This document shows, one piece after another, positions 1-64,000 of a DNA stretch of 64,000 bases. Source of the stretch: Perna viridis (lineage: Eukaryota). Made by a program: the position numbers and the translations under genes. The stretch is taken from contig CM074520.1 in NCBI GenBank assembly GCA_037379345.1, positions 14,859,488 through 14,923,487 of the forward strand, read 5' to 3'. Each line of letters opens with the position of its first letter. The stretch's first letter is position 1. Below the pieces are notes generated by a model, which ran no database searches, was not told where the DNA came from, and saw only the letters and a list, made by a program, of their open reading frames with translations.

Positions 1-149
1 GACAGCAATGACTTAACAAGGGCTGCAACAGTTTGGAGAAAGATCAGTAACAGAAGAATACACCAACCCAGAAGGCAGAGACAATTAGCCAAATCAAGTG
101 TACCATACTGACTTTTGGTGCTCTTGATAGTGTATTCACTATTGTACAT
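1..149 (-). CDS. Possible N-terminus of a secreted or membrane-anchored protein running off the window edge
   Basis: ATG at 149 opens MYNSEYTIKSTKSQYGTLDLANCLCLLGWCILLLLIFLQTVAALVKSLL.. with no stop to position 1; signal-peptide-like hydrophobic stretch; same strand as the putative promoter at ~2800; no homology recognised. Confidence 0.3.
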   Translation of the reverse strand, partial: MYNSEYTIKSTKSQYGTLDLANCLCLLGWCILLLLIFLQTVAALVKSLL

Positions 150-639
150 GATATAGTGTTCTTAAGTTGTTATACTTTCATAACCCTTTATAACTTCAAT
201 TCAGTAAGCTACATTTGTAACTACTATACATTATATATAACACATGTTCAATATGTTCAATTCATGTAATTTTAATATTGGCCAAAACCACGTATTGTAA
301 CTGTGTTAGAGCTAAATAAAATATTTGTATTTGTACATTGTATACATGTATATGTACATTAATAAACAAATTATATTTGATTTCCATGTTGTATTCTATA
401 ATTTCCAACAATGAAAGAGAGATAACACGACACATCAACATTGCACACAAAAATAAAATCTGAAACCATTATCCCCCACCCTTGATTTTTAACATGTGGT
501 GATCCTTGTATTGTGAACCAATGAGGATAATAAATTTAATAAATGCTGCTGGCTTAGCACAAATGCCTTTCAGAACAAGAACTTTTCCTAATTTTGAGCA
601 GGGTATTTGGCTTCATGACCTTCCTGGGTCAGGATCATG

Positions 640-653
640 ATACCCCACCCTAC

Positions 654-699
<46 letters not shown>

Positions 700-1458
700 G
701 GGGGGGGGGGGGGGCGCAGGTATATAGGAATCACCCTGTCTGTTTGTCCATCTGGTCATCTGTCCATACACATTCCTTGAAAGAGCAACTCCTCCTAAAC
801 TGTTCAAGGAATTTAGATGAAATTTTATAGGAAGGTTGGGTATCATATGTAGATGTGCATGAAGGCTTAGAATAACTGTCAGAGGACATCAAAGGGAGAT
901 ATTCCAAATAACGGGTTTTAGATGTTAAAACCTTGTAAGCACAATACCTCTTAAAACCGCTCAAGGGATTTTGATGTTATTTTATAGGAAGGTTTGATAA
1001 GATATAGAGATCTGTAATGTAGGAATATAATTACAATTGGATAACTCCTAAGGGAGATAATTCAATACAGGGTTTTACATGTTTAAAAAACCTTGTAAGC
1101 GCAACTGCCCCTTTACTACTCAAGGGACTTCGATGTTATTTTATAGAAAGGTTGGGCATCACATATTGATGTGCATGAAGAAACATAATTACTGTTTAAG
1201 GACTCTAAAGGGAAATAATCCATATTACCTAAGGGCTTTACATGTTAAAACCTTGAAGCACAACTCCTCCTGAAACCGCTCAAGGAATTTTGATAATATT
1301 TTATTTGAAGGTTGAGTATCATATGTAGATGTGTATGAAGGAATATAATTACTGTTGAAGGAGTCCAAAGGGAGATCATCCAAATTGATGGTCTTACATT
1401 TAAGTCTAACTGAAGCAGGTATTATGGTCTTTGTGAGCTTGCTCTCAGTATTTCTAGT
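640..1458 (+). mobile_element. Non-autonomous Helentron/HINE-like element with ~160-bp internal tandem units
   Basis: GTCY-type microsatellite near 5' end, GCAGGTAT near both ends, four units (GCAACTCCTCC...) at ~785, 940, 1100, 1259. Confidence 0.7.
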
Positions 1459-2514
1459 ACATCCAGGTTGACCCATCGGAACATACATTTAATTTATTTT
1501 TATTTTCTTCACTGTAAACCTGCTACACTATATAGATTACTACTGTCACTCCTTCAAATATTGACCTTTGACTGAAATTTTTTGACAAAAAGTTCCTCAA
1601 TGATTAGTTTTCTGTGACTGCTTTTTAAATTAAATGTAAAAATGCACATCACAACATAAACATTTAGAAACTATTACACAGGGTACACATTAGATTTATA
1701 ATAACATGCATGGATGCAGTATGTACAAAACTCTTAGTTAATCACTTGTTATTTTTTTTATTTTACTATTTCTAACATTGAATCTATGGGCGAAACATTC
1801 CGACATTAACAGTGTTTATTGAAACATGACAGAAAAACTTATGGCTGAGTTATTGGTTCACTATTTTTAGCTAAAAATAGGGAGTGAATTAGGAAACACA
1901 TCTTTTTCAATATGGCCTTACTATTAGATTTCATAGGGGTGGGGGAGGTTACAAATTTTCTGTGTTTAGATTATTTAGTTCCAGGACAAAACATTTATTT
2001 TAGAGCAGGAAGGCCGGAATATCATGAATGCACTCTTAAGTCAATGCCATAAAGTTCTTATTTATAATGAATTGTTTTTATTGGTTCATAAAATTGTCTG
2101 ACAAACTCATTGTTTTCTCCTAAAAACTACGATTAGAAACCTGTTTGCAGTAAGTTCAACTGCTGCCTTAACCAATTGCTAATTTTGCTTGAATGAGGAT
2201 AAAACCTATTCAAATACATTAAACACTGGCCACATACCATGACTCAAACGTTTGCCTATAAATTGAGTATAATGAGAGTTCAACAGATCGTCAAAAGGAT
2301 CACAGTGACAGTTCATGTTAAACATATTAAAATGCTAGATACATGTATGTTCATGTGATACACGAATTTAACATCTGTGTTTAAACTGGGAAAGTGTACC
2401 AACAACATGTCTGGATTGGACTGACACCTGTTTTAGTGTGTTTCTATGGAAACCTATCTAAACATATTATTCTTATTTGAAAACCCTTAAATGACAAAAC
2501 GAAAAGGGACTTAC

Positions 2515-2800
2515 ATTTCACGTTTCATTCCTAATGAATATGGCGACTTTCACCAGCCGACTGTTGAACCTTGAATCGAACGACCTTGATCTCAGCTACC
2601 GTCTGTGACCTTTGGACGCGTGACCCCGAACATCAACCTTGATACCACCTTCGTACAGTGCGAGCAGTCAATCATTGCAGATCTATTATATCCGAGATAC
2701 ATTATTATTAATTGCACATATTCTTCTAATTCATTCATATCGTAATTTAAAACGAAATGTACCGTTTGCAAAAATGTAAACAAATATCCCGGAAGTTTGA
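2515..2800 (-). promoter_or_regulatory. Probable promoter and first (mostly non-coding) exon of a leftward-transcribed gene
   Basis: Local CpG enrichment, ETS motif CCGGAAGT ~2789-2796, TGTAAACAAA ~2775, strong minus-strand donor AT|GTAAGT at 2514. Confidence 0.55.
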
Positions 2801-3183
2801 TGTAGGCGGTTAAACAATTTACAAAATCGGTCAGGGGGTTTTAACGAAACGAACAAAAAGTTTATGAATGTTCAGTAATAAACAATGAAAAAAATAGAGA
2901 ACTCATAAATTTTTTGAAAAGTTGAAAGTTTTAAGGTAACCCATTTAATATTTTCATGTAAGAAAGGGGAGGATGAGCCCCTGGACCCACTTTAGATATT
3001 ACTGTATACATCGGATAAGAATAATGCAAAATGTGATGAATACATGACTGGAAAGTCTACATATTTTTGTTTTCGATATTTTTTTAAAATGTTATAGTAA
3101 ACAGAAAGTAGCATGGGACTTTTCACATAACCCTTGTTTTTTTTATATAGAATGTGCCGTAGAATTAAAAAATAAAGGAGATT

Positions 3184-4169
3184 TAAGGAGATGACCATTA
3201 GATTCTCAGTGAGGAGGCAAATTTTTTTTTTCAGAAATTTTATTTCCAGCCTGGTGCAAGTTAGATTATTTATTTTTATCATAACCTTGGCAAGATTATC
3301 TATTTTCATACTATAAAAGGGTCTATTTTTTTCTATCAAAATTTAGTAAAGTAATAAATGTGCATATCTGTTACCAAAATATGTGGTTCGGATTCTAATA
3401 CATGTATCACAGCATTTGTTACTTTTATGTTTATTATTAAAGACATTATTAAATGGAGTTCATTCTCTATATTACAAGACTTAGTCTGAACTTTATCCGA
3501 CTGGTGGCATTCCTGGACCTGAAATATGTCCCAAATTTAGCGGGAAATATTGCAAGGGACTTTTTAGGGGACAGACTGGCATATGTATGTATATGAATGA
3601 AATATACATTAACAATTGCAATATTCAACTACACATTACCCCAGTAAAGCCATTTATGTCATTTTTGTATTTAATATTGCTCCTGGTGACTATTAGGGCA
3701 GAGTTTTCACTATTTTTTCTCCTAAAAGGTCAAATAAAAATTTGAACAGGACAAATTTATTAATTCTTAATTAAATGATATGTAATTTTTCCACTTGAAC
3801 TGGCCAGACAGGTGTTTAAAGCATTCAAATTGCCCTCCAGCCTGTTCCTAATGAAAACACTGTTAGGGTGTTATATTAAACTTGTGGTGTCAGTATTTAA
3901 ACATGTATAATTTTCTAATTTATGAAACTATGGCGAGCATAGCGAGCAAAATTTTTTTTCAAGGTTTTGCACAGGTCAGAATATTTATTATCAATTTATT
4001 AGCCAAGGTCAGAATATTTATTTTCTAACAATTTGGAAAGTTGCACTATTTATTTTCTGGATGATGAGGTCAGATTATTTATTTCCTACATAATCAGAAA
4101 CAGATTATTTATTTTCAAAATCTGCTAGCCTACCCACCTCCCTGTAGGAATCTAATGGGCGTCCCCTAA
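3184..4169. mobile_element. TIR element (MITE), possibly with nested insertion
   Basis: TTAAGGAGATGACCATTAGATTC at 3184 vs GAATCTAATGGGCGTCCCCTAA ending 4169; similar termini at 39075-39325. Confidence 0.55.
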
Positions 4170-4277
4170 CTCTGTAAATGATACTAAAATGCAATTGATA
4201 AGATCAAATTTGAAATAAAAAGGCAGCATGATGATGTATGGTTAAAATAAAATTCATGATGAACAATTGGGTAAAAT

Positions 4278-5640
4278 AACTAGAAGCTCTAGAGAGCCTG
4301 AATTGCTCACCTGGTCTAAATTATAGCTTTCTAAAGCTGGACTCTTGACCTTATTGTACTATTGTCACAGGAACCATTTAATCAATACAGAGCATTGTAG
4401 TTATCAACTCGGTTTTCATATTATTAAATAAACCTCTAATAATATTTTTTTCACTCTTCAAGGGCAAAACTCTAACAAAGAGCAACAGTCATCTTTATGA
4501 AAATTTCAACATAGGTTGGTCTCACCATGATGATAAATTTTTCCCCTTGAAAAGTAGGCTAAACTTTTCAGTTTTCAAGAAATTTCAAAAAGTTGTCAAT
4601 TTTTAGTAGTGGTGGCCAAATTTTCGACAGATAAAAAATTGTTAAGGTTATCCTAACAAACATTCATACTATGTTATTTACAATCCATCCTACAACCTTC
4701 TAAGAGAAAATTTAAAACAAAAATCCATTGCAGGACCCATTACTCATTCATTCGTCAACAGATTATCCTGAAAAATTCAGCACAGGTCAATCCCATCATG
4801 CTGAACAACTTTACACCCTGCCAGATTTTAGCTAAACCAACGTGTTTTCGAGTTATTTTCATAATTCTGCAGTTTAATTCCTATGGTCTATTTTTTATAA
4901 ATGGTGGCCATGTTTTTCACAAGATCACAAATCCCAACACACAGATTGTTAAACATGTTCTACATAACATTTAAGCAAAGTTTTGTTCTAATCCACCCAG
5001 TAGTTTTAGAGAAGATTTTTCAAGTTGGAAATATAAAATTTGGGAAAAAATCTATTTCAGGACCCATAACTAATTCATTCATCAACCAACCTTTCTGAAA
5101 ATTTCAGCATAGGTCGATCTGATCATGCTGAACAATTTTACTACCTACAAGATTGTAGCTAAACCCAACAGTTTTTCTGTTATTTGCATAATTCTGCAAA
5201 TGACCCTTGTGGTCTATTTTTAGTAACAGTGGCCATGATGTTTGTCAGATGACATAATTTGTCAGAGGACCCATAACTCATTCAGTCATCAACAGATCTT
5301 CCTGAAAATTTCAAAATAGGTCAATCCCATCAAGCGGAACAATTTTACTCCCTCATCAGATTTTAGCTAAACTCAACTGTTTTCGAGTTATTTGCATAAT
5401 TCTGGAATTTGACCCCTATGGTCTGTTTTTAGTGACAGCGGCCATGTTTTTGGCCGGTTCAAAAATTCCCATGCAGGCATTGTTAAAAATACCCTAAGAA
5501 ACATTTATGCAAAGTTAAGTTACAATCTGTTGAGTAGTTTCAGAGGAAAGATGTTTGAAAAAGTTTACGGATGACGATGATGGACACATATACTATGATG
5601 GCAGTAGCTCACATTGCTCTTTGGCCAGGTGGGCTTAAAA
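4278..5640 (-). mobile_element. Non-autonomous Helentron/HINE-like element
   Basis: Terminal GCTCACCTGG / CCAGGTGGGC inverted motifs, GACGATGATGGAC microsatellite, internal repeats GGACCCATWACT at ~4732, 5060, 5267. Confidence 0.7.
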
Positions 5641-7069
5641 GGCAGGATGCCAATGGTAGAAAAAAATCAAATTCTGGATTGAAAAAAAAAATCCAGGACA
5701 GGCTAGAATAAAAAATAAAAAGTCAGGTCAGTAATTATACCGAAAATTTCAGGACACAAAATTTTATCCTTATTCCGAATTTCAATTTTTTAAAAAAATT
5801 CCAATCATGGTCCCTCATGGGGCATTTACATTCTACATTAATATCAATCAGATGACTACACACTAATATAATATAGAGACATAACATGTTATATGGTTTT
5901 CATGTAGCACAATAGAAGTATAGTTTTTATATTTGTAGTCCAGGCAATATGAGATGTCTTACAATAGAGAAAATATGTTGTTTTAAGTTGAGAGAATGAA
6001 GTTGTAGTTTTTTCAACATTAAATTTATCCAGTGACGAGAAGCAGAATTCTAGCTGTCTTAGATAGTCATTATTGTTTTCCTTTTTTCTTTTCATGTGTA
6101 ATCAAAGGACTTTTGTGAGAGTATTGTCAGTTTACATTAGAATCATTATATTCCTTCTTGTATACTATGTCGACTGAAAAGACTCATTTGCTCATACTAT
6201 AAAACAAAACATTTTTAAATAGGAACGTAGTTAAAGATATGCGACAGTGGACACAAGGGAAGGTTCTCTAGGATATGCATGATTTGTGCTGTCCTCCTCG
6301 TGTCCAATATAGACCAACAAGACATGTCATAATTGAAGTGTATAAATCTTTGTCTACCAATTGTTTGGTTGTACTGTCTGTCTGCAGGGGATATTGGGGG
6401 ACAGTGGTTAAGGATATGCATGTTATCAATCAAAACATTGCATTTCTCATGTCCCCTACAGACATACAAGCCCCGAAATACCTTTGTATATATTAGTGGG
6501 GAACAAACATGTAGTTGGCAGGTTGAAAATATCTCTTTACTATCCATGATTACTGTTTTTAAAATTGAAAAAGTGGTTCAATAGTTATCATATTTTGCAA
6601 TAAATTCTCCCAATATTTTTAGTATTCCTGCACTTTCACATGACAGCCAACAAATGTTTGTTCAATATTTAGATCAGCAAAGTTGGAGCACCGATCTGTT
6701 ATGGTATTTAATAAAATATATGTTTAATCTTTATATGGAACTGTCTTGAACAATTTGTGTTCACTAACTTAAAAAAAATAATAGAAAGATAAAATAGAAA
6801 TGAGAATAACTGCTTAATAAAATATGTAAAATTTAATTATGGATGAATGAGCAAAAAAGGTACTGACACCATTAAATTTTGCCCTAAAAAATTCCTAATT
6901 TTTTCCCATGAAGGCTAGTGATGATCTTTCATTAATAGTAATGGGCTCTATTGAAATCAGAAAGATCAAGTCTTTTAAAAAAATGTTCAATTATTAAGAG
7001 AATGGATAACTTCTTGTTTAAGATCTATATAATGTGCAGGGAAAAGTCAAGGATCAGTTGTTTTCTTTA

Positions 7070-7258
7070 GTGCATGTAGTATATTTTAGTTCAGTTCATT
7101 TTACCGATAAGACGATTAAAATCTTGTCTCAACAAAATTTGTATTTTTATACTGCTTTCAAGTGCATGTAGTATATTTTAGTTCAGTTCATTTTACCGAT
7201 AAGACGATTAAAATCTTGTCTCAACAAAATTTGTATTTTTATACTGCTTTCAAGTGCA
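7070..7258. repeat. Near-perfect ~92-bp tandem duplication
   Basis: GTGCATGTAGTATATTTTAGTTCAGTTCATTTTACCGATAAGACG...TACTGCTTTCAA twice in tandem. Confidence 0.95.
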
Positions 7259-7340
7259 TCTTGCAAAGTTGTATTTAAGAGACAGTCCATGTAGAAAATA
7301 GGCAGCTCCTTTGATAAATGTGTGACACATGTTAAATTTA

Positions 7341-7875
7341 ATTTTATTGTCCCCTGCGGGCGTCCGTCCGCGTTTTCCGCATTGTTTTTGTCATGCTTTT
7401 TCCAAATAAGTTTGTTTTTGGTATGTGGCCTTATTATGAAGAGTTATAGATTAAGTTTGAGTTTGATTATGGTTGAATGATTTTTATGGAAGTTACGGCC
7501 CTTGGACTTAGAAAATTTCAGTGAATTTACAGTTTTGTGCACTTTTTTTGGTAGTGCTTTCACCTATCGATTTTATCTTTTGTATGTAGTCTTACTATGA
7601 GAAGTTGCAGATAAACTTCGACTTTGGTTACAGTCGAATAATTTTTATGGAAGTTACAGCTCTTGGACTTACAAAATTTCAGTGAATTTACAGTTTTGTG
7701 CACTTTTTTTGTAGTGCCTTCACCAATTGATTTTATATTTTGTATGTAGTCTATGAGAAGTTACAGATTACATTCAACTCTGGTTACGGTTGAATGATTT
7801 TTACGGAAGTTAGTTCAGTGAATTAAAAGTTTTTCGCCATTTTTTTCACGGGGGTCATTGGAACACAGTTCTTTT
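7341..7875 (+). mobile_element. HINE-like element, same family as 38275-38700
   Basis: GGCGTCCGTCCG start, ~160-bp units (GGAAGTTAC...TTCAGTGAATT) at ~7488, 7649, 7806, end GGGGGTCATTGGAACACAGTTCTT. Confidence 0.75.
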
Positions 7876-10800
7876 ATTCCACAGAATTTTTTGTTCCAAT
7901 GTAATGTTCATATCATATGTATGTCATGTAGTGACAAAATTCATTTAAAAAAACAACAATGGATGACTCAGAAAATGATTTTAAAGTTTAAAGATAGCAA
8001 CAAAATTGTACACAAAATAAAAGAAATATCTCCCTTTTTTAATGAATTTCAATGCTTTATATGCAATTTATTTCTCTTAAATCATTGCAGTTAATCAAAA
8101 ACCAACATTCAGATTTGAGAGGGGATGCATTTGCGATATGAAATGGATGAATAATTTTTTTAAATAAAATTTGTCATGTGCCACCCGATACCTGGGTTTT
8201 GCATGGACACCCTTGTAAGTATACATATCCTACATCCAAATGACATCTTACATACTACATTTTTTTATCTTTTACTTTCTTTTAAGATATATTTTGACAA
8301 AATCCATATATGGCCGAATTTCAGAATTTTTACTCTAAAAAGACTTTTCAAGGGGAGATAATTGCTGGGAACATGGTCATATTGTTTAAGAAACACTTTA
8401 CCAAATAAATGTACTTATTTCTCTACTTCTTTGAAGTTTAAAACAGACTTGATTTTACAATCTCAATGATAACATCAAACTTTGGTGGTAAATAATTGTA
8501 TGGGAAATACCAGTAATGAAAAAGTAATACTTCAGATTTAAATTGGAAACAAAATTATGCAAAGGTCATGTGCACAGTTATAAATAAAGAAAAGTATGAA
8601 GATTAAAACATTTTAATTCATAATATGTGGAATGATTATACAGCCAAAATCACAGGTACTTGGGGTCAGGAATTTTTTTTTTATTTTTCAAGAAATGTTT
8701 TGGGTTAAAAAGAAAAAAATTACAAAATCATGTGTATATGGATACCAGCCAACTCACATATATCAGAAAACTTCTTATGGATAGTATAAGTGCAATATTT
8801 GTTGTTAAAACTCATGATGTCGTAATTTTTTTCTTTCTAAAAAAAAATCCCAAACCCAAGTACCTGTGGTCAAAATAATAAACATTTATCTTTTACAAAT
8901 AAAAATGCATTCAACACTATTGCCAGGAATCTCTTAATAGAAAAGAAAGTAACAACCTAATGTATCCAAATACATGTGCTATAAGTTCAGACGAAAAGAA
9001 TGAGTCCACACATTACCCTATGCACAGATTGACAATACACAAAAAGAAGTGAAAAAAAAAACATACACAGTAAAAATCTGGTCACACATGTGCACCAAAC
9101 TTTATGATGATATAACAAATCTTCGAAAAAGAAAAGTTCAAAACAATAATAAATCAAATTCTATATTGAAGCAGTAATGAAAAAGTTGGCAACTGTTACA
9201 CACCTCCTGGCCACAACTCAAACATTACTCAAGTGATGTATATTGCACTATAATCATGAAGTATACATTTTCTTACAAAATCAGATTAATATAGGTCAAC
9301 TGAAAATACTCTGTTTTGGAAAAGATATAAGGGAACATTCATGCTTTATAGTCTAAAAATAATGCTTATAGCAAATACATGTAAAAGTGGGAACTATATA
9401 TAGTTTGTACTGTGTCAAATTCTGAAGAAAACAAATATACAGGTAGCATAAATGACTTACAGCCTTCAGAAATGTTAACAGCAAATCCATAGAAAACTGG
9501 AATAAAATTACTTATACCGCAGTACCTTGAAAATTCTTCATATCAAATGCTATATTAAAAATGTCCCTACTTGTCAACAAATTATAATACACTATACTTA
9601 GATATTCATACAGTCAGTTTATCATTTGGATAGTAGTATCAATCCACCAATCACAGAATTTGAAATTCATGTTGAAAATAGAGATAAAATACGAAAAAAA
9701 TCTATGTAAAGGATAATCAATTGGGTATTGTGAATAATCAAAATATCATCACTGCCAACAATGCTTCAAGATTTAACTTGTATGCAGAACAAGTTCTGCC
9801 CACAAGTTCATGTTTTTGAATTTGGGTGTTCTTCAGCATGGTTATTCACACTTTCCAAATAGTTATCCTAATGTTATCTATTTTTATGGTAAATAATATA
9901 CTAATTTTAAAATGAGTATGTTATTTACCATAAATTAGTAAATTTTTGTTCACTGATACTTCTTTAATCAGAGGTTAATATTAAAATTTCAAATCAAAGG
10001 AAAAGAGGTAACCATTTTTTTTTTCATTCTTAGTACAGAAAGACGAAATAGTTGATTAAAATAATACACAAATAGTGAGCACTGTAGTGCAGATGAGAAT
10101 ACAAATAAAAAACAACGAAGACAAAGATGCACTGACCTAACATTGATTGTAACATGCAATGACAGTACGGGCTAACAAGTCTGTATTCAGTAAATCAATT
10201 AATAGCCAACAAGTAAGAAATGAAATTGTTCTGAAGATATAAAGTATTTATATTTATATTTAGGTCTTGTTCCATATTATAATAAAGTACTACTTATTTG
10301 ACAGTTGATTTCCAACAGAAAACTAAGCTAAAATCTTTATTTTGAGTGTTAACTCCAATACACAGCACCACTGAACTCCTGTTCACAAGTTTAACCAGAA
10401 TTCACAACACTATTGTCTCTATGCACCATTTTCAAAACATAAGAGTTACCTCTCATTCACATGATTTGACTTTCACTGGAGCAGATATCTTGTATGGATA
10501 AGTCGCAAAAAACACTTTTTGTTTTACAAAGATATATCAGACTACGTTAAGGCCATCATAAATAAATTCCTAAATTCACATCCAACATTTTTCAAAATTA
10601 GGGGTGGACAGGCGAGTTTTAGTTTTATATTTTTTTAAAGTGAAAATGATACCAATTTGAAAGAAATTTATCTAAATTGGGGAAAAAATCGAAACAAAAT
10701 TTTTCTGGGAGGGTGAAAATACTGAAACAGGAGGGGATGAGAATCTAGGATATTTTTTTATTTTGGCCGAAGTCTGTCAAACTCTTGTTTTGGTCATCAG

Positions 10801-11662
10801 AACATTGACAATCCTGGATCTCATTACCATTCACATATGTCTTTAAACAGTTTATGGTAAGACCAATACAAAACATGCTAAAACAATATTAACAATGTAG
10901 ATTTAACAAGAAGAAACCATAGGCCAAACAAATATAACTTCTTGGACTGCAGGCCTGCCCTCATTTTTTAGGGGGCATAAGTACTATATACATGTATATC
11001 AATGAAATAAATACAAAAATTCTAACAAGCACCCCCATCCCTTTTTAGGAAAATAAAATTGCTGACCAATGAAAATTGGCCTGAGAACCAAGATAATGGT
11101 TTTCAATCACCTTAAAAATCTCTTTTAAGTTTCTAAAAATAGATTTAAGAGCCTAAAAACAGACATCAACACATTTCCAAAGCAATGATAAGTAGCATTT
11201 AAAGGAAATATTTTCAAAACAATAATACCATTGTGAAATTTAGCTGAAATTTGGGGAAGAGTTCTTCAAAGTTAAAATCATAAGGCAAAATTATCTGGGT
11301 TGCTTCTTAGATCTAACATCAGCTTTCAAGTTCAACATAATTTAACAACTGTTTCACTCATACATACAAAGGTAATTGATTCAATTTGTATAAAATAGAG
11401 GAAATTAATATTAAGAAATGTTGTAACACTTACGACCTGAAGTTTTTTGTAATGCCCAGTATTAGACACATTGCTTGAATATAAAAACAGGAGTGCAAAA
11501 AAGGCCTATTCAGTTAGTTTTCTTTGTAGTCTACTACACAGTAATACTCTGACTAATTCTCAAATGGTGACTAAGTCTATTTGCAAGAAAAGATGTAACA
11601 AACTAAATCTGTTGTATTTTTTGATAAATATTTTGGCACGTGATAGAATAAAGTAGCTTGTA

Positions 11663-11779
11663 TCAAGATTTCTGTTTTAGTTTGGCCATTAAACCTGCAT
11701 TCTCTTTCTTCATTTGTTGGTAATCAGATGTTATCTTCTCTAAGTTTGTTAACACTTTACTCTTGCTCTCATGTTCAAT
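11663..11779 (-). CDS. CCDC22: CCDC22 exon 16 (last coding exon)
   Basis: IEHESKSKVLTNLEKITSDYQQMKKENAGLMAKLKQKS*, TGA at 11665-11663. Confidence 0.94.
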   Translation of the reverse strand: MEHESKSKVLTNLEKITSDYQQMKKENAGLMAKLKQKS

Positions 11780-14700
11780 CTGCAAAAAGTAAAAAAAGAA
11801 TATTGATATTCAGCAATGAAGTTAATTTTATATTAACCATTGCATGAAGAAAACTCATATTTGAATCACAAATCAACTATATGAGTTAAATATGAAAGCA
11901 AAGCAGCAAATTGGAGAAAAAATGGCTACATCAGTAAATGTTACCAGATTCTGACAAGATCGAAAGAAATATCAATTTTTAAATACAAAATGTAATAAAC
12001 ATGTATTAAATAGGTAATGGTTATGCACTGTCATTCCCCACTTTTTACTACAATGGTAAGAAATTGCAAAATCCTATCATTGCCAAATGACTAATTTGGT
12101 AAATTTCAACAACAGATCAATTTACTGTAATCCTTAATACATATACAGTATACTATCACACATACTTTATTCCACTAGTACTTTCAGTGTAGTCCAAGTT
12201 ATGAACAAATCAACTGGCTTTTTTAAGCCTTTTGATGAACATTTTGTATGCTTTTGTATTTCGTTCAAATAACTCTTATAAACTATAAAAATATATATAA
12301 ATAACTCTTATTTACATTTACAGCAAAAATTAGTACATATATATGACCTCCTAAATATTCATTACTCTATTATAATCCACAACACATTGTGTTATATTTG
12401 ATCCAGTAATTTGACAGCCATGAAAATAATTGTAAATAGCTTATTTATTCTATTTTAAAAGCACTATAAACAATTAGATTTACCACTGCATGTGGTTATG
12501 TTCTTACCTGGTCCTCTAGCTCCCTGATTTCTCTCATTATGGTACCAGTTTGTTCTACTATCTTGATTAGGTGTTCATAATTCTACAAAACAAAACAAAA
12601 AGCAAACATATACTATAATTTGGGGAAAGATTGGGAAATTAAAACTGCGCAAAAGAAGACTGATCACAAAAGTCACAAAAAAAAAAAGATGGTGCAAAAA
12701 TTTCATGGTTTACAATATTGCTTTTTACTATTGCCTATAGTTTGTCTATCAGTTTGGTAATTTTGTTATTACCCTTTATTTGACACTTTAGCATCACATG
12801 TGTGTTCTTTCTATAAACTGTCAATGTCTAAATTTATTTTTATGATTTCATTTTTCACTTTAACAGTATGTTATACCTCATGTAATGCTGCTAAATGTCT
12901 GTAAGCTTTCTTCACTGATTCATCTTTCTTGGCATCCTGTTTATCAAGCAATAAGTCAATTATTGAAGCAAATACTTTAATACATAAAAAGAATATCTTA
13001 TAAAGTGAAAATATATTTGACAAAAAGACTGTAAAGAGTTCAATAGGAGTTATTACGTTTAAATTTTTAGACAAATCATTTTTCAAGTTTTGTGGCTTCA
13101 AAATAAAGTTTTAAACTGGTCTTTTACAATAAATAGAAAAGCTCAATAAGTGAAACCGTAAAGGAAACCCCAAAAATCATTTAGATGGAACTACAAAATA
13201 GGCACTGCACTATAAACCTCATGCTTTTAAGCAAGGCAGTATAATAACAAACCACTCGTAGCCATATGTCCCCCATAGCTGCCAAAAATGTTGAAGTGCA
13301 AAAGTCCCATAACTCCTGTAAAATTTGTCCAATCAAAATTGCAATGCAATATGATATACAACAAATAGTGACTGACAATCCTACAAAATGTGAATGTGTT
13401 TCATGAAGTTGCATCCACAAGTGTGACCAGATGGACTGACACATTAGTATTTCTATCACTATAGAAATGAGAAAAAGTATAATTCTATACATATACCTAC
13501 CCTGAAAATAAGTTCATCAGTTACAGTAAATGTTCTGTCCAGTTTACCTGACAGCATGTTTATCTCTTTCTGTACAGATCTAGTATCAACCAATACCTAA
13601 AATAATATGGAATAGATTCCCTGATCTTCTTCATAAATAGCCATGTTTACGATTTGGTCCGGGTTAAATTACCTTTAACCATAGTCAGTTTTGATTGGCT
13701 CAGAAGAAATTAAAATCAGATTGGCATCTCCCTAAAACTAATTTGTGACCAATGTGGGGGAGACTTATCAAAAATCTTGTAAGCAATGTCATAATTATTG
13801 ATTAGCTTCAGACACTTATGGGGTCATGCGGTCATTTGTTTACTGCTATAGATCGAGCCAATTAACTTGTACAATGCCATAAATGATCTCTGGCACATGG
13901 GTTTCCTGTCCTATTGATTTTTAATCCCCACAATACACAGGCAAAAAAGTTCAAATTATCCAAGGATTGAGTCATCAGCAATCAAGAATAACCCGGAAAT
14001 ATATCAGTTTTATCTGCTTTAAAATGATTTCAGGTCAAGTAATTCACTTACCAGAGTACTTTGATCAGATCATGATGCTCTGCATATTGTATCAGAGACA
14101 ATTTTGGTGTGTTGTATATCAGTTATGTTTTAAATGCAACATTGACAGGGAAAATTCTTGCATATCTTTATTCATCCAAAATGTTTTTAGTACATAACAT
14201 TTTGCTTTAAAAATGTATAAAAATCAGGAGTATCAGCAAAACATGTGAAATACATAAGTATTTCAGATTCACTGGTGAAATGAATATAGTCGTTGAAACA
14301 CTTCAGTTGCTACAGTCTGTTTGGCCTGTAGTTAAATGATCAGATATCATTTCAACAAATAAAATTTATCAGTAAAATCAGATACCACTATAGATGGGAA
14401 TTCCAAAGTGTGATTAATCAAATTTCAAATTTGTTCCTTTTACTACACAAGCTATTTCGTTTTAATACAGTCATATTAAAAATAAAGGTGTCAACAAATA
14501 ATTACAAATGCCACATTAAACATTGTTAAAACAAACTTCTGTCATGATTTGTAATAAAGCAATCAGATTGCTCACCAATTATTTGACTTCAAGACATCCG
14601 AGTTAATTACCTTTTAAGACCTATCGAAGGGACTGATTGAAAATCTCAAGTTATCTGAGGTTGTGATTCATTCAAGTTCGTGTCATCAAAGGTAAAATTG

Positions 14701-17700
14701 TATTGGAGTAAGGGGATTTTTGCAGGGACTGTCAAATTACTTTGAGTTATCCGAGATTTTGACTCTTCTGAGTTCGACACAGCTAGGTTCGACTGTAAGT
14801 GGTTGGTCCTAAAATTCAAAGATTAATATCACACATTTTTTTACCTTATTTATCCCATCTTTCTGCTTTTTGATATTTAATACAATTTCCATGATTCTTT
14901 TAGTATATGCTGATCTATTTACATCTTTAGTCATTCTTTCATACTCTGCTACCTACAATGTAAACAAAAAAGTAAAATGCATTACCATATTTCTTCTACA
15001 GGTTATATTTGAGCCTTTTCAAGTCATTTTATACTGAAAACGATAAAAAAATTATTATTAAACTTTACTGAACAAGTCAAGAAACTCAACAGTTTATAAA
15101 TAAATGGTTAGAATGTGAAACAGGTATATATCTCCATGTTCTGGGGTTCATACATTTAAAAGTTTTTTTTTAGAAACTTTCAGATAAATGCAAAAATTAG
15201 AAAAAAAGAAAACACGACGGAAATCTGAAATTTCAACGACAAAAAAATTGTTTACAAAGGTTTCACTGTAATGGATATCGGCAATTTACCAATTGTTTCT
15301 GTAACTCCTCTTTGTTCCTGGCATCATCTGCCACTTCTTTCATTTTTGAACGGAATGCTTTTATCTCTTCTAATTTCTTCTCAGCCTCATACTGTTAAAA
15401 TAGATAAATGTCCCTTAGCATACAAACATAAACAATGCCTTTAGATAATGTTAATGTGTTAATGATAATTGGACAAAATTTTTTTCATACCAAGGTACAT
15501 TAGTAACAGACTGTGCCTTTAACCACAAGACCTATGCTCAATTCTAGAAAATAAATGATTCATTGTGGAAATTCAGTCACATTCTGGTTACTTATTAACA
15601 AAAAAGATTGAATTTATGGTGGGCTAGTAGCTGGGATAAATTTGCCAAAGACAGTTGGGAAAAGTGCATACAAAAAATATACATTATTTCACTAGTCTTT
15701 TACATTCTTAATCTACTAAAGTAATATTAATGAATAATGGAGATGTTTTTTCTAATGTATCTGTTTTCTCATATCCCTAACCTAATTTATTTTTAGTATT
15801 TATTATTCCACCAATTATTTTGATTCTAGTGAAAAAAAAAGATTATAAATAACCATCTAAACATTCAATCTTCCTTAAGGCATAAACTTTACCACTTTTC
15901 GATGGTCATGGAATTTCTTTAATAGCTGGTAACTTATATTCATCTGACATAATTTTCACGACCATCTAGATTCAGAATGCTTATGCAGACCCATTGCTTC
16001 ATAACATTGAAGTCATACCTCTTTTTTGGAGTTAAGGTCCTTAAGTTCTCTAAACTGGTCTATCAGTGGTGCCCTGTGTTTCTCCCATTGGTTAGCTAAA
16101 GTCACTAGTCTATGTGCACTGCCATCCACTACAGACTAAATAAAACCCATATATTGTACAGCTTTATAATGATTTAAAAGATCAGCATCAGATTTCACAA
16201 TGACTTGTTCAGCTGCATTTATGCATTAATATTTCCAATGGACATCTTACATGGAGATTAATTAACCTAAAAATAGACTTGACAGTATTCAAATACATGT
16301 ACCAGTATATCTATTAATACTATTCTGATTAATAAGAGCATAACTGTGAATCTGAACATTTTCTGATTTCATTGACATTCCATTCTCAGTTGTCTGATAT
16401 TATGTTACTAAAGAAATGCATCCATCCTGATACTTGTATGATTAGCATTGATATTTCAGTGCTGTTTTTGAAAGGAATATTTTATCACATTTCTTACCAG
16501 TAACTTTACACTAATGTTCTCTTGTAGCTTAACTTATAGTCCTCTCTTTTAACCTGAAACTAAGCAATATCATTATGTTTTTACCTGTAACTTGGTGATA
16601 TTGTTCTCAGCATCTGGCAACAAATCTAACGTCCGTTTCTTGACTTTGTACGATTCCTCTTTATCCTGATTTTGTTGGGCTAAAGTTGACATTTGTTCTT
16701 CCATTTGTTTAATAGAAGCATTGATCTTTTTAGAATCAAGATCTAAATTGTCTATTTGTGATATTAAATTGTTATATTCAGTCTTAATCTTTTCTATTTC
16801 TTCTTCCCTTTGTTTTTGAAGCTCCTACAGTATAAGAAAAGTCATAAATGACCACAATTCTTAGATTTTTCCACTGGATTAAAAAATGCTTTTAATGGGA
16901 CAGAAAATGGGATCGAAGGAGCTAACTCAATATGTACATGCATAAAATATTTGGAAAGTCTAAAAGTTAAATAAACCGATAGAATATACCTTAATTAAAA
17001 GTTGGTCATTGCTGTTTCCTGATGTTATATCTTAAGGTGGGGCACTGAAGGGTAAGGGACACAACTCTTAATAATCATTGGAACATTTGTATTCATCATT
17101 TTACATCAATCTCATGTAAGTATCAAAGTAACTTGGGCTGATTTCATTCTGTTTCAAATGAAAACTTGACAGGCTTTTGTGAAATTGAATATGATACGCA
17201 CATATCACTGATTTCAAGAGTTGAATGTTTTGCTTTGAAAGAAGAAGCCAAATAATATTTGTAATTTCCTTTTTCTATATATGGCAAAACAAAAAATCCT
17301 ACTAAAGAATTTAAATAAACCACAGTATTAAGTTTCTATGAACTAAATACTGACCTCCTCAGTGTGGCCTTTCTCTACTTCTGGTTTCTGAATTTGTGAC
17401 AATGTTTTTTCTTCATCCTGAGGAAATGAAAGAAATTACTTCAAGTAACAGATTGAAAATAAAAAAAATTGTAGGTGAAAAACAAGTTGTTAGTTATTAT
17501 ATCACAACAATATTTTCTTTAATGAAATCATATCTTAACTAAATTTTACACTTATGAATTTCCATAAAATTGACTTCAGTATTTAGCAGTTAAGTCATAA
17601 GCATATGAATTGTTATTTTCCTGACATAGGAAACAAAAGAAGTCCATTCTAGGTTAAAAATTACTGGTCATTACATAAAATTCAGATGCATATCTTAACT

Positions 17701-20700
17701 TTTAGAAAAATAACAAACCTTTGCATATATAAGTTGTTCCGTATGAGTGAACCTTGACCCCTTTGTTTTAGCAGTACCAGCTGATCGGTTACTCATGGCA
17801 TCAATCATCTGTTGTAGATCCATAGCAGATCGTGAAGATGCAAGATCTCCACTCCTTTGAACATCAGCTCGTAAGTTATCTTTCAATCTCTTTTGTATTT
17901 TCTGTCTCTTTCTAGCTCTGTAGTCCTATGAGGAGAGTTGAATTAACATTACAAGTGAAAGCTTATATGCTTGAATCTGTAATTTTGTATGTTTCAAACA
18001 TTTCTTTTTCAAGATATCAACCATTTTTTAAGAGATAGGAAAATTCAAAATCAAAATCACTTGGGAATAATTATTCAATATCAAAAGATTAAAAAAAAAA
18101 CAAAAAAAAACATAAAAAATCTGTTTGACAGAGGACAAAGGTAAAGCTTTTTTTTATTCAGCCACAATAAAATTAATCTATCTAGACAAATGTGAAGGAA
18201 GACCAACATGATTCATCTGAATATTATTTACATGTCCAGACAACTATGAAAAAAGACCACTTTAATTTTACAATATTTACCTGTTCAGACAACCGTGAAG
18301 GAAGACCAACTTGATTCCATTCATTTTCCCATTCCTGTTGTGCTGTTAGTTCCATAGCCATGTCTTCCATCACAGAGGGGGCAGTATCACAATGATGAAT
18401 TGTTTGATTGGTAACAAATGGAAGACTTTCTGAGTAGTAGGACTTTACTTCTACAATGCAATCAACATAAACAGTATAAGATAATACATCTAAACACAAA
18501 TATTTTTTCATGTGTTTATCAAACATCATTTTTACATCAATTTGCTTTCTAACTACTTTTTGCATAGAAAAAACAATTCTGGTTACTTCTGGTTACATGT
18601 AGCTTTATTTGTTTTTAAAATAATACTAAGCCAGGGTACTATTTAGTTTTTGGATATTGATAAGTTGAAAATTTTTGTAACTTTGTTGCATTCTAATGGA
18701 AGTGCAAACAAAATTCATAAACACTAGTTTAATGATGTAAAATGATAAAATAAATGATTTGATTTTGTTTTATAAATGTAGTTGATTTCTTAAACAAAAA
18801 GACATAATTGTAGAACTGGTTGAATGTCATAACAGGAAGTAGCATTGTGACATCATATACACAACAAATTTTACACTTACATTTGTTATGAAATTGACCA
18901 TTTGGTCCCAAATAAATCACAAATTGATCCATTATATTCTGTTGAATTGTAGAGTTTATCTTGATTGAAGTATTTAGAAATTTAACACAAAACACTAGAA
19001 GATTGACTTGTTGTTAATATTATTCCATATCTTAATACCCTTAATAAATTCTATAAATGTCACATACTTTAAACAAAATACAGAATCATACAATACACAA
19101 TTTTACCTTTAGAAATCTTTTTTGAGAGATCTCCCATTCCATGAGGTGTACGAACATGACATGAATGATATTTACAAGCAGACTTAGCACCCTGAAGTAG
19201 ACGATCATGTAGAATAAAAATTTCTGTTTTAAGACCGAATAAAATGAGATAATCTTTTTTTGCAAAGTGTTGATTGTTCCTTGATATTCATCTTCGTTGG
19301 AAAATTAGTAATTGAATTTAGTTTAATTCAATTAATTATTTTTAATTTTTAGAGAGCAAAAATGTACCTGTACTTGTAGTAATAAAAATACAACTCATCA
19401 AATTTTATTTATATATCCATCAATATTTCGTCTAACATTAGTTTATTATTACTGCCTTACCTCTCTCTGCCAAACAGGGGGCTTTCCCCTCCATGTTATA
19501 CTTTTATTTTTCAGATAAGGAGGTACCCAAGGGGAATCTAAATGCCGAGCAACGGAGGCTGCTATTGCTCTTTGTAACAATGCAGATGCACCTTTAAAGA
19601 AACAGAGACAGATATTAAAGAAGAAAATTTGATACATTTCCCATGTAAACCAAATAGTATCAGTTCAATGTGATATAATCCTTAGTTCAGTTTTTACATT
19701 GAATTCTACTTCATCTCAGAAATTGAAATTTTACATTTACATGAAGATGGAAGTAGAATTTTGTCAAATATTTTACAATTATATAAAAATCTTGGCATCA
19801 ACATATACATGTACATCACTACATGTATTAAGCAAAATTGAAATGGCTATACCTCTGTTCATTAGCCTTTTTTACTACCTGCAAATCAAGTTTGAATTTC
19901 ACATAAATTTCTAAAAAATAAATTGTATAACTAAAATACAAACCTTAGTCAGGTGGTTTTGTAGAGGGTATTTGTAAAATCATGACTATTCTTGAAAACA
20001 AATAAAACAGAAAAAAAGAAGCAAAAGTGATTACCACCTACCCAGTGGTTCATCTGTTGTTTCTACTGTGTCTTTAGGTAACTTGTCAATAAGGAACATG
20101 AAAACCTTTCGTATTTCTGTCTCACTAGAGTACAGGAATGTCTGATAACCAATTTCACCTTTGTATCCAAGCTCCTACAACCATAATGAGAATAACTATA
20201 CAAATATGAGAAAACTTAAATTGAATTTCATAATTTTTTTTATTTATTTTAATAAAACATAAATCAATTTAACTGGCAGATTGCAATAAGATTTTTTTTA
20301 AATCTGAATTCTAGAAAATATTTGTACAATGTTTATCACTTTCAAGATAGTTACAACAGAATAGAATTATGGCAGAAAAATGCCATCACAAGTTTCTTGT
20401 ATTTTAAGATAAGATAATATAAAAGGTCACCACTGTCATTTTTATGCCCTTAGAAATGAAGACTAACTTCTTTAAACATACAGATGTCGCCAGATTCATT
20501 TCACTACCAGAGTTTTATATATATATATATTAAAGAGATAAATGATTAGCGTCTTGTTTTAAAAAAAAAACAACATTAAATTGATTACAATTACAAATGT
20601 AAAAACATTAATTCTTTAGATGTTACGTATATGTTGTTAATTACTAGAGTTATAATGAGAAATGTTTGTCCAACAAAGATTTTACCTGAATAATGGATGC

Positions 20701-23663
20701 AAGACTGGTTCCCATCCTGAATCTAGCTGACATACCACTTGGTAATGAGTTTGGAAGATCAACATCATTGTTAATTATTTTCAGACAACGAACAGCTGAG
20801 GACACAATTAATTCAGTGCTGAATTGTTTCAAACTCTGAATTTCTTCATCAAGGTCACTAAAAATACATGTACATATATACAAAAAATGTTGATGTATAA
20901 TATACTACATCATACAGTTAAACCATTTAAGGCAAGCTCCAGGGGGACTAAAAGGTTGGTTTAAAAAATGCACTGTAACTGAAATAAAGGGACTTCAAGA
21001 AATGTCTGGTTAACTCATGGTTTGGATTAGATATGTTTCACTGTACTATGGCATAAATAATTGAATAATTGTGAAATTACTTTGATACATGCATGGAACA
21101 TTAATCTCACTATCATTTACAATCAAGTTTAATATCTTCAAAATACAAAATGCCTTAATGTTACTAGGCAACTTTCTCCACATTGGGTCATTAAGGATGT
21201 TCTCTGCTCAGTTTAAGAATAAAAAGGATTACAAAGGATTGTGAAATCTTTTAAGATTTCATTTTTGAACAACAGAAGTGAAAAAATTGGTGAGTCAGTG
21301 TGCTCATTTTTGAGATATAAGTATTTGAAATTTTGGCAAGAAAAGGATTTCTCTTGATTTTATATTGGCTGTGTCTTAGTAGGTTTTGTCTACTAAAAAC
21401 CCTGAAGAAATAAAAAGGATTTCATAAAAACTTCTCAAATAACATTTTAAGGTGTGTTTAATGAAATTATGACAAGAAAAGTGTGGGTCACTGGGCAATA
21501 TATATCTAGGCTTTGAAATGGATAAAACCAGAGTAGTCAGAAAACATCCAAAACAACTGAGATCATATGTTCTGTGTTGGGATCAAGTTCTCCTTGAAAA
21601 AGTTTTTTGCAACTTGAACCTAGAAGACTCTATCAAGTTCAACAGTCATTATCTCTAGTTGATATATTGAACATCTCATGCATGTACATCATGATCAAGT
21701 AATGTTTAAGTGCAATGTAAACTCATCATTCCTTAAATCAATATTATAAAAAAAAAACCTATGTTTAGAGGAAAATAATTTTAAAGAAAAGTTAACATCT
21801 GAGGATGACAACAGAAGATTATAGATACAAAATTTAGGCATAAACTCATTCACCTGAACTTACTATTGACCCAATTCATCAGAAGATGTTCAACAAAGAA
21901 ATTTATCATAGTATACATTTGAACTCTGTTACCATTATACCACAGGTCCCATTGTAACACTACTAATTTAAACAAAAGCACTAACACATTTTCTATATTC
22001 ATTCACAGTGTGCTCCAACTATGGTCCAAAGGTAAACCTTGAAATCGCATACATTGCATTAATCAAGTTTTCCCAACAACAAGAAAATAAGAAACAGACA
22101 CAAAATTTTCATGTGATTTTCTGCCATTTTCAAATTTTTCTAGGGTCTGAGGGTGGCTAAAAGCTTCAAGAAACTCTCTGGTAAAATGTGCAAAATCATG
22201 CATTCTTAGCCTATCCTGACATCTTAATTGCAGTTTTGTGACCTTTATTACTGGCTCATTCTGAAAGTTTTACATGAAGTTACTTACATATAGTAGATTT
22301 GTGTTCATTAAACATTCAAGGAATGTGGTGCATTTTTTACCTATACAATATAATATCAATAATTGGTAAGATTGTATTTGCTAAGAAGATATGTGTATCA
22401 GCCTTTTCTCAATATTTTTACACTTTCAATGGTCTCCTCTTGGGGTGTAATACCACTATTTCGGGAACTAGTCACCAGCACATACAAGAAAGTAGTTCAA
22501 ATGACACGAAGTAGTCCCATTATTGCACCCTATCATTCTCCAAGTTTAGTAGAGATATACAAATTTTGTTTCATCTGAAAAAGCTGAATGAATCAGCAGT
22601 AATTTAAAAGTTCATTTTCTTTAATCAGTGTAGGATAAACAATTTCTGAACAAAGACTCTGGCCTCTTGACATGGCCAAATTTCAGAACGAAAGTAGTGA
22701 TTTCTGCACTGTCTACTTTCACTTTACCATTCTTTCTTAGAACTTGAAAGCACATAAGGTATGTGGTATTTTTAAGAGAGTTTAAGGTAATGGGTAACCA
22801 TCATAATGAAACCCTTTCAGCACCACCTGTACTGATGTAAAAAATAATTTGAGCCTCACAAATAGCTGAATTTAACACAGAAAGTAATGGAGACCAAAAA
22901 GAGTGGTATGACACCTTAGGTGGTAGGATAAATTTTGGGAGGTTTTTTATGAGATACAGTGATCCAATGGGAACATTTTTTCAGCACATGAAATTACGTC
23001 ACCATTTGGCAAGCAAAATATCCTTTCTATGACTACTGCAGGGTAGTCAATTAGCATGTGTGCCATATACTTCTGAGAGGTAGGGTAGAACAAGAGTTTT
23101 ACTCGCAGAAGTGTATAATAAGCATGTTCTGCAGTTTACATGAAAATGTTTAAAGATGCTGAATCAGATTTATAACAGACAGAGCTTAAGACATGTCCAA
23201 TATTCTTTTTTGTATGTAGTTGCTTTGAAACATGAATGGCTCCAAACTATTCTGTGGGAAGTGACATATTTTACTAATTTAGGAAATTATGTATGCAGTT
23301 TTGAAGTTTTAATGCAGATGTACATTGAGTGTAATAGGGACTATTCAATATTCCCTTTGGTCGAGACTCCTAATTATAACAAAGCTATGTATTATCAACG
23401 CAATTAAATGCTATTTGAGTACAAATAGCTCCATCCCTTATAGCCTTAAGACATTAGCCTAAAATCAGGCTAAAATCATCAAGTTAATGCAAAGAAAGTC
23501 TGAAAGATTAGATGATGTATTGACTCCAGACAAATACCCAGACGCCTGTTTTTACAGAATGCTATTTAAAGCATGCACAATTAATAAAACAAACATCTTA
23601 ATCGATATATTACCATCCGATCGCATTTAAAGAGTGGATAACTATTTTATCCACCTCCTCCAT
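11663..23663 (-). CDS. CCDC22: Coiled-coil domain-containing protein 22 (CCC/Commander complex subunit); whole gene, 16 coding exons, 641 aa
   Basis: join(minus): 23614-23663, 20686-20857, 20042-20174, 19461-19591, 19107-19191, 18281-18450, 17719-17925, 17355-17417, 16585-16824, 16019-16135, 15290-15391, 14845-14952, 13501-13596, 12877-12936, 12508-12582, 11663-11779 (1926 nt, all GT-AG, phases consistent). Peptides MEEVDKIVIHSL, MSARFRMGTSLA, GYQTFLYSSE, KGSRFTHTE, QWEKHRAPL, SGKLDRTFTVTDELIF, DAKKDESVKKAYRHLAALHE match vertebrate CCDC22 as recalled. Confidence 0.96.
12508..12582 (-). CDS. CCDC22: CCDC22 exon 15
   Basis: NYEHLIKIVEQTGTIMREIRELEDQ. Confidence 0.95.
12877..12936 (-). CDS. CCDC22: CCDC22 exon 14
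   Basis: DAKKDESVKKAYRHLAALHE. Confidence 0.95.
13250..13462 (-). mobile_element. Internally deleted copy of the HINE-like family at 40333-40920
   Basis: Reverse complement shares GGGGACATATGGCTACG, TGTGGATGCAACT and TTTTGTAGGATTG with the 40333-40920 copy. Confidence 0.65.
13501..13596 (-). CDS. CCDC22: CCDC22 exon 13
   Basis: VLVDTRSVQKEINMLSGKLDRTFTVTDELIFR. Confidence 0.95.
14845..14952 (-). CDS. CCDC22: CCDC22 exon 12
   Basis: VAEYERMTKDVNRSAYTKRIMEIVLNIKKQKDGINK. Confidence 0.95.
15290..15391 (-). CDS. CCDC22: CCDC22 exon 11
   Basis: YEAEKKLEEIKAFRSKMKEVADDARNKEELQKQL. Confidence 0.94.
16019..16135 (-). CDS. CCDC22: CCDC22 exon 10
   Basis: SVVDGSAHRLVTLANQWEKHRAPLIDQFRELK. Confidence 0.95.
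16585..16824 (-). CDS. CCDC22: CCDC22 exon 9
   Basis: ELQKQREEEIEK...VKKRTLDLLPDAENNITKLQ. Confidence 0.94.
17355..17417 (-). CDS. CCDC22: CCDC22 exon 8
   Basis: DEEKTLSQIQKPEVEKGHTEE, 63 nt, AG/GT flanks. Confidence 0.85.
17719..17925 (-). CDS. CCDC22: CCDC22 exon 7
   Basis: DYRARKRQKIQKRL...KGSRFTHTEQLIYAK. Confidence 0.94.
18281..18450 (-). CDS. CCDC22: CCDC22 exon 6
   Basis: VKSYYSESLPFVTNQ...QQEWENEWNQVGLPSRLSEQ. Confidence 0.92.
19107..19191 (-). CDS. CCDC22: CCDC22 exon 5
   Basis: GAKSACKYHSCHVRTPHGMGDLSKKISK; needed for phase 0->1 continuity. Confidence 0.88.
19461..19591 (-). CDS. CCDC22: CCDC22 exon 4
   Basis: ASALLQRAIAASVARHLDSPWVPPYL; AG/GT flanks. Confidence 0.93.
20042..20174 (-). 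CDS. CCDC22: CCDC22 exon 3
   Basis: ELGYKGEIGYQTFLYSSETEIRKVFMFLIDKLPKD; AG/GT flanks. Confidence 0.95.
20686..20857 (-). CDS. CCDC22: CCDC22 exon 2
   Basis: DLDEEIQSLKQFSTELIVSSAVRCL...MSARFRMGTSLASIIQ; AG/GT flanks. Confidence 0.95.
23614..23663 (-). CDS. CCDC22: CCDC22 exon 1
   Basis: ATG at 23663, MEEVDKIVIHSLNAIG, donor GTAATA. Confidence 0.93.
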
Positions 23664-23979
23664 CTTGTACTGTCATGTGACCAATCTAAAAATAGAGGGG
23701 AAACTATTACTAAAAATGTTCTTTCAATATTGCTCTGCATACTCTATTTATAGTAATCTTTTATTAATTAAAGCGGATTTTTAATAATGATAAAAAATCT
23801 TATGAAAAAAGTTTTATTATTTTTCTCAATTAACTTCGGAGCTGTATGTAAACAAATATGGAGGACAACCAGCACTAGAAGCACAAAAACCTTTATGTTT
23901 TGACATTTTTCTCACCAATCAGGACGCATTGTTTGAGTACAAGATAAAAATTGTCATATCATAATATTTTCATTTAAGT
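23664..23979. promoter_or_regulatory. Bidirectional promoter shared by CCDC22 and SCLT1
   Basis: 316 bp between divergent ATGs; CCAAT at ~23681 and ~23915; forkhead-type TGTAAACAAA at ~23847; E-box-like GTCATGTGAC at ~23672. Confidence 0.75.
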
Positions 23980-24025
23980 ATGGCGTCGATGGATGATGAA
24001 GAAGTAGACTTTTTGAAAGATCAGG
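23980..24025 (+). CDS. SCLT1: SCLT1 exon 1
   Basis: MASMDDEEVDFLKDQ, donor GTAAGT. Confidence 0.9.
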
Positions 24026-27000
24026 GTAAGTTCAGGCGGGTCACAAGTTCAGACCTGTGACTGTAATACTGCTGTGGTCTTTTCGGCCCAAATGTCAGCA
24101 TATAGGATAACATGCCAACGAAAAACTGATCCCGTAGAAGGATAGTTTTTTTTGTAAACCCCTTTTCTCATGATCTTAATCAGTTGTTGTTAATTATATT
24201 CTGACACTGTATGACGAACAGGAGAATGGACCAGTTAAGAAATTCAACCATCTCTGGGTGTTCATATGAATTTCAGTTGGCAATTCAGTTAGAATGATGC
24301 CACCAGAGTTTGCTGTGAAACTTGTTGTGTTAACCATATAAAAATGTTTCTGTATTTAATCCTGAAGCATAACATAGATTTAACTGACACTTCATGTAAC
24401 TGTCCTTTTCAGTGAAGAGATTAAGCGAACAACTTCAAAAGTACAGAAATGTGTCTGCTGAGAGTGCTACAGGAGAAGTATGTATATATACATGCAGGGT
24501 ACCTCAATGTTTTATTGTATTCTGTCAGTACCCTTTGTATAAACAGAACGTAATAGTCAGTATAATGACGGAGTGCAGAAATTTGAAGATAGATAGATAG
24601 ATAGATATACATTGTATGTGCATATATGTCATATAAATGCATTTGATACAGCTTAAATTTTATTTGAAGCAAATATTGGCAGGACATTTATACCAAGAGA
24701 CTCTTCTCTCCCTTCTTTACTTCATGTTTACCACCCTTGAACCTTCTTCTAAAAGAAAAAAAAAACTGTTTCTACTTTCAACTCATTGAGATTTCCCTTT
24801 TTATTGTAAAAAAATCAATACTAATACTCAAGTCAGTCATCATTATTGTAACTTTTTTTCATTTTATTGAAAAAATGGTATTTTGATTTTTGCTATTTTA
24901 AGTGAATGTGTTCATATCTTAAATACTTTTAATTGTAAAATTACATCTTTTACTATTAAAACCTTATCATATTTCTGAAAAAAAAAAAACAATAAAAAAG
25001 CGTCTCAGTTATTTCCAAATTGACAGTATTTGTCTGATATTTTAGCAAGGTGAAGGTCAAGATGGTGGTCCTGTTGCTCCATGGTTGACAGATAAAAGGT
25101 TTAGTATTATGTTCTACAATGAAAGACACCCACTTGAAAATCCAGCTAATAAAAAGATTCTTAGAGAACTTTAAAAATCTGTCAATTAAGATTAAAAAAA
25201 GAAAATTGGGAAGTAGCAAAGGAACATGTTGAACAAATATTCTAATACAGATCTAACTGAATTACAAAGCCTAATCATATACATGTGTATATGTATTTTA
25301 TTTTATTTCAACTTATTGTATGAAATTTTTTAGTCTTGCTGCAATTTTTAAACTCATTATCTTTTATCATATGTGATTGTTTTTGTTGTAGTGTTCTATC
25401 ACCATTGATAGCAGAATATGACCAACAGTTCCTGGTTTTGTTGGAGGAAAAGGAGATTTTGAGGGTACATATTGATTTCATGGGATTCTGAAAAAAAAGA
25501 TTGGGGAATATATTTTGAGTTTTTATTAATCAGAACAAAAATAGTTTAAGTTAAAAAAACATAATTTTTTTCTTTTTGCTGTCATTGACCAACCTTTCCA
25601 GGGAATCATATGTCTGAAAAAATAATCCTTTGTAGTTAGTTTTAGGGTTGCTATTATGAGAATGAAAGTAGTGATTATGTCAGAGAGAAAACAACACCAC
25701 ATGGATGAAAAAGGTCAGCTCATGGCCACTAATGGCATTAACTACATAACTTCATTTTTTTACAACCTCATTAGATTTTTATAATGAATGAAACATAGTG
25801 CTAATGTAGAAATTTTTGTTTTGATGATATTTTTGCTGTTAATATTTCAGAAAGAACTAAACAAACTAAAACCAGAATTAGAGCGGTTAATGACAGAGAA
25901 TGGTAGACTGGTACAGGATATGAAGGATAGATTAGAGAATCAGATTGGGTCAGATTTGGATGTAGAGGGAGATTTTCAACCAGTAACAGACCAGGAGCAA
26001 GTCATCAGTAATCTTCAAATGCAGGTTGAAACAGCTTTACAGGTATATCAAGTGAAGCAAACTTGTAGCATATTTTTCAGTTTTTGGTGATTACCATATA
26101 TATAATGTGCATATTTTTACATAGAAATAATTTCCAGATCATGGGGTGCATATTATACATCAATATATAAGATTTGGCCAAGAAATAAAAGATTTTTGTA
26201 AGAGAAAAGAGATTATGTAATGTAAACAAACAAACCATAAGTGAAATGTTACTGAAAGAAAGTTTATATAATCATCAAATAAATCTTAGTGTTGAATTTT
26301 AAATGATTTTGTCTTCAAATCAAGTTTAAATGTCTTTATGACATGTTTTAGGCATAGGTTGTACAATATTTCTTTCTTATAAAACACGGTGAGAGATTAA
26401 AATGAAACAACTTAAAACCAAAGAGTAACAAAGTCCTTTCTTGTCAAACCCTCCTTATTGGATGCTTTTGCAGTTGAAATTGATTATTTTGAAACTTGTG
26501 TTGATTGTTTCTAACAATTTTCTTTCTTTAAAGTATGTTTTAAAATGAAAAAAATTACGAAATTTGAGTAACAACCGAAACCGGAAATGTCCGATATACA
26601 CAATTTTTTATTTTGTTTTATAAGCCATTTCATGCATCCATTGTCATTCATTTCAAGCTTCGAAATTAAAATTATCCAATTTATGTTGCTACTGATCTTT
26701 ACATGATGTTTAAGTGTGAATAGAAGTTTGGTTCCTTTACATTTATGTAGAAAATACTTGATCAAGGTAAATAAATTGACTGATAAAGTGCAAAATATTG
26801 ACCTTTTGTCGTACAAAATTCTACTGCAATCTTTTTCTAATAAAACTTTTTTCACACGCTTTGACCTTTAAAATTGAACTGCGCACAATACATAAATGTA
26901 CATTATACACCAAAATACGGTAAGCTTTAAAATTATTTTCTTCCTCACTTTATTAGTTTGAAATTAGTTGATACATCTACTTGTAATACAGTGTAAGGTA

Positions 27001-30000
27001 TCTATAGAGTTACCCATCATATTAATTTCAATTTTTAATTTAAGCATTGTATACAGTCAAGCTTTAGATAAGTCACAGTAGCCAATATTGATGTTTTCCC
27101 CTTAATTATAGCCCCCTTTAACCATTTTGAAAAAACTTAGCATATATACATGGTTTAGTAAGGAGAAAGAAAGAGCTACACACAGAAAAACATCAGCCAT
27201 GGATATTGCTGGTGTATTTAGTATATTTATGGTTAATATATATTTTTATCAATGTATTATTTAAAAAAAATGTTAAATATATATATGTGTGTGTTGTGCT
27301 GCACCTTAAATAGACAAATATCTGTCTATTGATATTATGAAATTACCCATATGACATATCATTTGTAGGAAAAGGAGGCATCCATAGATAGATGGAGGGA
27401 AGCTGAGATGGAGATAGATAGATTACAGAAAGAATTACAGGTTATTTTAATTAACTGTTTTACATTATCTTATTTCTAGACAAGTACAGGCATAGGTTCT
27501 GATTAGTGGTTGTCTGAGGTACAGGACTCCCACTTCTAAGACCTTTGAAATTTTGTATACCTTAGATGCTGGACCTTCAATCTTTTAACTGACACTTTAG
27601 TGTGGACTTTAGATTTTGCTCAAGTGGACCATTGATTTGAAAATTGAAGTCCTAGACTTTTTACTCTTGAAAGTAAATTTGAACCGCTGACCAATGAAAA
27701 TTTTACAATTAAACTTTTTTGAATAATTTAAGTGGTAACAAAGTGCTACATGTTTTGTGTTTTTTTTTTTCAGATTTGAAACTATCATTAGTGTGTGCCA
27801 TTTTGTTTCTTTATTCTTTGAAAATGTTATAACTGAATCTGTTGTGTTTTTTTTTAAGTTTGATAAAAATTATTGTTGCTAATTTCAGAATGAAAAAGAC
27901 AGCCATCAATGGAGAGTTGTAGAAGATCAAGCTACCAGGGTAAATAAATGATGCTTGTACAAACTTTCTATGAGCTAGTAGCAAGTTGATTTTAAATTTC
28001 TTTTTAATTTTGCTCCATATTTTGCACAAGTAATACATTATTATGTTCAAGCAAAAGTATGCTGTTTAATGAAATAAAAATTTTGCTCAGTAGCCTCTGT
28101 TTATATTTGACAAATTGAAACTTAACTTACCTCCTCTGTTTAAAATTTATTAATATCTAAGCACTTGCTCCTTTTAAGGTCATCTTCCAGTCTCAATCTA
28201 ATGTTGTTAATGAATTATTTCCCCCTGTTGTTTACAGATGCAGTCAGAGTATCAAGAATCAGTAGCAGTACTAAACAGAGAGATAGAGGAGCTACAGACA
28301 GACAGCAGGTATTATGTCAAACTTCTTACAATTATTTCCAATGAGATATACTGTTTTCCCACTACAGTCTGTCCATTTATCACACCTTTTACATGTCTGT
28401 TCTCTCTGCAGCTACTTGCTACAGTTATTTGATATTTTGATACAAGTTGTTTATTTATTTCCCATTAATGTGATTTCATGATGATAACCTGAAAGGAAAA
28501 AAATACTTATGGTGGATTATTGACCCCCTCATGTATATTTTTAAAACACCTAAACTTCTGTGTATTCTTCAAACTTTTATTGTTCCATAGAGTCAGCATT
28601 TTTTCTGTTTTGAATGAAAGTTACTAATTCAAGAAATGTTAATTTTAGATTGGCAAAACAAGAGTTGGATAAAGCTAATACAGAGTTAAGAGATCTGAAG
28701 AGAGAGAATAAAGACCTAGAGCAAAAGTTACAATGGAAGGTTTGTCTGCTTTATATTAAGTAGTAGACAGGAAGTGATTCATGCATATCAAAAACCCACC
28801 TTATCCAATTTTATTTCTAATACAAGAAACAGTTACAGACCTCACTGTCGTGGATCGTTATGATGTATCCATCAGCACCATGAAAACTGATTTATTCAAC
28901 GGGTCATAGTTTACCTTTCCTCGTTTGTCTACCCTGGACTTGACTTTTTATGAGCAACTCGGCGGGTGTTTCTAGAAAAGCAGAGGACGCTTACCCTACC
29001 GGTGTACCTAGTCCATGCTCCCAGTTTTTAGTGGAGTCCTAGTTGCTCATTTGGTTTTGTTACTTTGTATGTATGATTTTAGTTACTTATGTTCTTTGTT
29101 GTGTATGCCTGTTTTCCATGTCGGGTCTTTATTCCTGGATTACATTCTTTTGATTACCGCTGTAATATTGGTTCCCTTGATTACTCTGTCATATGGTTGT
29201 TTTCACTATTGAAATAAAAAAATACATAGATTGTATGTAAAATTTATTCTTTCCAAGAGTTATCGTTCTTGATTTGGTTTGATTTGGTTGATTTTAGTGG
29301 GAGATGAATGTATGGTTTTCTCAAACATACAGATTTGAGTACAGAAATAAAAATTGTTACATAACAGTATAGCATATGTAGACCATAAAAACATCTTTTG
29401 TTTGGTGAGTTTTTCTACACCATGAATCACCCTTACCTATCTGAAGTGGTACTTAACTACTTTATGGATTAAATACTACTTCTTTAAATCTTCAGAATAT
29501 TTTTTCAGTGTTAAAATAGTAAAAAAGTGCATGTTTTTTTTTGTTTTTTTTTTCAATCATTTTCTTATTGTCATATGATTAATAACTGGCCTACATCTAT
29601 AAAGAACTTGGTATAAATTCATGCCAATGTTGGTAGTAAGGAAAATGATATAAGGATGGCAACAGCAATTCAATCAGGAAGGCAGCTAAAAATCTAATCT
29701 AATTAAAATCTTTATTCAGTAGAAGGGAGTGTTGTTAGATCTATCTTTTATTCCATTCAGTAGAAGGGAGTGTTGTTACATCCTACATGCAGTGACTGAA
29801 TGGAACAATTGATAGGTCTAATTTTAATTAGATTGCTAATTATCCAAATTAAGTTAATACAAGTAGACCTTACCTCAATGAAATTAGTATATTTTTTACA
29901 AGACTTACAGTCCAGATACACATTTTGCCTCATGTTCTGTATTTAGTTCTATATCATCAAATATTTTGAAGTCATAGTCTATTTAATTACTTCATAGAGT

Positions 30001-33000
30001 ATCATTATAATGTTGACAAAATTTTGACAAATTATACCAAGTGGTCCGTTTAGGCATTATTAATATTTTTTTCTAATTTTTATTCATGTTACATACGAAG
30101 TTTGAAATACAAAAAAAGTAATACTTACTTGCCAAAATGTAAAAAACACATAGTGTACAATATCTTGTATGTTCTGTTTTCTATCAATGGTTAATTGAAT
30201 AAATGTCTTTTTTAGGATCAAGACATTGCTGATATCATAATGAAAGAAGGCGTATCAGATAGTCACTTACAAGAAATGAAAAGACTGTTAGATGAAAGTA
30301 ATCACAAGTAAGTATATTTTTATTGCTTTATTGTAGAACAGAAATCTTCAATAATTATAAACTTTCGTATTTAATTAGGCCAGAGAAAAAACTTTTTAAG
30401 GTAACCTAACCTTCCTTAATTTTTCTGCCTACCCTAGCACATTTTAATGGTATTTTGTTAGAAATGTTGCTTAACTATATATATTTTTTTAAGTTGAGCA
30501 CTATTAAAGTCAAGAAATCATCTCATAAGTGTCTTTATAAAACAATTTAACATACCTACATACCTGCCTAGTACCTAAACTACCCTATTTTTTCCTCCAA
30601 TGTACCATATTTTGGTGTGTTTAATACACATTTATGTATTGTGCGCAGTGCAATTTTGAAGGTCTAAACATGTGAAAAAAAAGTTTTTTAGACTTAGCTT
30701 ACTGTAAAATTTTGTTATACAAAGGATCAAAACTTTCCACTTGATCGGTTAATTTATTTACATTGATGTGGTATTTCCTACGAAAATATGAAGGGAAGAG
30801 AGTTATGTGCAGACTAAAACATCATGTAAAGATCAGTAGCTACATGAAATGGATAATTTCAATTTCAATGCTTGATAAAATTGACCTAGGATGTATGAAA
30901 TGGCTTAAAAAACAAAATTGAAAGTCAAGAAAATTGGACATTTCCTGTATTTGTTGTAACTTAAATTTCACAATTTATTGTTTAAAAACATACTTTAAAG
31001 AAAGAAAATTGTAAGAAACAATCCATGTTTTATAAGAAGGAAATATTGTACAATCTTTTTTTGAAACATGTTATTAAGACATTTGAACATGATTTAATTT
31101 TGAAGAAAATATCACTAACAATTCAATTCTTAAAGATATTTGATGATCAGATCAAATTTCTTTCAGTTGCATTTCAGTGTTGGTTTGTTTGTTTGTTTGT
31201 TTACATTACGCAATGTCTTTTTTCGTTCCAAAATCTTTCATTTTGTGGCTAATTCTTATATATTTATGCAAAATACACACCCCCATATTCTGGAAAAAAA
31301 TACTATGTAAATATGTGCACATAATACACACTAAAATACTGTAACCTTAAACAGATACATATTTTTTTCTTGGCCTTATAACCCTGCATCACTGATGCAG
31401 GTTCCTATAGTTTTCAGTTCATTCATCTTTCTGTCTTCACTTGGCGTCTGTCATTGTCATCTGTCGTTAACTTTTCTTTTAAAATCTTCTCCTCGGGGAA
31501 ACCACTCAGCTCATTGGATTATTACCAAACTTGGTCACCAGCATCCTTAAGGTATTTACTTTGAAAATTGAATCAAGTAGATAGATTAAGAGTAAAACAT
31601 GGCTGCTATTGCAATTTTTAGACCACAGGGGTCAAGTCACCAATTTTTACATATATCTTTACATATATCTCAAAAACCATAAGAGATATTGGAAAATAAA
31701 TGTTATCTTCCTCCTTTAGCTTGAAGAGCTTTAATACAGTATGTATTGGATAAAAAATTTTGGGCAACTCCATGTTAGAGTTGTTGGTCTTGAAAGGAAA
31801 AATTGGACTTTCTTTTAAGTTTTCAGCCATTATTGTGAAAACAATTATAAAAAATTTCAATTAATGAAATGATCTTAAGGCATAAAAAAGCCCCCTGAAA
31901 GTTGTTGGACAACTCCTTGATTAGAGTTATTGACCTTGAAAGACAAAATATGATGGTTTTTTTTGGTAGTTTTCAGCCAATATCTTGAAAACTATAATAG
32001 AAAAAAACTTTTGTTTGATGAAATGATCCTCATGATAAGACCTACAAAAGTTTCATTGGGTCAAAACTGTCAGAAGACTTCTTGTTGAGTTATTGCCCTT
32101 GAAAGGCAAAATATGATGTATTTTTATATGCCCGTTTAAGATGGGACGTATTATAGTATACCGTTGTCCGTCCGTTTGTCATCCACACTTCGGGCAATAA
32201 CTCAAAAACACTTTCACCAACTTTTATGAAACTTTGGTGAATTGTTCATATCTATTGAGGTAAGCTCCCTTTCGATTTTTATAAATTTTAGATTTTATGT
32301 TTCCCTGTTATGAACTTTTTTACTTAAAAAAAGGGGGATTTTCAAGTTTTCGGACAAGAACTCTACAACACTTTCACCTAATTTTACGAAACTTTGGTGA
32401 ATTGTTCATATCTAATAATCTAAGTTCCCTTTTGATTTTTAAAAATTTCAGATTTATTATTTCCGTGTTCTGAATTTTTATACTTTAAACAGGGGAATTT
32501 TCAAGTTTTCACACAATTACTCAAAAGCACTTCCACCAACATTTATGAAACTTTGGTGAATTGTTCATATCTATTGAAGTAAGCTGCCTTTCAATATATA
32601 TAAATGTCAAATTTCATGTTTCCATATTATGAAGTTTTACTCAAAAAAAGAGGTGGAAATGACCAAGGAAATTTTATTTCTTGAAAAATTGTTGAACGGA
32701 CCATTTGTTATGATGATCAACTAATAAATATAAAAGGTACTTGGTAACCTTGTCAGAAAAGTGTTGAAGAAGATACAAATGTATGGGTGAAAAATCAAGA
32801 CAACAAACTTAGTTAAACTTGAGGTAGCCTTGGTGGTGCCAATTTTTTTGTGTATTTTTTATTTACTTTTTTTTTTTTTTTTTGGGGGGGGTGGGGGGGG
32901 TGGGGTGGGGGGATATTTGATAGGGCCCACAGTATTTCCAGTTGATCATATAAAATCATTAAAAGCGTAAGGACAAGTTAAGAGGGCAAGTGGTATATCA

Positions 33001-36000
33001 TGTGCTTAAAGCGCAGCTCTTTATTGTAGTGTTCATGATTGTATTTCTACTGGAAATGTCAAGTGGGAAATTATATTAGATGTAAACAACCATATAGATT
33101 GGAAAAAGGTCAATATAATTCCTTTTATTATTAAAAAGAATTTCAAGTTACACTGGTTACGATACAGAATTAATCATAGAATTTTAGCCACAAACAAGTT
33201 TTTATATAAGATTAATAAGGTCTCCAACCCTTTTTGTGTTTCTTTGTTAAAATGAAAGTGAAACAATTGTGCATTTGTTATGGGAATTTGAACATGTCCT
33301 ACATTAGTTATAGAGGAAACAAATGTATGGTTTCGAGAAAACGATGTCAGCATTCCTTTTACTAATGTAAGTTTCTTACTGGGAATCTTTCATTATGTTT
33401 GCAAAGGTAACCAACAGAACAATGTATTACAATGGATCAAACATTACATTTACTGTACAAAATATTTTGAATCACAATTAGTTTTATCAGGCCTTAAAGA
33501 GAAGCTGAAGTATAGGTATAATTTAGAGAGAATGATTGCTGTGAAAAATAAGTGTGTAGAAAACAATAACCAACTTTGGCATAGTTATGAGTTTTTATCT
33601 TGATACATCTATACCCTTCATCAGGTGCAAATATGTTAAATAAATAAATTTCTTAGTTACTATGTTTCATATAAAATTTTTATTCAGAGCTCAGTATCTT
33701 CATCATTTCATCTCTTTTTTATTAACAATTTCTCTTTTCACTTCTACCTACAACACTTATTTCACAACAAAAACCAACACAATTGGTGATATGTTTTATG
33801 GTGTATTCTGTATTTATGCTGAATTAATAGTGTTATACATGTTGGCTTTAAAAAATAAATAATTTATAAATAAGTTCTTCCAGTCATTAGTAATATGATA
33901 ATGTATATTAAAAGCAAATACAGCTTCAAAACACCAACAATGTATGAGTAAAATTAAATTTTACATATCTAGCAGGGCATCATTTCAAAACCAAGACAGG
34001 AAAACATATGGAAAAGAAGATAATTTACATTCCAATTTTCCTTCACAAAGAATTCACATTAGGAATAACATGATGATCAAAAGTTATTTCTTTATCTTCA
34101 ACAAAAGTGCAGTTATTGTGACATCAACAATGTTGTGACATCATAATGTCAGCATGTTGACAGCAACAGAGGTATGACGTCATAATGGCACTGGGGACAT
34201 TTACAATGGAATTATGTCATAATGTCTCTATGGAGTTAATGGCGAACAGGATGTTGAAGAAATGACCATGTAGATTTAGATAGGGAAATATGTAAAACCA
34301 GTGGAAGGCCTTTGGCCAAGACCTCTTTATTGTAGTTTCATATTATAATCTACTAGTATTCATTTCTGAAAGATATTGCTGAATCTGGTATTTATTTGTC
34401 ATGGTAAGAAACAGAAGTAATGTAGATTTTAATCATGTGTTTTGGACCAGTTGTTGTATAGAGTCCTAATTATTGGAGTTTCTTTCGATTTCTTGCAAGC
34501 TTATAACTAATGAAAATAATTATGAATTGGAGATGTGCCATGGAATAGAAAAAAGCTTATCATGGCATGAAAAAGTAAATCATAATGTTTATAAATAAAA
34601 ACATATGAAATTATTGGTATGTTTGTAGATTATCTCAAGTGACGAGAGAGCTAGAAGAAACTAAGACAGATAAAGCTGGTATGGAAGCCATCATTAAAGA
34701 ATCCAGAACAAGACAGTAAGTTTTGTAATGTGTAAACCATATGATTTTTAGGAGGGGGCTATGGATGCTATGTAGGTCATATTACATTTTCCATATAATT
34801 ATGATTTGAATACATGTGCTACAGACTTTTTTTGGAAAATTAGCTTTTTTCCCATAGGCAGAGAGTGGGTCAGAGTATCTTTTTCAGTGTGGTCTGTTTT
34901 GTTTTGGTTTAAAAGTTATCAAAAGACATGAACTAAAACTCCCTTAACTTGGGCTGATCCATTTTTATGGTATATTATCTTCATTTGGTGTATGGTGCCA
35001 TTTTTCACCCAGAAATATTTTACTTTGAATATTTTGAAATGGCAAATGTCATTTTTAAATTATGTGAGAGTGGCTGCTTTTAACTAAAAAAAATATTTCA
35101 ACTCAATCTCTATGGAATATACAGCATCTTGTAATTTCTTCTTAAATATCCGGGCCATTTTAGGTGGTTCTTAGCTCAGCTCCTGTATGCTTGATAAAAG
35201 TGTTTATTAATTAATGGCATGATTCCATATTTATATGATTTTAGAAGGGTAGAATCTGGTCACCATAATCACAGGAACTTATAACAAATGCTATTTTGTA
35301 GACCTTAACTTGCAAAGAATGATAAGACTTAAGTTTGAATTTAGGACTTTTAATACGATGGGCCCTGTCATCTGTATCTGATATATATTGTTATGCTATG
35401 TATTTTAGTGCAGATTTAGAGAAAAGAGAATTAGATGCTGTATCCCAGGTCAGAGATGCTGTCCAGATGGTAGAGAAAGCTATGATGGAGAAAGAACAGG
35501 CAGAGATAGAATTAAAACAGAGAGAAGAGGAGGCTGACAAACTTCAGGATGCCATTAGTAAACTTATTAATGAAGCTGGAATGAAAACAAGACAGGAAGT
35601 AGGTACTCAAGTAATTGTAGAACGTCTTGGTATCCAAAATGACTGTTGAATGTCTTGGTACCCAAAACAACTGTAGAATGTCTTGGTACCCAAAATAACT
35701 GTAGAATGTCTTGGTAGGCGAAGTACCTTTAGAATGTCTTTGGACCCAAAGTGACTGCAGCTGTTGAATTGTGACCAATTTAATTTAGGAAGTTGTACTT
35801 GGGACTTTATTTTACATATAAAATCAAACCTGTCCTAAGTGACCTACGAAGGGAGAGTAATCACTGTCTCATTAAACAGATGGTCTTTATGTACGGATTA
35901 ATTTTTTATAGAAAACACAACAAAGGGATATTTTAACAATCATTGAACAATTATGACATGAGTACCTGATAGGTAATCATATGTAAACACCATGAACATG

Positions 36001-39000
36001 TGTATCTCTATATGTAATCCATTTCCCCTGTTAAATGTTAACTCACTATTTTCATTTTGTACTTTTGTAGGTTGACATTGTCAGAAACCAGTGCAATGAA
36101 AGAATAACTAAACTAACAGAAGAACTCAATACTTTTGAAATGGTAACTTTATATTTATTAACTTCTTACCTGATGGTAGATTATTTTAGACAGCAAAACC
36201 CATTCAATTGCTCTATTTTTATGGATTTAAAATATATATTAAGATATTATGTTTTATTTATGTTTATTTTCCGAAGCTCATTCCAGATTTTCATTCCACA
36301 AGTAATTCTATATAAAGTTTATTATTTAGGTATATAGATGAAAAACAGAAAATTAAACATTCTTCTGAAATGATTGTAATATTGACGTTTTCTTGGAATT
36401 TATGCTTCTTGATATGTATAAATTCATGCATTGAATTGAGGAAGTTTTTGTTGTTAGATTCAGTAACTTAAAATACAAAAGGAATTTGCAATTTGCTTAA
36501 ACTGCTACTAACAAACTGATTTTGTTAGCAAAGAAATATAAAATAAAATTTGCATTATAGTAATATAATTAATTCTCAGGATAGTGCAGATTTGAGGGAA
36601 CAGGTACAGAGAGCCATCAGAGACAAAAGAAATGTCGAGTCTGAGCTAGAAAAGGTTAGTTAATGTATTTTTAAACAAATTTTGCAATAATTGTCCTGTC
36701 ATAGTTGTATACAATGAATAGAAGAGTTTTAAATTTCAGTGTTATAATGTTGGCTATATACTCAAGGATAAGAATACAAATTTTAGGACTTAATTAACAA
36801 TATTTTAGTAGGATAACGAATTGGAGAGTAAATAACCAAATTATGAACATGAGTGCTGAAGAACACCAAGATTTAATGAGTGTGCAGAACTTGTTCAGCC
36901 CACAAATTAAATTTTCAAGCTTTTTTGACATGATTTATTACCATTTTCAACATGAATTTTAAATTTTCTGATCTGAGGATTGATATTCCTGTTGTGATGT
37001 TTTGGTGGGAGAAATTCCTAGAGTGAATTTACCAAATTTATTTCACAGTGTGAATTATCCATTTATTTTTTACACAGAAAACATTCAATGAATTATTACT
37101 ATCTATATTATAATTATGTTTAATTAAAAGTTGTTGCTCTTTTTCAGTTCCATCATGAGCAAAAAGTATCTGTAGCTAAAGACAAAGCATCTTTTGAAGA
37201 TATGAATAGGAGAGCGATTGCAGCTGAAAGGTCAAGAGATGACCTTGAGGTCAAAGTTGAAACATTACAGAGTGAATTGAAGAAGGCTAACATGAAGTAA
37301 GTCCTTGTCCTTACCATGGAAGAACATATTATTTCTATTTGACTGGGCAAAAAAGAAAATTATATCTTCCCTTTTGTCTGACAAAGCCATGTTTTTTTTG
37401 TCTGTCTGTTCATCATAAAGAACACATTCTCTATATTTCCATATATTGCATTGGATTAGAGTGAAAGCCCAGGTTTTGTCAGGCATTTATTTAACCACCA
37501 TTTACTAGAAAGGAGGCTAAATTGCCCGATCCTACCCACCTCTCCCTATTTCCAGTGGCAATCAAAATTGCTTGACCCCATTATCATTGTGTCCCATCCC
37601 ATTTTTCATTTCATTATCATTTCATGTTCATTTTATCATCCACTTCATGTTAATCGCCTGAATATAGCTGAAATATTGCTGCTTGGGCATTAAACCCCAA
37701 CAAACAAACAAACAAAATAGAACGGCAAATGTAGAAAAAATAAAGAAAAATACTCATATTTCTTTGTAAACTAGCAACCAACAGATATCAAGTCAAACAG
37801 ATGTACAGTTGGCACAATTGAAAGAGAGGATGTCGGGTATGGAACAAGAATTTGAATTTCTTAATGATGATAGGATGAGACTTCAGAAGGATAATGATGA
37901 ATTAAAGAAACGCATGCAGTCAGCCGAGAAAGAAAAGGAGGCGGCTTTAAGAAAATGTCAGAAAGAGGTATGGTATTGTTCTTCAATTTTGAGAACACTT
38001 TGTTAAATTCCCATTAGAAAGAAAACTAGAGACTAAACTTTTTTCCACAACCAAGATATACAGTTAATATTTATTTTCTTGGTTGCTGATTTTAATGGAT
38101 TCTGTCAAATAAACACATTAAATTTATGGTTTTTAAAGTTACTATATTTATCATAGTATTAAAAATCAGTTTTGCTGACACTATATTTTAGGCTTATACA
38201 TTCACAAAGTAGTTGGCTAAAATAGGCTAACTTGAAAATGAATGCCGGGGTATTCATCATTTGCACACATTAGTCTTTGCTGTGCCCCGCGACGCGTCCC
38301 AAGGGAACATGGAAATGCCAGGCGTCCGTCCGTTTGTCGGTTTTCTGCACTTTTTTTTGTTATGCTTTTACCAAATAAGTTTGTTTTTGGTATGTGGACA
38401 TATTACGAAGTTACAGATTAAGTTTGACTTTAGTTACGATTGAATGATTTTTACAGACATTATGGCTCATGGACTCAGAAAATTCCAGTGAATTTACAGT
38501 TTTCACACTTTTTTTGTTATGCTTTTACCAATTGATTTTATCTTTTGAGAATTAAACTATGAGAAGTTATAGGTTTAGTTTGACTTTGGTTACAGTTGAT
38601 TTATTTTTATGAAATGTATGACCTTGGACTATGAAAATTTCAGTGATTTTAAGTTTTCCACATATTTTTTTTTCATGGGGGACATTGGAATGCTGTTCTT
38701 CTATTATCATTATACTCCCACTCGATGCCTGTTTGATCGGTGTTCATCATTCCATAGCAGATTTCTCAGCTTCTGTAAAATATTTTATGCAAAGCTTCAT
38801 ATGGGTATATCAGATCATGGACTGCATTTTCATACTCATATGACATCTGCTTTCTGTTTGATGAAAACAAACGGGGATATTACAAGTGAGACATTGCTAA
38901 GAGATTTCTCGTTTAACATGAAATGTGCCATTGCAAACTTTTGTACAAGTAAATACCTGTTGTTTTAGGTTTTATAATATAAAAAATCAGTCAAATGTTG

Positions 39001-42000
39001 ACAATGATATTTCATTTGTTGAATGATTTTACACCAGTCTGGAAGGGTGAAATTATAGATTTCTGGGCATGTCTTTAGGAGACAACCATTTGATTCTGAT
39101 GGGGGGACCAGAAAAAAGTTGTTAGTAAAGATTCTGCCTTACATTTCCTAGAAAATCAATAATTGTCTGACTTCAGTCCAGAAACTTCATACAGTGAAAT
39201 GGAAATAAGTAATCTTGCTCTGATGTGGTTGAAAATAAATTTGCTGACCCACAAAATTTCAAAAATAAATATTTTGACCCTTCAAAATGTGCCCCCCTGT
39301 CAGAATGAAATGGTCATCCCCTTAGAGGATCGAATTAATAAATATCTTAAAAGTCATAACTTATTATGTTTGTTTTAATTTACATGTACCTTGGTGCAAA
39401 TCTTAATCTAATCATAAAACCATTAATAGGCAAAATTACATGTATTTCTCATTACTTTCAGATGGGTGTCATCTGAAAATCACATTAATTTCATATGAAG
39501 CTTGATTCACATGTATATCACCTGAATAGTATTTTTCAGTCTTTGAATCTGTTTTATATTTTTATCAACAATAGTTTTCCAATGTTTTAAACTGAAGTAT
39601 TTTAACTTCAGATGACCATATTTGAACATGAACAACAGCAGAGATTATTAGACTATGAAACTAGACTACAGTGTTCAGAGGATGCTAGTCGACAAACTGT
39701 TAATGAATTGAGAAATTTGTTGACAGGACAACAGAGAATGTGTGCTAGGTAAGTATACATTGGGTGTGCCAATTAGTTTTCTGGGATATTAAGAAAGTGA
39801 TTCATGGTGTAGAAAAACCTCACCAAACTAATGATGCTTTTTTTGTTCTACATATTTTATATTTTCACATTAGGATGGTCCTTTCGGTAATCAGATGTGT
39901 ATTGAGATAATCATACATTAACCTCTTACTTAATTCAACCAAAACAAACCAAATCAAGAATGATAACTCTTGGAAATTTCAAATTACGTGTACAATCTAT
40001 ATAATTTTTTGTCTTCAAGTGCACAACCAAAGGAAAAACTAAGACTGGTATGAGGTCTGTAACTGCCCTAAATAAGAAATAAAAATGAGTTTAGTGAGTA
40101 TTTGACGTGAAGGAATCAACTTCTGTCTGATTTTAATAAAGACTGCTACTTAATTTTTTTGAGATTTGAATACAGATTTTTTTTCAAATTTATGGCAAAT
40201 CTATCACTATTTTTTCTTTTTTTTTTGACTGGGCTGCCATGTTTACTTGAAGAAAACAGAAGTTAAACTGAATATAAATGTCGAAAGTGACATGAAATTA
40301 AAAATAATACATAAAGTCCTGTTACATGTTCATTTTCCCCCCCTCAATGCGGAGCGGGGACATAGAAATGCTGGTGTCTGTCCGTGCGTCTGAAGCTTGT
40401 GGATGCAACTCCTCAGAAACGGCTGAACGGAATTTGACAAAATTTTGTAGGATTGTTTGTCACCATATGTAGTTGACCATAATTAACCGCTATTTTGATT
40501 CAACAAGTTTTATGGGAGTTATGGGACTTTGTTCATTTTTCACATTATTCGCATGGCAACACCTTGCGGCCGCAACTCCTCAGAAACTGCTGAACGGAAT
40601 TTGACCAAATTTTGTAGGATTGTTTGCCACCATATGTAGTTGACCATACTTAACCGCTATTATGATTCGACAAGTTTTATGGGAGTTATGGGACTTTGTT
40701 CATTTTTCACTTTCTTTTTTTGTGGATTTTTTTTTCTTGTAAAAAGAATTCTTAACCTAACTTAATTTGATTCATTAAGATACATTAACCTTGAATTGCC
40801 ACATGGACTTGTGAAAGCACATAAGTTTTGAATCTGCTATTTATAGAAGTGTCAAACATTTGTAATTCAACTCTTTCTACAGCGGCGGGGACATATGGCT
40901 ACGCGTAGCATTCTTGTCTTATTAGGTTTTTCTTTTTTTTTTTTTGTTGGGGAGGGGAATTAATAATGTTTCTTAACAAATGTCTGAAAATTTGGATGAT
41001 CACAATGGTACATTGGCAGTGTGTTCATAATGTTATTTTTAGATGGAAAGAAGAATGTCAGACAATTACAGAAAAATTTGAACAGAAATTAAAAGATGTG
41101 AGATCAGAACTTAGTCATGTTAAAAAGCGAAATGATGAACTGACATCATTGTTAAGGGAGAGTCAAGAAAAGACACTTGAAGCAGAGAGAATGATTACAG
41201 ACTATGCTAAAAATATCAGAAGGATGGAGGAAAGAGTCAGAGACTCTGAAAGCCGAGCCTCGGAGGCATCAAAACAGGTAATGCTGTAGAATAGGAACCA
41301 GTTTTAGCTGGACTCCATGCTCTCTCTATGCATCAGAGGCATCAAAACAGGTACTGCTGTAGAATAGAAACACGTATTTTAGCTAGACTCCCTGCTCTCT
41401 ATATGCACCAGAGGCATCAAAACAGGTACTGCTGTAGAATAGAAACAAGTGTTTTAGCTAGACTCCCTGCTCTATGCCCCAGAGGCATCAAAACAGGTAC
41501 TGCTGTAGAATAGAAACAAGTATTTTAGCTAGACTCCCTGCTCTCTCTATGCCTCAGAGGCATCAAAACAGGTACTGCTGTAGAATAGAAACAAGTGTTT
41601 TAGCTAGACTCTCTGCTCTCTCTATGCCTCAGAGGCATCAAAACAGGTACTGCTGTAGAATAGAAACAAGTGTTTTAGCTAGACTCCCTGCTCTCTCTAT
41701 GCCTCAGAGGCATCAAAACAGGTACTGCTGTAGAATAGAAACAAGTGTTTTAGCTAGACTCCCTGCTCTCTCTATGCCTCAGAGGCATCAAAACAGGTAC
41801 TGCTGTAGAATAGAAACAAGTGCTTAACTAGGTTTTATCATTGTACAGTATATATGAACACTTGGAGACATTTTCCAAACTTGATCTCAAATGAATAAAG
41901 ATTAATGAAGTTGTAATTTTATATCTATATAACTTGTTGTTTGAAAAAGAACCTTGTGAACTAGTGGTTTCTAACACAAATATATATTTGATATTTTTAT

Positions 42001-44442
42001 ATCAGAGAGTATTCTTTTTGAAAGTAATAACAATTTCTGGAATGACACTTTCTAGAAATAATATTCTATGAGACTTTGTATACAGATTTATTTGTCAAAA
42101 ATCATAATGATACTGAAACATCAGTTGTTTCAAGATTCTTATCAATAATTCCACTGAAAATGTATTATTGACATATAACATATACACTTAGCTAGACTGT
42201 ATGCTCCCTCTGCTTCAGAGGCATCAAAACAGGTTATACTGTAGTAAATTAACCAGCATTTTAGCTAGACTCCATGCTCATGTAAACATGCAAAAGTGAA
42301 AGATGTGGCAAGTCATATCTTAACACCAAGATAACACATAGACGCTAAATAATCTTTAAATGAAAAACAGTGATAGATACAGGTAAGTTGGAAAACAGTT
42401 TACAACTAAAAAGGTGATGACATCTACTCTGGTCAAATTTAAATTTAGTTTCTTTGTTTACAAAGACATTTTGAATCTGCCTTTATTCTCTTATATACAC
42501 ATATAAGAAGGGTAAAACTTACATAAGTCTTTTCTTAATAATAAAAAAAATTATCTGTGTATTGGTTTTTTAGTTACTTGTACTTTCTATTATGATATAC
42601 ATTGGTAAGAATCTAATTTTCAAACAAATAAATTTCTGATATGATTTATTGGTTTTTGATTCCAACATTATTTTCACAGCTTGCTAGACATTCTATGAGA
42701 GAGAGACAGATGCAGAATGAAAGGAAAAGTTTATTGCTTGAATTAAATGCATCAACAAGATCAAATAGGTAAGTGTGATGAAGGGAATATTTTAGAAGAT
42801 TTTATATGATAACAGTTATTGATCCTTGAAATTCTACTATCTTATTCAAAATCTACTGATTAAATCCTCAAACCATTGTCTTATGAAATCATTGCTTTAT
42901 GAGGTTTCCTACCTCACAATCTTAATCTATAACATATGAGCTCTATGTAATGATTTTTTTCATAACATCATCATGTTGGTTTTACTTTTGTTAGTCCACT
43001 TTTGTTAAATGTCTTTTTGCTTTTTACACGTAGGTTTAACCCCTTTTCACTTTCCATAACTTCAATTCATGAACTTAGAATCAGCATAATTGAGACAAAA
43101 AATCATTTTCTGAAACCACAAAGTCATTGACTTAAGCACATGTATTATCTATGAAATTACTAACTGAACTTTAAATTTGTCCATTTATTTCATTGATGCC
43201 TAAATACTTTACAATTTTTTTTAATGATTTCTTATATTAATATTTCATTTTAGCAGTAAAGGTTGGAAGCATCAATGGTCAATTTGAAATTCAGGGTGAT
43301 TCTCTCTTTCGGTGTATTCACATGTATATTTTGTCCTACTCACATATTAACTAACTCATGTTATCATATAAATAGTCTATTTGTTGTAAACACAATAATA
43401 AGTGTAAATTTCTGTAAGAGTCAGGCAAAATAGAAGTAAATCAGAAACATGCATATCAAAATCCCACTGATCTGACAATACTATTTTACCAATTTTTCTA
43501 TAGAATGTTAATAAAATGATATTTTTGACAGAATTATCTGTCTTTGAAATGTTCATTATCAGTGCATGAGACACACTGCATGTATGTACACTATTAAGGA
43601 AGTTGACACAAAACATAGACTTATCATCCACTGCCCGATTCTTAAGAGACCCTGTAGTTAAAATGTGAGGGTGAGTATGTTTGATAATTCAAATTGAATT
43701 CTATGGTACATTTTTCATTTAATTCTTGTTATGATTATAAGGAAAGTTTGGATTGTTGTACTATGAGCTACAATTTTTTTCAGTAGAATTTGTTTTTGTG
43801 GTAACACGGGAATCCAAGTTGGCTTTACTACCTTTTTAATCTCTCCATCTGTATAATTTTAATCATGGAAATCCCTTACACAGTTATAAGATGAAAATTT
43901 ATACTGATTGATGATGTCATATGAATATAAACATTAATAACAGAATAATTATCATGTTTACTCAAACATCATTTCATTCTGCCTGTAAGTGGATGACCAA
44001 TCAGGAATAATACTTCCACTATGTACATAAAAAAATAAACACATTATCCTCTTGTAACATTTAACATTGTAGCTAAGCCTATGAAGTTGTGTCAGGGATA
44101 TTGTAAGGCTTCCATTCTGTCTGTCCATCTTTTTGAACATTCAGATGTTGTCATAATTGAATGTTTGTTTTACCAAACTTGTTACATACTGCAAGGCTTC
44201 CTTTTAATTCCCCAGGTCCAAGGTCAAAAGGTCTTTGTTTTAATGGAGAGGATTTGTGTCTTCTACAGCAGTTTGTTTAACTGTTTATAGCTTGTTTGTG
44301 GTATCAACCAATTAATGATTTTTTTTTTTTCAGAAATGCTGATGCCTTAATGCTGGGAGATTTAACATCTAGTCCCAAATCTAAGCTACATAATTCATCC
44401 TATCTTAATGGAAACAAAGAAGACTCATTTTCTGATAGATGA
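23980..44442 (+). CDS. SCLT1: Sodium channel and clathrin linker 1 (centriole distal appendage coiled-coil protein); whole gene, 20 coding exons, 713 aa
   Basis: join: 23980-24025, 24413-24477, 25046-25098, 25392-25464, 25851-26042, 27369-27440, 27889-27939, 28238-28308, 28649-28739, 30216-30307, 34629-34715, 35409-35598, 36071-36142, 36580-36654, 37148-37296, 37775-37967, 39612-39748, 41043-41277, 42680-42768, 44334-44442 (2142 nt, GT-AG, phases consistent). EVDFLKDQVKRL, LSPLIAEYD, QCNERITKLTEEL, AERSRDDL, NELRNLLTGQQ, RWKEE match vertebrate SCLT1 as recalled. Confidence 0.92.
24413..24477 (+). CDS. SCLT1: SCLT1 exon 2
   Basis: KRLSEQLQKYRNVSAESATGE. Confidence 0.9.
25046..25098 (+). CDS. 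SCLT1: SCLT1 exon 3
   Basis: QGEGQDGGPVAPWLTDK; bridges phase 0->2. Confidence 0.85.
25392..25464 (+). CDS. SCLT1: SCLT1 exon 4
   Basis: VLSPLIAEYDQQFLVLLEEKEILR. Confidence 0.9.
25851..26042 (+). CDS. SCLT1: SCLT1 exon 5
   Basis: KELNKLKPELERLMTENGRL...NLQMQVETALQ. Confidence 0.92.
26503..26921 (-). mobile_element. Truncated TACCGTA-ended MITE (Tc1/mariner-like termini)
   Basis: Ends ...CACCAAAATACGGTA; reverse complement aligns by eye with 30603-31024. Confidence 0.75.
27369..27440 (+). CDS. SCLT1: SCLT1 exon 6
   Basis: EKEASIDRWREAEMEIDRLQKELQ. Confidence 0.92.
27889..27939 (+). CDS. SCLT1: SCLT1 exon 7
   Basis: NEKDSHQWRVVEDQATR, 51 nt, AG/GT flanks. Confidence 0.8.
28238..28308 (+). 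CDS. SCLT1: SCLT1 exon 8
   Basis: MQSEYQESVAVLNREIEELQTDS. Confidence 0.88.
28649..28739 (+). CDS. SCLT1: SCLT1 exon 9
   Basis: LAKQELDKANTELRDLKRENKDLEQKLQWK. Confidence 0.9.
28847..29190 (+). mobile_element. 5'-truncated retroelement 3' end (Penelope-like family, by recollection)
   Basis: Residual frame VVDRYDVSISTMKTDLFNGS* (28847-28909) resembles a C-terminus I recall from abundant bivalve RT ORFs; followed by a CpG-containing structured segment. Confidence 0.55.
30216..30307 (+). CDS. SCLT1: SCLT1 exon 10
   Basis: DQDIADIIMKEGVSDSHLQEMKRLLDESNH. Confidence 0.9.
30603..31343 (+). mobile_element. Full-length MITE, nested in an AGGCCA...TGGCCT-ended element (~30376-31378)
   Basis: TACCATATTTTGGTGTG ... 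CACACTAAAATACTGTA terminal inverted repeats with TA flanks. Confidence 0.75.
31376..34335 (+). mobile_element. Cluster of nested HINE-like elements in SCLT1 intron 10
   Basis: Outer start CACTTGGCGTCTGTC..GTCGTTAAC; inner element ~32121-33030 with GTCCGTCCGT and three ~160-bp units (32209, 32369, 32528); identical 3' end CTCTTTATTGTAGT at ~33017 and ~34323. Confidence 0.65.
34629..34715 (+). CDS. SCLT1: SCLT1 exon 11
   Basis: LSQVTRELEETKTDKAGMEAIIKESRTR. Confidence 0.88.
35409..35598 (+). CDS. SCLT1: SCLT1 exon 12
   Basis: ADLEKRELDAVSQVRDAVQMVEKA...AGMKTRQE. Confidence 0.93.
35601..35768. repeat. ~28-bp minisatellite directly after the SCLT1 exon 12 donor
   Basis: GGTACCCAAAATAACTGTAGAATGTCTT-like units, 5-6 copies. 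Confidence 0.85.
36071..36142 (+). CDS. SCLT1: SCLT1 exon 13
   Basis: VDIVRNQCNERITKLTEELNTFEM. Confidence 0.93.
36580..36654 (+). CDS. SCLT1: SCLT1 exon 14
   Basis: DSADLREQVQRAIRDKRNVESELEK. Confidence 0.93.
37148..37296 (+). CDS. SCLT1: SCLT1 exon 15
   Basis: FHHEQKVSVAKDKASFEDMNRRAIAAERSRDDLEVKVETLQ. Confidence 0.92.
37654..37716 (+). mobile_element. SINE/LINE 3' tail fragment
   Basis: ATATAGCTGAAATATTGCTG...GGCATTAAACCCC followed by (CAAA)n tail. Confidence 0.55.
37775..37967 (+). CDS. SCLT1: SCLT1 exon 16
   Basis: NQQISSQTDVQLAQLKERM...RMRLQKDNDELKKR...CQKE. Confidence 0.9.
38275..38700 (+). mobile_element. HINE-like element, same family as 7341-7875
   Basis: Shares GGCGTCCGTCCG, CCAAATAAGTTTGTTTTTGGTATGTGG and 3' GGGGGACATTGGAA with the 7341 copy. 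Confidence 0.75.
39075..39325. mobile_element. MITE
   Basis: TTAGGAGACAACCATTTGATTCTGA ... TCAGAATGAAATGGTCATCCCCTTA inverted termini. Confidence 0.65.
39612..39748 (+). CDS. SCLT1: SCLT1 exon 17
   Basis: MTIFEHEQQQRLLDYETRLQCSEDASRQTVNELRNLLTGQQRMCA. Confidence 0.93.
40333..40920 (+). mobile_element. Well-preserved HINE-like element
   Basis: GCGGGGACATA near both ends, GTCTGTCCGT microsatellite, two ~167-bp units (40405, 40572), 3' palindrome GCTACGCGTAGC 40898-40909, T-rich flanks. Confidence 0.8.
41043..41277 (+). CDS. SCLT1: SCLT1 exon 18
   Basis: WKEECQTITEKFEQKL...ESRASEASKQ, donor CAG|GTAATG. Confidence 0.93.
41257..41823 (+). repeat. 75-bp tandem array (about 7.6 units) that includes the SCLT1 exon 18 end and splice donor
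   Basis: GCCTCAGAGGCATCAAAACAG|GTACTGCTGTAGAATAGAAACAAGTGTTTTAGCTAGACTCCCTGCTCTCTCTAT; units at 41257, 41330, 41405, 41476, 41551, 41626, 41701, 41776; detached copy ~42188-42278. Confidence 0.97.
42680..42768 (+). CDS. SCLT1: SCLT1 exon 19
   Basis: LARHSMRERQMQNERKSLLLELNASTRSN, donor GTAAGT. Confidence 0.85.
44334..44442 (+). CDS. SCLT1: SCLT1 exon 20 (probable last coding exon)
   Basis: Long T-tract+CAG acceptor, phase match, NADALMLGDLTSSPKSK...DSFSDR*; the tail is not one I recognise as conserved, so the call rests on splice signals. Confidence 0.72.
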
Positions 44443-45523
44443 CAAATGTAACATATACTGTTCAATTAACATCTCAGGAATCAAGTCACTGCTGCCCTGA
44501 ATCTGATCAGTGAAGGGAAACAAAACATTAGATGGTTTGTTGGTTCTCCAAAAGAACCATTAAACATATCCATACATACTATCAACATCATTCTTGGTAT
44601 AAATACTCAGAACACAACACAGCTAATATGATTGTTTAAGATTTGCCTTCTGCCAATTTTGAAAACTTCGATCGACATTAATTGTCATGTAGACAAATAC
44701 ATGTATTGTTTGAGTATGAAATTTCAATGGTTACTTAATTATACATGCATTGTAATTAGTTCAAGCTGTGGCTGTTCATATCAAAATATTGTCTAAGTAT
44801 TATTGTTTGTGGGATCTTAATTACCTCTCCAGCTAAGAATCATGCAAAATGTGATTCATGGGTAAAAAGCCTACATATTTTTATTTTTGATATTTTGTTT
44901 GAATTGCCATAATTTACAGAAATTAACATTCAGTTTTTCATATAACCCGTGTTCTTAGGTGAAAAAACTATACAGAATGCACTGTAGATTTCAAAATTAA
45001 GGGAGATAACTCTGTAAATGAAACTCAAATACAATAGAATCTATTGGATTTTCAATGTTGATTATCTCCTAAGAGCAGGCAGATTAGAATGAATAATTAC
45101 TCATTTAATAGTATAGACCCATAAAACAACTTAATTGCAAAAACAAAAACATGTAGCCTTTTTTTGGGGTGTATCACATTTTTCAGATTTTGCATGATTC
45201 TTACAAAAACAACTACTTAATATTTGTGATTTTTATTGTTCAGTATAAAAATGAACTGAAACTGCTAAGTAAAGAATGAAAGATTAACTAAGAAGTGATG
45301 ATACTCTATTAAAATACAAGAATTCAATTATAAATGTAGCTAACTGAAATATTTCTGAAAATTTATACCCTCAAATGAAAGTACTTTATAGTATTGTGTA
45401 GAATTTATCTTATAATTGAAATAACTGAATTACTGACATATCAAAGAGTGCTATGATTTTACAGATATCAGAGTCCGTCCACCTATATTTGTATTTTGAT
45501 ATATTTTCTATGTATAAGACATC

Positions 45524-45570
45524 AATAAAAACTACATAAGTAAGAGGAACAGCAGTTTTGTGTTTCTGGT
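45524..45570 (+). terminator. Probable SCLT1 polyadenylation signal
   Basis: AATAAA at 45524-45529 followed ~25 nt later by GT-rich GTTTTGTGTTTCTGGT. Confidence 0.55.
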
Positions 45571-48500
45571 ATAAGTATATATAAACAGAGGTACATTCCC
45601 CCTCAAATTGGGGAAAAAAGTTTTTGCATGAAATCTTGATTTTTCACAAATTGTACCCCCCCTCCCCCCCCCCAATTTTCTTGCCTCGCTTTACTTGGCC
45701 ATTAATACCCCCCCCCCCCCAAATCCCAAAATCATGGATATGCCCAATTCTACTTCTTACAAGTACAATGTATGTACCCTTGTTCATATACCAGTCAACC
45801 CCCATTTATCAGAAAACTTCATGTTTACAAACTGAATGTGTTACTAAGTTTTCCTTACTGTTTCAACCTATACAATAGCCAATTTTAGAATTGACATATG
45901 AAATGTAAACAGCCAATTTGTTTATCATGAAAGTTTTTATTTAAAGTCTGCATCGAATATACACAGATTAACAATTATAAGACGAACATGAGCTCTTTTG
46001 AGCTCTTAGACCGACTTACAAAGTCATACAGTGTTGTTGCCTGATTAGAATGATAGATTGTAAGTGGTGATCATATTCTGATCAAGTTACCAATAAGTAC
46101 CATTGTGTAAATTGAATTTGCAAAACACATTGTTCATACTCAACACTCAGAGAATATACATGCAAATGATGAAATTACTACATCCATAAACCAGTAGAAA
46201 AATATGTAAATATATAATCACAGGCACTAACAATGGCAGGTTACTATCTAATATGAATAATTATAGCTGTTATTCATATTTGATAGTATAAACCGTTCAT
46301 TGATAGAAACAAGTGCTGGTGGGTATAATGTCCAATTCTTCTATTTAGTAAGACCATTTGAATTTGCGAGGTGAATAAACATTTATTTTTGAGCCCAAGC
46401 ATCAATGATACATGTAAATTTTAGTAACAACTTATATGATCCACTATTAATTCTCAACTTTGATCAGTTCATAGAATGACTGTCAAAGTTTTATTCTAGT
46501 TTTCATGTTTATAGTATTTGTATTATCAGGAATGGATTACCGGTACTTGAAAATGTAAATACAAAATTTTTATGTATTAGTTTTATTTATAAGTCTGCCT
46601 ATAATTTTCTCGAAAATTATGATGCTCAGCTTTTCACGGGTAATCCAGAATAATAACTTTAAATGATGCAGATCTGAATCACCAAAGCAAATACCCACTA
46701 TCTATCGAAAATCAGGAAAATTTATGTTTTGGCCATGGAAACTTCCGATTTTATAAACCTTCAGACTATACTGATAAATGGCAGGCGTGTAGCTGCCGTT
46801 AGGCAAAAAAGCTTTTGCCTGCACTTAATTTTGCCAATTTTTTTTTTTTTTTTTTTTTTTTAGATAAAATACATCCAGGAGAGGCATAAATGATGCTCTA
46901 AAATGCTATCTCCGCGGAGCATACAGGTATCTTCAATATGATAAAACGAGTTAAAAAAAAAAACTTCAGTATGGTTTACAAAATTCCTAAAGTAATGAAC
47001 TAATGTTAGCATACTAAATATACTGCTGAAAATGGCTGAGGTCAATTGTTAAAAAAATGTCAACTTTGTCCATATCATGAAGTGCATATTTTCCATATGT
47101 GTATAAGCACTGCAAAGTAATAATTTTGGTTAAATATTTTATAAGTTACACATAACACAAAATGTACCATTTGGAACATAAGGTGACAATGATGAATATA
47201 TAAAAGATGCCGACAATATATAATAAGTTCCCGTCCGTGCGAGACCTGACAGGGTGGTCAAGGACGTTAAAAACCCCCTTACTTATAATAAGTTCAATTT
47301 TCTCCACAACAGCAAGACTAAGTTCACATCTCTAATATGGATACGAACACTGTGCAAAGCTTGAATACTAGTAGTATTGGTTTAATACGTTTTGAGTTAC
47401 AGATTACACAAAGTATGTACCCCCTTAGCGTCATGCAGACAAATAATAGGGGCATCCACGCCCCATTATCAATTTGCAAAACTTCTGAAAGTATATAGGG
47501 TATTTTTGTGTGAAAATGAGTGCATTTAAATGTGTTTATCAATTATATTTTGTGTCCCCTCTTAGGTGATTCTCTGGACTCGCCACTGCATTCGGAAGGA
47601 GTCGAGTGGCCACTAGACCTGCTCTCAACGTTGGTGACTTTAGAACAACAAAATAAAACAAAATAAAAAAAAAACCTGACAAACTATAACAAATTGAACG
47701 TCAAACGAACAAAATCATAACCCCCCCAAAAAAAGGTGACTCCAATTAACCATAAACGAAAAAGAACAGAAAAATATTCAAAAATTGCAAACTGACTTCT
47801 TTTGAATGTATATAATAACTAATGAATTCAAAATATTCAAAACATTTTTTGACTTGTTATAAAGTGTCACCTTCGAATAATATACTTGTGCTTAGTTCAA
47901 ACATATTTGGTATGCAGATGCATTGGCATCACAACAATTCCATATCTATCAAATGCCTTCACAGTTGCGATCTATTGATGACTTTTTCTGTGAGATTTTT
48001 ATATCATGTTAAGGTTTCTGAATATAGGTCCGTGTAAACATAAACATACAATATCATTCATAAGTGTCATATCTATTTCACACATATGCCCCCGCAGTCA
48101 CGGTCCATTGACTTTGAAATTTCTTGTTAAGGTTTCTTATAGGTCAGTTTCTTCTCCCGGCGAGAGATAGTTAACTTGTGGCAAGACTCGCTGTGAGATA
48201 ATATTTGTTTCCTGCGTGTCCCTTGATTATACGCTATCGCGGATAATAGGGTTGTAGATGCTTATGGAACTTAAAAGTGCATATATTTTACTGTTGAAAT
48301 TTTATTCATAGATTTTACGATTTTCTGGAATCAGATCCCCAGAAACTAGAGATTATGATTACACAGTCCAATGTGTCTTTGCAATATTGTTAGCACAAGA
48401 GATATATAGCTACTCAAAGAGATAGTTGAGTTGAGACATACATGCAGCTAAGGATAGCTAGGCTTTATTTCAGCTACTGTAGTTTGGACTAACAATATAG

Positions 48501-48866
48501 ACCTGGACGTCGATTCTGCAGGATGTCGGACACTTTTGCTTCCATTCATCTATGTTTTCCATGGAAACTGACAACGAACCTGAATAGTATACAAACTGGC
48601 TCACTGCTACGATGCCGCATGCATTTTGGTGTTATTTTTGAATGTCATTCGTAATCAGAATGGCGAATTTAAATCAAAGAGTTCAATGATACAATTGATA
48701 TTACAAGCTTAGCCTGCGTTGCCCTGTAAAACTTAATTTGTTAATTCATGATCGGACACATTATTTGCTGTTTTTTTTTTTCTCTTTTTTTTGGTTTTGC
48801 TTCAATCTTTTGCTTTTATTTATGCTGTAATGTTTACCCATGTCACTACTGGCTTGCTCATATATA

Positions 48867-49206
48867 TATGGCACACCGTTTTTATGTTTATTATCTTGTA
48901 TAATTTAGAAGATATCTTTTGTTTTTTTATAAGATATCTAATAAAGTTTATGAGATATATAATAAAAGATATAAGTTATATAATTTTGCTAATAAGATAT
49001 CTTATGTAGTTTATAAGGTATCTTATTAACGTTTTTGGTATAAGCCATCTTATGAGATATCTTATAAAAGAAAGTTTACAAGATATTTCATAAACTTTAT
49101 GAGATATCTTATATATCTTATTATATTTCTTATAAAAAAGACGATATCTACTTTAAATTATATAAAATATCTACGAATTGGAATGAATATAAATACGGCA
49201 TGCCAT
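48867..49206. mobile_element. MITE with ATAAGATATC low-complexity core inserted in a (TA)n tract
   Basis: TATGGCACACCGTTTTTAT ... ATAAATACGGCATGCCATA inverted termini; (TA)n on both flanks. Confidence 0.7.
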
Positions 49207-50907
49207 ATATATAGCATTGCTATTTCGTCAGCCAATAGCGCTTTTATGTATACACGTTTATTTGTCTTCATCATATTTTTAATTGTCTATATTTCATTTC
49301 ATTACTGTCAAAATGTATGCATACACTGTACACATATAATTCATTTAATGTCTATTATAAAAGCCCTTTCAGAGCTTATGTTGTTTTGTTACTTAACTTG
49401 CCAACCGACTTGCCGACTTGGTTCATTTGATTTGACTTGATGTTTATAGAAACATTAATTTGGAGACGATTTTCATTAATCCATATTTTTGCAATTCACG
49501 GGTGCATAAATTCAAACAATAAATAAACAGTACATGACTTTTGGAATTTAATCAGCTATGAAAAATACTGTCTTAACGAATACAATCGAGCGAAGCGAAG
49601 CATGGAACATTTTGGGGCGTAGAATTTATAATAATCATATTTTAAGATTGATGCAAAAAAATCTTTTTTTTTTAATGGCGTCGGGCCCGTTCCCTATGAA
49701 TCCCACCTACAGATATAAAGCTATAGTAATCAAGTACACCTTTTCACCATTGGATAGGGTATGCTGTAGCAGTTGTCTCTGAGGAACAATCTCCGTTTTT
49801 TCCACTTTCTTTACTATCTTCATAGACATGTAGTCCATGGGCTGGGTGGGTCCACCGTGCATCCCCACTCACCAACTTCATGGTGATTTTTAGGTACCTT
49901 TATACCTCCCATTACCGAATCAATTTTTCGCCAAAGAATATTCGCGGATTCTTTTTCAGTATAAGCCTATATTTGTACCCCAATGGGTCAAAAAGCCAAG
50001 ATTTTTTTGACTCAATTGTTTGAGCATCTTAGCCTTCCTGGGATAGCATGTGCAAAACAAATTTAGGTATCATCATGTAGCCCAATGTCTCATCTTTGCA
50101 ATGGTACCAAGAAAGTTGCGATAACACTTAGGGTTTCGCGGTAAAATAATAAAAAAATGTACCCTACCCCGCCCAAATATCGCTTAAATTGACATATTTT
50201 TCAACGTCAAAACCCCTGAAGTATTTATGATTCAGTAAAAAATGGCTTATTTGGTATTTTCTGTTTAGTATTATCACAATTTATACTTCTGGGGTATTTT
50301 TGATAAATTTTGAGGATTTTCGTAGTCGTAATTTATCAAAAAATGAGAAAAATGCTATTATCGATTTTTCGGTCAAAAGTCTCAAATTTGGTATCATTCG
50401 ATAGACAATTTAATTTTCTACATAAATAAGCCACGAAAGTTTGAAGTAGGGTACTTGATAACATTGCCCATTACAAGCGAAATGAAAGAAAATATCATAA
50501 TCCGAAAATTCCCAATTTTATGAATAAACTCATTATTGTCAGCTTGAAACTGAAAACAAAACTCGCCTGAAATGAGCAGATATGTTGAATACATCTATAG
50601 TTAAAACAATAGTACCCAACATGTCTCTTTTACATGGATTATGTGCTAAAAATTTTAGTTCATATTTATAGGTATTCTTTTTATGTGTGGGGTGGCAATT
50701 TTTCACCTAATTGGACTTGCAGAAGTTCCAATAGTTATTACTTGAGCTCATTGCAAAGCAAAGACACTGTATAATTGGTGTGTTCCCGTTCTGCCCACTT
50801 TTGAAATTTACAGGTAAAAATATTGTGGGCAGAATGGGAATGCAGATGTAATGACACTAATTAGAGAACAATAGATAATTACCTATAGTCTGTTTTACTG
50901 TTTGTTG

Positions 50908-51252
50908 GCAATTCAATGTGATTTTTTCTAGTCTTTTTAATGGCTATGTTTAGTATAACTGTTTTGTTTTTTGGAATAAGTTCATTGAAATAAGTATACA
51001 CTCTGTATTGTGGTCTAAGTGCAATTCAATGTGTTTTTTCTTGTCTTTCTTAATGGCTATGTTTGGTATAACTGTTTTGTTTTTGGAAATGTCAGCTCAT
51101 TAAAATAAGTATACACTCTGTATTGTGGTCTCATGTGCAACTCAATGTGTTTTTCTTGTCATTTTAAATGGCTATGTTTGGTATAACTGTTTTGTTTTTT
51201 TTGGAAATGTCGGTTAAAATAACTATATACTCTGTATTGTGGTCTCATGTGC
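50908..51252. repeat. ~115-bp tandem repeat x3 inside the MULE
   Basis: GCAAYTCAATGTG...TAATGGCTATGTTT...TATTGTGGTCT units starting ~50908, 51021, 51137. Confidence 0.9.
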
Positions 51253-51582
51253 TTTTACTCCATAATTTTGTATTAAGTATCTGCTTCCTGTTGTCCACTG
51301 ATCAATTTAATTCAAGTCAAAAGAGAAAAAGAAACTTTGTGGAAATATATATAATTTATTCAACAACATTAAACTTGAAATAAGCACTGATAAAGCACAT
51401 ACATTTATGATTAATTAAATTAGGCAAGGTAACAAAAGTATTCATATCCAACAATTTAAACAAAATTGCATACCATTGAAATAAATAAAGTAGCACAAAC
51501 ATACAATTAGACATACTGCACTAGACTTTCATATATAAAGAACTTAAATGTCACAAATAGTATCTGAAGTCAATGTCACATA

Positions 51583-52473
51583 TCACTCTAAATGGAGAAG
51601 GTGTGATGCTGCGTCAGCATATTGAATAACTGTAATGTTACCATGTGTGAGTCTTTCTTTCAGCTGCACTAATCTGCTGTCAATTGTACGGTACTTCTTG
51701 GTTTTTGGTCGAATAGTTCCACCGGCGTTGTGTTGGATTTGCTTGATCTCATTTGCAGCCTGAATATCTTTGAACATACGGATAACGGTGAAGATGTTTG
51801 GATGTGCGTTGTTGACTTTTTTCTTCAATTTGTTATACCACCCCTCTAAATGGTTTGTTGTTCTAGGACCGTCATTGCTGAAGTGGTTCCATAACTGTGG
51901 AGTACCTTCTACCCATTGTGTTGTGACGTAATCGGTAAATGTAGTAGTTCCTGGAGGTGTATCGATGTCTTCCAGTTCATTCAAGGCATTGAACCAGACA
52001 TCTTCAATTTGGTCTAGTGGTACGAGTGGCAACACAGCAGCTCTTCTGACAAGTTGTTGAATGTCAACGTTGTTCTTATATGCGGGTTGTAGATCTGTCT
52101 CTTGGGTTTTTCTCCATACGGCTTCAGTGAAATGAAAGAAACAACCTTTTATCGTCACATTTGGAAATACACTTGTAGCTGCATTATGAGCGGCAGTCTC
52201 GAAGTCCATAAAAATTGAAGTTGGTTGAAGTTGTAGCTGAAGTTGTTCCATAGTAGTTTTGAGTTGCGTGAATAATCTGAAGTAGATGTCGGTGCTTTTC
52301 CCTGGTAAAAATGCGAAGAGTAGTGGATACATTTGGTCATTCACCATGGCATGAATAGTATATATCTGCTTGAATAAAGACGGGCATGTATAGAAAGTTC
52401 CGTCACAGTATAAGGTGTTGGCATTTGCCAAGTTAATCAAATTTTCTGATGTTGCAAAAGCAATAATGCGCAT
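51583..52473 (-). CDS. MULE transposase catalytic core (DDE), lacking N-terminal DNA-binding region
   Basis: 296-aa ORF with YCDGTF (D1), FMDFE (D2), GCFFH (CxxH), RTTNHLEGW (E), HPNI; frame extends upstream as VIFDDNNNQDMRIIAFAT to an acceptor-like site at 52506-52507. Confidence 0.9.
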   Translation of the reverse strand: MRIIAFATSENLINLANANTLYCDGTFYTCPSLFKQIYTIHAMVNDQMYPLLFAFLPGKSTDIYFRLFTQLKTTMEQLQLQLQPTSIFMDFETAAHNAATSVFPNVTIKGCFFHFTEAVWRKTQETDLQPAYKNNVDIQQLVRRAAVLPLVPLDQIEDVWFNALNELEDIDTPPGTTTFTDYVTTQWVEGTPQLWNHFSNDGPRTTNHLEGWYNKLKKKVNNAHPNIFTVIRMFKDIQAANEIKQIQHNAGGTIRPKTKKYRTIDSRLVQLKERLTHGNITVIQYADAASHLLHLE

Positions 52474-53394
52474 ATCTTGGTTGTTATTGTCGTCGAAAAT
52501 TACAACTGCATGTAAAACGAAAAAAAAGATATTTTGTTATAAAAGAAAAAAATATTTATGCATCTATGTACAAATTTGAAATTATAAAAAAGATAATTAG
52601 AACTGCATGTAATATTAAAAACAGACTATAATTACTAAAACAACAACTTGTACCTGATTGTTTATTTATTGCAAGTGGGCAGAATGAGAATATAATTTTT
52701 AAAAAGTGGGCAGAACGGGAACAAACCGTATAATTGTATATTTGAATATACAAAAGCTAATTTGAAATATTGTATTTGAAAAAAATGCCAATTATAGGTG
52801 AAATGGAAGGAAATATAAATTCTGAAAATTCCCTTAAAAAAAAAAAAACAAAACAAAAACAAAACCTTATTATTGTCAGCTTGTAACTGAAAAATACGCC
52901 ACTGAAATGGAACTTTTTTGGTACCATTGTAAAGCTGAGATATTGGGCTACATGATGATACATACATATGACAGTTTTCTTTGTTTTGTAGGAAGAAGTT
53001 CGTAGAATTAAAATAGATTTTTTCCTAAACGAGGTATAAAAAGTAGCCAAAAAAAAAATGCTTCAGTTAATTTTTGGCGACAAAAACATTCGTAAATGGG
53101 AGGAATAAGGGTACCAGAAAATAATATTTTAGTTGATGAGTGGGGGTGTACGGGGGGGGGGGTTATCTCAGCCCACGTACAAGTGTATTTAAAGAAACTT
53201 CTATCTTTAATTATACTACAAGCATCATGTATTGAATATATGCTGGCACTTGGGGGAATTGATGGTGTAGACATCGTCTTTTTATAGGGTTGGTAAGTCC
53301 CGTTCTAGTTTCAGTTTAACATTGAACTCAATGCTATATTAATGACGAATCTCAATGCATTTGAATGGGAGATGAGGACCCATTCTCATGAAAT

Positions 53395-54290
53395 AACGGA
53401 GTCACGTGACGAGACTTACATACTCTATTGCCTTATTTGAGAATATTTATGAGCTTTATATTTCTGATTTTATTCAATAAATGGACTCGGAAACTGGCAA
53501 AAAGGGATTTTTGATCAGATTAACGAATCAGACAGAAATAATGAGAACCATTTGTGACCAAGGTGCATGTGGTATTGAATGCATTTTAGCAATAAAAAGT
53601 CAGTCAAAGATTCTCACTAACATTCTGTGTAGGCTAAAAACCACTAATTCCACTTCCCATAGGCTTCTATGCTAATTTCACAATATTCAATGGCTTCTCT
53701 GGACTTTACCTTAACTTTAACCTGCAGATGACTATATATCAGCATGATTCTACATATGTCAGCTCACAATCCTCAGAATGGCATGTGGGGTTAGCAGACT
53801 TGCAGTGCAGTACTGGTCACCGGAAGTGAAGGGTCTATAAATAGCATGGGAAATCCCAGTGTTTTCACAAGATAGGGGTATATTTAAAAATCATTATGGA
53901 GATTAGGCTTCACATCACAAGAAGCAAAATGCACCTATAAAATGTACAGAAATGTTTTTCCTTTCAGAAACTGTTTAAATTTTTAAAATAAGATGAGAAC
54001 TTTTTTCACAGCACTATGAGGAACAGGGGTAATTTCTGCGTAGGACTATTTTTGCGTACGTTCCAAATGCTCATTGGTTGAATTGGTGGTCTGTAACCTG
54101 TAATGTTTACCACAGGCTTCCATAGTTTATTTTCGGAAAATCTTTGTTTCCCGTTATCGGTTTTATTCTTCTTTTTTAGAGATGGCGCTGTTGTCGTTGA
54201 TTACTTCCTGTTCCAAGATGTTCCTGGAGTGAAATCTCCTTTTATGGTTCTTGCAGGAAAATGGTTTAATTCCTTTGTGTGCTAACGTAA
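53395..54290 (+). promoter_or_regulatory. Probable promoter and non-coding first exon of the zinc-finger gene
   Basis: GTCACGTGAC 53401-53410, CCGGAAGT 53820-53827, TATAAAT 53836-53842, GGGAAATCCC 53848-53857, reverse CCAAT boxes 54073 and 54082, YY1-like AGATGGCG ~54180, donor AAC|GTAAGA at 54287; local CpG enrichment. Confidence 0.6.
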
Positions 54291-55963
54291 GAGTGTACAA
54301 TTTGAAAGAGAACACAAGTTCAAGCCATTAAAGGTGTTAATTACACTCACTTAAACTAATTTATGTACTTTCAATTCAATTATCCAGTATTGAACCGAAA
54401 ATTTATCCCAAGACATCAGAATGTCACTGATATTCTGGCAGTTCTTTTTCGCTCTCTAAAAGATGTACTACCTTTGACATTTCATTAAACTTGGTGTATT
54501 AAAAATTGATAATAGATCGGTGTGTCCTGTGAGTAGATAAGACATGACACTTTGCTTTAGCATTTGGAATTGGAGGGGAAAAAGAATTTGTTTAAATTCA
54601 ATATGAGTGTGAGAAAAGCAATTATCATTTCCCTTTTAAATTAAATTGATTTCTTTCATTAAAAATGTTTGCCAAATTTCATCAGTTGGAGTTGGCAAAA
54701 GATATTCTAAATATTTGTAATTTTATTGGTATAACATTTCTGGGATCAGCGAAGAGTGCCTGTTTATCCACTATTGGGAAAGTTTTTTTTTTTTTAAATG
54801 TAGTGTAATTTTAAATAGAAACACAATATTAAGCACTTTGACAAGCAATATTAGAGAATAATTGGTGTTTGGGGGTTAATTTTTGAACCATTTCAATTAA
54901 TTATTGAAGGGTAACAACATCACAGCAACTGAAATAACACTCTGTGATTTTAAAGTCATAGATTAAATTTATTAAGATTTTTTTATGGCAATCCACTGTT
55001 TCTTAATGAGAAGTACTCTGATCAACTGACTCACTTTAATGATGTAATCGTTGTACACATCATTACCATTTTATGAATGATTTTACATGGGTTTTTAAAT
55101 TGGGAAAAGACACCTTAGGTCAATTGAGGAAAATTATTGATGTTTTATCAGTATTTTGGGAATTGTTTAATCTAATATTTTCACTTGAAAATGCCTGTAT
55201 CAGTATAGAACATTACCACGTTTCCACAAATTTGATTTTGTTTATATATATTGAGAGGAGGTATGGTGTATATGTCGGGATGAAAATGTTTGCTATATGT
55301 AGTTTTGAAAATAAAATTATTTTGACTGTTTTTATGATTTTATATATGATCAGAAATCATCATATGAATTTTATTTGAGAGCACTGCTCCAAGTCCTCCA
55401 ACTCACAACAAAAAATGTATATCTTAAAAGTACATGTGACCTTGAACCTCAACCTACTGACACTATCATTAAATGGTGCCTTTCTTACCCAAAGTGGTTA
55501 ACTGGTACAAGATTCATGAAAATCCAGAAAGCTTTCATAAGTTATGCCAGAAAACAATTTTCACAGAAAAAAAAACTTGTATAACTTAAAAGTGCATGTC
55601 ACCTTAAACTTCTTTACTTATTTCTGGTTTGTGTATGAGAAAGCACAAAAGCTTTTCACAAGTTATGATTGGAAATAAAAGAATATAATATTTGCACTGG
55701 GTTAATGCAGTTTAAACTGGGGCAAGAATAGGTGGCAATACATCTTTTTAATGATTGATTAAGATTTGCAAAATAAATTACTTCAAGAACTGTTATGTAC
55801 ATGTATATGAACATTGATATTTAGATAATGTATCTGTTTGTGTCTAGGATATGAGTTCTTACATTGACTTGAGTACATGACTTATATTATGTGATCGTAT
55901 TATAACAGAAATTCTCAATCCATTTCATGGATATGTAAATCTTTCTCTTTTTCAGATATAAAA

Positions 55964-57604
55964 ATGGAACAGACTTATTTTGAAAGAATGTCTCGACAGA
56001 CTCATGTTAGCACATTACTTCAGAAAGCCATACTTAATTTATGTCAAACAAATTATGCAGCATGTGCTCCTAACTTGGAAGTGGACGGTATCATATGTAT
56101 TTCTTTCCCAAACAGCCCAGACCAGCATGTTGTCAAAATTCATGAAAGAGTTTGCTTGAATAGTTTTGGAGCTAGCTCATTTGACCAAGACATTTCTCAA
56201 GCAGCTGATGTGCCTAAAGATTATGATTCTTCTCTGAGTAAAAGTGATCCATATCATGGCTTATTCTTTGGTCAGAGAAATCCAGGTTTACAAATGGACA
56301 GACATAGCATGCAAAATTCATACAATGAAACTAAGTCAACTTTAAAGTCAAGAAATCCTCACTTGCATGTACAAAACCAAAGTATGAGACATTCTGACTG
56401 TCAGAAGAATCCAAACTCAACAGACAAGACTCCTACAAGATCAAAAAGAAAAATGTTCAAAGTTGTGCAACGAATCAAAAATGCTGAAGAAGCAGAGGTT
56501 TCATCAGATTCTTCTAATGACATTTCAAGTGCCACTGAAATTTCTAATGCTGAACCTGCCAAAGCAAATCTGTGTCATCAGAACGATCAATCTAGAGTGA
56601 ATCCATGTCATTCAGATGAAAGGTCTAAAGAAAAATCTGGAATTAATTTATATAATGAACATGATTTATCTGGATTAAATTCTTGTCCCACTGTTGTAAA
56701 TTCGTTGGAAAAAAGGTCTCAAGGGAAACCAAGTTATACAGAGTCGCTTCAGGATGGCTATGTTATTGTCAAAGTTGAAGGTTGTGATGATGAACCATCC
56801 CTTGCTGAAAATTGCAAAGATGGACATGACCAGGGCAACAGATTAGAGGATAATGCGAACAAATATCTTGAGTCTGATACCCAGCCTCAAAGAAAATGGA
56901 TACAATTACCATTAGAAAATGAAATGGACAATGAAACTGAATTTTCACAGCACCAAGCAAAGGATAGAATTATCACTATTGATGGAAAAGTTGTTGATTT
57001 TTCTTCAGAAAGCCCAAGTAAGAACTCTAATGATGACAGTGTCACAAGTGCAGATGATGGTTATACAGTGAGGCCTTCTATAGGACAAATTGATTTGTCT
57101 AAAATAGCAGATTTTTGTAAACAAAGAGCTGCTGAATCTTATGACCACGGAACAAAAGAATTTCAGTCCAAAATATCCCCAAGATTTCATAATGCTAGCA
57201 TGACACACTCTTCACCCTATACACCTGACCTGGTACAACATAGGCTGAATCAGAGTAAAGGAGCAAAGAAAGTCAGTAGTTTGATAATCAAGAAAGGACT
57301 TAAGGATCAGCTGCCTGACTTGCCTAATTTGTCACCACTTGACTCTGAACAAAGTTCTAAGACTGTAAGTATTAGTTTCAGTCCAGATAAGGAAAAGAAA
57401 TACTTTTGCCGGCATTGTGGAAAGGGTTTCACTCTAAAGTGTACAAGATCTCGACATGAAAAGACCATTTGTGGTGGAGGTGGAGAAGGCCAATACAAAT
57501 GTCATATTTGTCTTAAAGTCTTCACTCGATCTGACAGTAGATGTCGCCATTTGTTAAAAACTCATGGTGTGAAGACAACATATGAGATGTCAACACCATG
57601 CTGA
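55964..57604 (+). CDS. Zinc-finger protein (C-terminal C2HC + C2H2 pair), 546 aa, single coding exon
   Basis: Long ORF right after acceptor TTTTCAG (AG 55954-55955); fingers FCRHCGKGFTLKCTRSRHEKTIC and YKCHICLKVFTRSDSRCRHLLKTH; long polar low-complexity middle; compact hydrophobic N-terminal ~55 aa. Confidence 0.9.
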   Translation: MEQTYFERMSRQTHVSTLLQKAILNLCQTNYAACAPNLEVDGIICISFPNSPDQHVVKIHERVCLNSFGASSFDQDISQAADVPKDYDSSLSKSDPYHGLFFGQRNPGLQMDRHSMQNSYNETKSTLKSRNPHLHVQNQSMRHSDCQKNPNSTDKTPTRSKRKMFKVVQRIKNAEEAEVSSDSSNDISSATEISNAEPAKANLCHQNDQSRVNPCHSDERSKEKSGINLYNEHDLSGLNSCPTVVNSLEKRSQGKPSYTESLQDGYVIVKVEGCDDEPSLAENCKDGHDQGNRLEDNANKYLESDTQPQRKWIQLPLENEMDNETEFSQHQAKDRIITIDGKVVDFSSESPSKNSNDDSVTSADDGYTVRPSIGQIDLSKIADFCKQRAAESYDHGTKEFQSKISPRFHNASMTHSSPYTPDLVQHRLNQSKGAKKVSSLIIKKGLKDQLPDLPNLSPLDSEQSSKTVSISFSPDKEKKYFCRHCGKGFTLKCTRSRHEKTICGGGGEGQYKCHICLKVFTRSDSRCRHLLKTHGVKTTYEMSTPC

Positions 57605-60600
57605 AAATCACTTGTTACAGCTCATCTAGACCAAAGGTCATATAATCTTGTGCCATCTCTTAATTTGTACATTGTAGGTAATTAAAACATTTGTTACAAA
57701 AGTCCTTTGAGAATAGAAAGCTGTGTGTTCCATGTACATGAACATATCTACACATAAGGAAGAGCTATTTTTTTTTATTTTCCCAAAGTCTGAAATGTTC
57801 ATTACATATGACCTTATCTTTAACAAAAATGCCCACCACATATTAAAAAAAAGAAACTATTGCCCCAAATTTCTTCCAGAAAGATTTATCATTTTGTTTA
57901 ACCAGTCCTATGAAAGAGGGGTATCATTTTGGTCCCACTCACTGTTCTGCATTTAGTACCATTTGTAATATAAGATAAATTTGTGATTTTTCTTGGTAAA
58001 GTACCCAATAGTTATATATATGCTTATCCTATGTTACCATATTTTACCTTGAAGGTTACACCTATACAGGTACTTGTAGATGTACATGTATGTATGGGTG
58101 TTTAATTTTAAATACACTCCTTCAAATATCAATAATTGGAGAATCTTTGGAATAAGTGTCTACCATTATTTTGCTGTACTCTTCTTAGGAGACATGTGCC
58201 CTCTTTCATAACAAATCTCAAATTTAGATTTTGACCAATCAGATCACTTGAAATTGAAGATTTGAGGAAAAACTTTTTTTTAATGAAACTCAAGATTTTT
58301 TTATATAAAAAAAACTTGCCTAAGATTTTACAGACCTACATATATCTACAGTACATATAATTTGTGTTGGAACCTACAAGCCTGTCATTGTCTGCTCATT
58401 TTTGCCATAAAATCATGCCTATAAACTTTTAACTGATCTCATATATTCAGTCATGATTGAATGTTTATGATGAAAAGTTTATAAAAAATAATTTTTAAGA
58501 CTGTTTATATATGTGACATCATTACATTGTATCATTCTTCTAAGGTGCTATTATTAAAGTACATGTACACATGTATGTTCATTACCACAACAATTTAATG
58601 TCAGATAAATGTTGAATTCATGTGTTAAAAAGTGAAATTTTGAATAAGAGAGATGCGATTAAATCAAGAGAGATTTATCATTTTTGTAGTTACAGATTTT
58701 TTTGTTTTCAAGATGATGTCACAAAACTATATGTAATGAAAGTCCAAATTAAAAACTGTTAGTAGGTCTGAAAAATTAATACTATTCCTCTGATCTGATT
58801 AAACAAAGGTTGTTATGTGATTTAGTATTTGCATTTTTGTTAGATTTTTTTATTTAGCATGTTTTCACTATTTATAATTTATTTTGTTATTGTGTTTGTT
58901 AGATGTGTGTGTGTTGACCTGTGTTATTCACATTTTTGTATTGTTTTCATACTTTTGATAATATAAGCTTATATAGAGATTATATTAATTAGAATCTATA
59001 TGTAAGTGTTTGGCCACAATTTACATGTATTGTAATTGTACAAGGTACATGTATTATAATTATATAAGGTACATGTATTGTGAAAGTTGGTAATTGCATA
59101 AATGAACAAAATAGAATGCAGTGCTTTCACTAGACTTTAAAGTCTTTTGACCTTTATTTTAGTACTCTATGTTTTCCTGTATTATCAAAATGCATATCAA
59201 AATGTTTGTCTAAAAAGAGGTGCATTGGGTGGTATCATTTTGATATATTTTTATGTAAAAACCTGTTTCTCTGAGGAATATTTCATAAGTTACCTCCCCT
59301 TGATACAATTTTAAAACATTTAAAATATGTTGCTGTAATGGACATCTCTGAACAAACCCTTGGAACTAAAATGAAGCACTATAATGATAGAATCATTATG
59401 GAAACTTTATCAAGTTTAAATTCCCTTGTCTTTATTGAAAAAGGGTGGTTGCTTGATAACTGAAGTTTGTCGTGGTAGTTTTATTATTAAAATTATAAAT
59501 TGCACAGATGTAAGTTTAACTTAAGCTTGCCTTGGTAGAATTACATAGATGAAAGTTTTGATGTTTATGTCAGTAGATCAAAGGTCAAAGTTAATATTAC
59601 TTTTAACATAGATTTTTGCCAAAGCTTATATTATTGCCTTGCCACAGTTACAAATTACTAGTTTATTATTGAATGTTGCAGAATACAACATAAAGAAATG
59701 TTTGAGGTGTATAAAGAAATTATGATTTTTATTTCTAAAGATGGTCAATTCCATTCTCATTTCTCATAATGTTTCTCTTGTGAAATGAACCATTTAAGGT
59801 TTCTTCACAGTAAATTTATTTCCATTTAGTCTGATTTTGGTATTCTGCATTTTGTTTTATGCTTCCTGTCAAATCAGTTTCAGTAAAATTAAAATCAGTC
59901 AGTGATAGTAGCCAGACTCTAATCTTAACATGTAGATCCTTGGTTATTGAGGCTACATTAAAATCTGTATTAACTTGGTTCAGGAATGAGTCTGTTCACT
60001 GATACAGTAGTAGTGAATTTAAATGACCAAAAAAAAATGCTTGAAATCCACTCTGACTGTGAACAAATGCTTTTGTTTCAAAATCCATGATAAGCAAGTT
60101 TCTCTTTTCATTATTCATGTACTACAAATATTTACATTTTTGTAACATTTCATACATGTCTTTTTAAAAAGTAAACTTTAAATTACAGGAGCTTTTTTCT
60201 TAATATGCTTTGTAGTATTTTCTCTTATTTGTTCTTTTGTTTATTAGGGAATTAATAAAGTACATGTATTGTAAAACTGTTAATTCAGAAATCTATGGAG
60301 TCCTTCAACTTGTTTGAATGTCAATTTGTTGTAACAATTTTAACATTTAATTTAGCCAAAAAGCTACTTTACTAGTGATTTCTGAATTTACAGTAAGTAG
60401 TTACGTATATGAATCAAATTTGTGATTTAAATAACATTGATTTAGGTGCATTTTAACTAGTCCCGTTATTTATTATTTATTTTGTAGTTTTGCAATTTTG
60501 CACACTTAAGATTTACACTAGATTTACCACATTGACAACATGTGGTTAGCTGCATTTGTGGTCAGCCATAGGTTTTTATGTAATGATTAATTTCACGCAA

Positions 60601-62277
60601 GACTGCTATTCATGTGCAGAAATACTCACAATAATAAAACATCTTAATATAATGCTATATTTATTTTTTTAAAGCTTCAAGATGCATTTTTTTTTAATAT
60701 TGTTAAAACTGTATGGGTGACATTTTTTTTTTGAAACTGAAATGAAACTTGTGATTTTTAATTTGTCAAAGTAATTTAGAACCCATTATTTATGTATCTG
60801 AGGTTGAGCTGTGTACAGATAATGCCTTTAACTGAATTTTGAATTATTTTCAACAAAAACAAAATTTTATACATGTATGTGTAAGATTTCCCTTTTTAAA
60901 TCTTACGTTCGAAGGTGGGATGATACAAAATGTCATGTGCTCAGATTTGTCTGATTTTTACACCATTATAGATCTTGGGGATATACTGGTTCATTAAAAT
61001 ATGTTTAAAAAAACAAATAAACAATTAAAAATATTACAGGGCATAAGTCTTGGAAAAGATAATGCTTTATTTCAAACACATTTTATTTTTTATTTTGCTA
61101 TTTATCTATTTCACCAATGTACTCAGTTTAACCTCCTAGAAACAGTTACAAATGGAGAACTGAAACAATGTTATGTCCCCAATGAGCCTAAGAACAATAA
61201 CTGTTGTAACATCCCACTATAAGGATTAATGTGAAAATATAGATTGTTATAAGTTATTTTTGGCACATGCTTACAGTCTTGATGAAATGGAGGGTGAATG
61301 ATAAGAGATGTAGATTAACTTATTCATGTTTTTGAATGGGTCTTGCCATTTTATATTGTGATACACAGAACTGTATATATGCAACAGATTTTATTAAAGT
61401 TTTAACAGTTTTGAGATTAAATTTGTCTTCTTATTATGATAGGTTGAATATATATAACCAGATGGATTCTCAGTATTGTAATTTAGATTGGTTCTGCTTA
61501 GCAGGTTGTGTAATTGGTGTAGACTAATAGACTTTAAAAAAAAATAATAAAATGAAGTCAGATGCTTGCTAACTGAAAATGTAATGTGAATAGTTTCTGG
61601 AAAGAAATCAGTTTAGATGGCACTTTTCTCTATATCAGTGTGTTTTGTTAGAAAAAAATTATAATGCCCTATTAATTGGTGCAGAGGCATGAAGTTTTAC
61701 TGCTGTTGTGTAGTCCCATCAATTTCTGTCTGCTAAATTGAAACATTTCATGGAAGTTATTTGAATTATACTTGCAGCAACACAGAAAAAAATGCAGTTT
61801 ATGTTCTTATAACATCTGAAAAAGGTATGTTTTTCTTATGTTTATGACCACCATGAAACACATGCCTCTGACTAATGAAAAAAAAAATACATTATTACCA
61901 TGCTGGTCTTAAACATCAGTTTCCATATGTTTTATAACATTAATTTTTTCCTGTGTAATGTATGATAGATAATGAAGATCAGGTCACAGCCAACACATTT
62001 ACCTCTACTTGCCAGACATCTGTTTATTTTTTTTTTTTTCAAATGTTGCATAATGTATCATCAGTGTTATATTGAGAATCTTGCATTTGGATATTTGAAA
62101 TTTGATATAAAGTACATGTTTGTGTGTGATTAGGGTTTGTCATGCATGAACTTTATGTGAGCCTAACATCTTATTTAAAAAATTATGGTCAGTAGGGCAA
62201 TTTCTTCTAGTTTTCATGTGGCTACTAAAGTTGTAAAGTACAACAATATGAAAGGCTGGAAACATTAAACTTTGTTA

Positions 62278-62305
62278 AATAAATCATTTCAAGGTGTGTG
62301 TATAC
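62278..62305 (+). terminator. Candidate distal polyadenylation signal of the zinc-finger gene
   Basis: AATAAA followed by GGTGTGTGT; strand composition shifts from T-rich to A-rich after it; more proximal AATAAA at ~60254 and ~60633. Confidence 0.35.
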
Positions 62306-63344
62306 TTCAAAATACTGTGAGCCGCTCACTATATGAAATCCTTCAATATCAACATTGAACACAAGTTATCCCCTCTTGCACACGACTACATGTAAATGTG
62401 ATGCTTAACTTCATAAAAGAATCTGATAAAAATCCATTGAACAGTTTAAAATGAGTTCATCTTTCAAAAGCATGGTACATGTTCTCCACTGACTCAAAAA
62501 CTTAATAGCAAAAAATAACGATAAAAAATTGGTGATTTTAATCAAATAAAAATCACTTTGTCTTTTACAATCAAACAAATTCATAGTAGTACATGTACTG
62601 CTTTATAGTTTTAGATGACATCAAAGTCTATAATTCTCATTAAGGAAATTACCCTACAGTCTCATTATATACTGATAACAAATAGTTTTTGTATAAATGA
62701 AAAAAAACACTTCACACATCTATAAAATGAAAGATAAATATGATTTTGAAATCAACACCTGCCCAAGACCACATAGTATGTATGGCCCCTTCCACTAGTC
62801 CAATTATTGAGGAACAAAAAAATTGAAGCCCTACTGAGAACTTTCTATCATCAAATCAAACATTGTACCTAAAGAGTTTTTGACTTACTATTTAAACATG
62901 TGTACTAATAAAACAGTAGTACACCATTATAATGATGTCAACATGAAGGTATACAAAAAAAAAAATCACTACAAAACATAAGATCACAATTTCATCAATA
63001 AAATTATCCTGCAAATTCAAGATTGTTAAATCTTGAATATTCATATAAAATTCCTTTATGTTGTGAATCTCCACAATTTGAGGTACAGGTGTTACAAAAA
63101 AATCTGTATATAAAACTAATTCCAATATCTATCGAGAGAGTAAATTGATTGGTCATAAAATGCACTAGAAAAGAACAGATTTGTGAGCTACTGCTCCAAT
63201 TAGACCAATAGTCCTTGACAGTTTTTAGCATTCTAAGTTGCATTTTGTCTTCTCAAGACAATTGTGCTAAATGATAAATTAAAAAAAAACATGTAAATGA
63301 ACACTTCAAATTTGATGCTGAAAAAAAAAAACAAGCATCCATTG

Positions 63345-63670
63345 ATGTTGAGAAAAATGTTGCCACTTAACACAAATGTTTGAAAAATGCACAATACTTT
63401 AAACAGAATTATTGAGAAGCCACAGATCTGAAATCAGTAAGCTATAATTGAAGTTGAATAAATAATATTGAGAGGCAGAACCTGCAGTTGCTGAGAAAAG
63501 TGGTGAAATGTTGACTGTTTCACAAATATAAACCAAATTGCTTAACAAAGTTGGTGAGCCTAATTTCTGAAACCTGTAAGATCAACATGGGTACTTGATT
63601 GCTGTTCCATGAATACCAAACAGCAAGCAGCAGTTGCTGAGAAATACTGTGAAAATATTTTGATACTGCA
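63345..63670. repeat. Degenerate repeat, probably an old HINE-type element
   Basis: GCAGTTGCTGAGAAA at ~63484 and ~63630 and a related GTTGAGAAAAATG at ~63347. Confidence 0.4.
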
Positions 63671-64000
63671 ACTGTTCTATTTGAGCATATATTTACAAGT
63701 GATATATGATCACTGACTGAATAGAACTTTCTGTAGAGACGTCACAAATGTTACAATGTTTTTATGTTGAAAAGATGTTGTCTGCTTCAAATCAAAAACA
63801 TTCCTGCTCAAAACATCCTTTTGTCGCAGGTCAAAATACAAGGGCCGGGACATCGGCAAAATATTTGTATTATGGCTGCATAAAAAGTCGTCCTGGTAAT
63901 TTAACTTTATTTGTCTGAAAATAAACATATACATGTTTGCCAAATACAGCGTAACCTGAAAATAATGCACAAGATCTACACATTCCATAAATGTGTATTT

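Follow-up and report, generated by a model that had tools for sequence, protein, structure and literature searches.

The SCLT1-like gene and the repeat at the end of its exon 18

The window, i.e. the whole stretch of 64,000 nt of Perna viridis DNA that was analysed, carries on its forward strand an SCLT1-like gene of 20 coding exons, in which all introns (19/19) follow the GT-AG rule and the exons join into an open frame of 710 aa; judged from its sequence, the gene is intact. The predicted product is 84-86% identical to full-length mytilid-like proteins and 60% identical to those of oyster and scallop, and its similarity to proteins annotated as SCLT1 extends over the full length, the name SCLT1 being that of database labels. 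Proteins of Mytilus that bear the name sodium channel and clathrin linker 1-like show 85% identity to it, and for the peptide of exon 18 the identity to such a protein of Mytilus edulis reaches 97%; the protein searches and a cluster of five proteins yielded none from Perna viridis itself. A Pfam search with the Mytilus protein returned CCCAP only. Intron 18 is 1402 nt long, interrupts the frame in phase 0 and holds a tandem array, the first unit of which straddles the exon-intron boundary. The elements of the locus are listed below, the slash within a donor marking the boundary between exon and intron.

23989..44460, + strand: SCLT1-like gene, 20 coding exons, the end coordinate lying just beyond the stop codon
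41043..41277, + strand: coding exon 18, 235 nt, terminating in ...ASEASKQ, with the phase-0 donor CAG/GTAATG
41257..41329, + strand: unit 0, the final 21 nt of exon 18 and the initial 52 nt of intron 18, including the authentic donor
41330..41822, + strand: units 1-7, seven copies of the exon end with CAG/GTACTG, unit 7 being incomplete
41823..41831, + strand: left copy of a 9-nt direct repeat at the break of unit 7, 8/9 identical to 42187-42195
41832..42186, unstranded: AT-rich segment of 355 nt with 24.5% GC, unrelated to the unit, a putative insertion splitting the array
42187..42279, + strand: diverged, detached copy with the donor CAG/GTTATA at 42232, continuing into unique intron
42680..42768, + strand: coding exon 19, 89 nt, with a conventional acceptor upstream

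Run on the window, TRF reports a repeat at 41257-41822 with a period of 75, 7.6 copies, 93% matches and a score of 985. A 17-mer covering the exon end and the donor occurs nine times in the window against a chance expectation of 0.17, all occurrences falling in 41263-42234, and this count was matched by 0 of 100 shuffles. Downstream of the authentic donor (CAG/GTAATG, after 41277), seven copied donors read CAG/GTACTG, with their last exon-like bases at 41350, 41425, 41496, 41571, 41646, 41721 and 41796, and the eighth reads CAG/GTTATA at 42232, giving intron 18 eight further copies of CAG/GT. The initial annotation, made from the letters alone, had described a 75-bp array multiplying the end of an SCLT1 exon together with its donor. 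The array itself proved real, and the host gene, the exon and the duplication across the donor are borne out by the 20-exon model, its 710-aa product and the position of unit 0 over 41277. The seven copied donors were also placed correctly, the positions given being those of the first intron base, i.e. +1 of the last exon-like base used here; the donor-to-donor distances along the array are 73, 75, 71, 75, 75, 75 and 75.

The idea that the unit is a mobile element was rejected, as both of its halves, the intronic as well as the exonic, are confined within the window to the array region (41263-42279) and the residues encoded by its exonic part are conserved in other bivalves, which indicates that the repeat arose from the gene and not the reverse. 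A transposon origin of the 355-nt segment is likewise unsupported: it has the 9-nt flanking repeat, but neither a terminal inverted repeat nor a long match elsewhere in the window that would represent a second copy was seen. A stop-free frame of 121 codons over the array (41462-41824) is a by-product of the repetition. Polyadenylation-like hexamers are present in intron 18 at 41894, 42540 and 42627, one of them about 70 nt behind the array.

Relationships among the units and history of the array

Compared over 68 columns, units 5 and 6 match completely and unit 4 deviates from them by a single base, units 1-3 show 2-4 differences from the other units, and 8-13 columns separate unit 0 and the detached copy from units 1-6, so that homogenised inner units (0-1 differences of 68 columns among units 4-6) stand beside diverged boundary units. 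A recent expansion of the distal units, as initially proposed from their near identity, is supported by units 4-6, and the units carry distinct private substitutions. Three shared states set unit 0 and the detached copy apart from every one of units 1-7, among them the A at +4 of the donor; since these two share the A, the C at +4 would be the derived state, already present in the founder of the young expansion. All seven young copies have this weaker +4 base.

Unit 7 stops at about unit position 48-56, and the unit picks up at the same position at 42187. The chance of the 9-nt flanking repeat at 8/9 identity is about 6e-4 over 7 registers, a figure that is overstated, both sides being unit-derived. 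Together, the resumption of the unit and the flanking repeat suggest that the array probably once ran on into the detached copy, its old tail, from which the 355-nt insert now divides it. In the history that these relationships suggest, a first duplication of about 73-75 nt would have taken place across the donor of exon 18, the old and diverged tail would later have been cut off by the 355-nt insertion, and one unit type carrying +4 A>C would then have undergone a recent expansion and homogenisation, probably via slippage or unequal exchange. Positions +3 to +6 of the donor have received three substitutions on the two copy lineages, for which a post hoc test gives a chance of about 0.02-0.07; selection for weaker copied donors is taken here as a lead only.

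A scan of metagenome contigs for the orthologous intron yielded, from 406 candidate stretches, one locus (L001), which at 62% identity is too distant and which has the equivalent donor without a repeat. In this distant relative (2765-2905 and 3361-3444), as in an oyster-like fragment (P0021), the counterpart of exon 18 breaks after residue 47; by this comparison, exon 18 probably corresponds to two exons elsewhere, the intron having been lost in this lineage or gained in others.

Splicing of exon 18 in the sequencing runs

Four of the 24 listed runs were compared over 40760-41432, which covers exon 18, unit 0 and unit 1; the distal units are represented by proxy on units 0-1, and exon 19 as loose ends only. 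X11 and X14 are classed as RNA-type because they hold spliced contigs, no listed run being on record as RNA, whereas X21 consists of raw reads, amounting to 19% of the run, with 1-2 raw reads on the exon and accordingly very low depth. Junctions with fewer than 3 reads fall below the listing threshold, contigs lose rare forms, and decay-sensitive forms are under-seen.

In X11, a contig of 1955 nt covers 41040-41277 at depth 12, with letters of exon 17 before and letters of exon 19 after this stretch, and depth is zero on 41289-41432. X14 shows the same junction from 41277 to exon 19 at a depth of about 16 (15.9), and in both runs the loose end at 41277 equals the first 30 letters of exon 19. 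By depth arithmetic, the bins of X21 fit two reads whose last base is 41277 and no read that extends beyond this position. The authentic site gives the main spliced product in both RNA-type contig sets (2/2) and at both raw reads at the exon end (2/2), at low depth. The listing gives no joints for any of the four runs, and hence none of a copied donor or a cassette for the three RNA-type runs at depths of 1-16, where rare forms lie below detection.

Unspliced molecules were found as well. X14 contains a 140-nt unspliced contig over 41223-41362, running through both 41277 and 41350 at a depth of 4.5 versus 15.9 for the spliced one, and a contig of the consensus unit at depth 3.7; four contigs reproduce its depth bins within 0.02, with no depth left over for one that would end at a copied donor. 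Four reads of X21 (two starts) are placed on 41301-41372, and bin arithmetic suggests that in letters and end point they match the last unit, in which case they would cross the donor at 41796 unspliced and on the mRNA strand. All spliced molecules seen use the first donor, and none of the array-derived molecules seen is spliced, a consistent though shallow picture. The final ~69 nt of intron 17 have a depth of 0 in three RNA-type runs whereas intron 18 has depth in two, a difference that may point to slow splicing or partial retention of intron 18.

At position 41253, a synonymous C/T difference separates the sequences, with T in X11, in the DNA-type run X3 and in the spliced X14 contig, and C in the window and in the unspliced X14 contig; this split could reflect allele-biased retention, a popped bubble or an assembly effect.

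A boundary-spanning minisatellite with probably near-silent donor copies

The locus is a minisatellite that repeats the end of exon 18 and its donor seven times into intron 18, and we consider it likely that the copies are near-silent pseudo-donors removed together with the intron. Exon 18 would be defined from its acceptor to the first donor, and the copies would be passed over owing to their downstream position, their poorer match to the consensus and the lack of a usable acceptor of their own. Most leaked transcripts would meet a stop three codons further on or lose the frame, and nonsense-mediated decay would likely remove them; the array would drift in length with little effect. The copied donors match the consensus at 6/9 positions and the authentic donor at 7/9, and they score 5.5 versus 7.4 in a small matrix made from the gene's other 18 donors, the value of 5.5 falling within the spread that the real donors of the gene show (2.4-10.3); all matrices used here were built from 19 sites of one gene and are a crude model. 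Recursive splicing at AG/GT was dropped as an explanation, the CAG ahead of each copied donor scoring about -4 as an acceptor, and so was a masking of the donors by structure, RNA folding of four pieces giving z values of -1.2, +0.8 and +1.2, and -2.2 for the one two-unit piece.

Minisatellites spanning an exon-intron boundary are an already known class, with human F7, CBS and LMNB2 and the lancelet 'mirages' as members, and the mussel array belongs to it. It resembles the 37-bp VNTR in intron 7 of human F7 (Borensztajn et al. 2006, PMC1557585), for which the passages concerned describe a first unit spanning the boundary, a donor reiterated 4-8 times in the intron, use of the most upstream donor, and identical downstream donors that work only when the first is disabled. 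In F7, each copy equals the true donor and includes 4 exonic nt (PMC1557585), whereas those of the mussel include 21 exonic nt, differ at +4 and lie in a 75-nt unit with several AGs; length polymorphism, a usual feature of such repeats, is only hinted at in the mussel. By analogy, we infer that the first-donor behaviour of F7 would also apply to the mussel. As summarised in the same source, the 31-bp VNTR in CBS intron 13, the interferon-inducible 6-16 gene and the repeats of LMNB2 (100 bp) and PDGF (81 bp) share this anatomy; LMNB2 and PDGF, the unit lengths of which are similar to that of the mussel array, use the authentic donor alone, as does F7, whereas CBS and 6-16 additionally employ two proximal pseudo-sites (PMC1557585), and no such use was seen in the mussel runs.

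Among invertebrates, the lancelet mirages (Adh3 and the globin genes BflGb6 and BflGb9; PMC3087553) are likewise tandem duplications of an exon-intron boundary, and in BflGb9 it is the 3' boundary of an exon that is duplicated, as in the mussel. Their units are described there as 81-100% alike, with homogenised inner units, boundary units excluded from this, and regular splicing undisturbed. They differ from the mussel array in phylum, in unit length (10-72 and 150-160 nt) and in that haplotype length differences were seen, which in the mussel are only hinted at; they have been proposed as raw material for intron gain (PMC3087553). New in the mussel are the weaker +4 base in all seven young copies and the detached copy as a probable old tail of the array.

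Leaky use of the copied donors and array length

A second reading, to which we give a minor chance, is that the proximal copied donors compete for U1 and thereby act as a leaky or slowing decoy, so that an appreciable share of transcripts extended to 41350 or 41425, or keeping intron 18, would be lost to decay and the length of the array would tune SCLT1 output. Read-through past the authentic donor gives V-M-L-stop, and in all of the donor extensions (8/8) V-M-L is followed by the stop, at 150-1032 nt upstream of the last junction, which confirms the TAG after three codons predicted in the initial annotation; with stops at least 150 nt before the last junction, such forms would be under-seen. 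The unspliced contig of X14 joining exon 18 to the intron (4.5 versus 15.9), the sense-strand unspliced array reads of X21 and the end of intron 17 without depth are all compatible with a leak, and the apparent weakening of the copied donors (the three substitutions in +3 to +6 with their post hoc p of about 0.02-0.07) fits selection against it. Additionally, use of proximal copies is described for CBS and 6-16 (PMC1557585) and for human ABCA7 (PMC5954066), the 25-bp VNTR of which starts at the donor of the exon preceding intron 18. As reported there, use of the next copy in ABCA7 leads to a premature stop and nonsense-mediated decay, and both expression and the skipping of the following exon correlate with VNTR length (PMC5954066); the likeness of the mussel array to it is one of anatomy.

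However, ordinary pre-mRNA accounts for the unspliced pieces, and X14, the type of which is not on record, may contain DNA. X11 is without intronic depth, no X21 read crosses 41277, and the unspliced X14 contig continues past 41350 without a break; furthermore, the F7 study saw its identical pseudo-donors unused and, among 50 clones for each construct, came upon no other variants (PMC1557585). The junction from 41277 to 42680 is the only one observed, at low depth, and this is one of the two outcomes, the other being no effect of array length on splicing, that had together been set beforehand as speaking against the splicing decoy proposed in the initial annotation. A bolder version, which we regard as improbable, would make the array a heritable length dial on a cilium gene, in which more copies slow or divert the splicing of intron 18, lower the amount of intact SCLT1 and occasionally add a micro-exon of 13 residues, and in which expansion became possible only after the +4 change had weakened the copied donor, i.e. 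under selection on pseudo-donor strength.

Hypothetical cassettes within the units

Candidate acceptors within the units define the following pieces on paper.

41387..41425, 41533..41571, 41608..41646, 41683..41721 and 41758..41796, + strand: hypothetical in-frame cassettes of 39 nt from the second AG, use not seen
41558..41571, + strand: hypothetical frameshifting cassette of 14 nt after CCTCAG (one example), the best-looking acceptor of the unit, use not seen

In full units, a cassette from the first AG has 43 nt and one after CCTCAG has 14 nt, and both shift the frame. A 39-nt cassette from the second AG, which had initially been ascribed to all full-length units, is present in 5/8 copies, three of which (41533, 41683 and 41758) read exactly TPCSLYASEASKQ; it does not extend to the others, as the first copy has no second AG and the cassettes of the 41496 and 42232 copies have 35 nt and 37 nt, respectively. 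The other in-frame pieces on paper are a 12-nt one encoding ASKQ and a 39-nt first-AG piece in the 71-nt unit. The frame of the 39-nt cassette is accordingly not preserved across the copies, indels in the CT tract breaking it in two of them and one having no AG.

The acceptor after CCTCAG has 15 pyrimidines in 18 positions and an AG-free zone of 25 nt, and no branch-like motif. The second AG has an AG-free zone of 4 nt versus at least 14 nt in all real acceptors of the gene (19/19), and an AG lies 12 nt upstream in 4/5 of the in-frame second-AG acceptors, while an AG 6-13 nt upstream occurs in 0/19 of the real ones. In human data, an AG at 5 nt or less from the acceptor is outside the high-risk zone and not by itself disabling (PMC9284458). 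A YTRAY or TNAY motif is absent before the eight copy acceptors tested, as against 13/19 and 18/19, respectively, of the real ones. With the same crude matrices, the second AGs of the two copies scored reach -3.1 and -4.8, i.e. lower than 18 of the 19 or all 19 of the real acceptors, the median of which is 5.7 and the lowest score -4.0. The acceptor of the 39-nt cassette lacks the combination of branch motif, pyrimidine or T tract and AG-free zone found in the gene's real acceptors. From one copied donor to the next copy acceptor there are 30-36 nt, whereas the shortest intron of the gene has 293 nt, and neighbouring cassettes are likely too close for serial splicing.

An exon nursery, in which in-frame micro-exons (39 nt from the second AG, 39 nt from the first AG of the 71-nt unit, or the 12 nt for ASKQ) would be included in some tissues and extend the C-terminal coiled coil, is very improbable by these features. 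The cassettes are open and in frame, and new exons and introns have been proposed to arise through the tandem duplication of boundaries, a link made in the initial annotation with which two papers agree (PMC3087553, PMC2812944); but any AG ahead of a phase-0 exon end has one chance in three of giving an in-frame length, and several AGs are available in every unit. Moreover, no such joint is listed in the RNA-type runs, and the words encoded by the cassettes are found in 0/62 relatives, 43/62 of which (none of them Perna viridis) pass directly from exon 18 to exon 19. The latent in-frame micro-exons of the initial annotation are not supported as a likely product, given the low acceptor scores, the missing branch-like motif, the frame not being kept and no use seen in RNA.

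The array in a second sample

X3, a DNA-type run from another sample and study than the top-matching run, contains unit 0, the first copied donor and a multi-copy core, and the array is therefore not confined to one assembly. Its shared core has 4.5x the unique depth versus 6.8x expected from the window, and its consensus loop 2.45x versus 3.3x, although contig depth is no copy number; the private letters of unit 1 were not seen. These values hint at a shorter allele in the X3 animal; the copy-number variation proposed in the initial annotation is plausible by analogy with the known arrays. That the array is partly an assembly product, with an overstated copy number or as one unusual allele, would account for the same shortfalls and is nevertheless hardly credible, as X3 holds the parts named above, consensus units are found in X14 and X21, the units have their own private substitutions, and a shorter allele in another animal would give the same X3 numbers.

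Wider context and other features of the window

The array extends a known oddity to the bivalves and, on the preferred reading of near-silent copies, would be another invertebrate example of the first donor winning. It offers a natural test of first-donor selection outside mammals and of boundary repeats as seeds of new exons. A literature search on intronic splice-site minisatellites in mussels found no paper, which does not prove their absence from print. In people, ciliopathy is reported to be caused by splice defects of SCLT1 (PMC13260799), and a length-dependent SCLT1 leak, if true, would matter for ciliated gills and larvae.

Beyond the array, the window contains further tandem or dispersed repeats with units of 115-207 nt at 7374-7807 and 38340-38673, at 32195-32650, at 4483-5446 and at 50908-51252. 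An open frame on the minus strand (51586-52536) encodes a MULE transposase domain (Pfam PF10551, E 8e-14), and a stop-free frame of 569 codons on the plus strand (55895-57601) has no Pfam match at E 0.001. Intron 17 of the SCLT1-like gene holds a dispersed repeat at 40405-40923 with internal units of about 167 nt, which is related to 775-1383, 13301-13392 and 62388-62467 and presumably resembles the satellite-bearing mobile elements of bivalves; on this repeat, the RNA runs pile up 80-190 reads from other loci.

What the first reader, a model, noticed from the sequence alone, without database searches (positions are those of the whole stretch)
55990..56160. Orphan N-terminal module on a lola-like double zinc-finger protein: candidate lophotrochozoan counterpart of BTB/ZAD/KRAB
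Seen: VSTLLQKAILNLCQTNYAACAPNLEVDGIICISFPNSPDQHVVKIHERV is the only compact hydrophobic segment outside the fingers, with a helix then three-strand pattern (LLxxAIxxLC; LEVDGIICI; VVKIHE). It is followed by ~420 aa of polar sequence with a SUMO-type VKVE and a DLS motif, then a C2HC+C2H2 pair like insect lola. It matches no BTB, ZAD, SCAN or KRAB pattern I know. Unverified recollection: a similar module heads many uncharacterised mollusc and annelid nuclear proteins. Inference: an undescribed oligomerisation/effector domain defining a lineage-specific transcription-factor family.
Basis: partly seen in the sequence, partly recalled or inferred. Interest (0 to 1): 0.75.

Follow-up and report, generated by a model that had tools for sequence, protein, structure and literature searches.

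The report
New mollusc–annelid zinc-finger head domain
A transcribed mussel-like gene begins with a 50-residue module, absent from the domain libraries searched, that also heads more than 150 other proteins, most with zinc fingers and all named ones from molluscs or annelid worms; it is predicted to fold as one helix plus two strands and likely lets these gene regulators pair up, as BTB, ZAD and SCAN domains do in other animals.

Summary
Confirmed and extended. Window 55964-57604(+) is a spliced, transcribed gene with one coding exon (546 aa); residues 15-63 are its true N-terminal module. A profile of the module finds 262 clusters among 1.84 billion representatives. It is N-terminal in 168 of 172 copies, and 153 of 167 carriers of 300 aa or more have zinc fingers, 1 to 17 each. 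All 21 named species are bivalves, gastropods or annelids. Owenia holds 21-24 distinct copies, apparently on one chromosome; one carrier is a pogo-like transposase. Pfam has no model for it. AlphaFold2 gives helix + two strands (pLDDT 89), not three strands. Conserved hydrophobic residues lie on both hairpin faces, so a partner is needed: likely self-association (0.55), or a shared cofactor (0.25). Neither is shown. SUMO sites are enriched family-wide (66 of 76 vs 25 shuffled); CtBP-type PxDLS is not. The lola-like finger pair marks one subfamily only. Ten literature searches found no description. Verdict: a new zinc-finger-associated domain.

The parts
54210..54286 (+). Non-coding first exon (start approximate, from a 77-base contig piece); ends with an in-frame TAA before the donor
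   Evidence: joint 54286>55956 GT..AG in X21-X23 reads and X1 contig; sequence
54287..55955 (+). Intron, 1669 bases, GT..AG
55964..57604 (+). Single coding exon ORF, 546 aa (P0001); transcript contig runs 55956-58007
   Evidence: near-identical database protein P0002
56006..56152 (+). N-terminal module, residues 15-63: helix to about C27-Y31, strand 38-47, strand 54-63; near-invariant C27, D41, C45, K58, H60
56759..56779 (+). Hydrophobic-cluster SUMO consensus YVIVKVE (266-272) followed by acidic residues; invariant in 5 of 5 aligned close relatives
57089..57100 (+). IDLS (376-379), kept in 4 of 5 aligned close relatives; lacks the proline of PxDLS; function unsupported
57407..57472 (+). C2HC zinc finger (C482-C503)
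57500..57565 (+). C2H2 zinc finger (C513-H534) with R, D, S, R at helix positions -1, 2, 3, 6
   Evidence: (PF00096 E 0.014, below the gathering score)

Best explanation
The segment is a mobile N-terminal domain of about 50 residues shared by a large family of mollusc and annelid zinc-finger proteins; it is predicted to fold as a helix followed by a beta-hairpin and likely works as a self-association module that lets these presumed transcription factors bind DNA as dimers or higher oligomers. Steps. Shown: domain, N-terminal position, range of named hosts, partner domains, transcription, family-wide SUMO consensus. Predicted: the helix-strand-strand fold. Inferred: the helix covers one hairpin face (L38, V40, G42, I44, I46, V57, I59, V63); the other face (I43, C45, V56 with D41, K58, H60) and the extra helix stripe (I23, L24, C27) are buried against further copies. 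Inferred: oligomers make up for the short reach of a two-finger protein and can bridge sites. Inferred: the disordered linker is SUMOylated at the conserved lysine and recruits co-regulators, more likely repressive.
For: Family: 262 hits at E<=1e-3, 139 at E<=1e-10 among 1,835,955,588 representatives. Position: 168 of 172 copies start within the first 60 residues. Partners: 153 of 167 carriers of 300 aa or more have C2H2/C2HC fingers; of 82 carriers scanned (82 of the 129 new proteins), 57 showed a C2H2 family, 1 EGF repeats, 24 nothing. Mobility: on a DDE_1 pogo-like protein (P0024, E 2.4e-5) whose module is 78% identical to that of a 13-finger protein; weak BEN in P0051 (E 0.002, below cut-off); two tandem copies in P0049. 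Fold: pLDDT 88.9 and 89.3, pTM 0.71, helix 2-27, strands 34/35-43 and 50-58/59 in model numbering. Surface logic: weighted hydrophobic fraction is 0.98-1.00 at I43, C45, V56 as well as 0.96-1.00 at L38, V40, I44, I46, V57, I59, so both faces of the hairpin are apolar while one helix can cover only one; hydrophobic helix positions 15, 18, 19, 23, 24, 26, 27 span about 240 degrees (my arithmetic). Precedent: ZAD, SCAN and BTB occupy the same position and homodimerise (PMC7913770, PMC5509000, passages); lola pairs a BTB dimerisation domain with CCHC+C2H2 fingers (PMC3262752, passage). SUMO: psiKxE in 66 of 76 dereplicated carriers vs 25.2 shuffled (max 34), psiKxEP 33 vs 1.9; controls psiRxE 17 vs 18.8 and psiKxD 20 vs 25.1.
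Against: No experiment exists. The face assignment rests on strand limits and alternation; I had no model coordinates. Covariation (206 sequences, Neff 69-131) gave no usable contacts. D41, K58 and H60 are 99-100% invariant across all subfamilies, which fits a site for one shared partner at least as well as paralogue-specific dimers (Drosophila ZADs diverge to under 18% similarity, PMC7913770). Part of that invariance is selection bias, since members were the best hits of a profile built on these residues. The first copy in the tandem protein P0049 is degenerate in the second strand. Repression is inferred from the SUMO motif alone; PxDLS (3 of 76 vs 1.9), PxVxL (13 vs 14.7), SIM (6 vs 3.8) and eh1 (0) motifs are not enriched.
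Confidence: 0.55

Rival explanations
1. The module is a KRAB/FiNZ-type docking site: it folds on, or adds strands to, one conserved chromatin cofactor, using the invariant D41/K58/H60 face, rather than pairing with itself.
For: Polar residues D41, K58, H60 and E39 are 93-100% conserved across two phyla and all finger architectures. Local expansion in Owenia (21-24 distinct copies on what appears to be one 35.75-Mb contig) and capture by a pogo-like transposase recall KRAB behaviour (recalled). Owenia methylates some intergenic transposons by an unknown targeting route (PMC11292947, passage).
Against: Most subfamilies are old and slow: a 14-finger group keeps finger signatures such as xNNR, RDDx, xLMK, xPNR, RDDY from Potamilus to Haliotis and Patella (37-42% identity over the whole length), and the window's subfamily keeps R-1/D2 in finger 2 in 29 of 32. 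That is unlike an arms race. KRAB and FiNZ are short, acidic and on their own exon (PMC10547256); this module is hydrophobic and shares the exon with the fingers.
Confidence: 0.25
2. The module is a zinc-binding domain (a ZAD analogue) in which C27, C45, H60 and D41 ligate a metal ion, probably between subunits.
For: These four potential ligands are the most conserved residues: C 0.99, D 1.00, C 0.98, H 0.99.
Against: No CxxC knuckle. C45 sits in a run of apolar strand residues (GIICI) and C27 in the apolar helix stripe, as buried cysteines do. In the inferred register C45 is two rungs from the D41-H60 pair and C27 is on the other face, so one chain would not supply all four.
Confidence: 0.1
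3. The module is a remote member of an already described domain (for example a MADS-like helix-strand-strand dimerisation core) or is already named in a database or paper that I could not search.
For: MEF2D (Z 4.2, rmsd 3.2, 47 aligned, 17% identity), MEF2A (Z 3.8, rmsd 3.3, 47 aligned, 19%) and SEPALLATA3 (Z 3.4, rmsd 3.5, 43 aligned, 16%) appear in the structural list, with the highest identities in it. I recall a more distant related module on many lophotrochozoan nuclear proteins (recalled, untested).
Against: These Z values are tied with pilins and thioesterases, a common arrangement. No Pfam family matched more than 3 of 114 members at E<=1, best E 0.008; the profile finds no MADS protein in the PDB sequences at E<=10. 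InterPro, CDD, SMART, HHpred and AlphaFold DB were not available.
Confidence: 0.1

Closest known systems
ZAD (zf-AD) C2H2 proteins of arthropods
   Same: Small N-terminal domain on C2H2 arrays, lineage-restricted, expanded in clusters; the likely role is the same (homodimerisation; PMC7913770).
   Different: No four-cysteine zinc site; predicted helix-strand-strand order; no Pfam match; far higher sequence conservation between paralogues.
BTB-zinc finger proteins lola / tramtrack
   Same: N-terminal domain, long polar linker, and in the window's subfamily a CCHC then C2H2 pair as described for lola (PMC3262752).
   Different: No BTB match; about 50 residues rather than about 115 (recalled); one coding exon, no constant-exon/variable-exon splicing seen; homology of the finger pair to lola was not tested by alignment.
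SCAN-C2H2 proteins of vertebrates
   Same: Conserved N-terminal domain on C2H2 arrays, small genomic clusters, dimerisation as presumed main role (PMC5509000).
   Different: SCAN is five helices of retroviral capsid origin; this is predicted helix plus hairpin; no Pfam match and no viral relative found.
KRAB and FiNZ zinc-finger families
   Same: Lineage-restricted N-terminal module defining a finger family, with local expansion and a transposase fusion.
   Different: Those are acidic, on a separate exon, fast-evolving and transposon-directed (PMC10547256); this module is hydrophobic, in the same exon as the fingers (34 of 39 loci), and many subfamilies keep conserved recognition residues.
MADS/MEF2 core
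   Same: Helix followed by two strands; weak structural listing (Z 3.4-4.2).
   Different: Score is at background level, there is no sequence match, and the basic DNA-binding N-terminal arm of MADS (recalled) is not conserved here.

Membership tests
BTB/POZ (lola, tramtrack type) | Match to a BTB profile in the N-terminal part | tested here: not met
   No BTB family for P0001 at E<=10, for 21 and 114 module sequences at E<=1, or among the families shown for 82 full-length carriers (only the best 5 shown per protein)
BTB/POZ (lola, tramtrack type) | C-terminal CCHC + C2H2 finger pair as in most lola isoforms | tested here: met
   C482-C503 and C513-H534; lola description from PMC3262752. Pattern only
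BTB/POZ (lola, tramtrack type) | Sequence homology of the finger pair to lola isoforms | not tested
   No lola sequence was supplied by a tool; PDB search gives generic C2H2 hits, tramtrack 2drp at E 2.3e-6 for the second finger
BTB/POZ (lola, tramtrack type) | Constant BTB exons spliced onto variable finger exons | tested here: not met
   The only junction listed into the exon comes from a non-coding exon with an in-frame stop; 24 weaker joints in the 20-kb stretch were not shown
ZAD (zf-AD) | Four invariant cysteines in two pairs binding zinc | tested here: not met
   Two conserved, unpaired cysteines (C27, C45) only; no zf-AD match
ZAD (zf-AD) | Homodimerisation | not testable with these tools
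   Needs a biochemical test
SCAN | Five-helix capsid-derived domain matching the SCAN profile | tested here: not met
   Predicted one helix and two strands; no SCAN match
KRAB / FiNZ | Profile match; acidic short module on its own exon upstream of the finger exon | tested here: not met
   No KRAB match; module and fingers share one ORF in the window and in 34 of 39 loci (3 more end at the contig edge, 2 stop early). FiNZ was judged from its description only
KRAB / FiNZ | Recruits a co-repressor and silences transposons | not testable with these tools
   Needs reporter, pull-down and ChIP experiments
MADS/MEF2 core | Same fold | tested here: inconclusive
   MEF2D Z 4.2, rmsd 3.2, 47 aligned; tied with unrelated folds
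MADS/MEF2 core | Sequence match to the MADS (SRF-TF) profile | tested here: not met
   Not among the Pfam hits of 114 members at E<=1 or the PDB sequence hits at E<=10

The most novel reading that the evidence does not exclude
This is the missing lophotrochozoan counterpart of BTB/ZAD/SCAN/KRAB: an undescribed small domain with a new oligomeric fold, older than the mollusc-annelid split, that defines a whole class of single-exon, SUMO-regulated transcription factors, has been captured by a transposase, and has expanded into a KRAB-like cluster in Owenia where it could guide the unexplained transposon methylation of that worm.
Probability: 0.3. Interest if true: 0.8.

Novelty: new variant of a known kind. 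Interest (0 to 1): 0.62.

Why it matters
Known N-terminal companions of C2H2 arrays are vertebrate (KRAB, SCAN, FiNZ), insect (ZAD) or general (BTB). The papers read name none for molluscs or annelids, and PMC10547256 says dozens of zinc-finger families remain uncharacterised. This module gives a profile that pulls a coherent transcription-factor class out of 'uncharacterized' mollusc and annelid genes, and a 50-residue target for structure and binding assays. The Owenia expansion makes an open question testable: how an invertebrate targets methylation to transposons (PMC11292947).

Tried and rejected
Complex prediction of two copies: no answer; the alignment was not used, the fold was uncertain, score 0.01; it is no evidence either way. 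Fold searches: Foldseek against PDB and BFVD gave no match at E<=0.001; VIA-align against 48,161 chains gave no Z>=5 for either model; this does not show that the fold is new. PDB sequence searches: flavodoxin and a CRISPR protein at E 1-2; PKA RI-alpha dimerisation helix at E 0.025 over 20 residues, taken as an amphipathic-helix coincidence. DUF6846 matched 1 of 21 members (E 0.0058) and was not listed for full-length P0016 or the 114-member set: chance. NCBIfam: 2 chance-level hits. ESM Atlas: no usable hit twice, no model held. Mean-field covariation: noise. Viral contigs: 0 of 8 pattern hits confirmed. No second copy in the window (next best E 0.56) or within any of the 39 loci. No whole genome is held, so copies per genome could not be counted for this species. 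Run search: no RNA holder listed among indexed runs; raw reads were laid instead. CtBP, HP1, SIM and Groucho motifs rejected as family traits. Nesting in the upstream coiled-coil gene considered: its contig ends at 44623 and no listed joint spans the finger gene. Earlier scan findings: nothing by sequence, place or relatives; one unrelated module by words; a short-motif look-up for a recalled more distant subfamily found nothing. The domain tree (193 sequences of about 57 columns) has weak deep support and was used only to see subfamilies.

Full report
OBSERVATION. The window is AT-rich animal DNA (GC 0.28-0.36). A 546-aa ORF runs from 55964 to 57604 on +. It is the most hydrophobic part of the protein; a 416-residue polar linker with VKVE (269) and two DLS (234, 377) follows, then a C2HC and a C2H2 finger. 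The nearest named relative is Mytilus californianus LOC127716091 (83% in the module), so the window is likely from a mytilid-like bivalve (inference). Stranded RNA reads in 3 of 3 raw runs cover the ORF at depth 5-8 on the sense side and splice 54286 to 55956; a 2,129-base contig spans 55956-58007. The upstream exon ends with an in-frame stop, and 5 of 5 aligned relatives start at the same methionine. The module is therefore the real N-terminus of a single coding exon.

IT IS A DOMAIN, NOT AN ORTHOLOGUE QUIRK. A single-sequence search found 5 proteins, a 5-row profile 41, and a 21-row profile run over all 1,835,955,588 representatives 262 at E<=1e-3 and 139 at E<=1e-10, of which 150 were listed. 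In 171 proteins held at that point there were 172 copies, 168 starting in the first 60 residues. Of 167 carriers of 300 aa or more, 153 have C2H2/C2HC fingers by pattern, 1 to 17 each; 14 have none. Pfam on 82 of the 129 new carriers showed C2H2 families in 57, EGF repeats in 1 (P0115, module internal; possibly a merged gene model) and nothing in 24. Other partners: DDE_1 in P0024, whose module is 78% identical to that of 13-finger P0067; weak BEN in P0051; QRICH1/DUF3504 upstream of an internal module in P0150 and P0153, which may be merged models. P0049 has two tandem copies. In 39 of 39 metagenome loci the module was found once; 34 have fingers in the same ORF, 3 end at the contig edge, 2 stop after 121 residues. 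About two dozen of these loci are one orthologue group, so they are not independent.

RANGE. They cover 11 bivalve species (Mytilus, Pecten, Mizuhopecten, Ylistrum, Argopecten, two Saccostrea, Solemya, Potamilus, Sinanodonta, Ruditapes), 6 gastropods (four Haliotis, two Patella) and 4 annelids (Owenia, Ridgeia, Paralvinella, Lamellibrachia). No named carrier lies outside these two phyla. Twenty-nine Owenia entries share one longest-contig length (35,751,742 bases) and hold 30 copies, 24 distinct at 95% and 21 at 90% identity; one chromosome is inferred from that shared length, and some entries are alternative or partial models. Beside this local expansion there are old, slow subfamilies: the 14-finger group keeps its recognition residues between bivalves and gastropods, and the window's two-finger group keeps R-1 and D2 in finger 2 in 29 of 32.

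STRUCTURE. AlphaFold2 with 21 and with 114 rows gives the same result: helix to residue 31, strands 38/39-47 and 54-62/63, pLDDT about 89, pTM 0.71. Over 206 unique copies, C27, D41, C45, K58 and H60 are 98-100% conserved (biased upward by how members were chosen). By alternation, L38, V40, G42, I44, I46, V57, I59 and V63 form the face for the helix. The other face carries apolar I43, C45, V56 and polar D41, K58, H60. A two-stranded sheet with two apolar faces and a helix apolar over about 240 degrees is unlikely to be a stable monomer (inference). It needs a partner, which may be itself or a cofactor.

LINKER. After dereplication (76 of 190 carriers, 35% whole-length identity), psiKxE occurs in 66 of 76 against 25.2 in shuffles, psiKxEP in 33 against 1.9, and the acidic-extended form in 55 against 10.2; three control patterns were at or below background. 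PxDLS (3 vs 1.9), PxVxL (13 vs 14.7), SIM (6 vs 3.8) and eh1 (0) are not enriched; basic KRK clusters are. SUMO modification itself is untested.

MECHANISM. Most likely (0.55) the module is a self-association domain, as ZAD, SCAN and BTB are; the oligomer would bring several short finger sets to DNA, and the SUMOylated linker would recruit co-regulators. Rivals: docking site for one conserved cofactor (0.25), inter-subunit zinc site (0.1), remote member of a known or already named domain (0.1). Nothing here measures binding.

COMPARISON. It works like ZAD/SCAN/BTB by position and likely role, but is not a member of BTB, ZAD, SCAN or KRAB by profile, cysteine pattern, predicted secondary structure or exon layout. 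The lola likeness is limited to the CCHC+C2H2 pattern of one subfamily; homology to lola was not tested. MADS shares the helix-strand-strand order at background score only.

LITERATURE. Ten full-text searches of the open library listed no paper that describes this module; one query (C2H2 + Lophotrochozoa + KRAB + ZAD) returned 0 papers. Seen: PMC10547256, passages and Discussion; PMC12513265 on cephalopod C2H2 genes, term search only, with 0 occurrences of 'N-terminal', 'effector domain', 'associated domain' or 'BTB'; PMC11292947, PMC3262752, PMC7913770, PMC5509000, passages; PMC7535936, passages, section 11 and a term search of 4 supplements, whose novel-domain examples concern arthropod and vertebrate lineages. 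All others were seen as search listings only. Subscription papers, most supplements, InterPro, CDD and AlphaFold DB were not searched, so a prior name cannot be excluded.

VERDICT. [quoted passage not shown] Its existence and range are well supported; its mechanism is inferred.

Noticed in passing
window 40909-44623 (+): Spliced coiled-coil gene upstream (joints 41273>42676 and 42766>44332); one exon has a weak CCCAP/SDCCAG8-family hit (PF15964, E 1.6e-4, below cut-off, among many coiled-coil hits).
   Followed up: partly
window 51583-52536 (-): MULE transposase ORF of 317 aa (PF10551, E 8e-14), about 1.7 kb upstream of the first exon of the finger gene.
   Followed up: no
window 53631-54099 and 44827-45220: High-copy repeats with very deep reads on both strands and many loose ends; the first ends about 110 bases before the non-coding first exon.
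   Followed up: no
window 54183-54285 (+): Several short upstream ATG-stop frames in and before the non-coding first exon (read).
   Followed up: no
window 58245-60000 (+): Further sense-strand transcription downstream of the gene (contig pieces 58245-58742 and 58923-60000): a long 3' UTR or another gene.
   Followed up: no
window 41462-41827 (+): Tandem repeat with a period of about 57 bases that reads as a repeated 19-residue frame.
   Followed up: no
P0024 (unnamed ENA contig): Module + SUMO motif + pogo-like DDE_1 transposase: a host-transposase fusion candidate; module 78% identical to that of 13-finger P0067.
   Followed up: partly
Owenia fusiformis entries with longest contig 35,751,742: 29 entries, 21-24 distinct modules, with varied finger recognition residues in the five inspected: a local expansion worth mapping.
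   Followed up: partly
P0015 and P0016; P0047 and P0063: Pairs of different subfamilies share a contig length (1,046,957; 428,992), hinting at small mixed clusters.
   Followed up: no
L001:1748-2317, L002:1772-2341: Module-bearing ORF stops 121 residues after the module with no finger, unlike its relatives: an intron, frameshift or short form.
   Followed up: no
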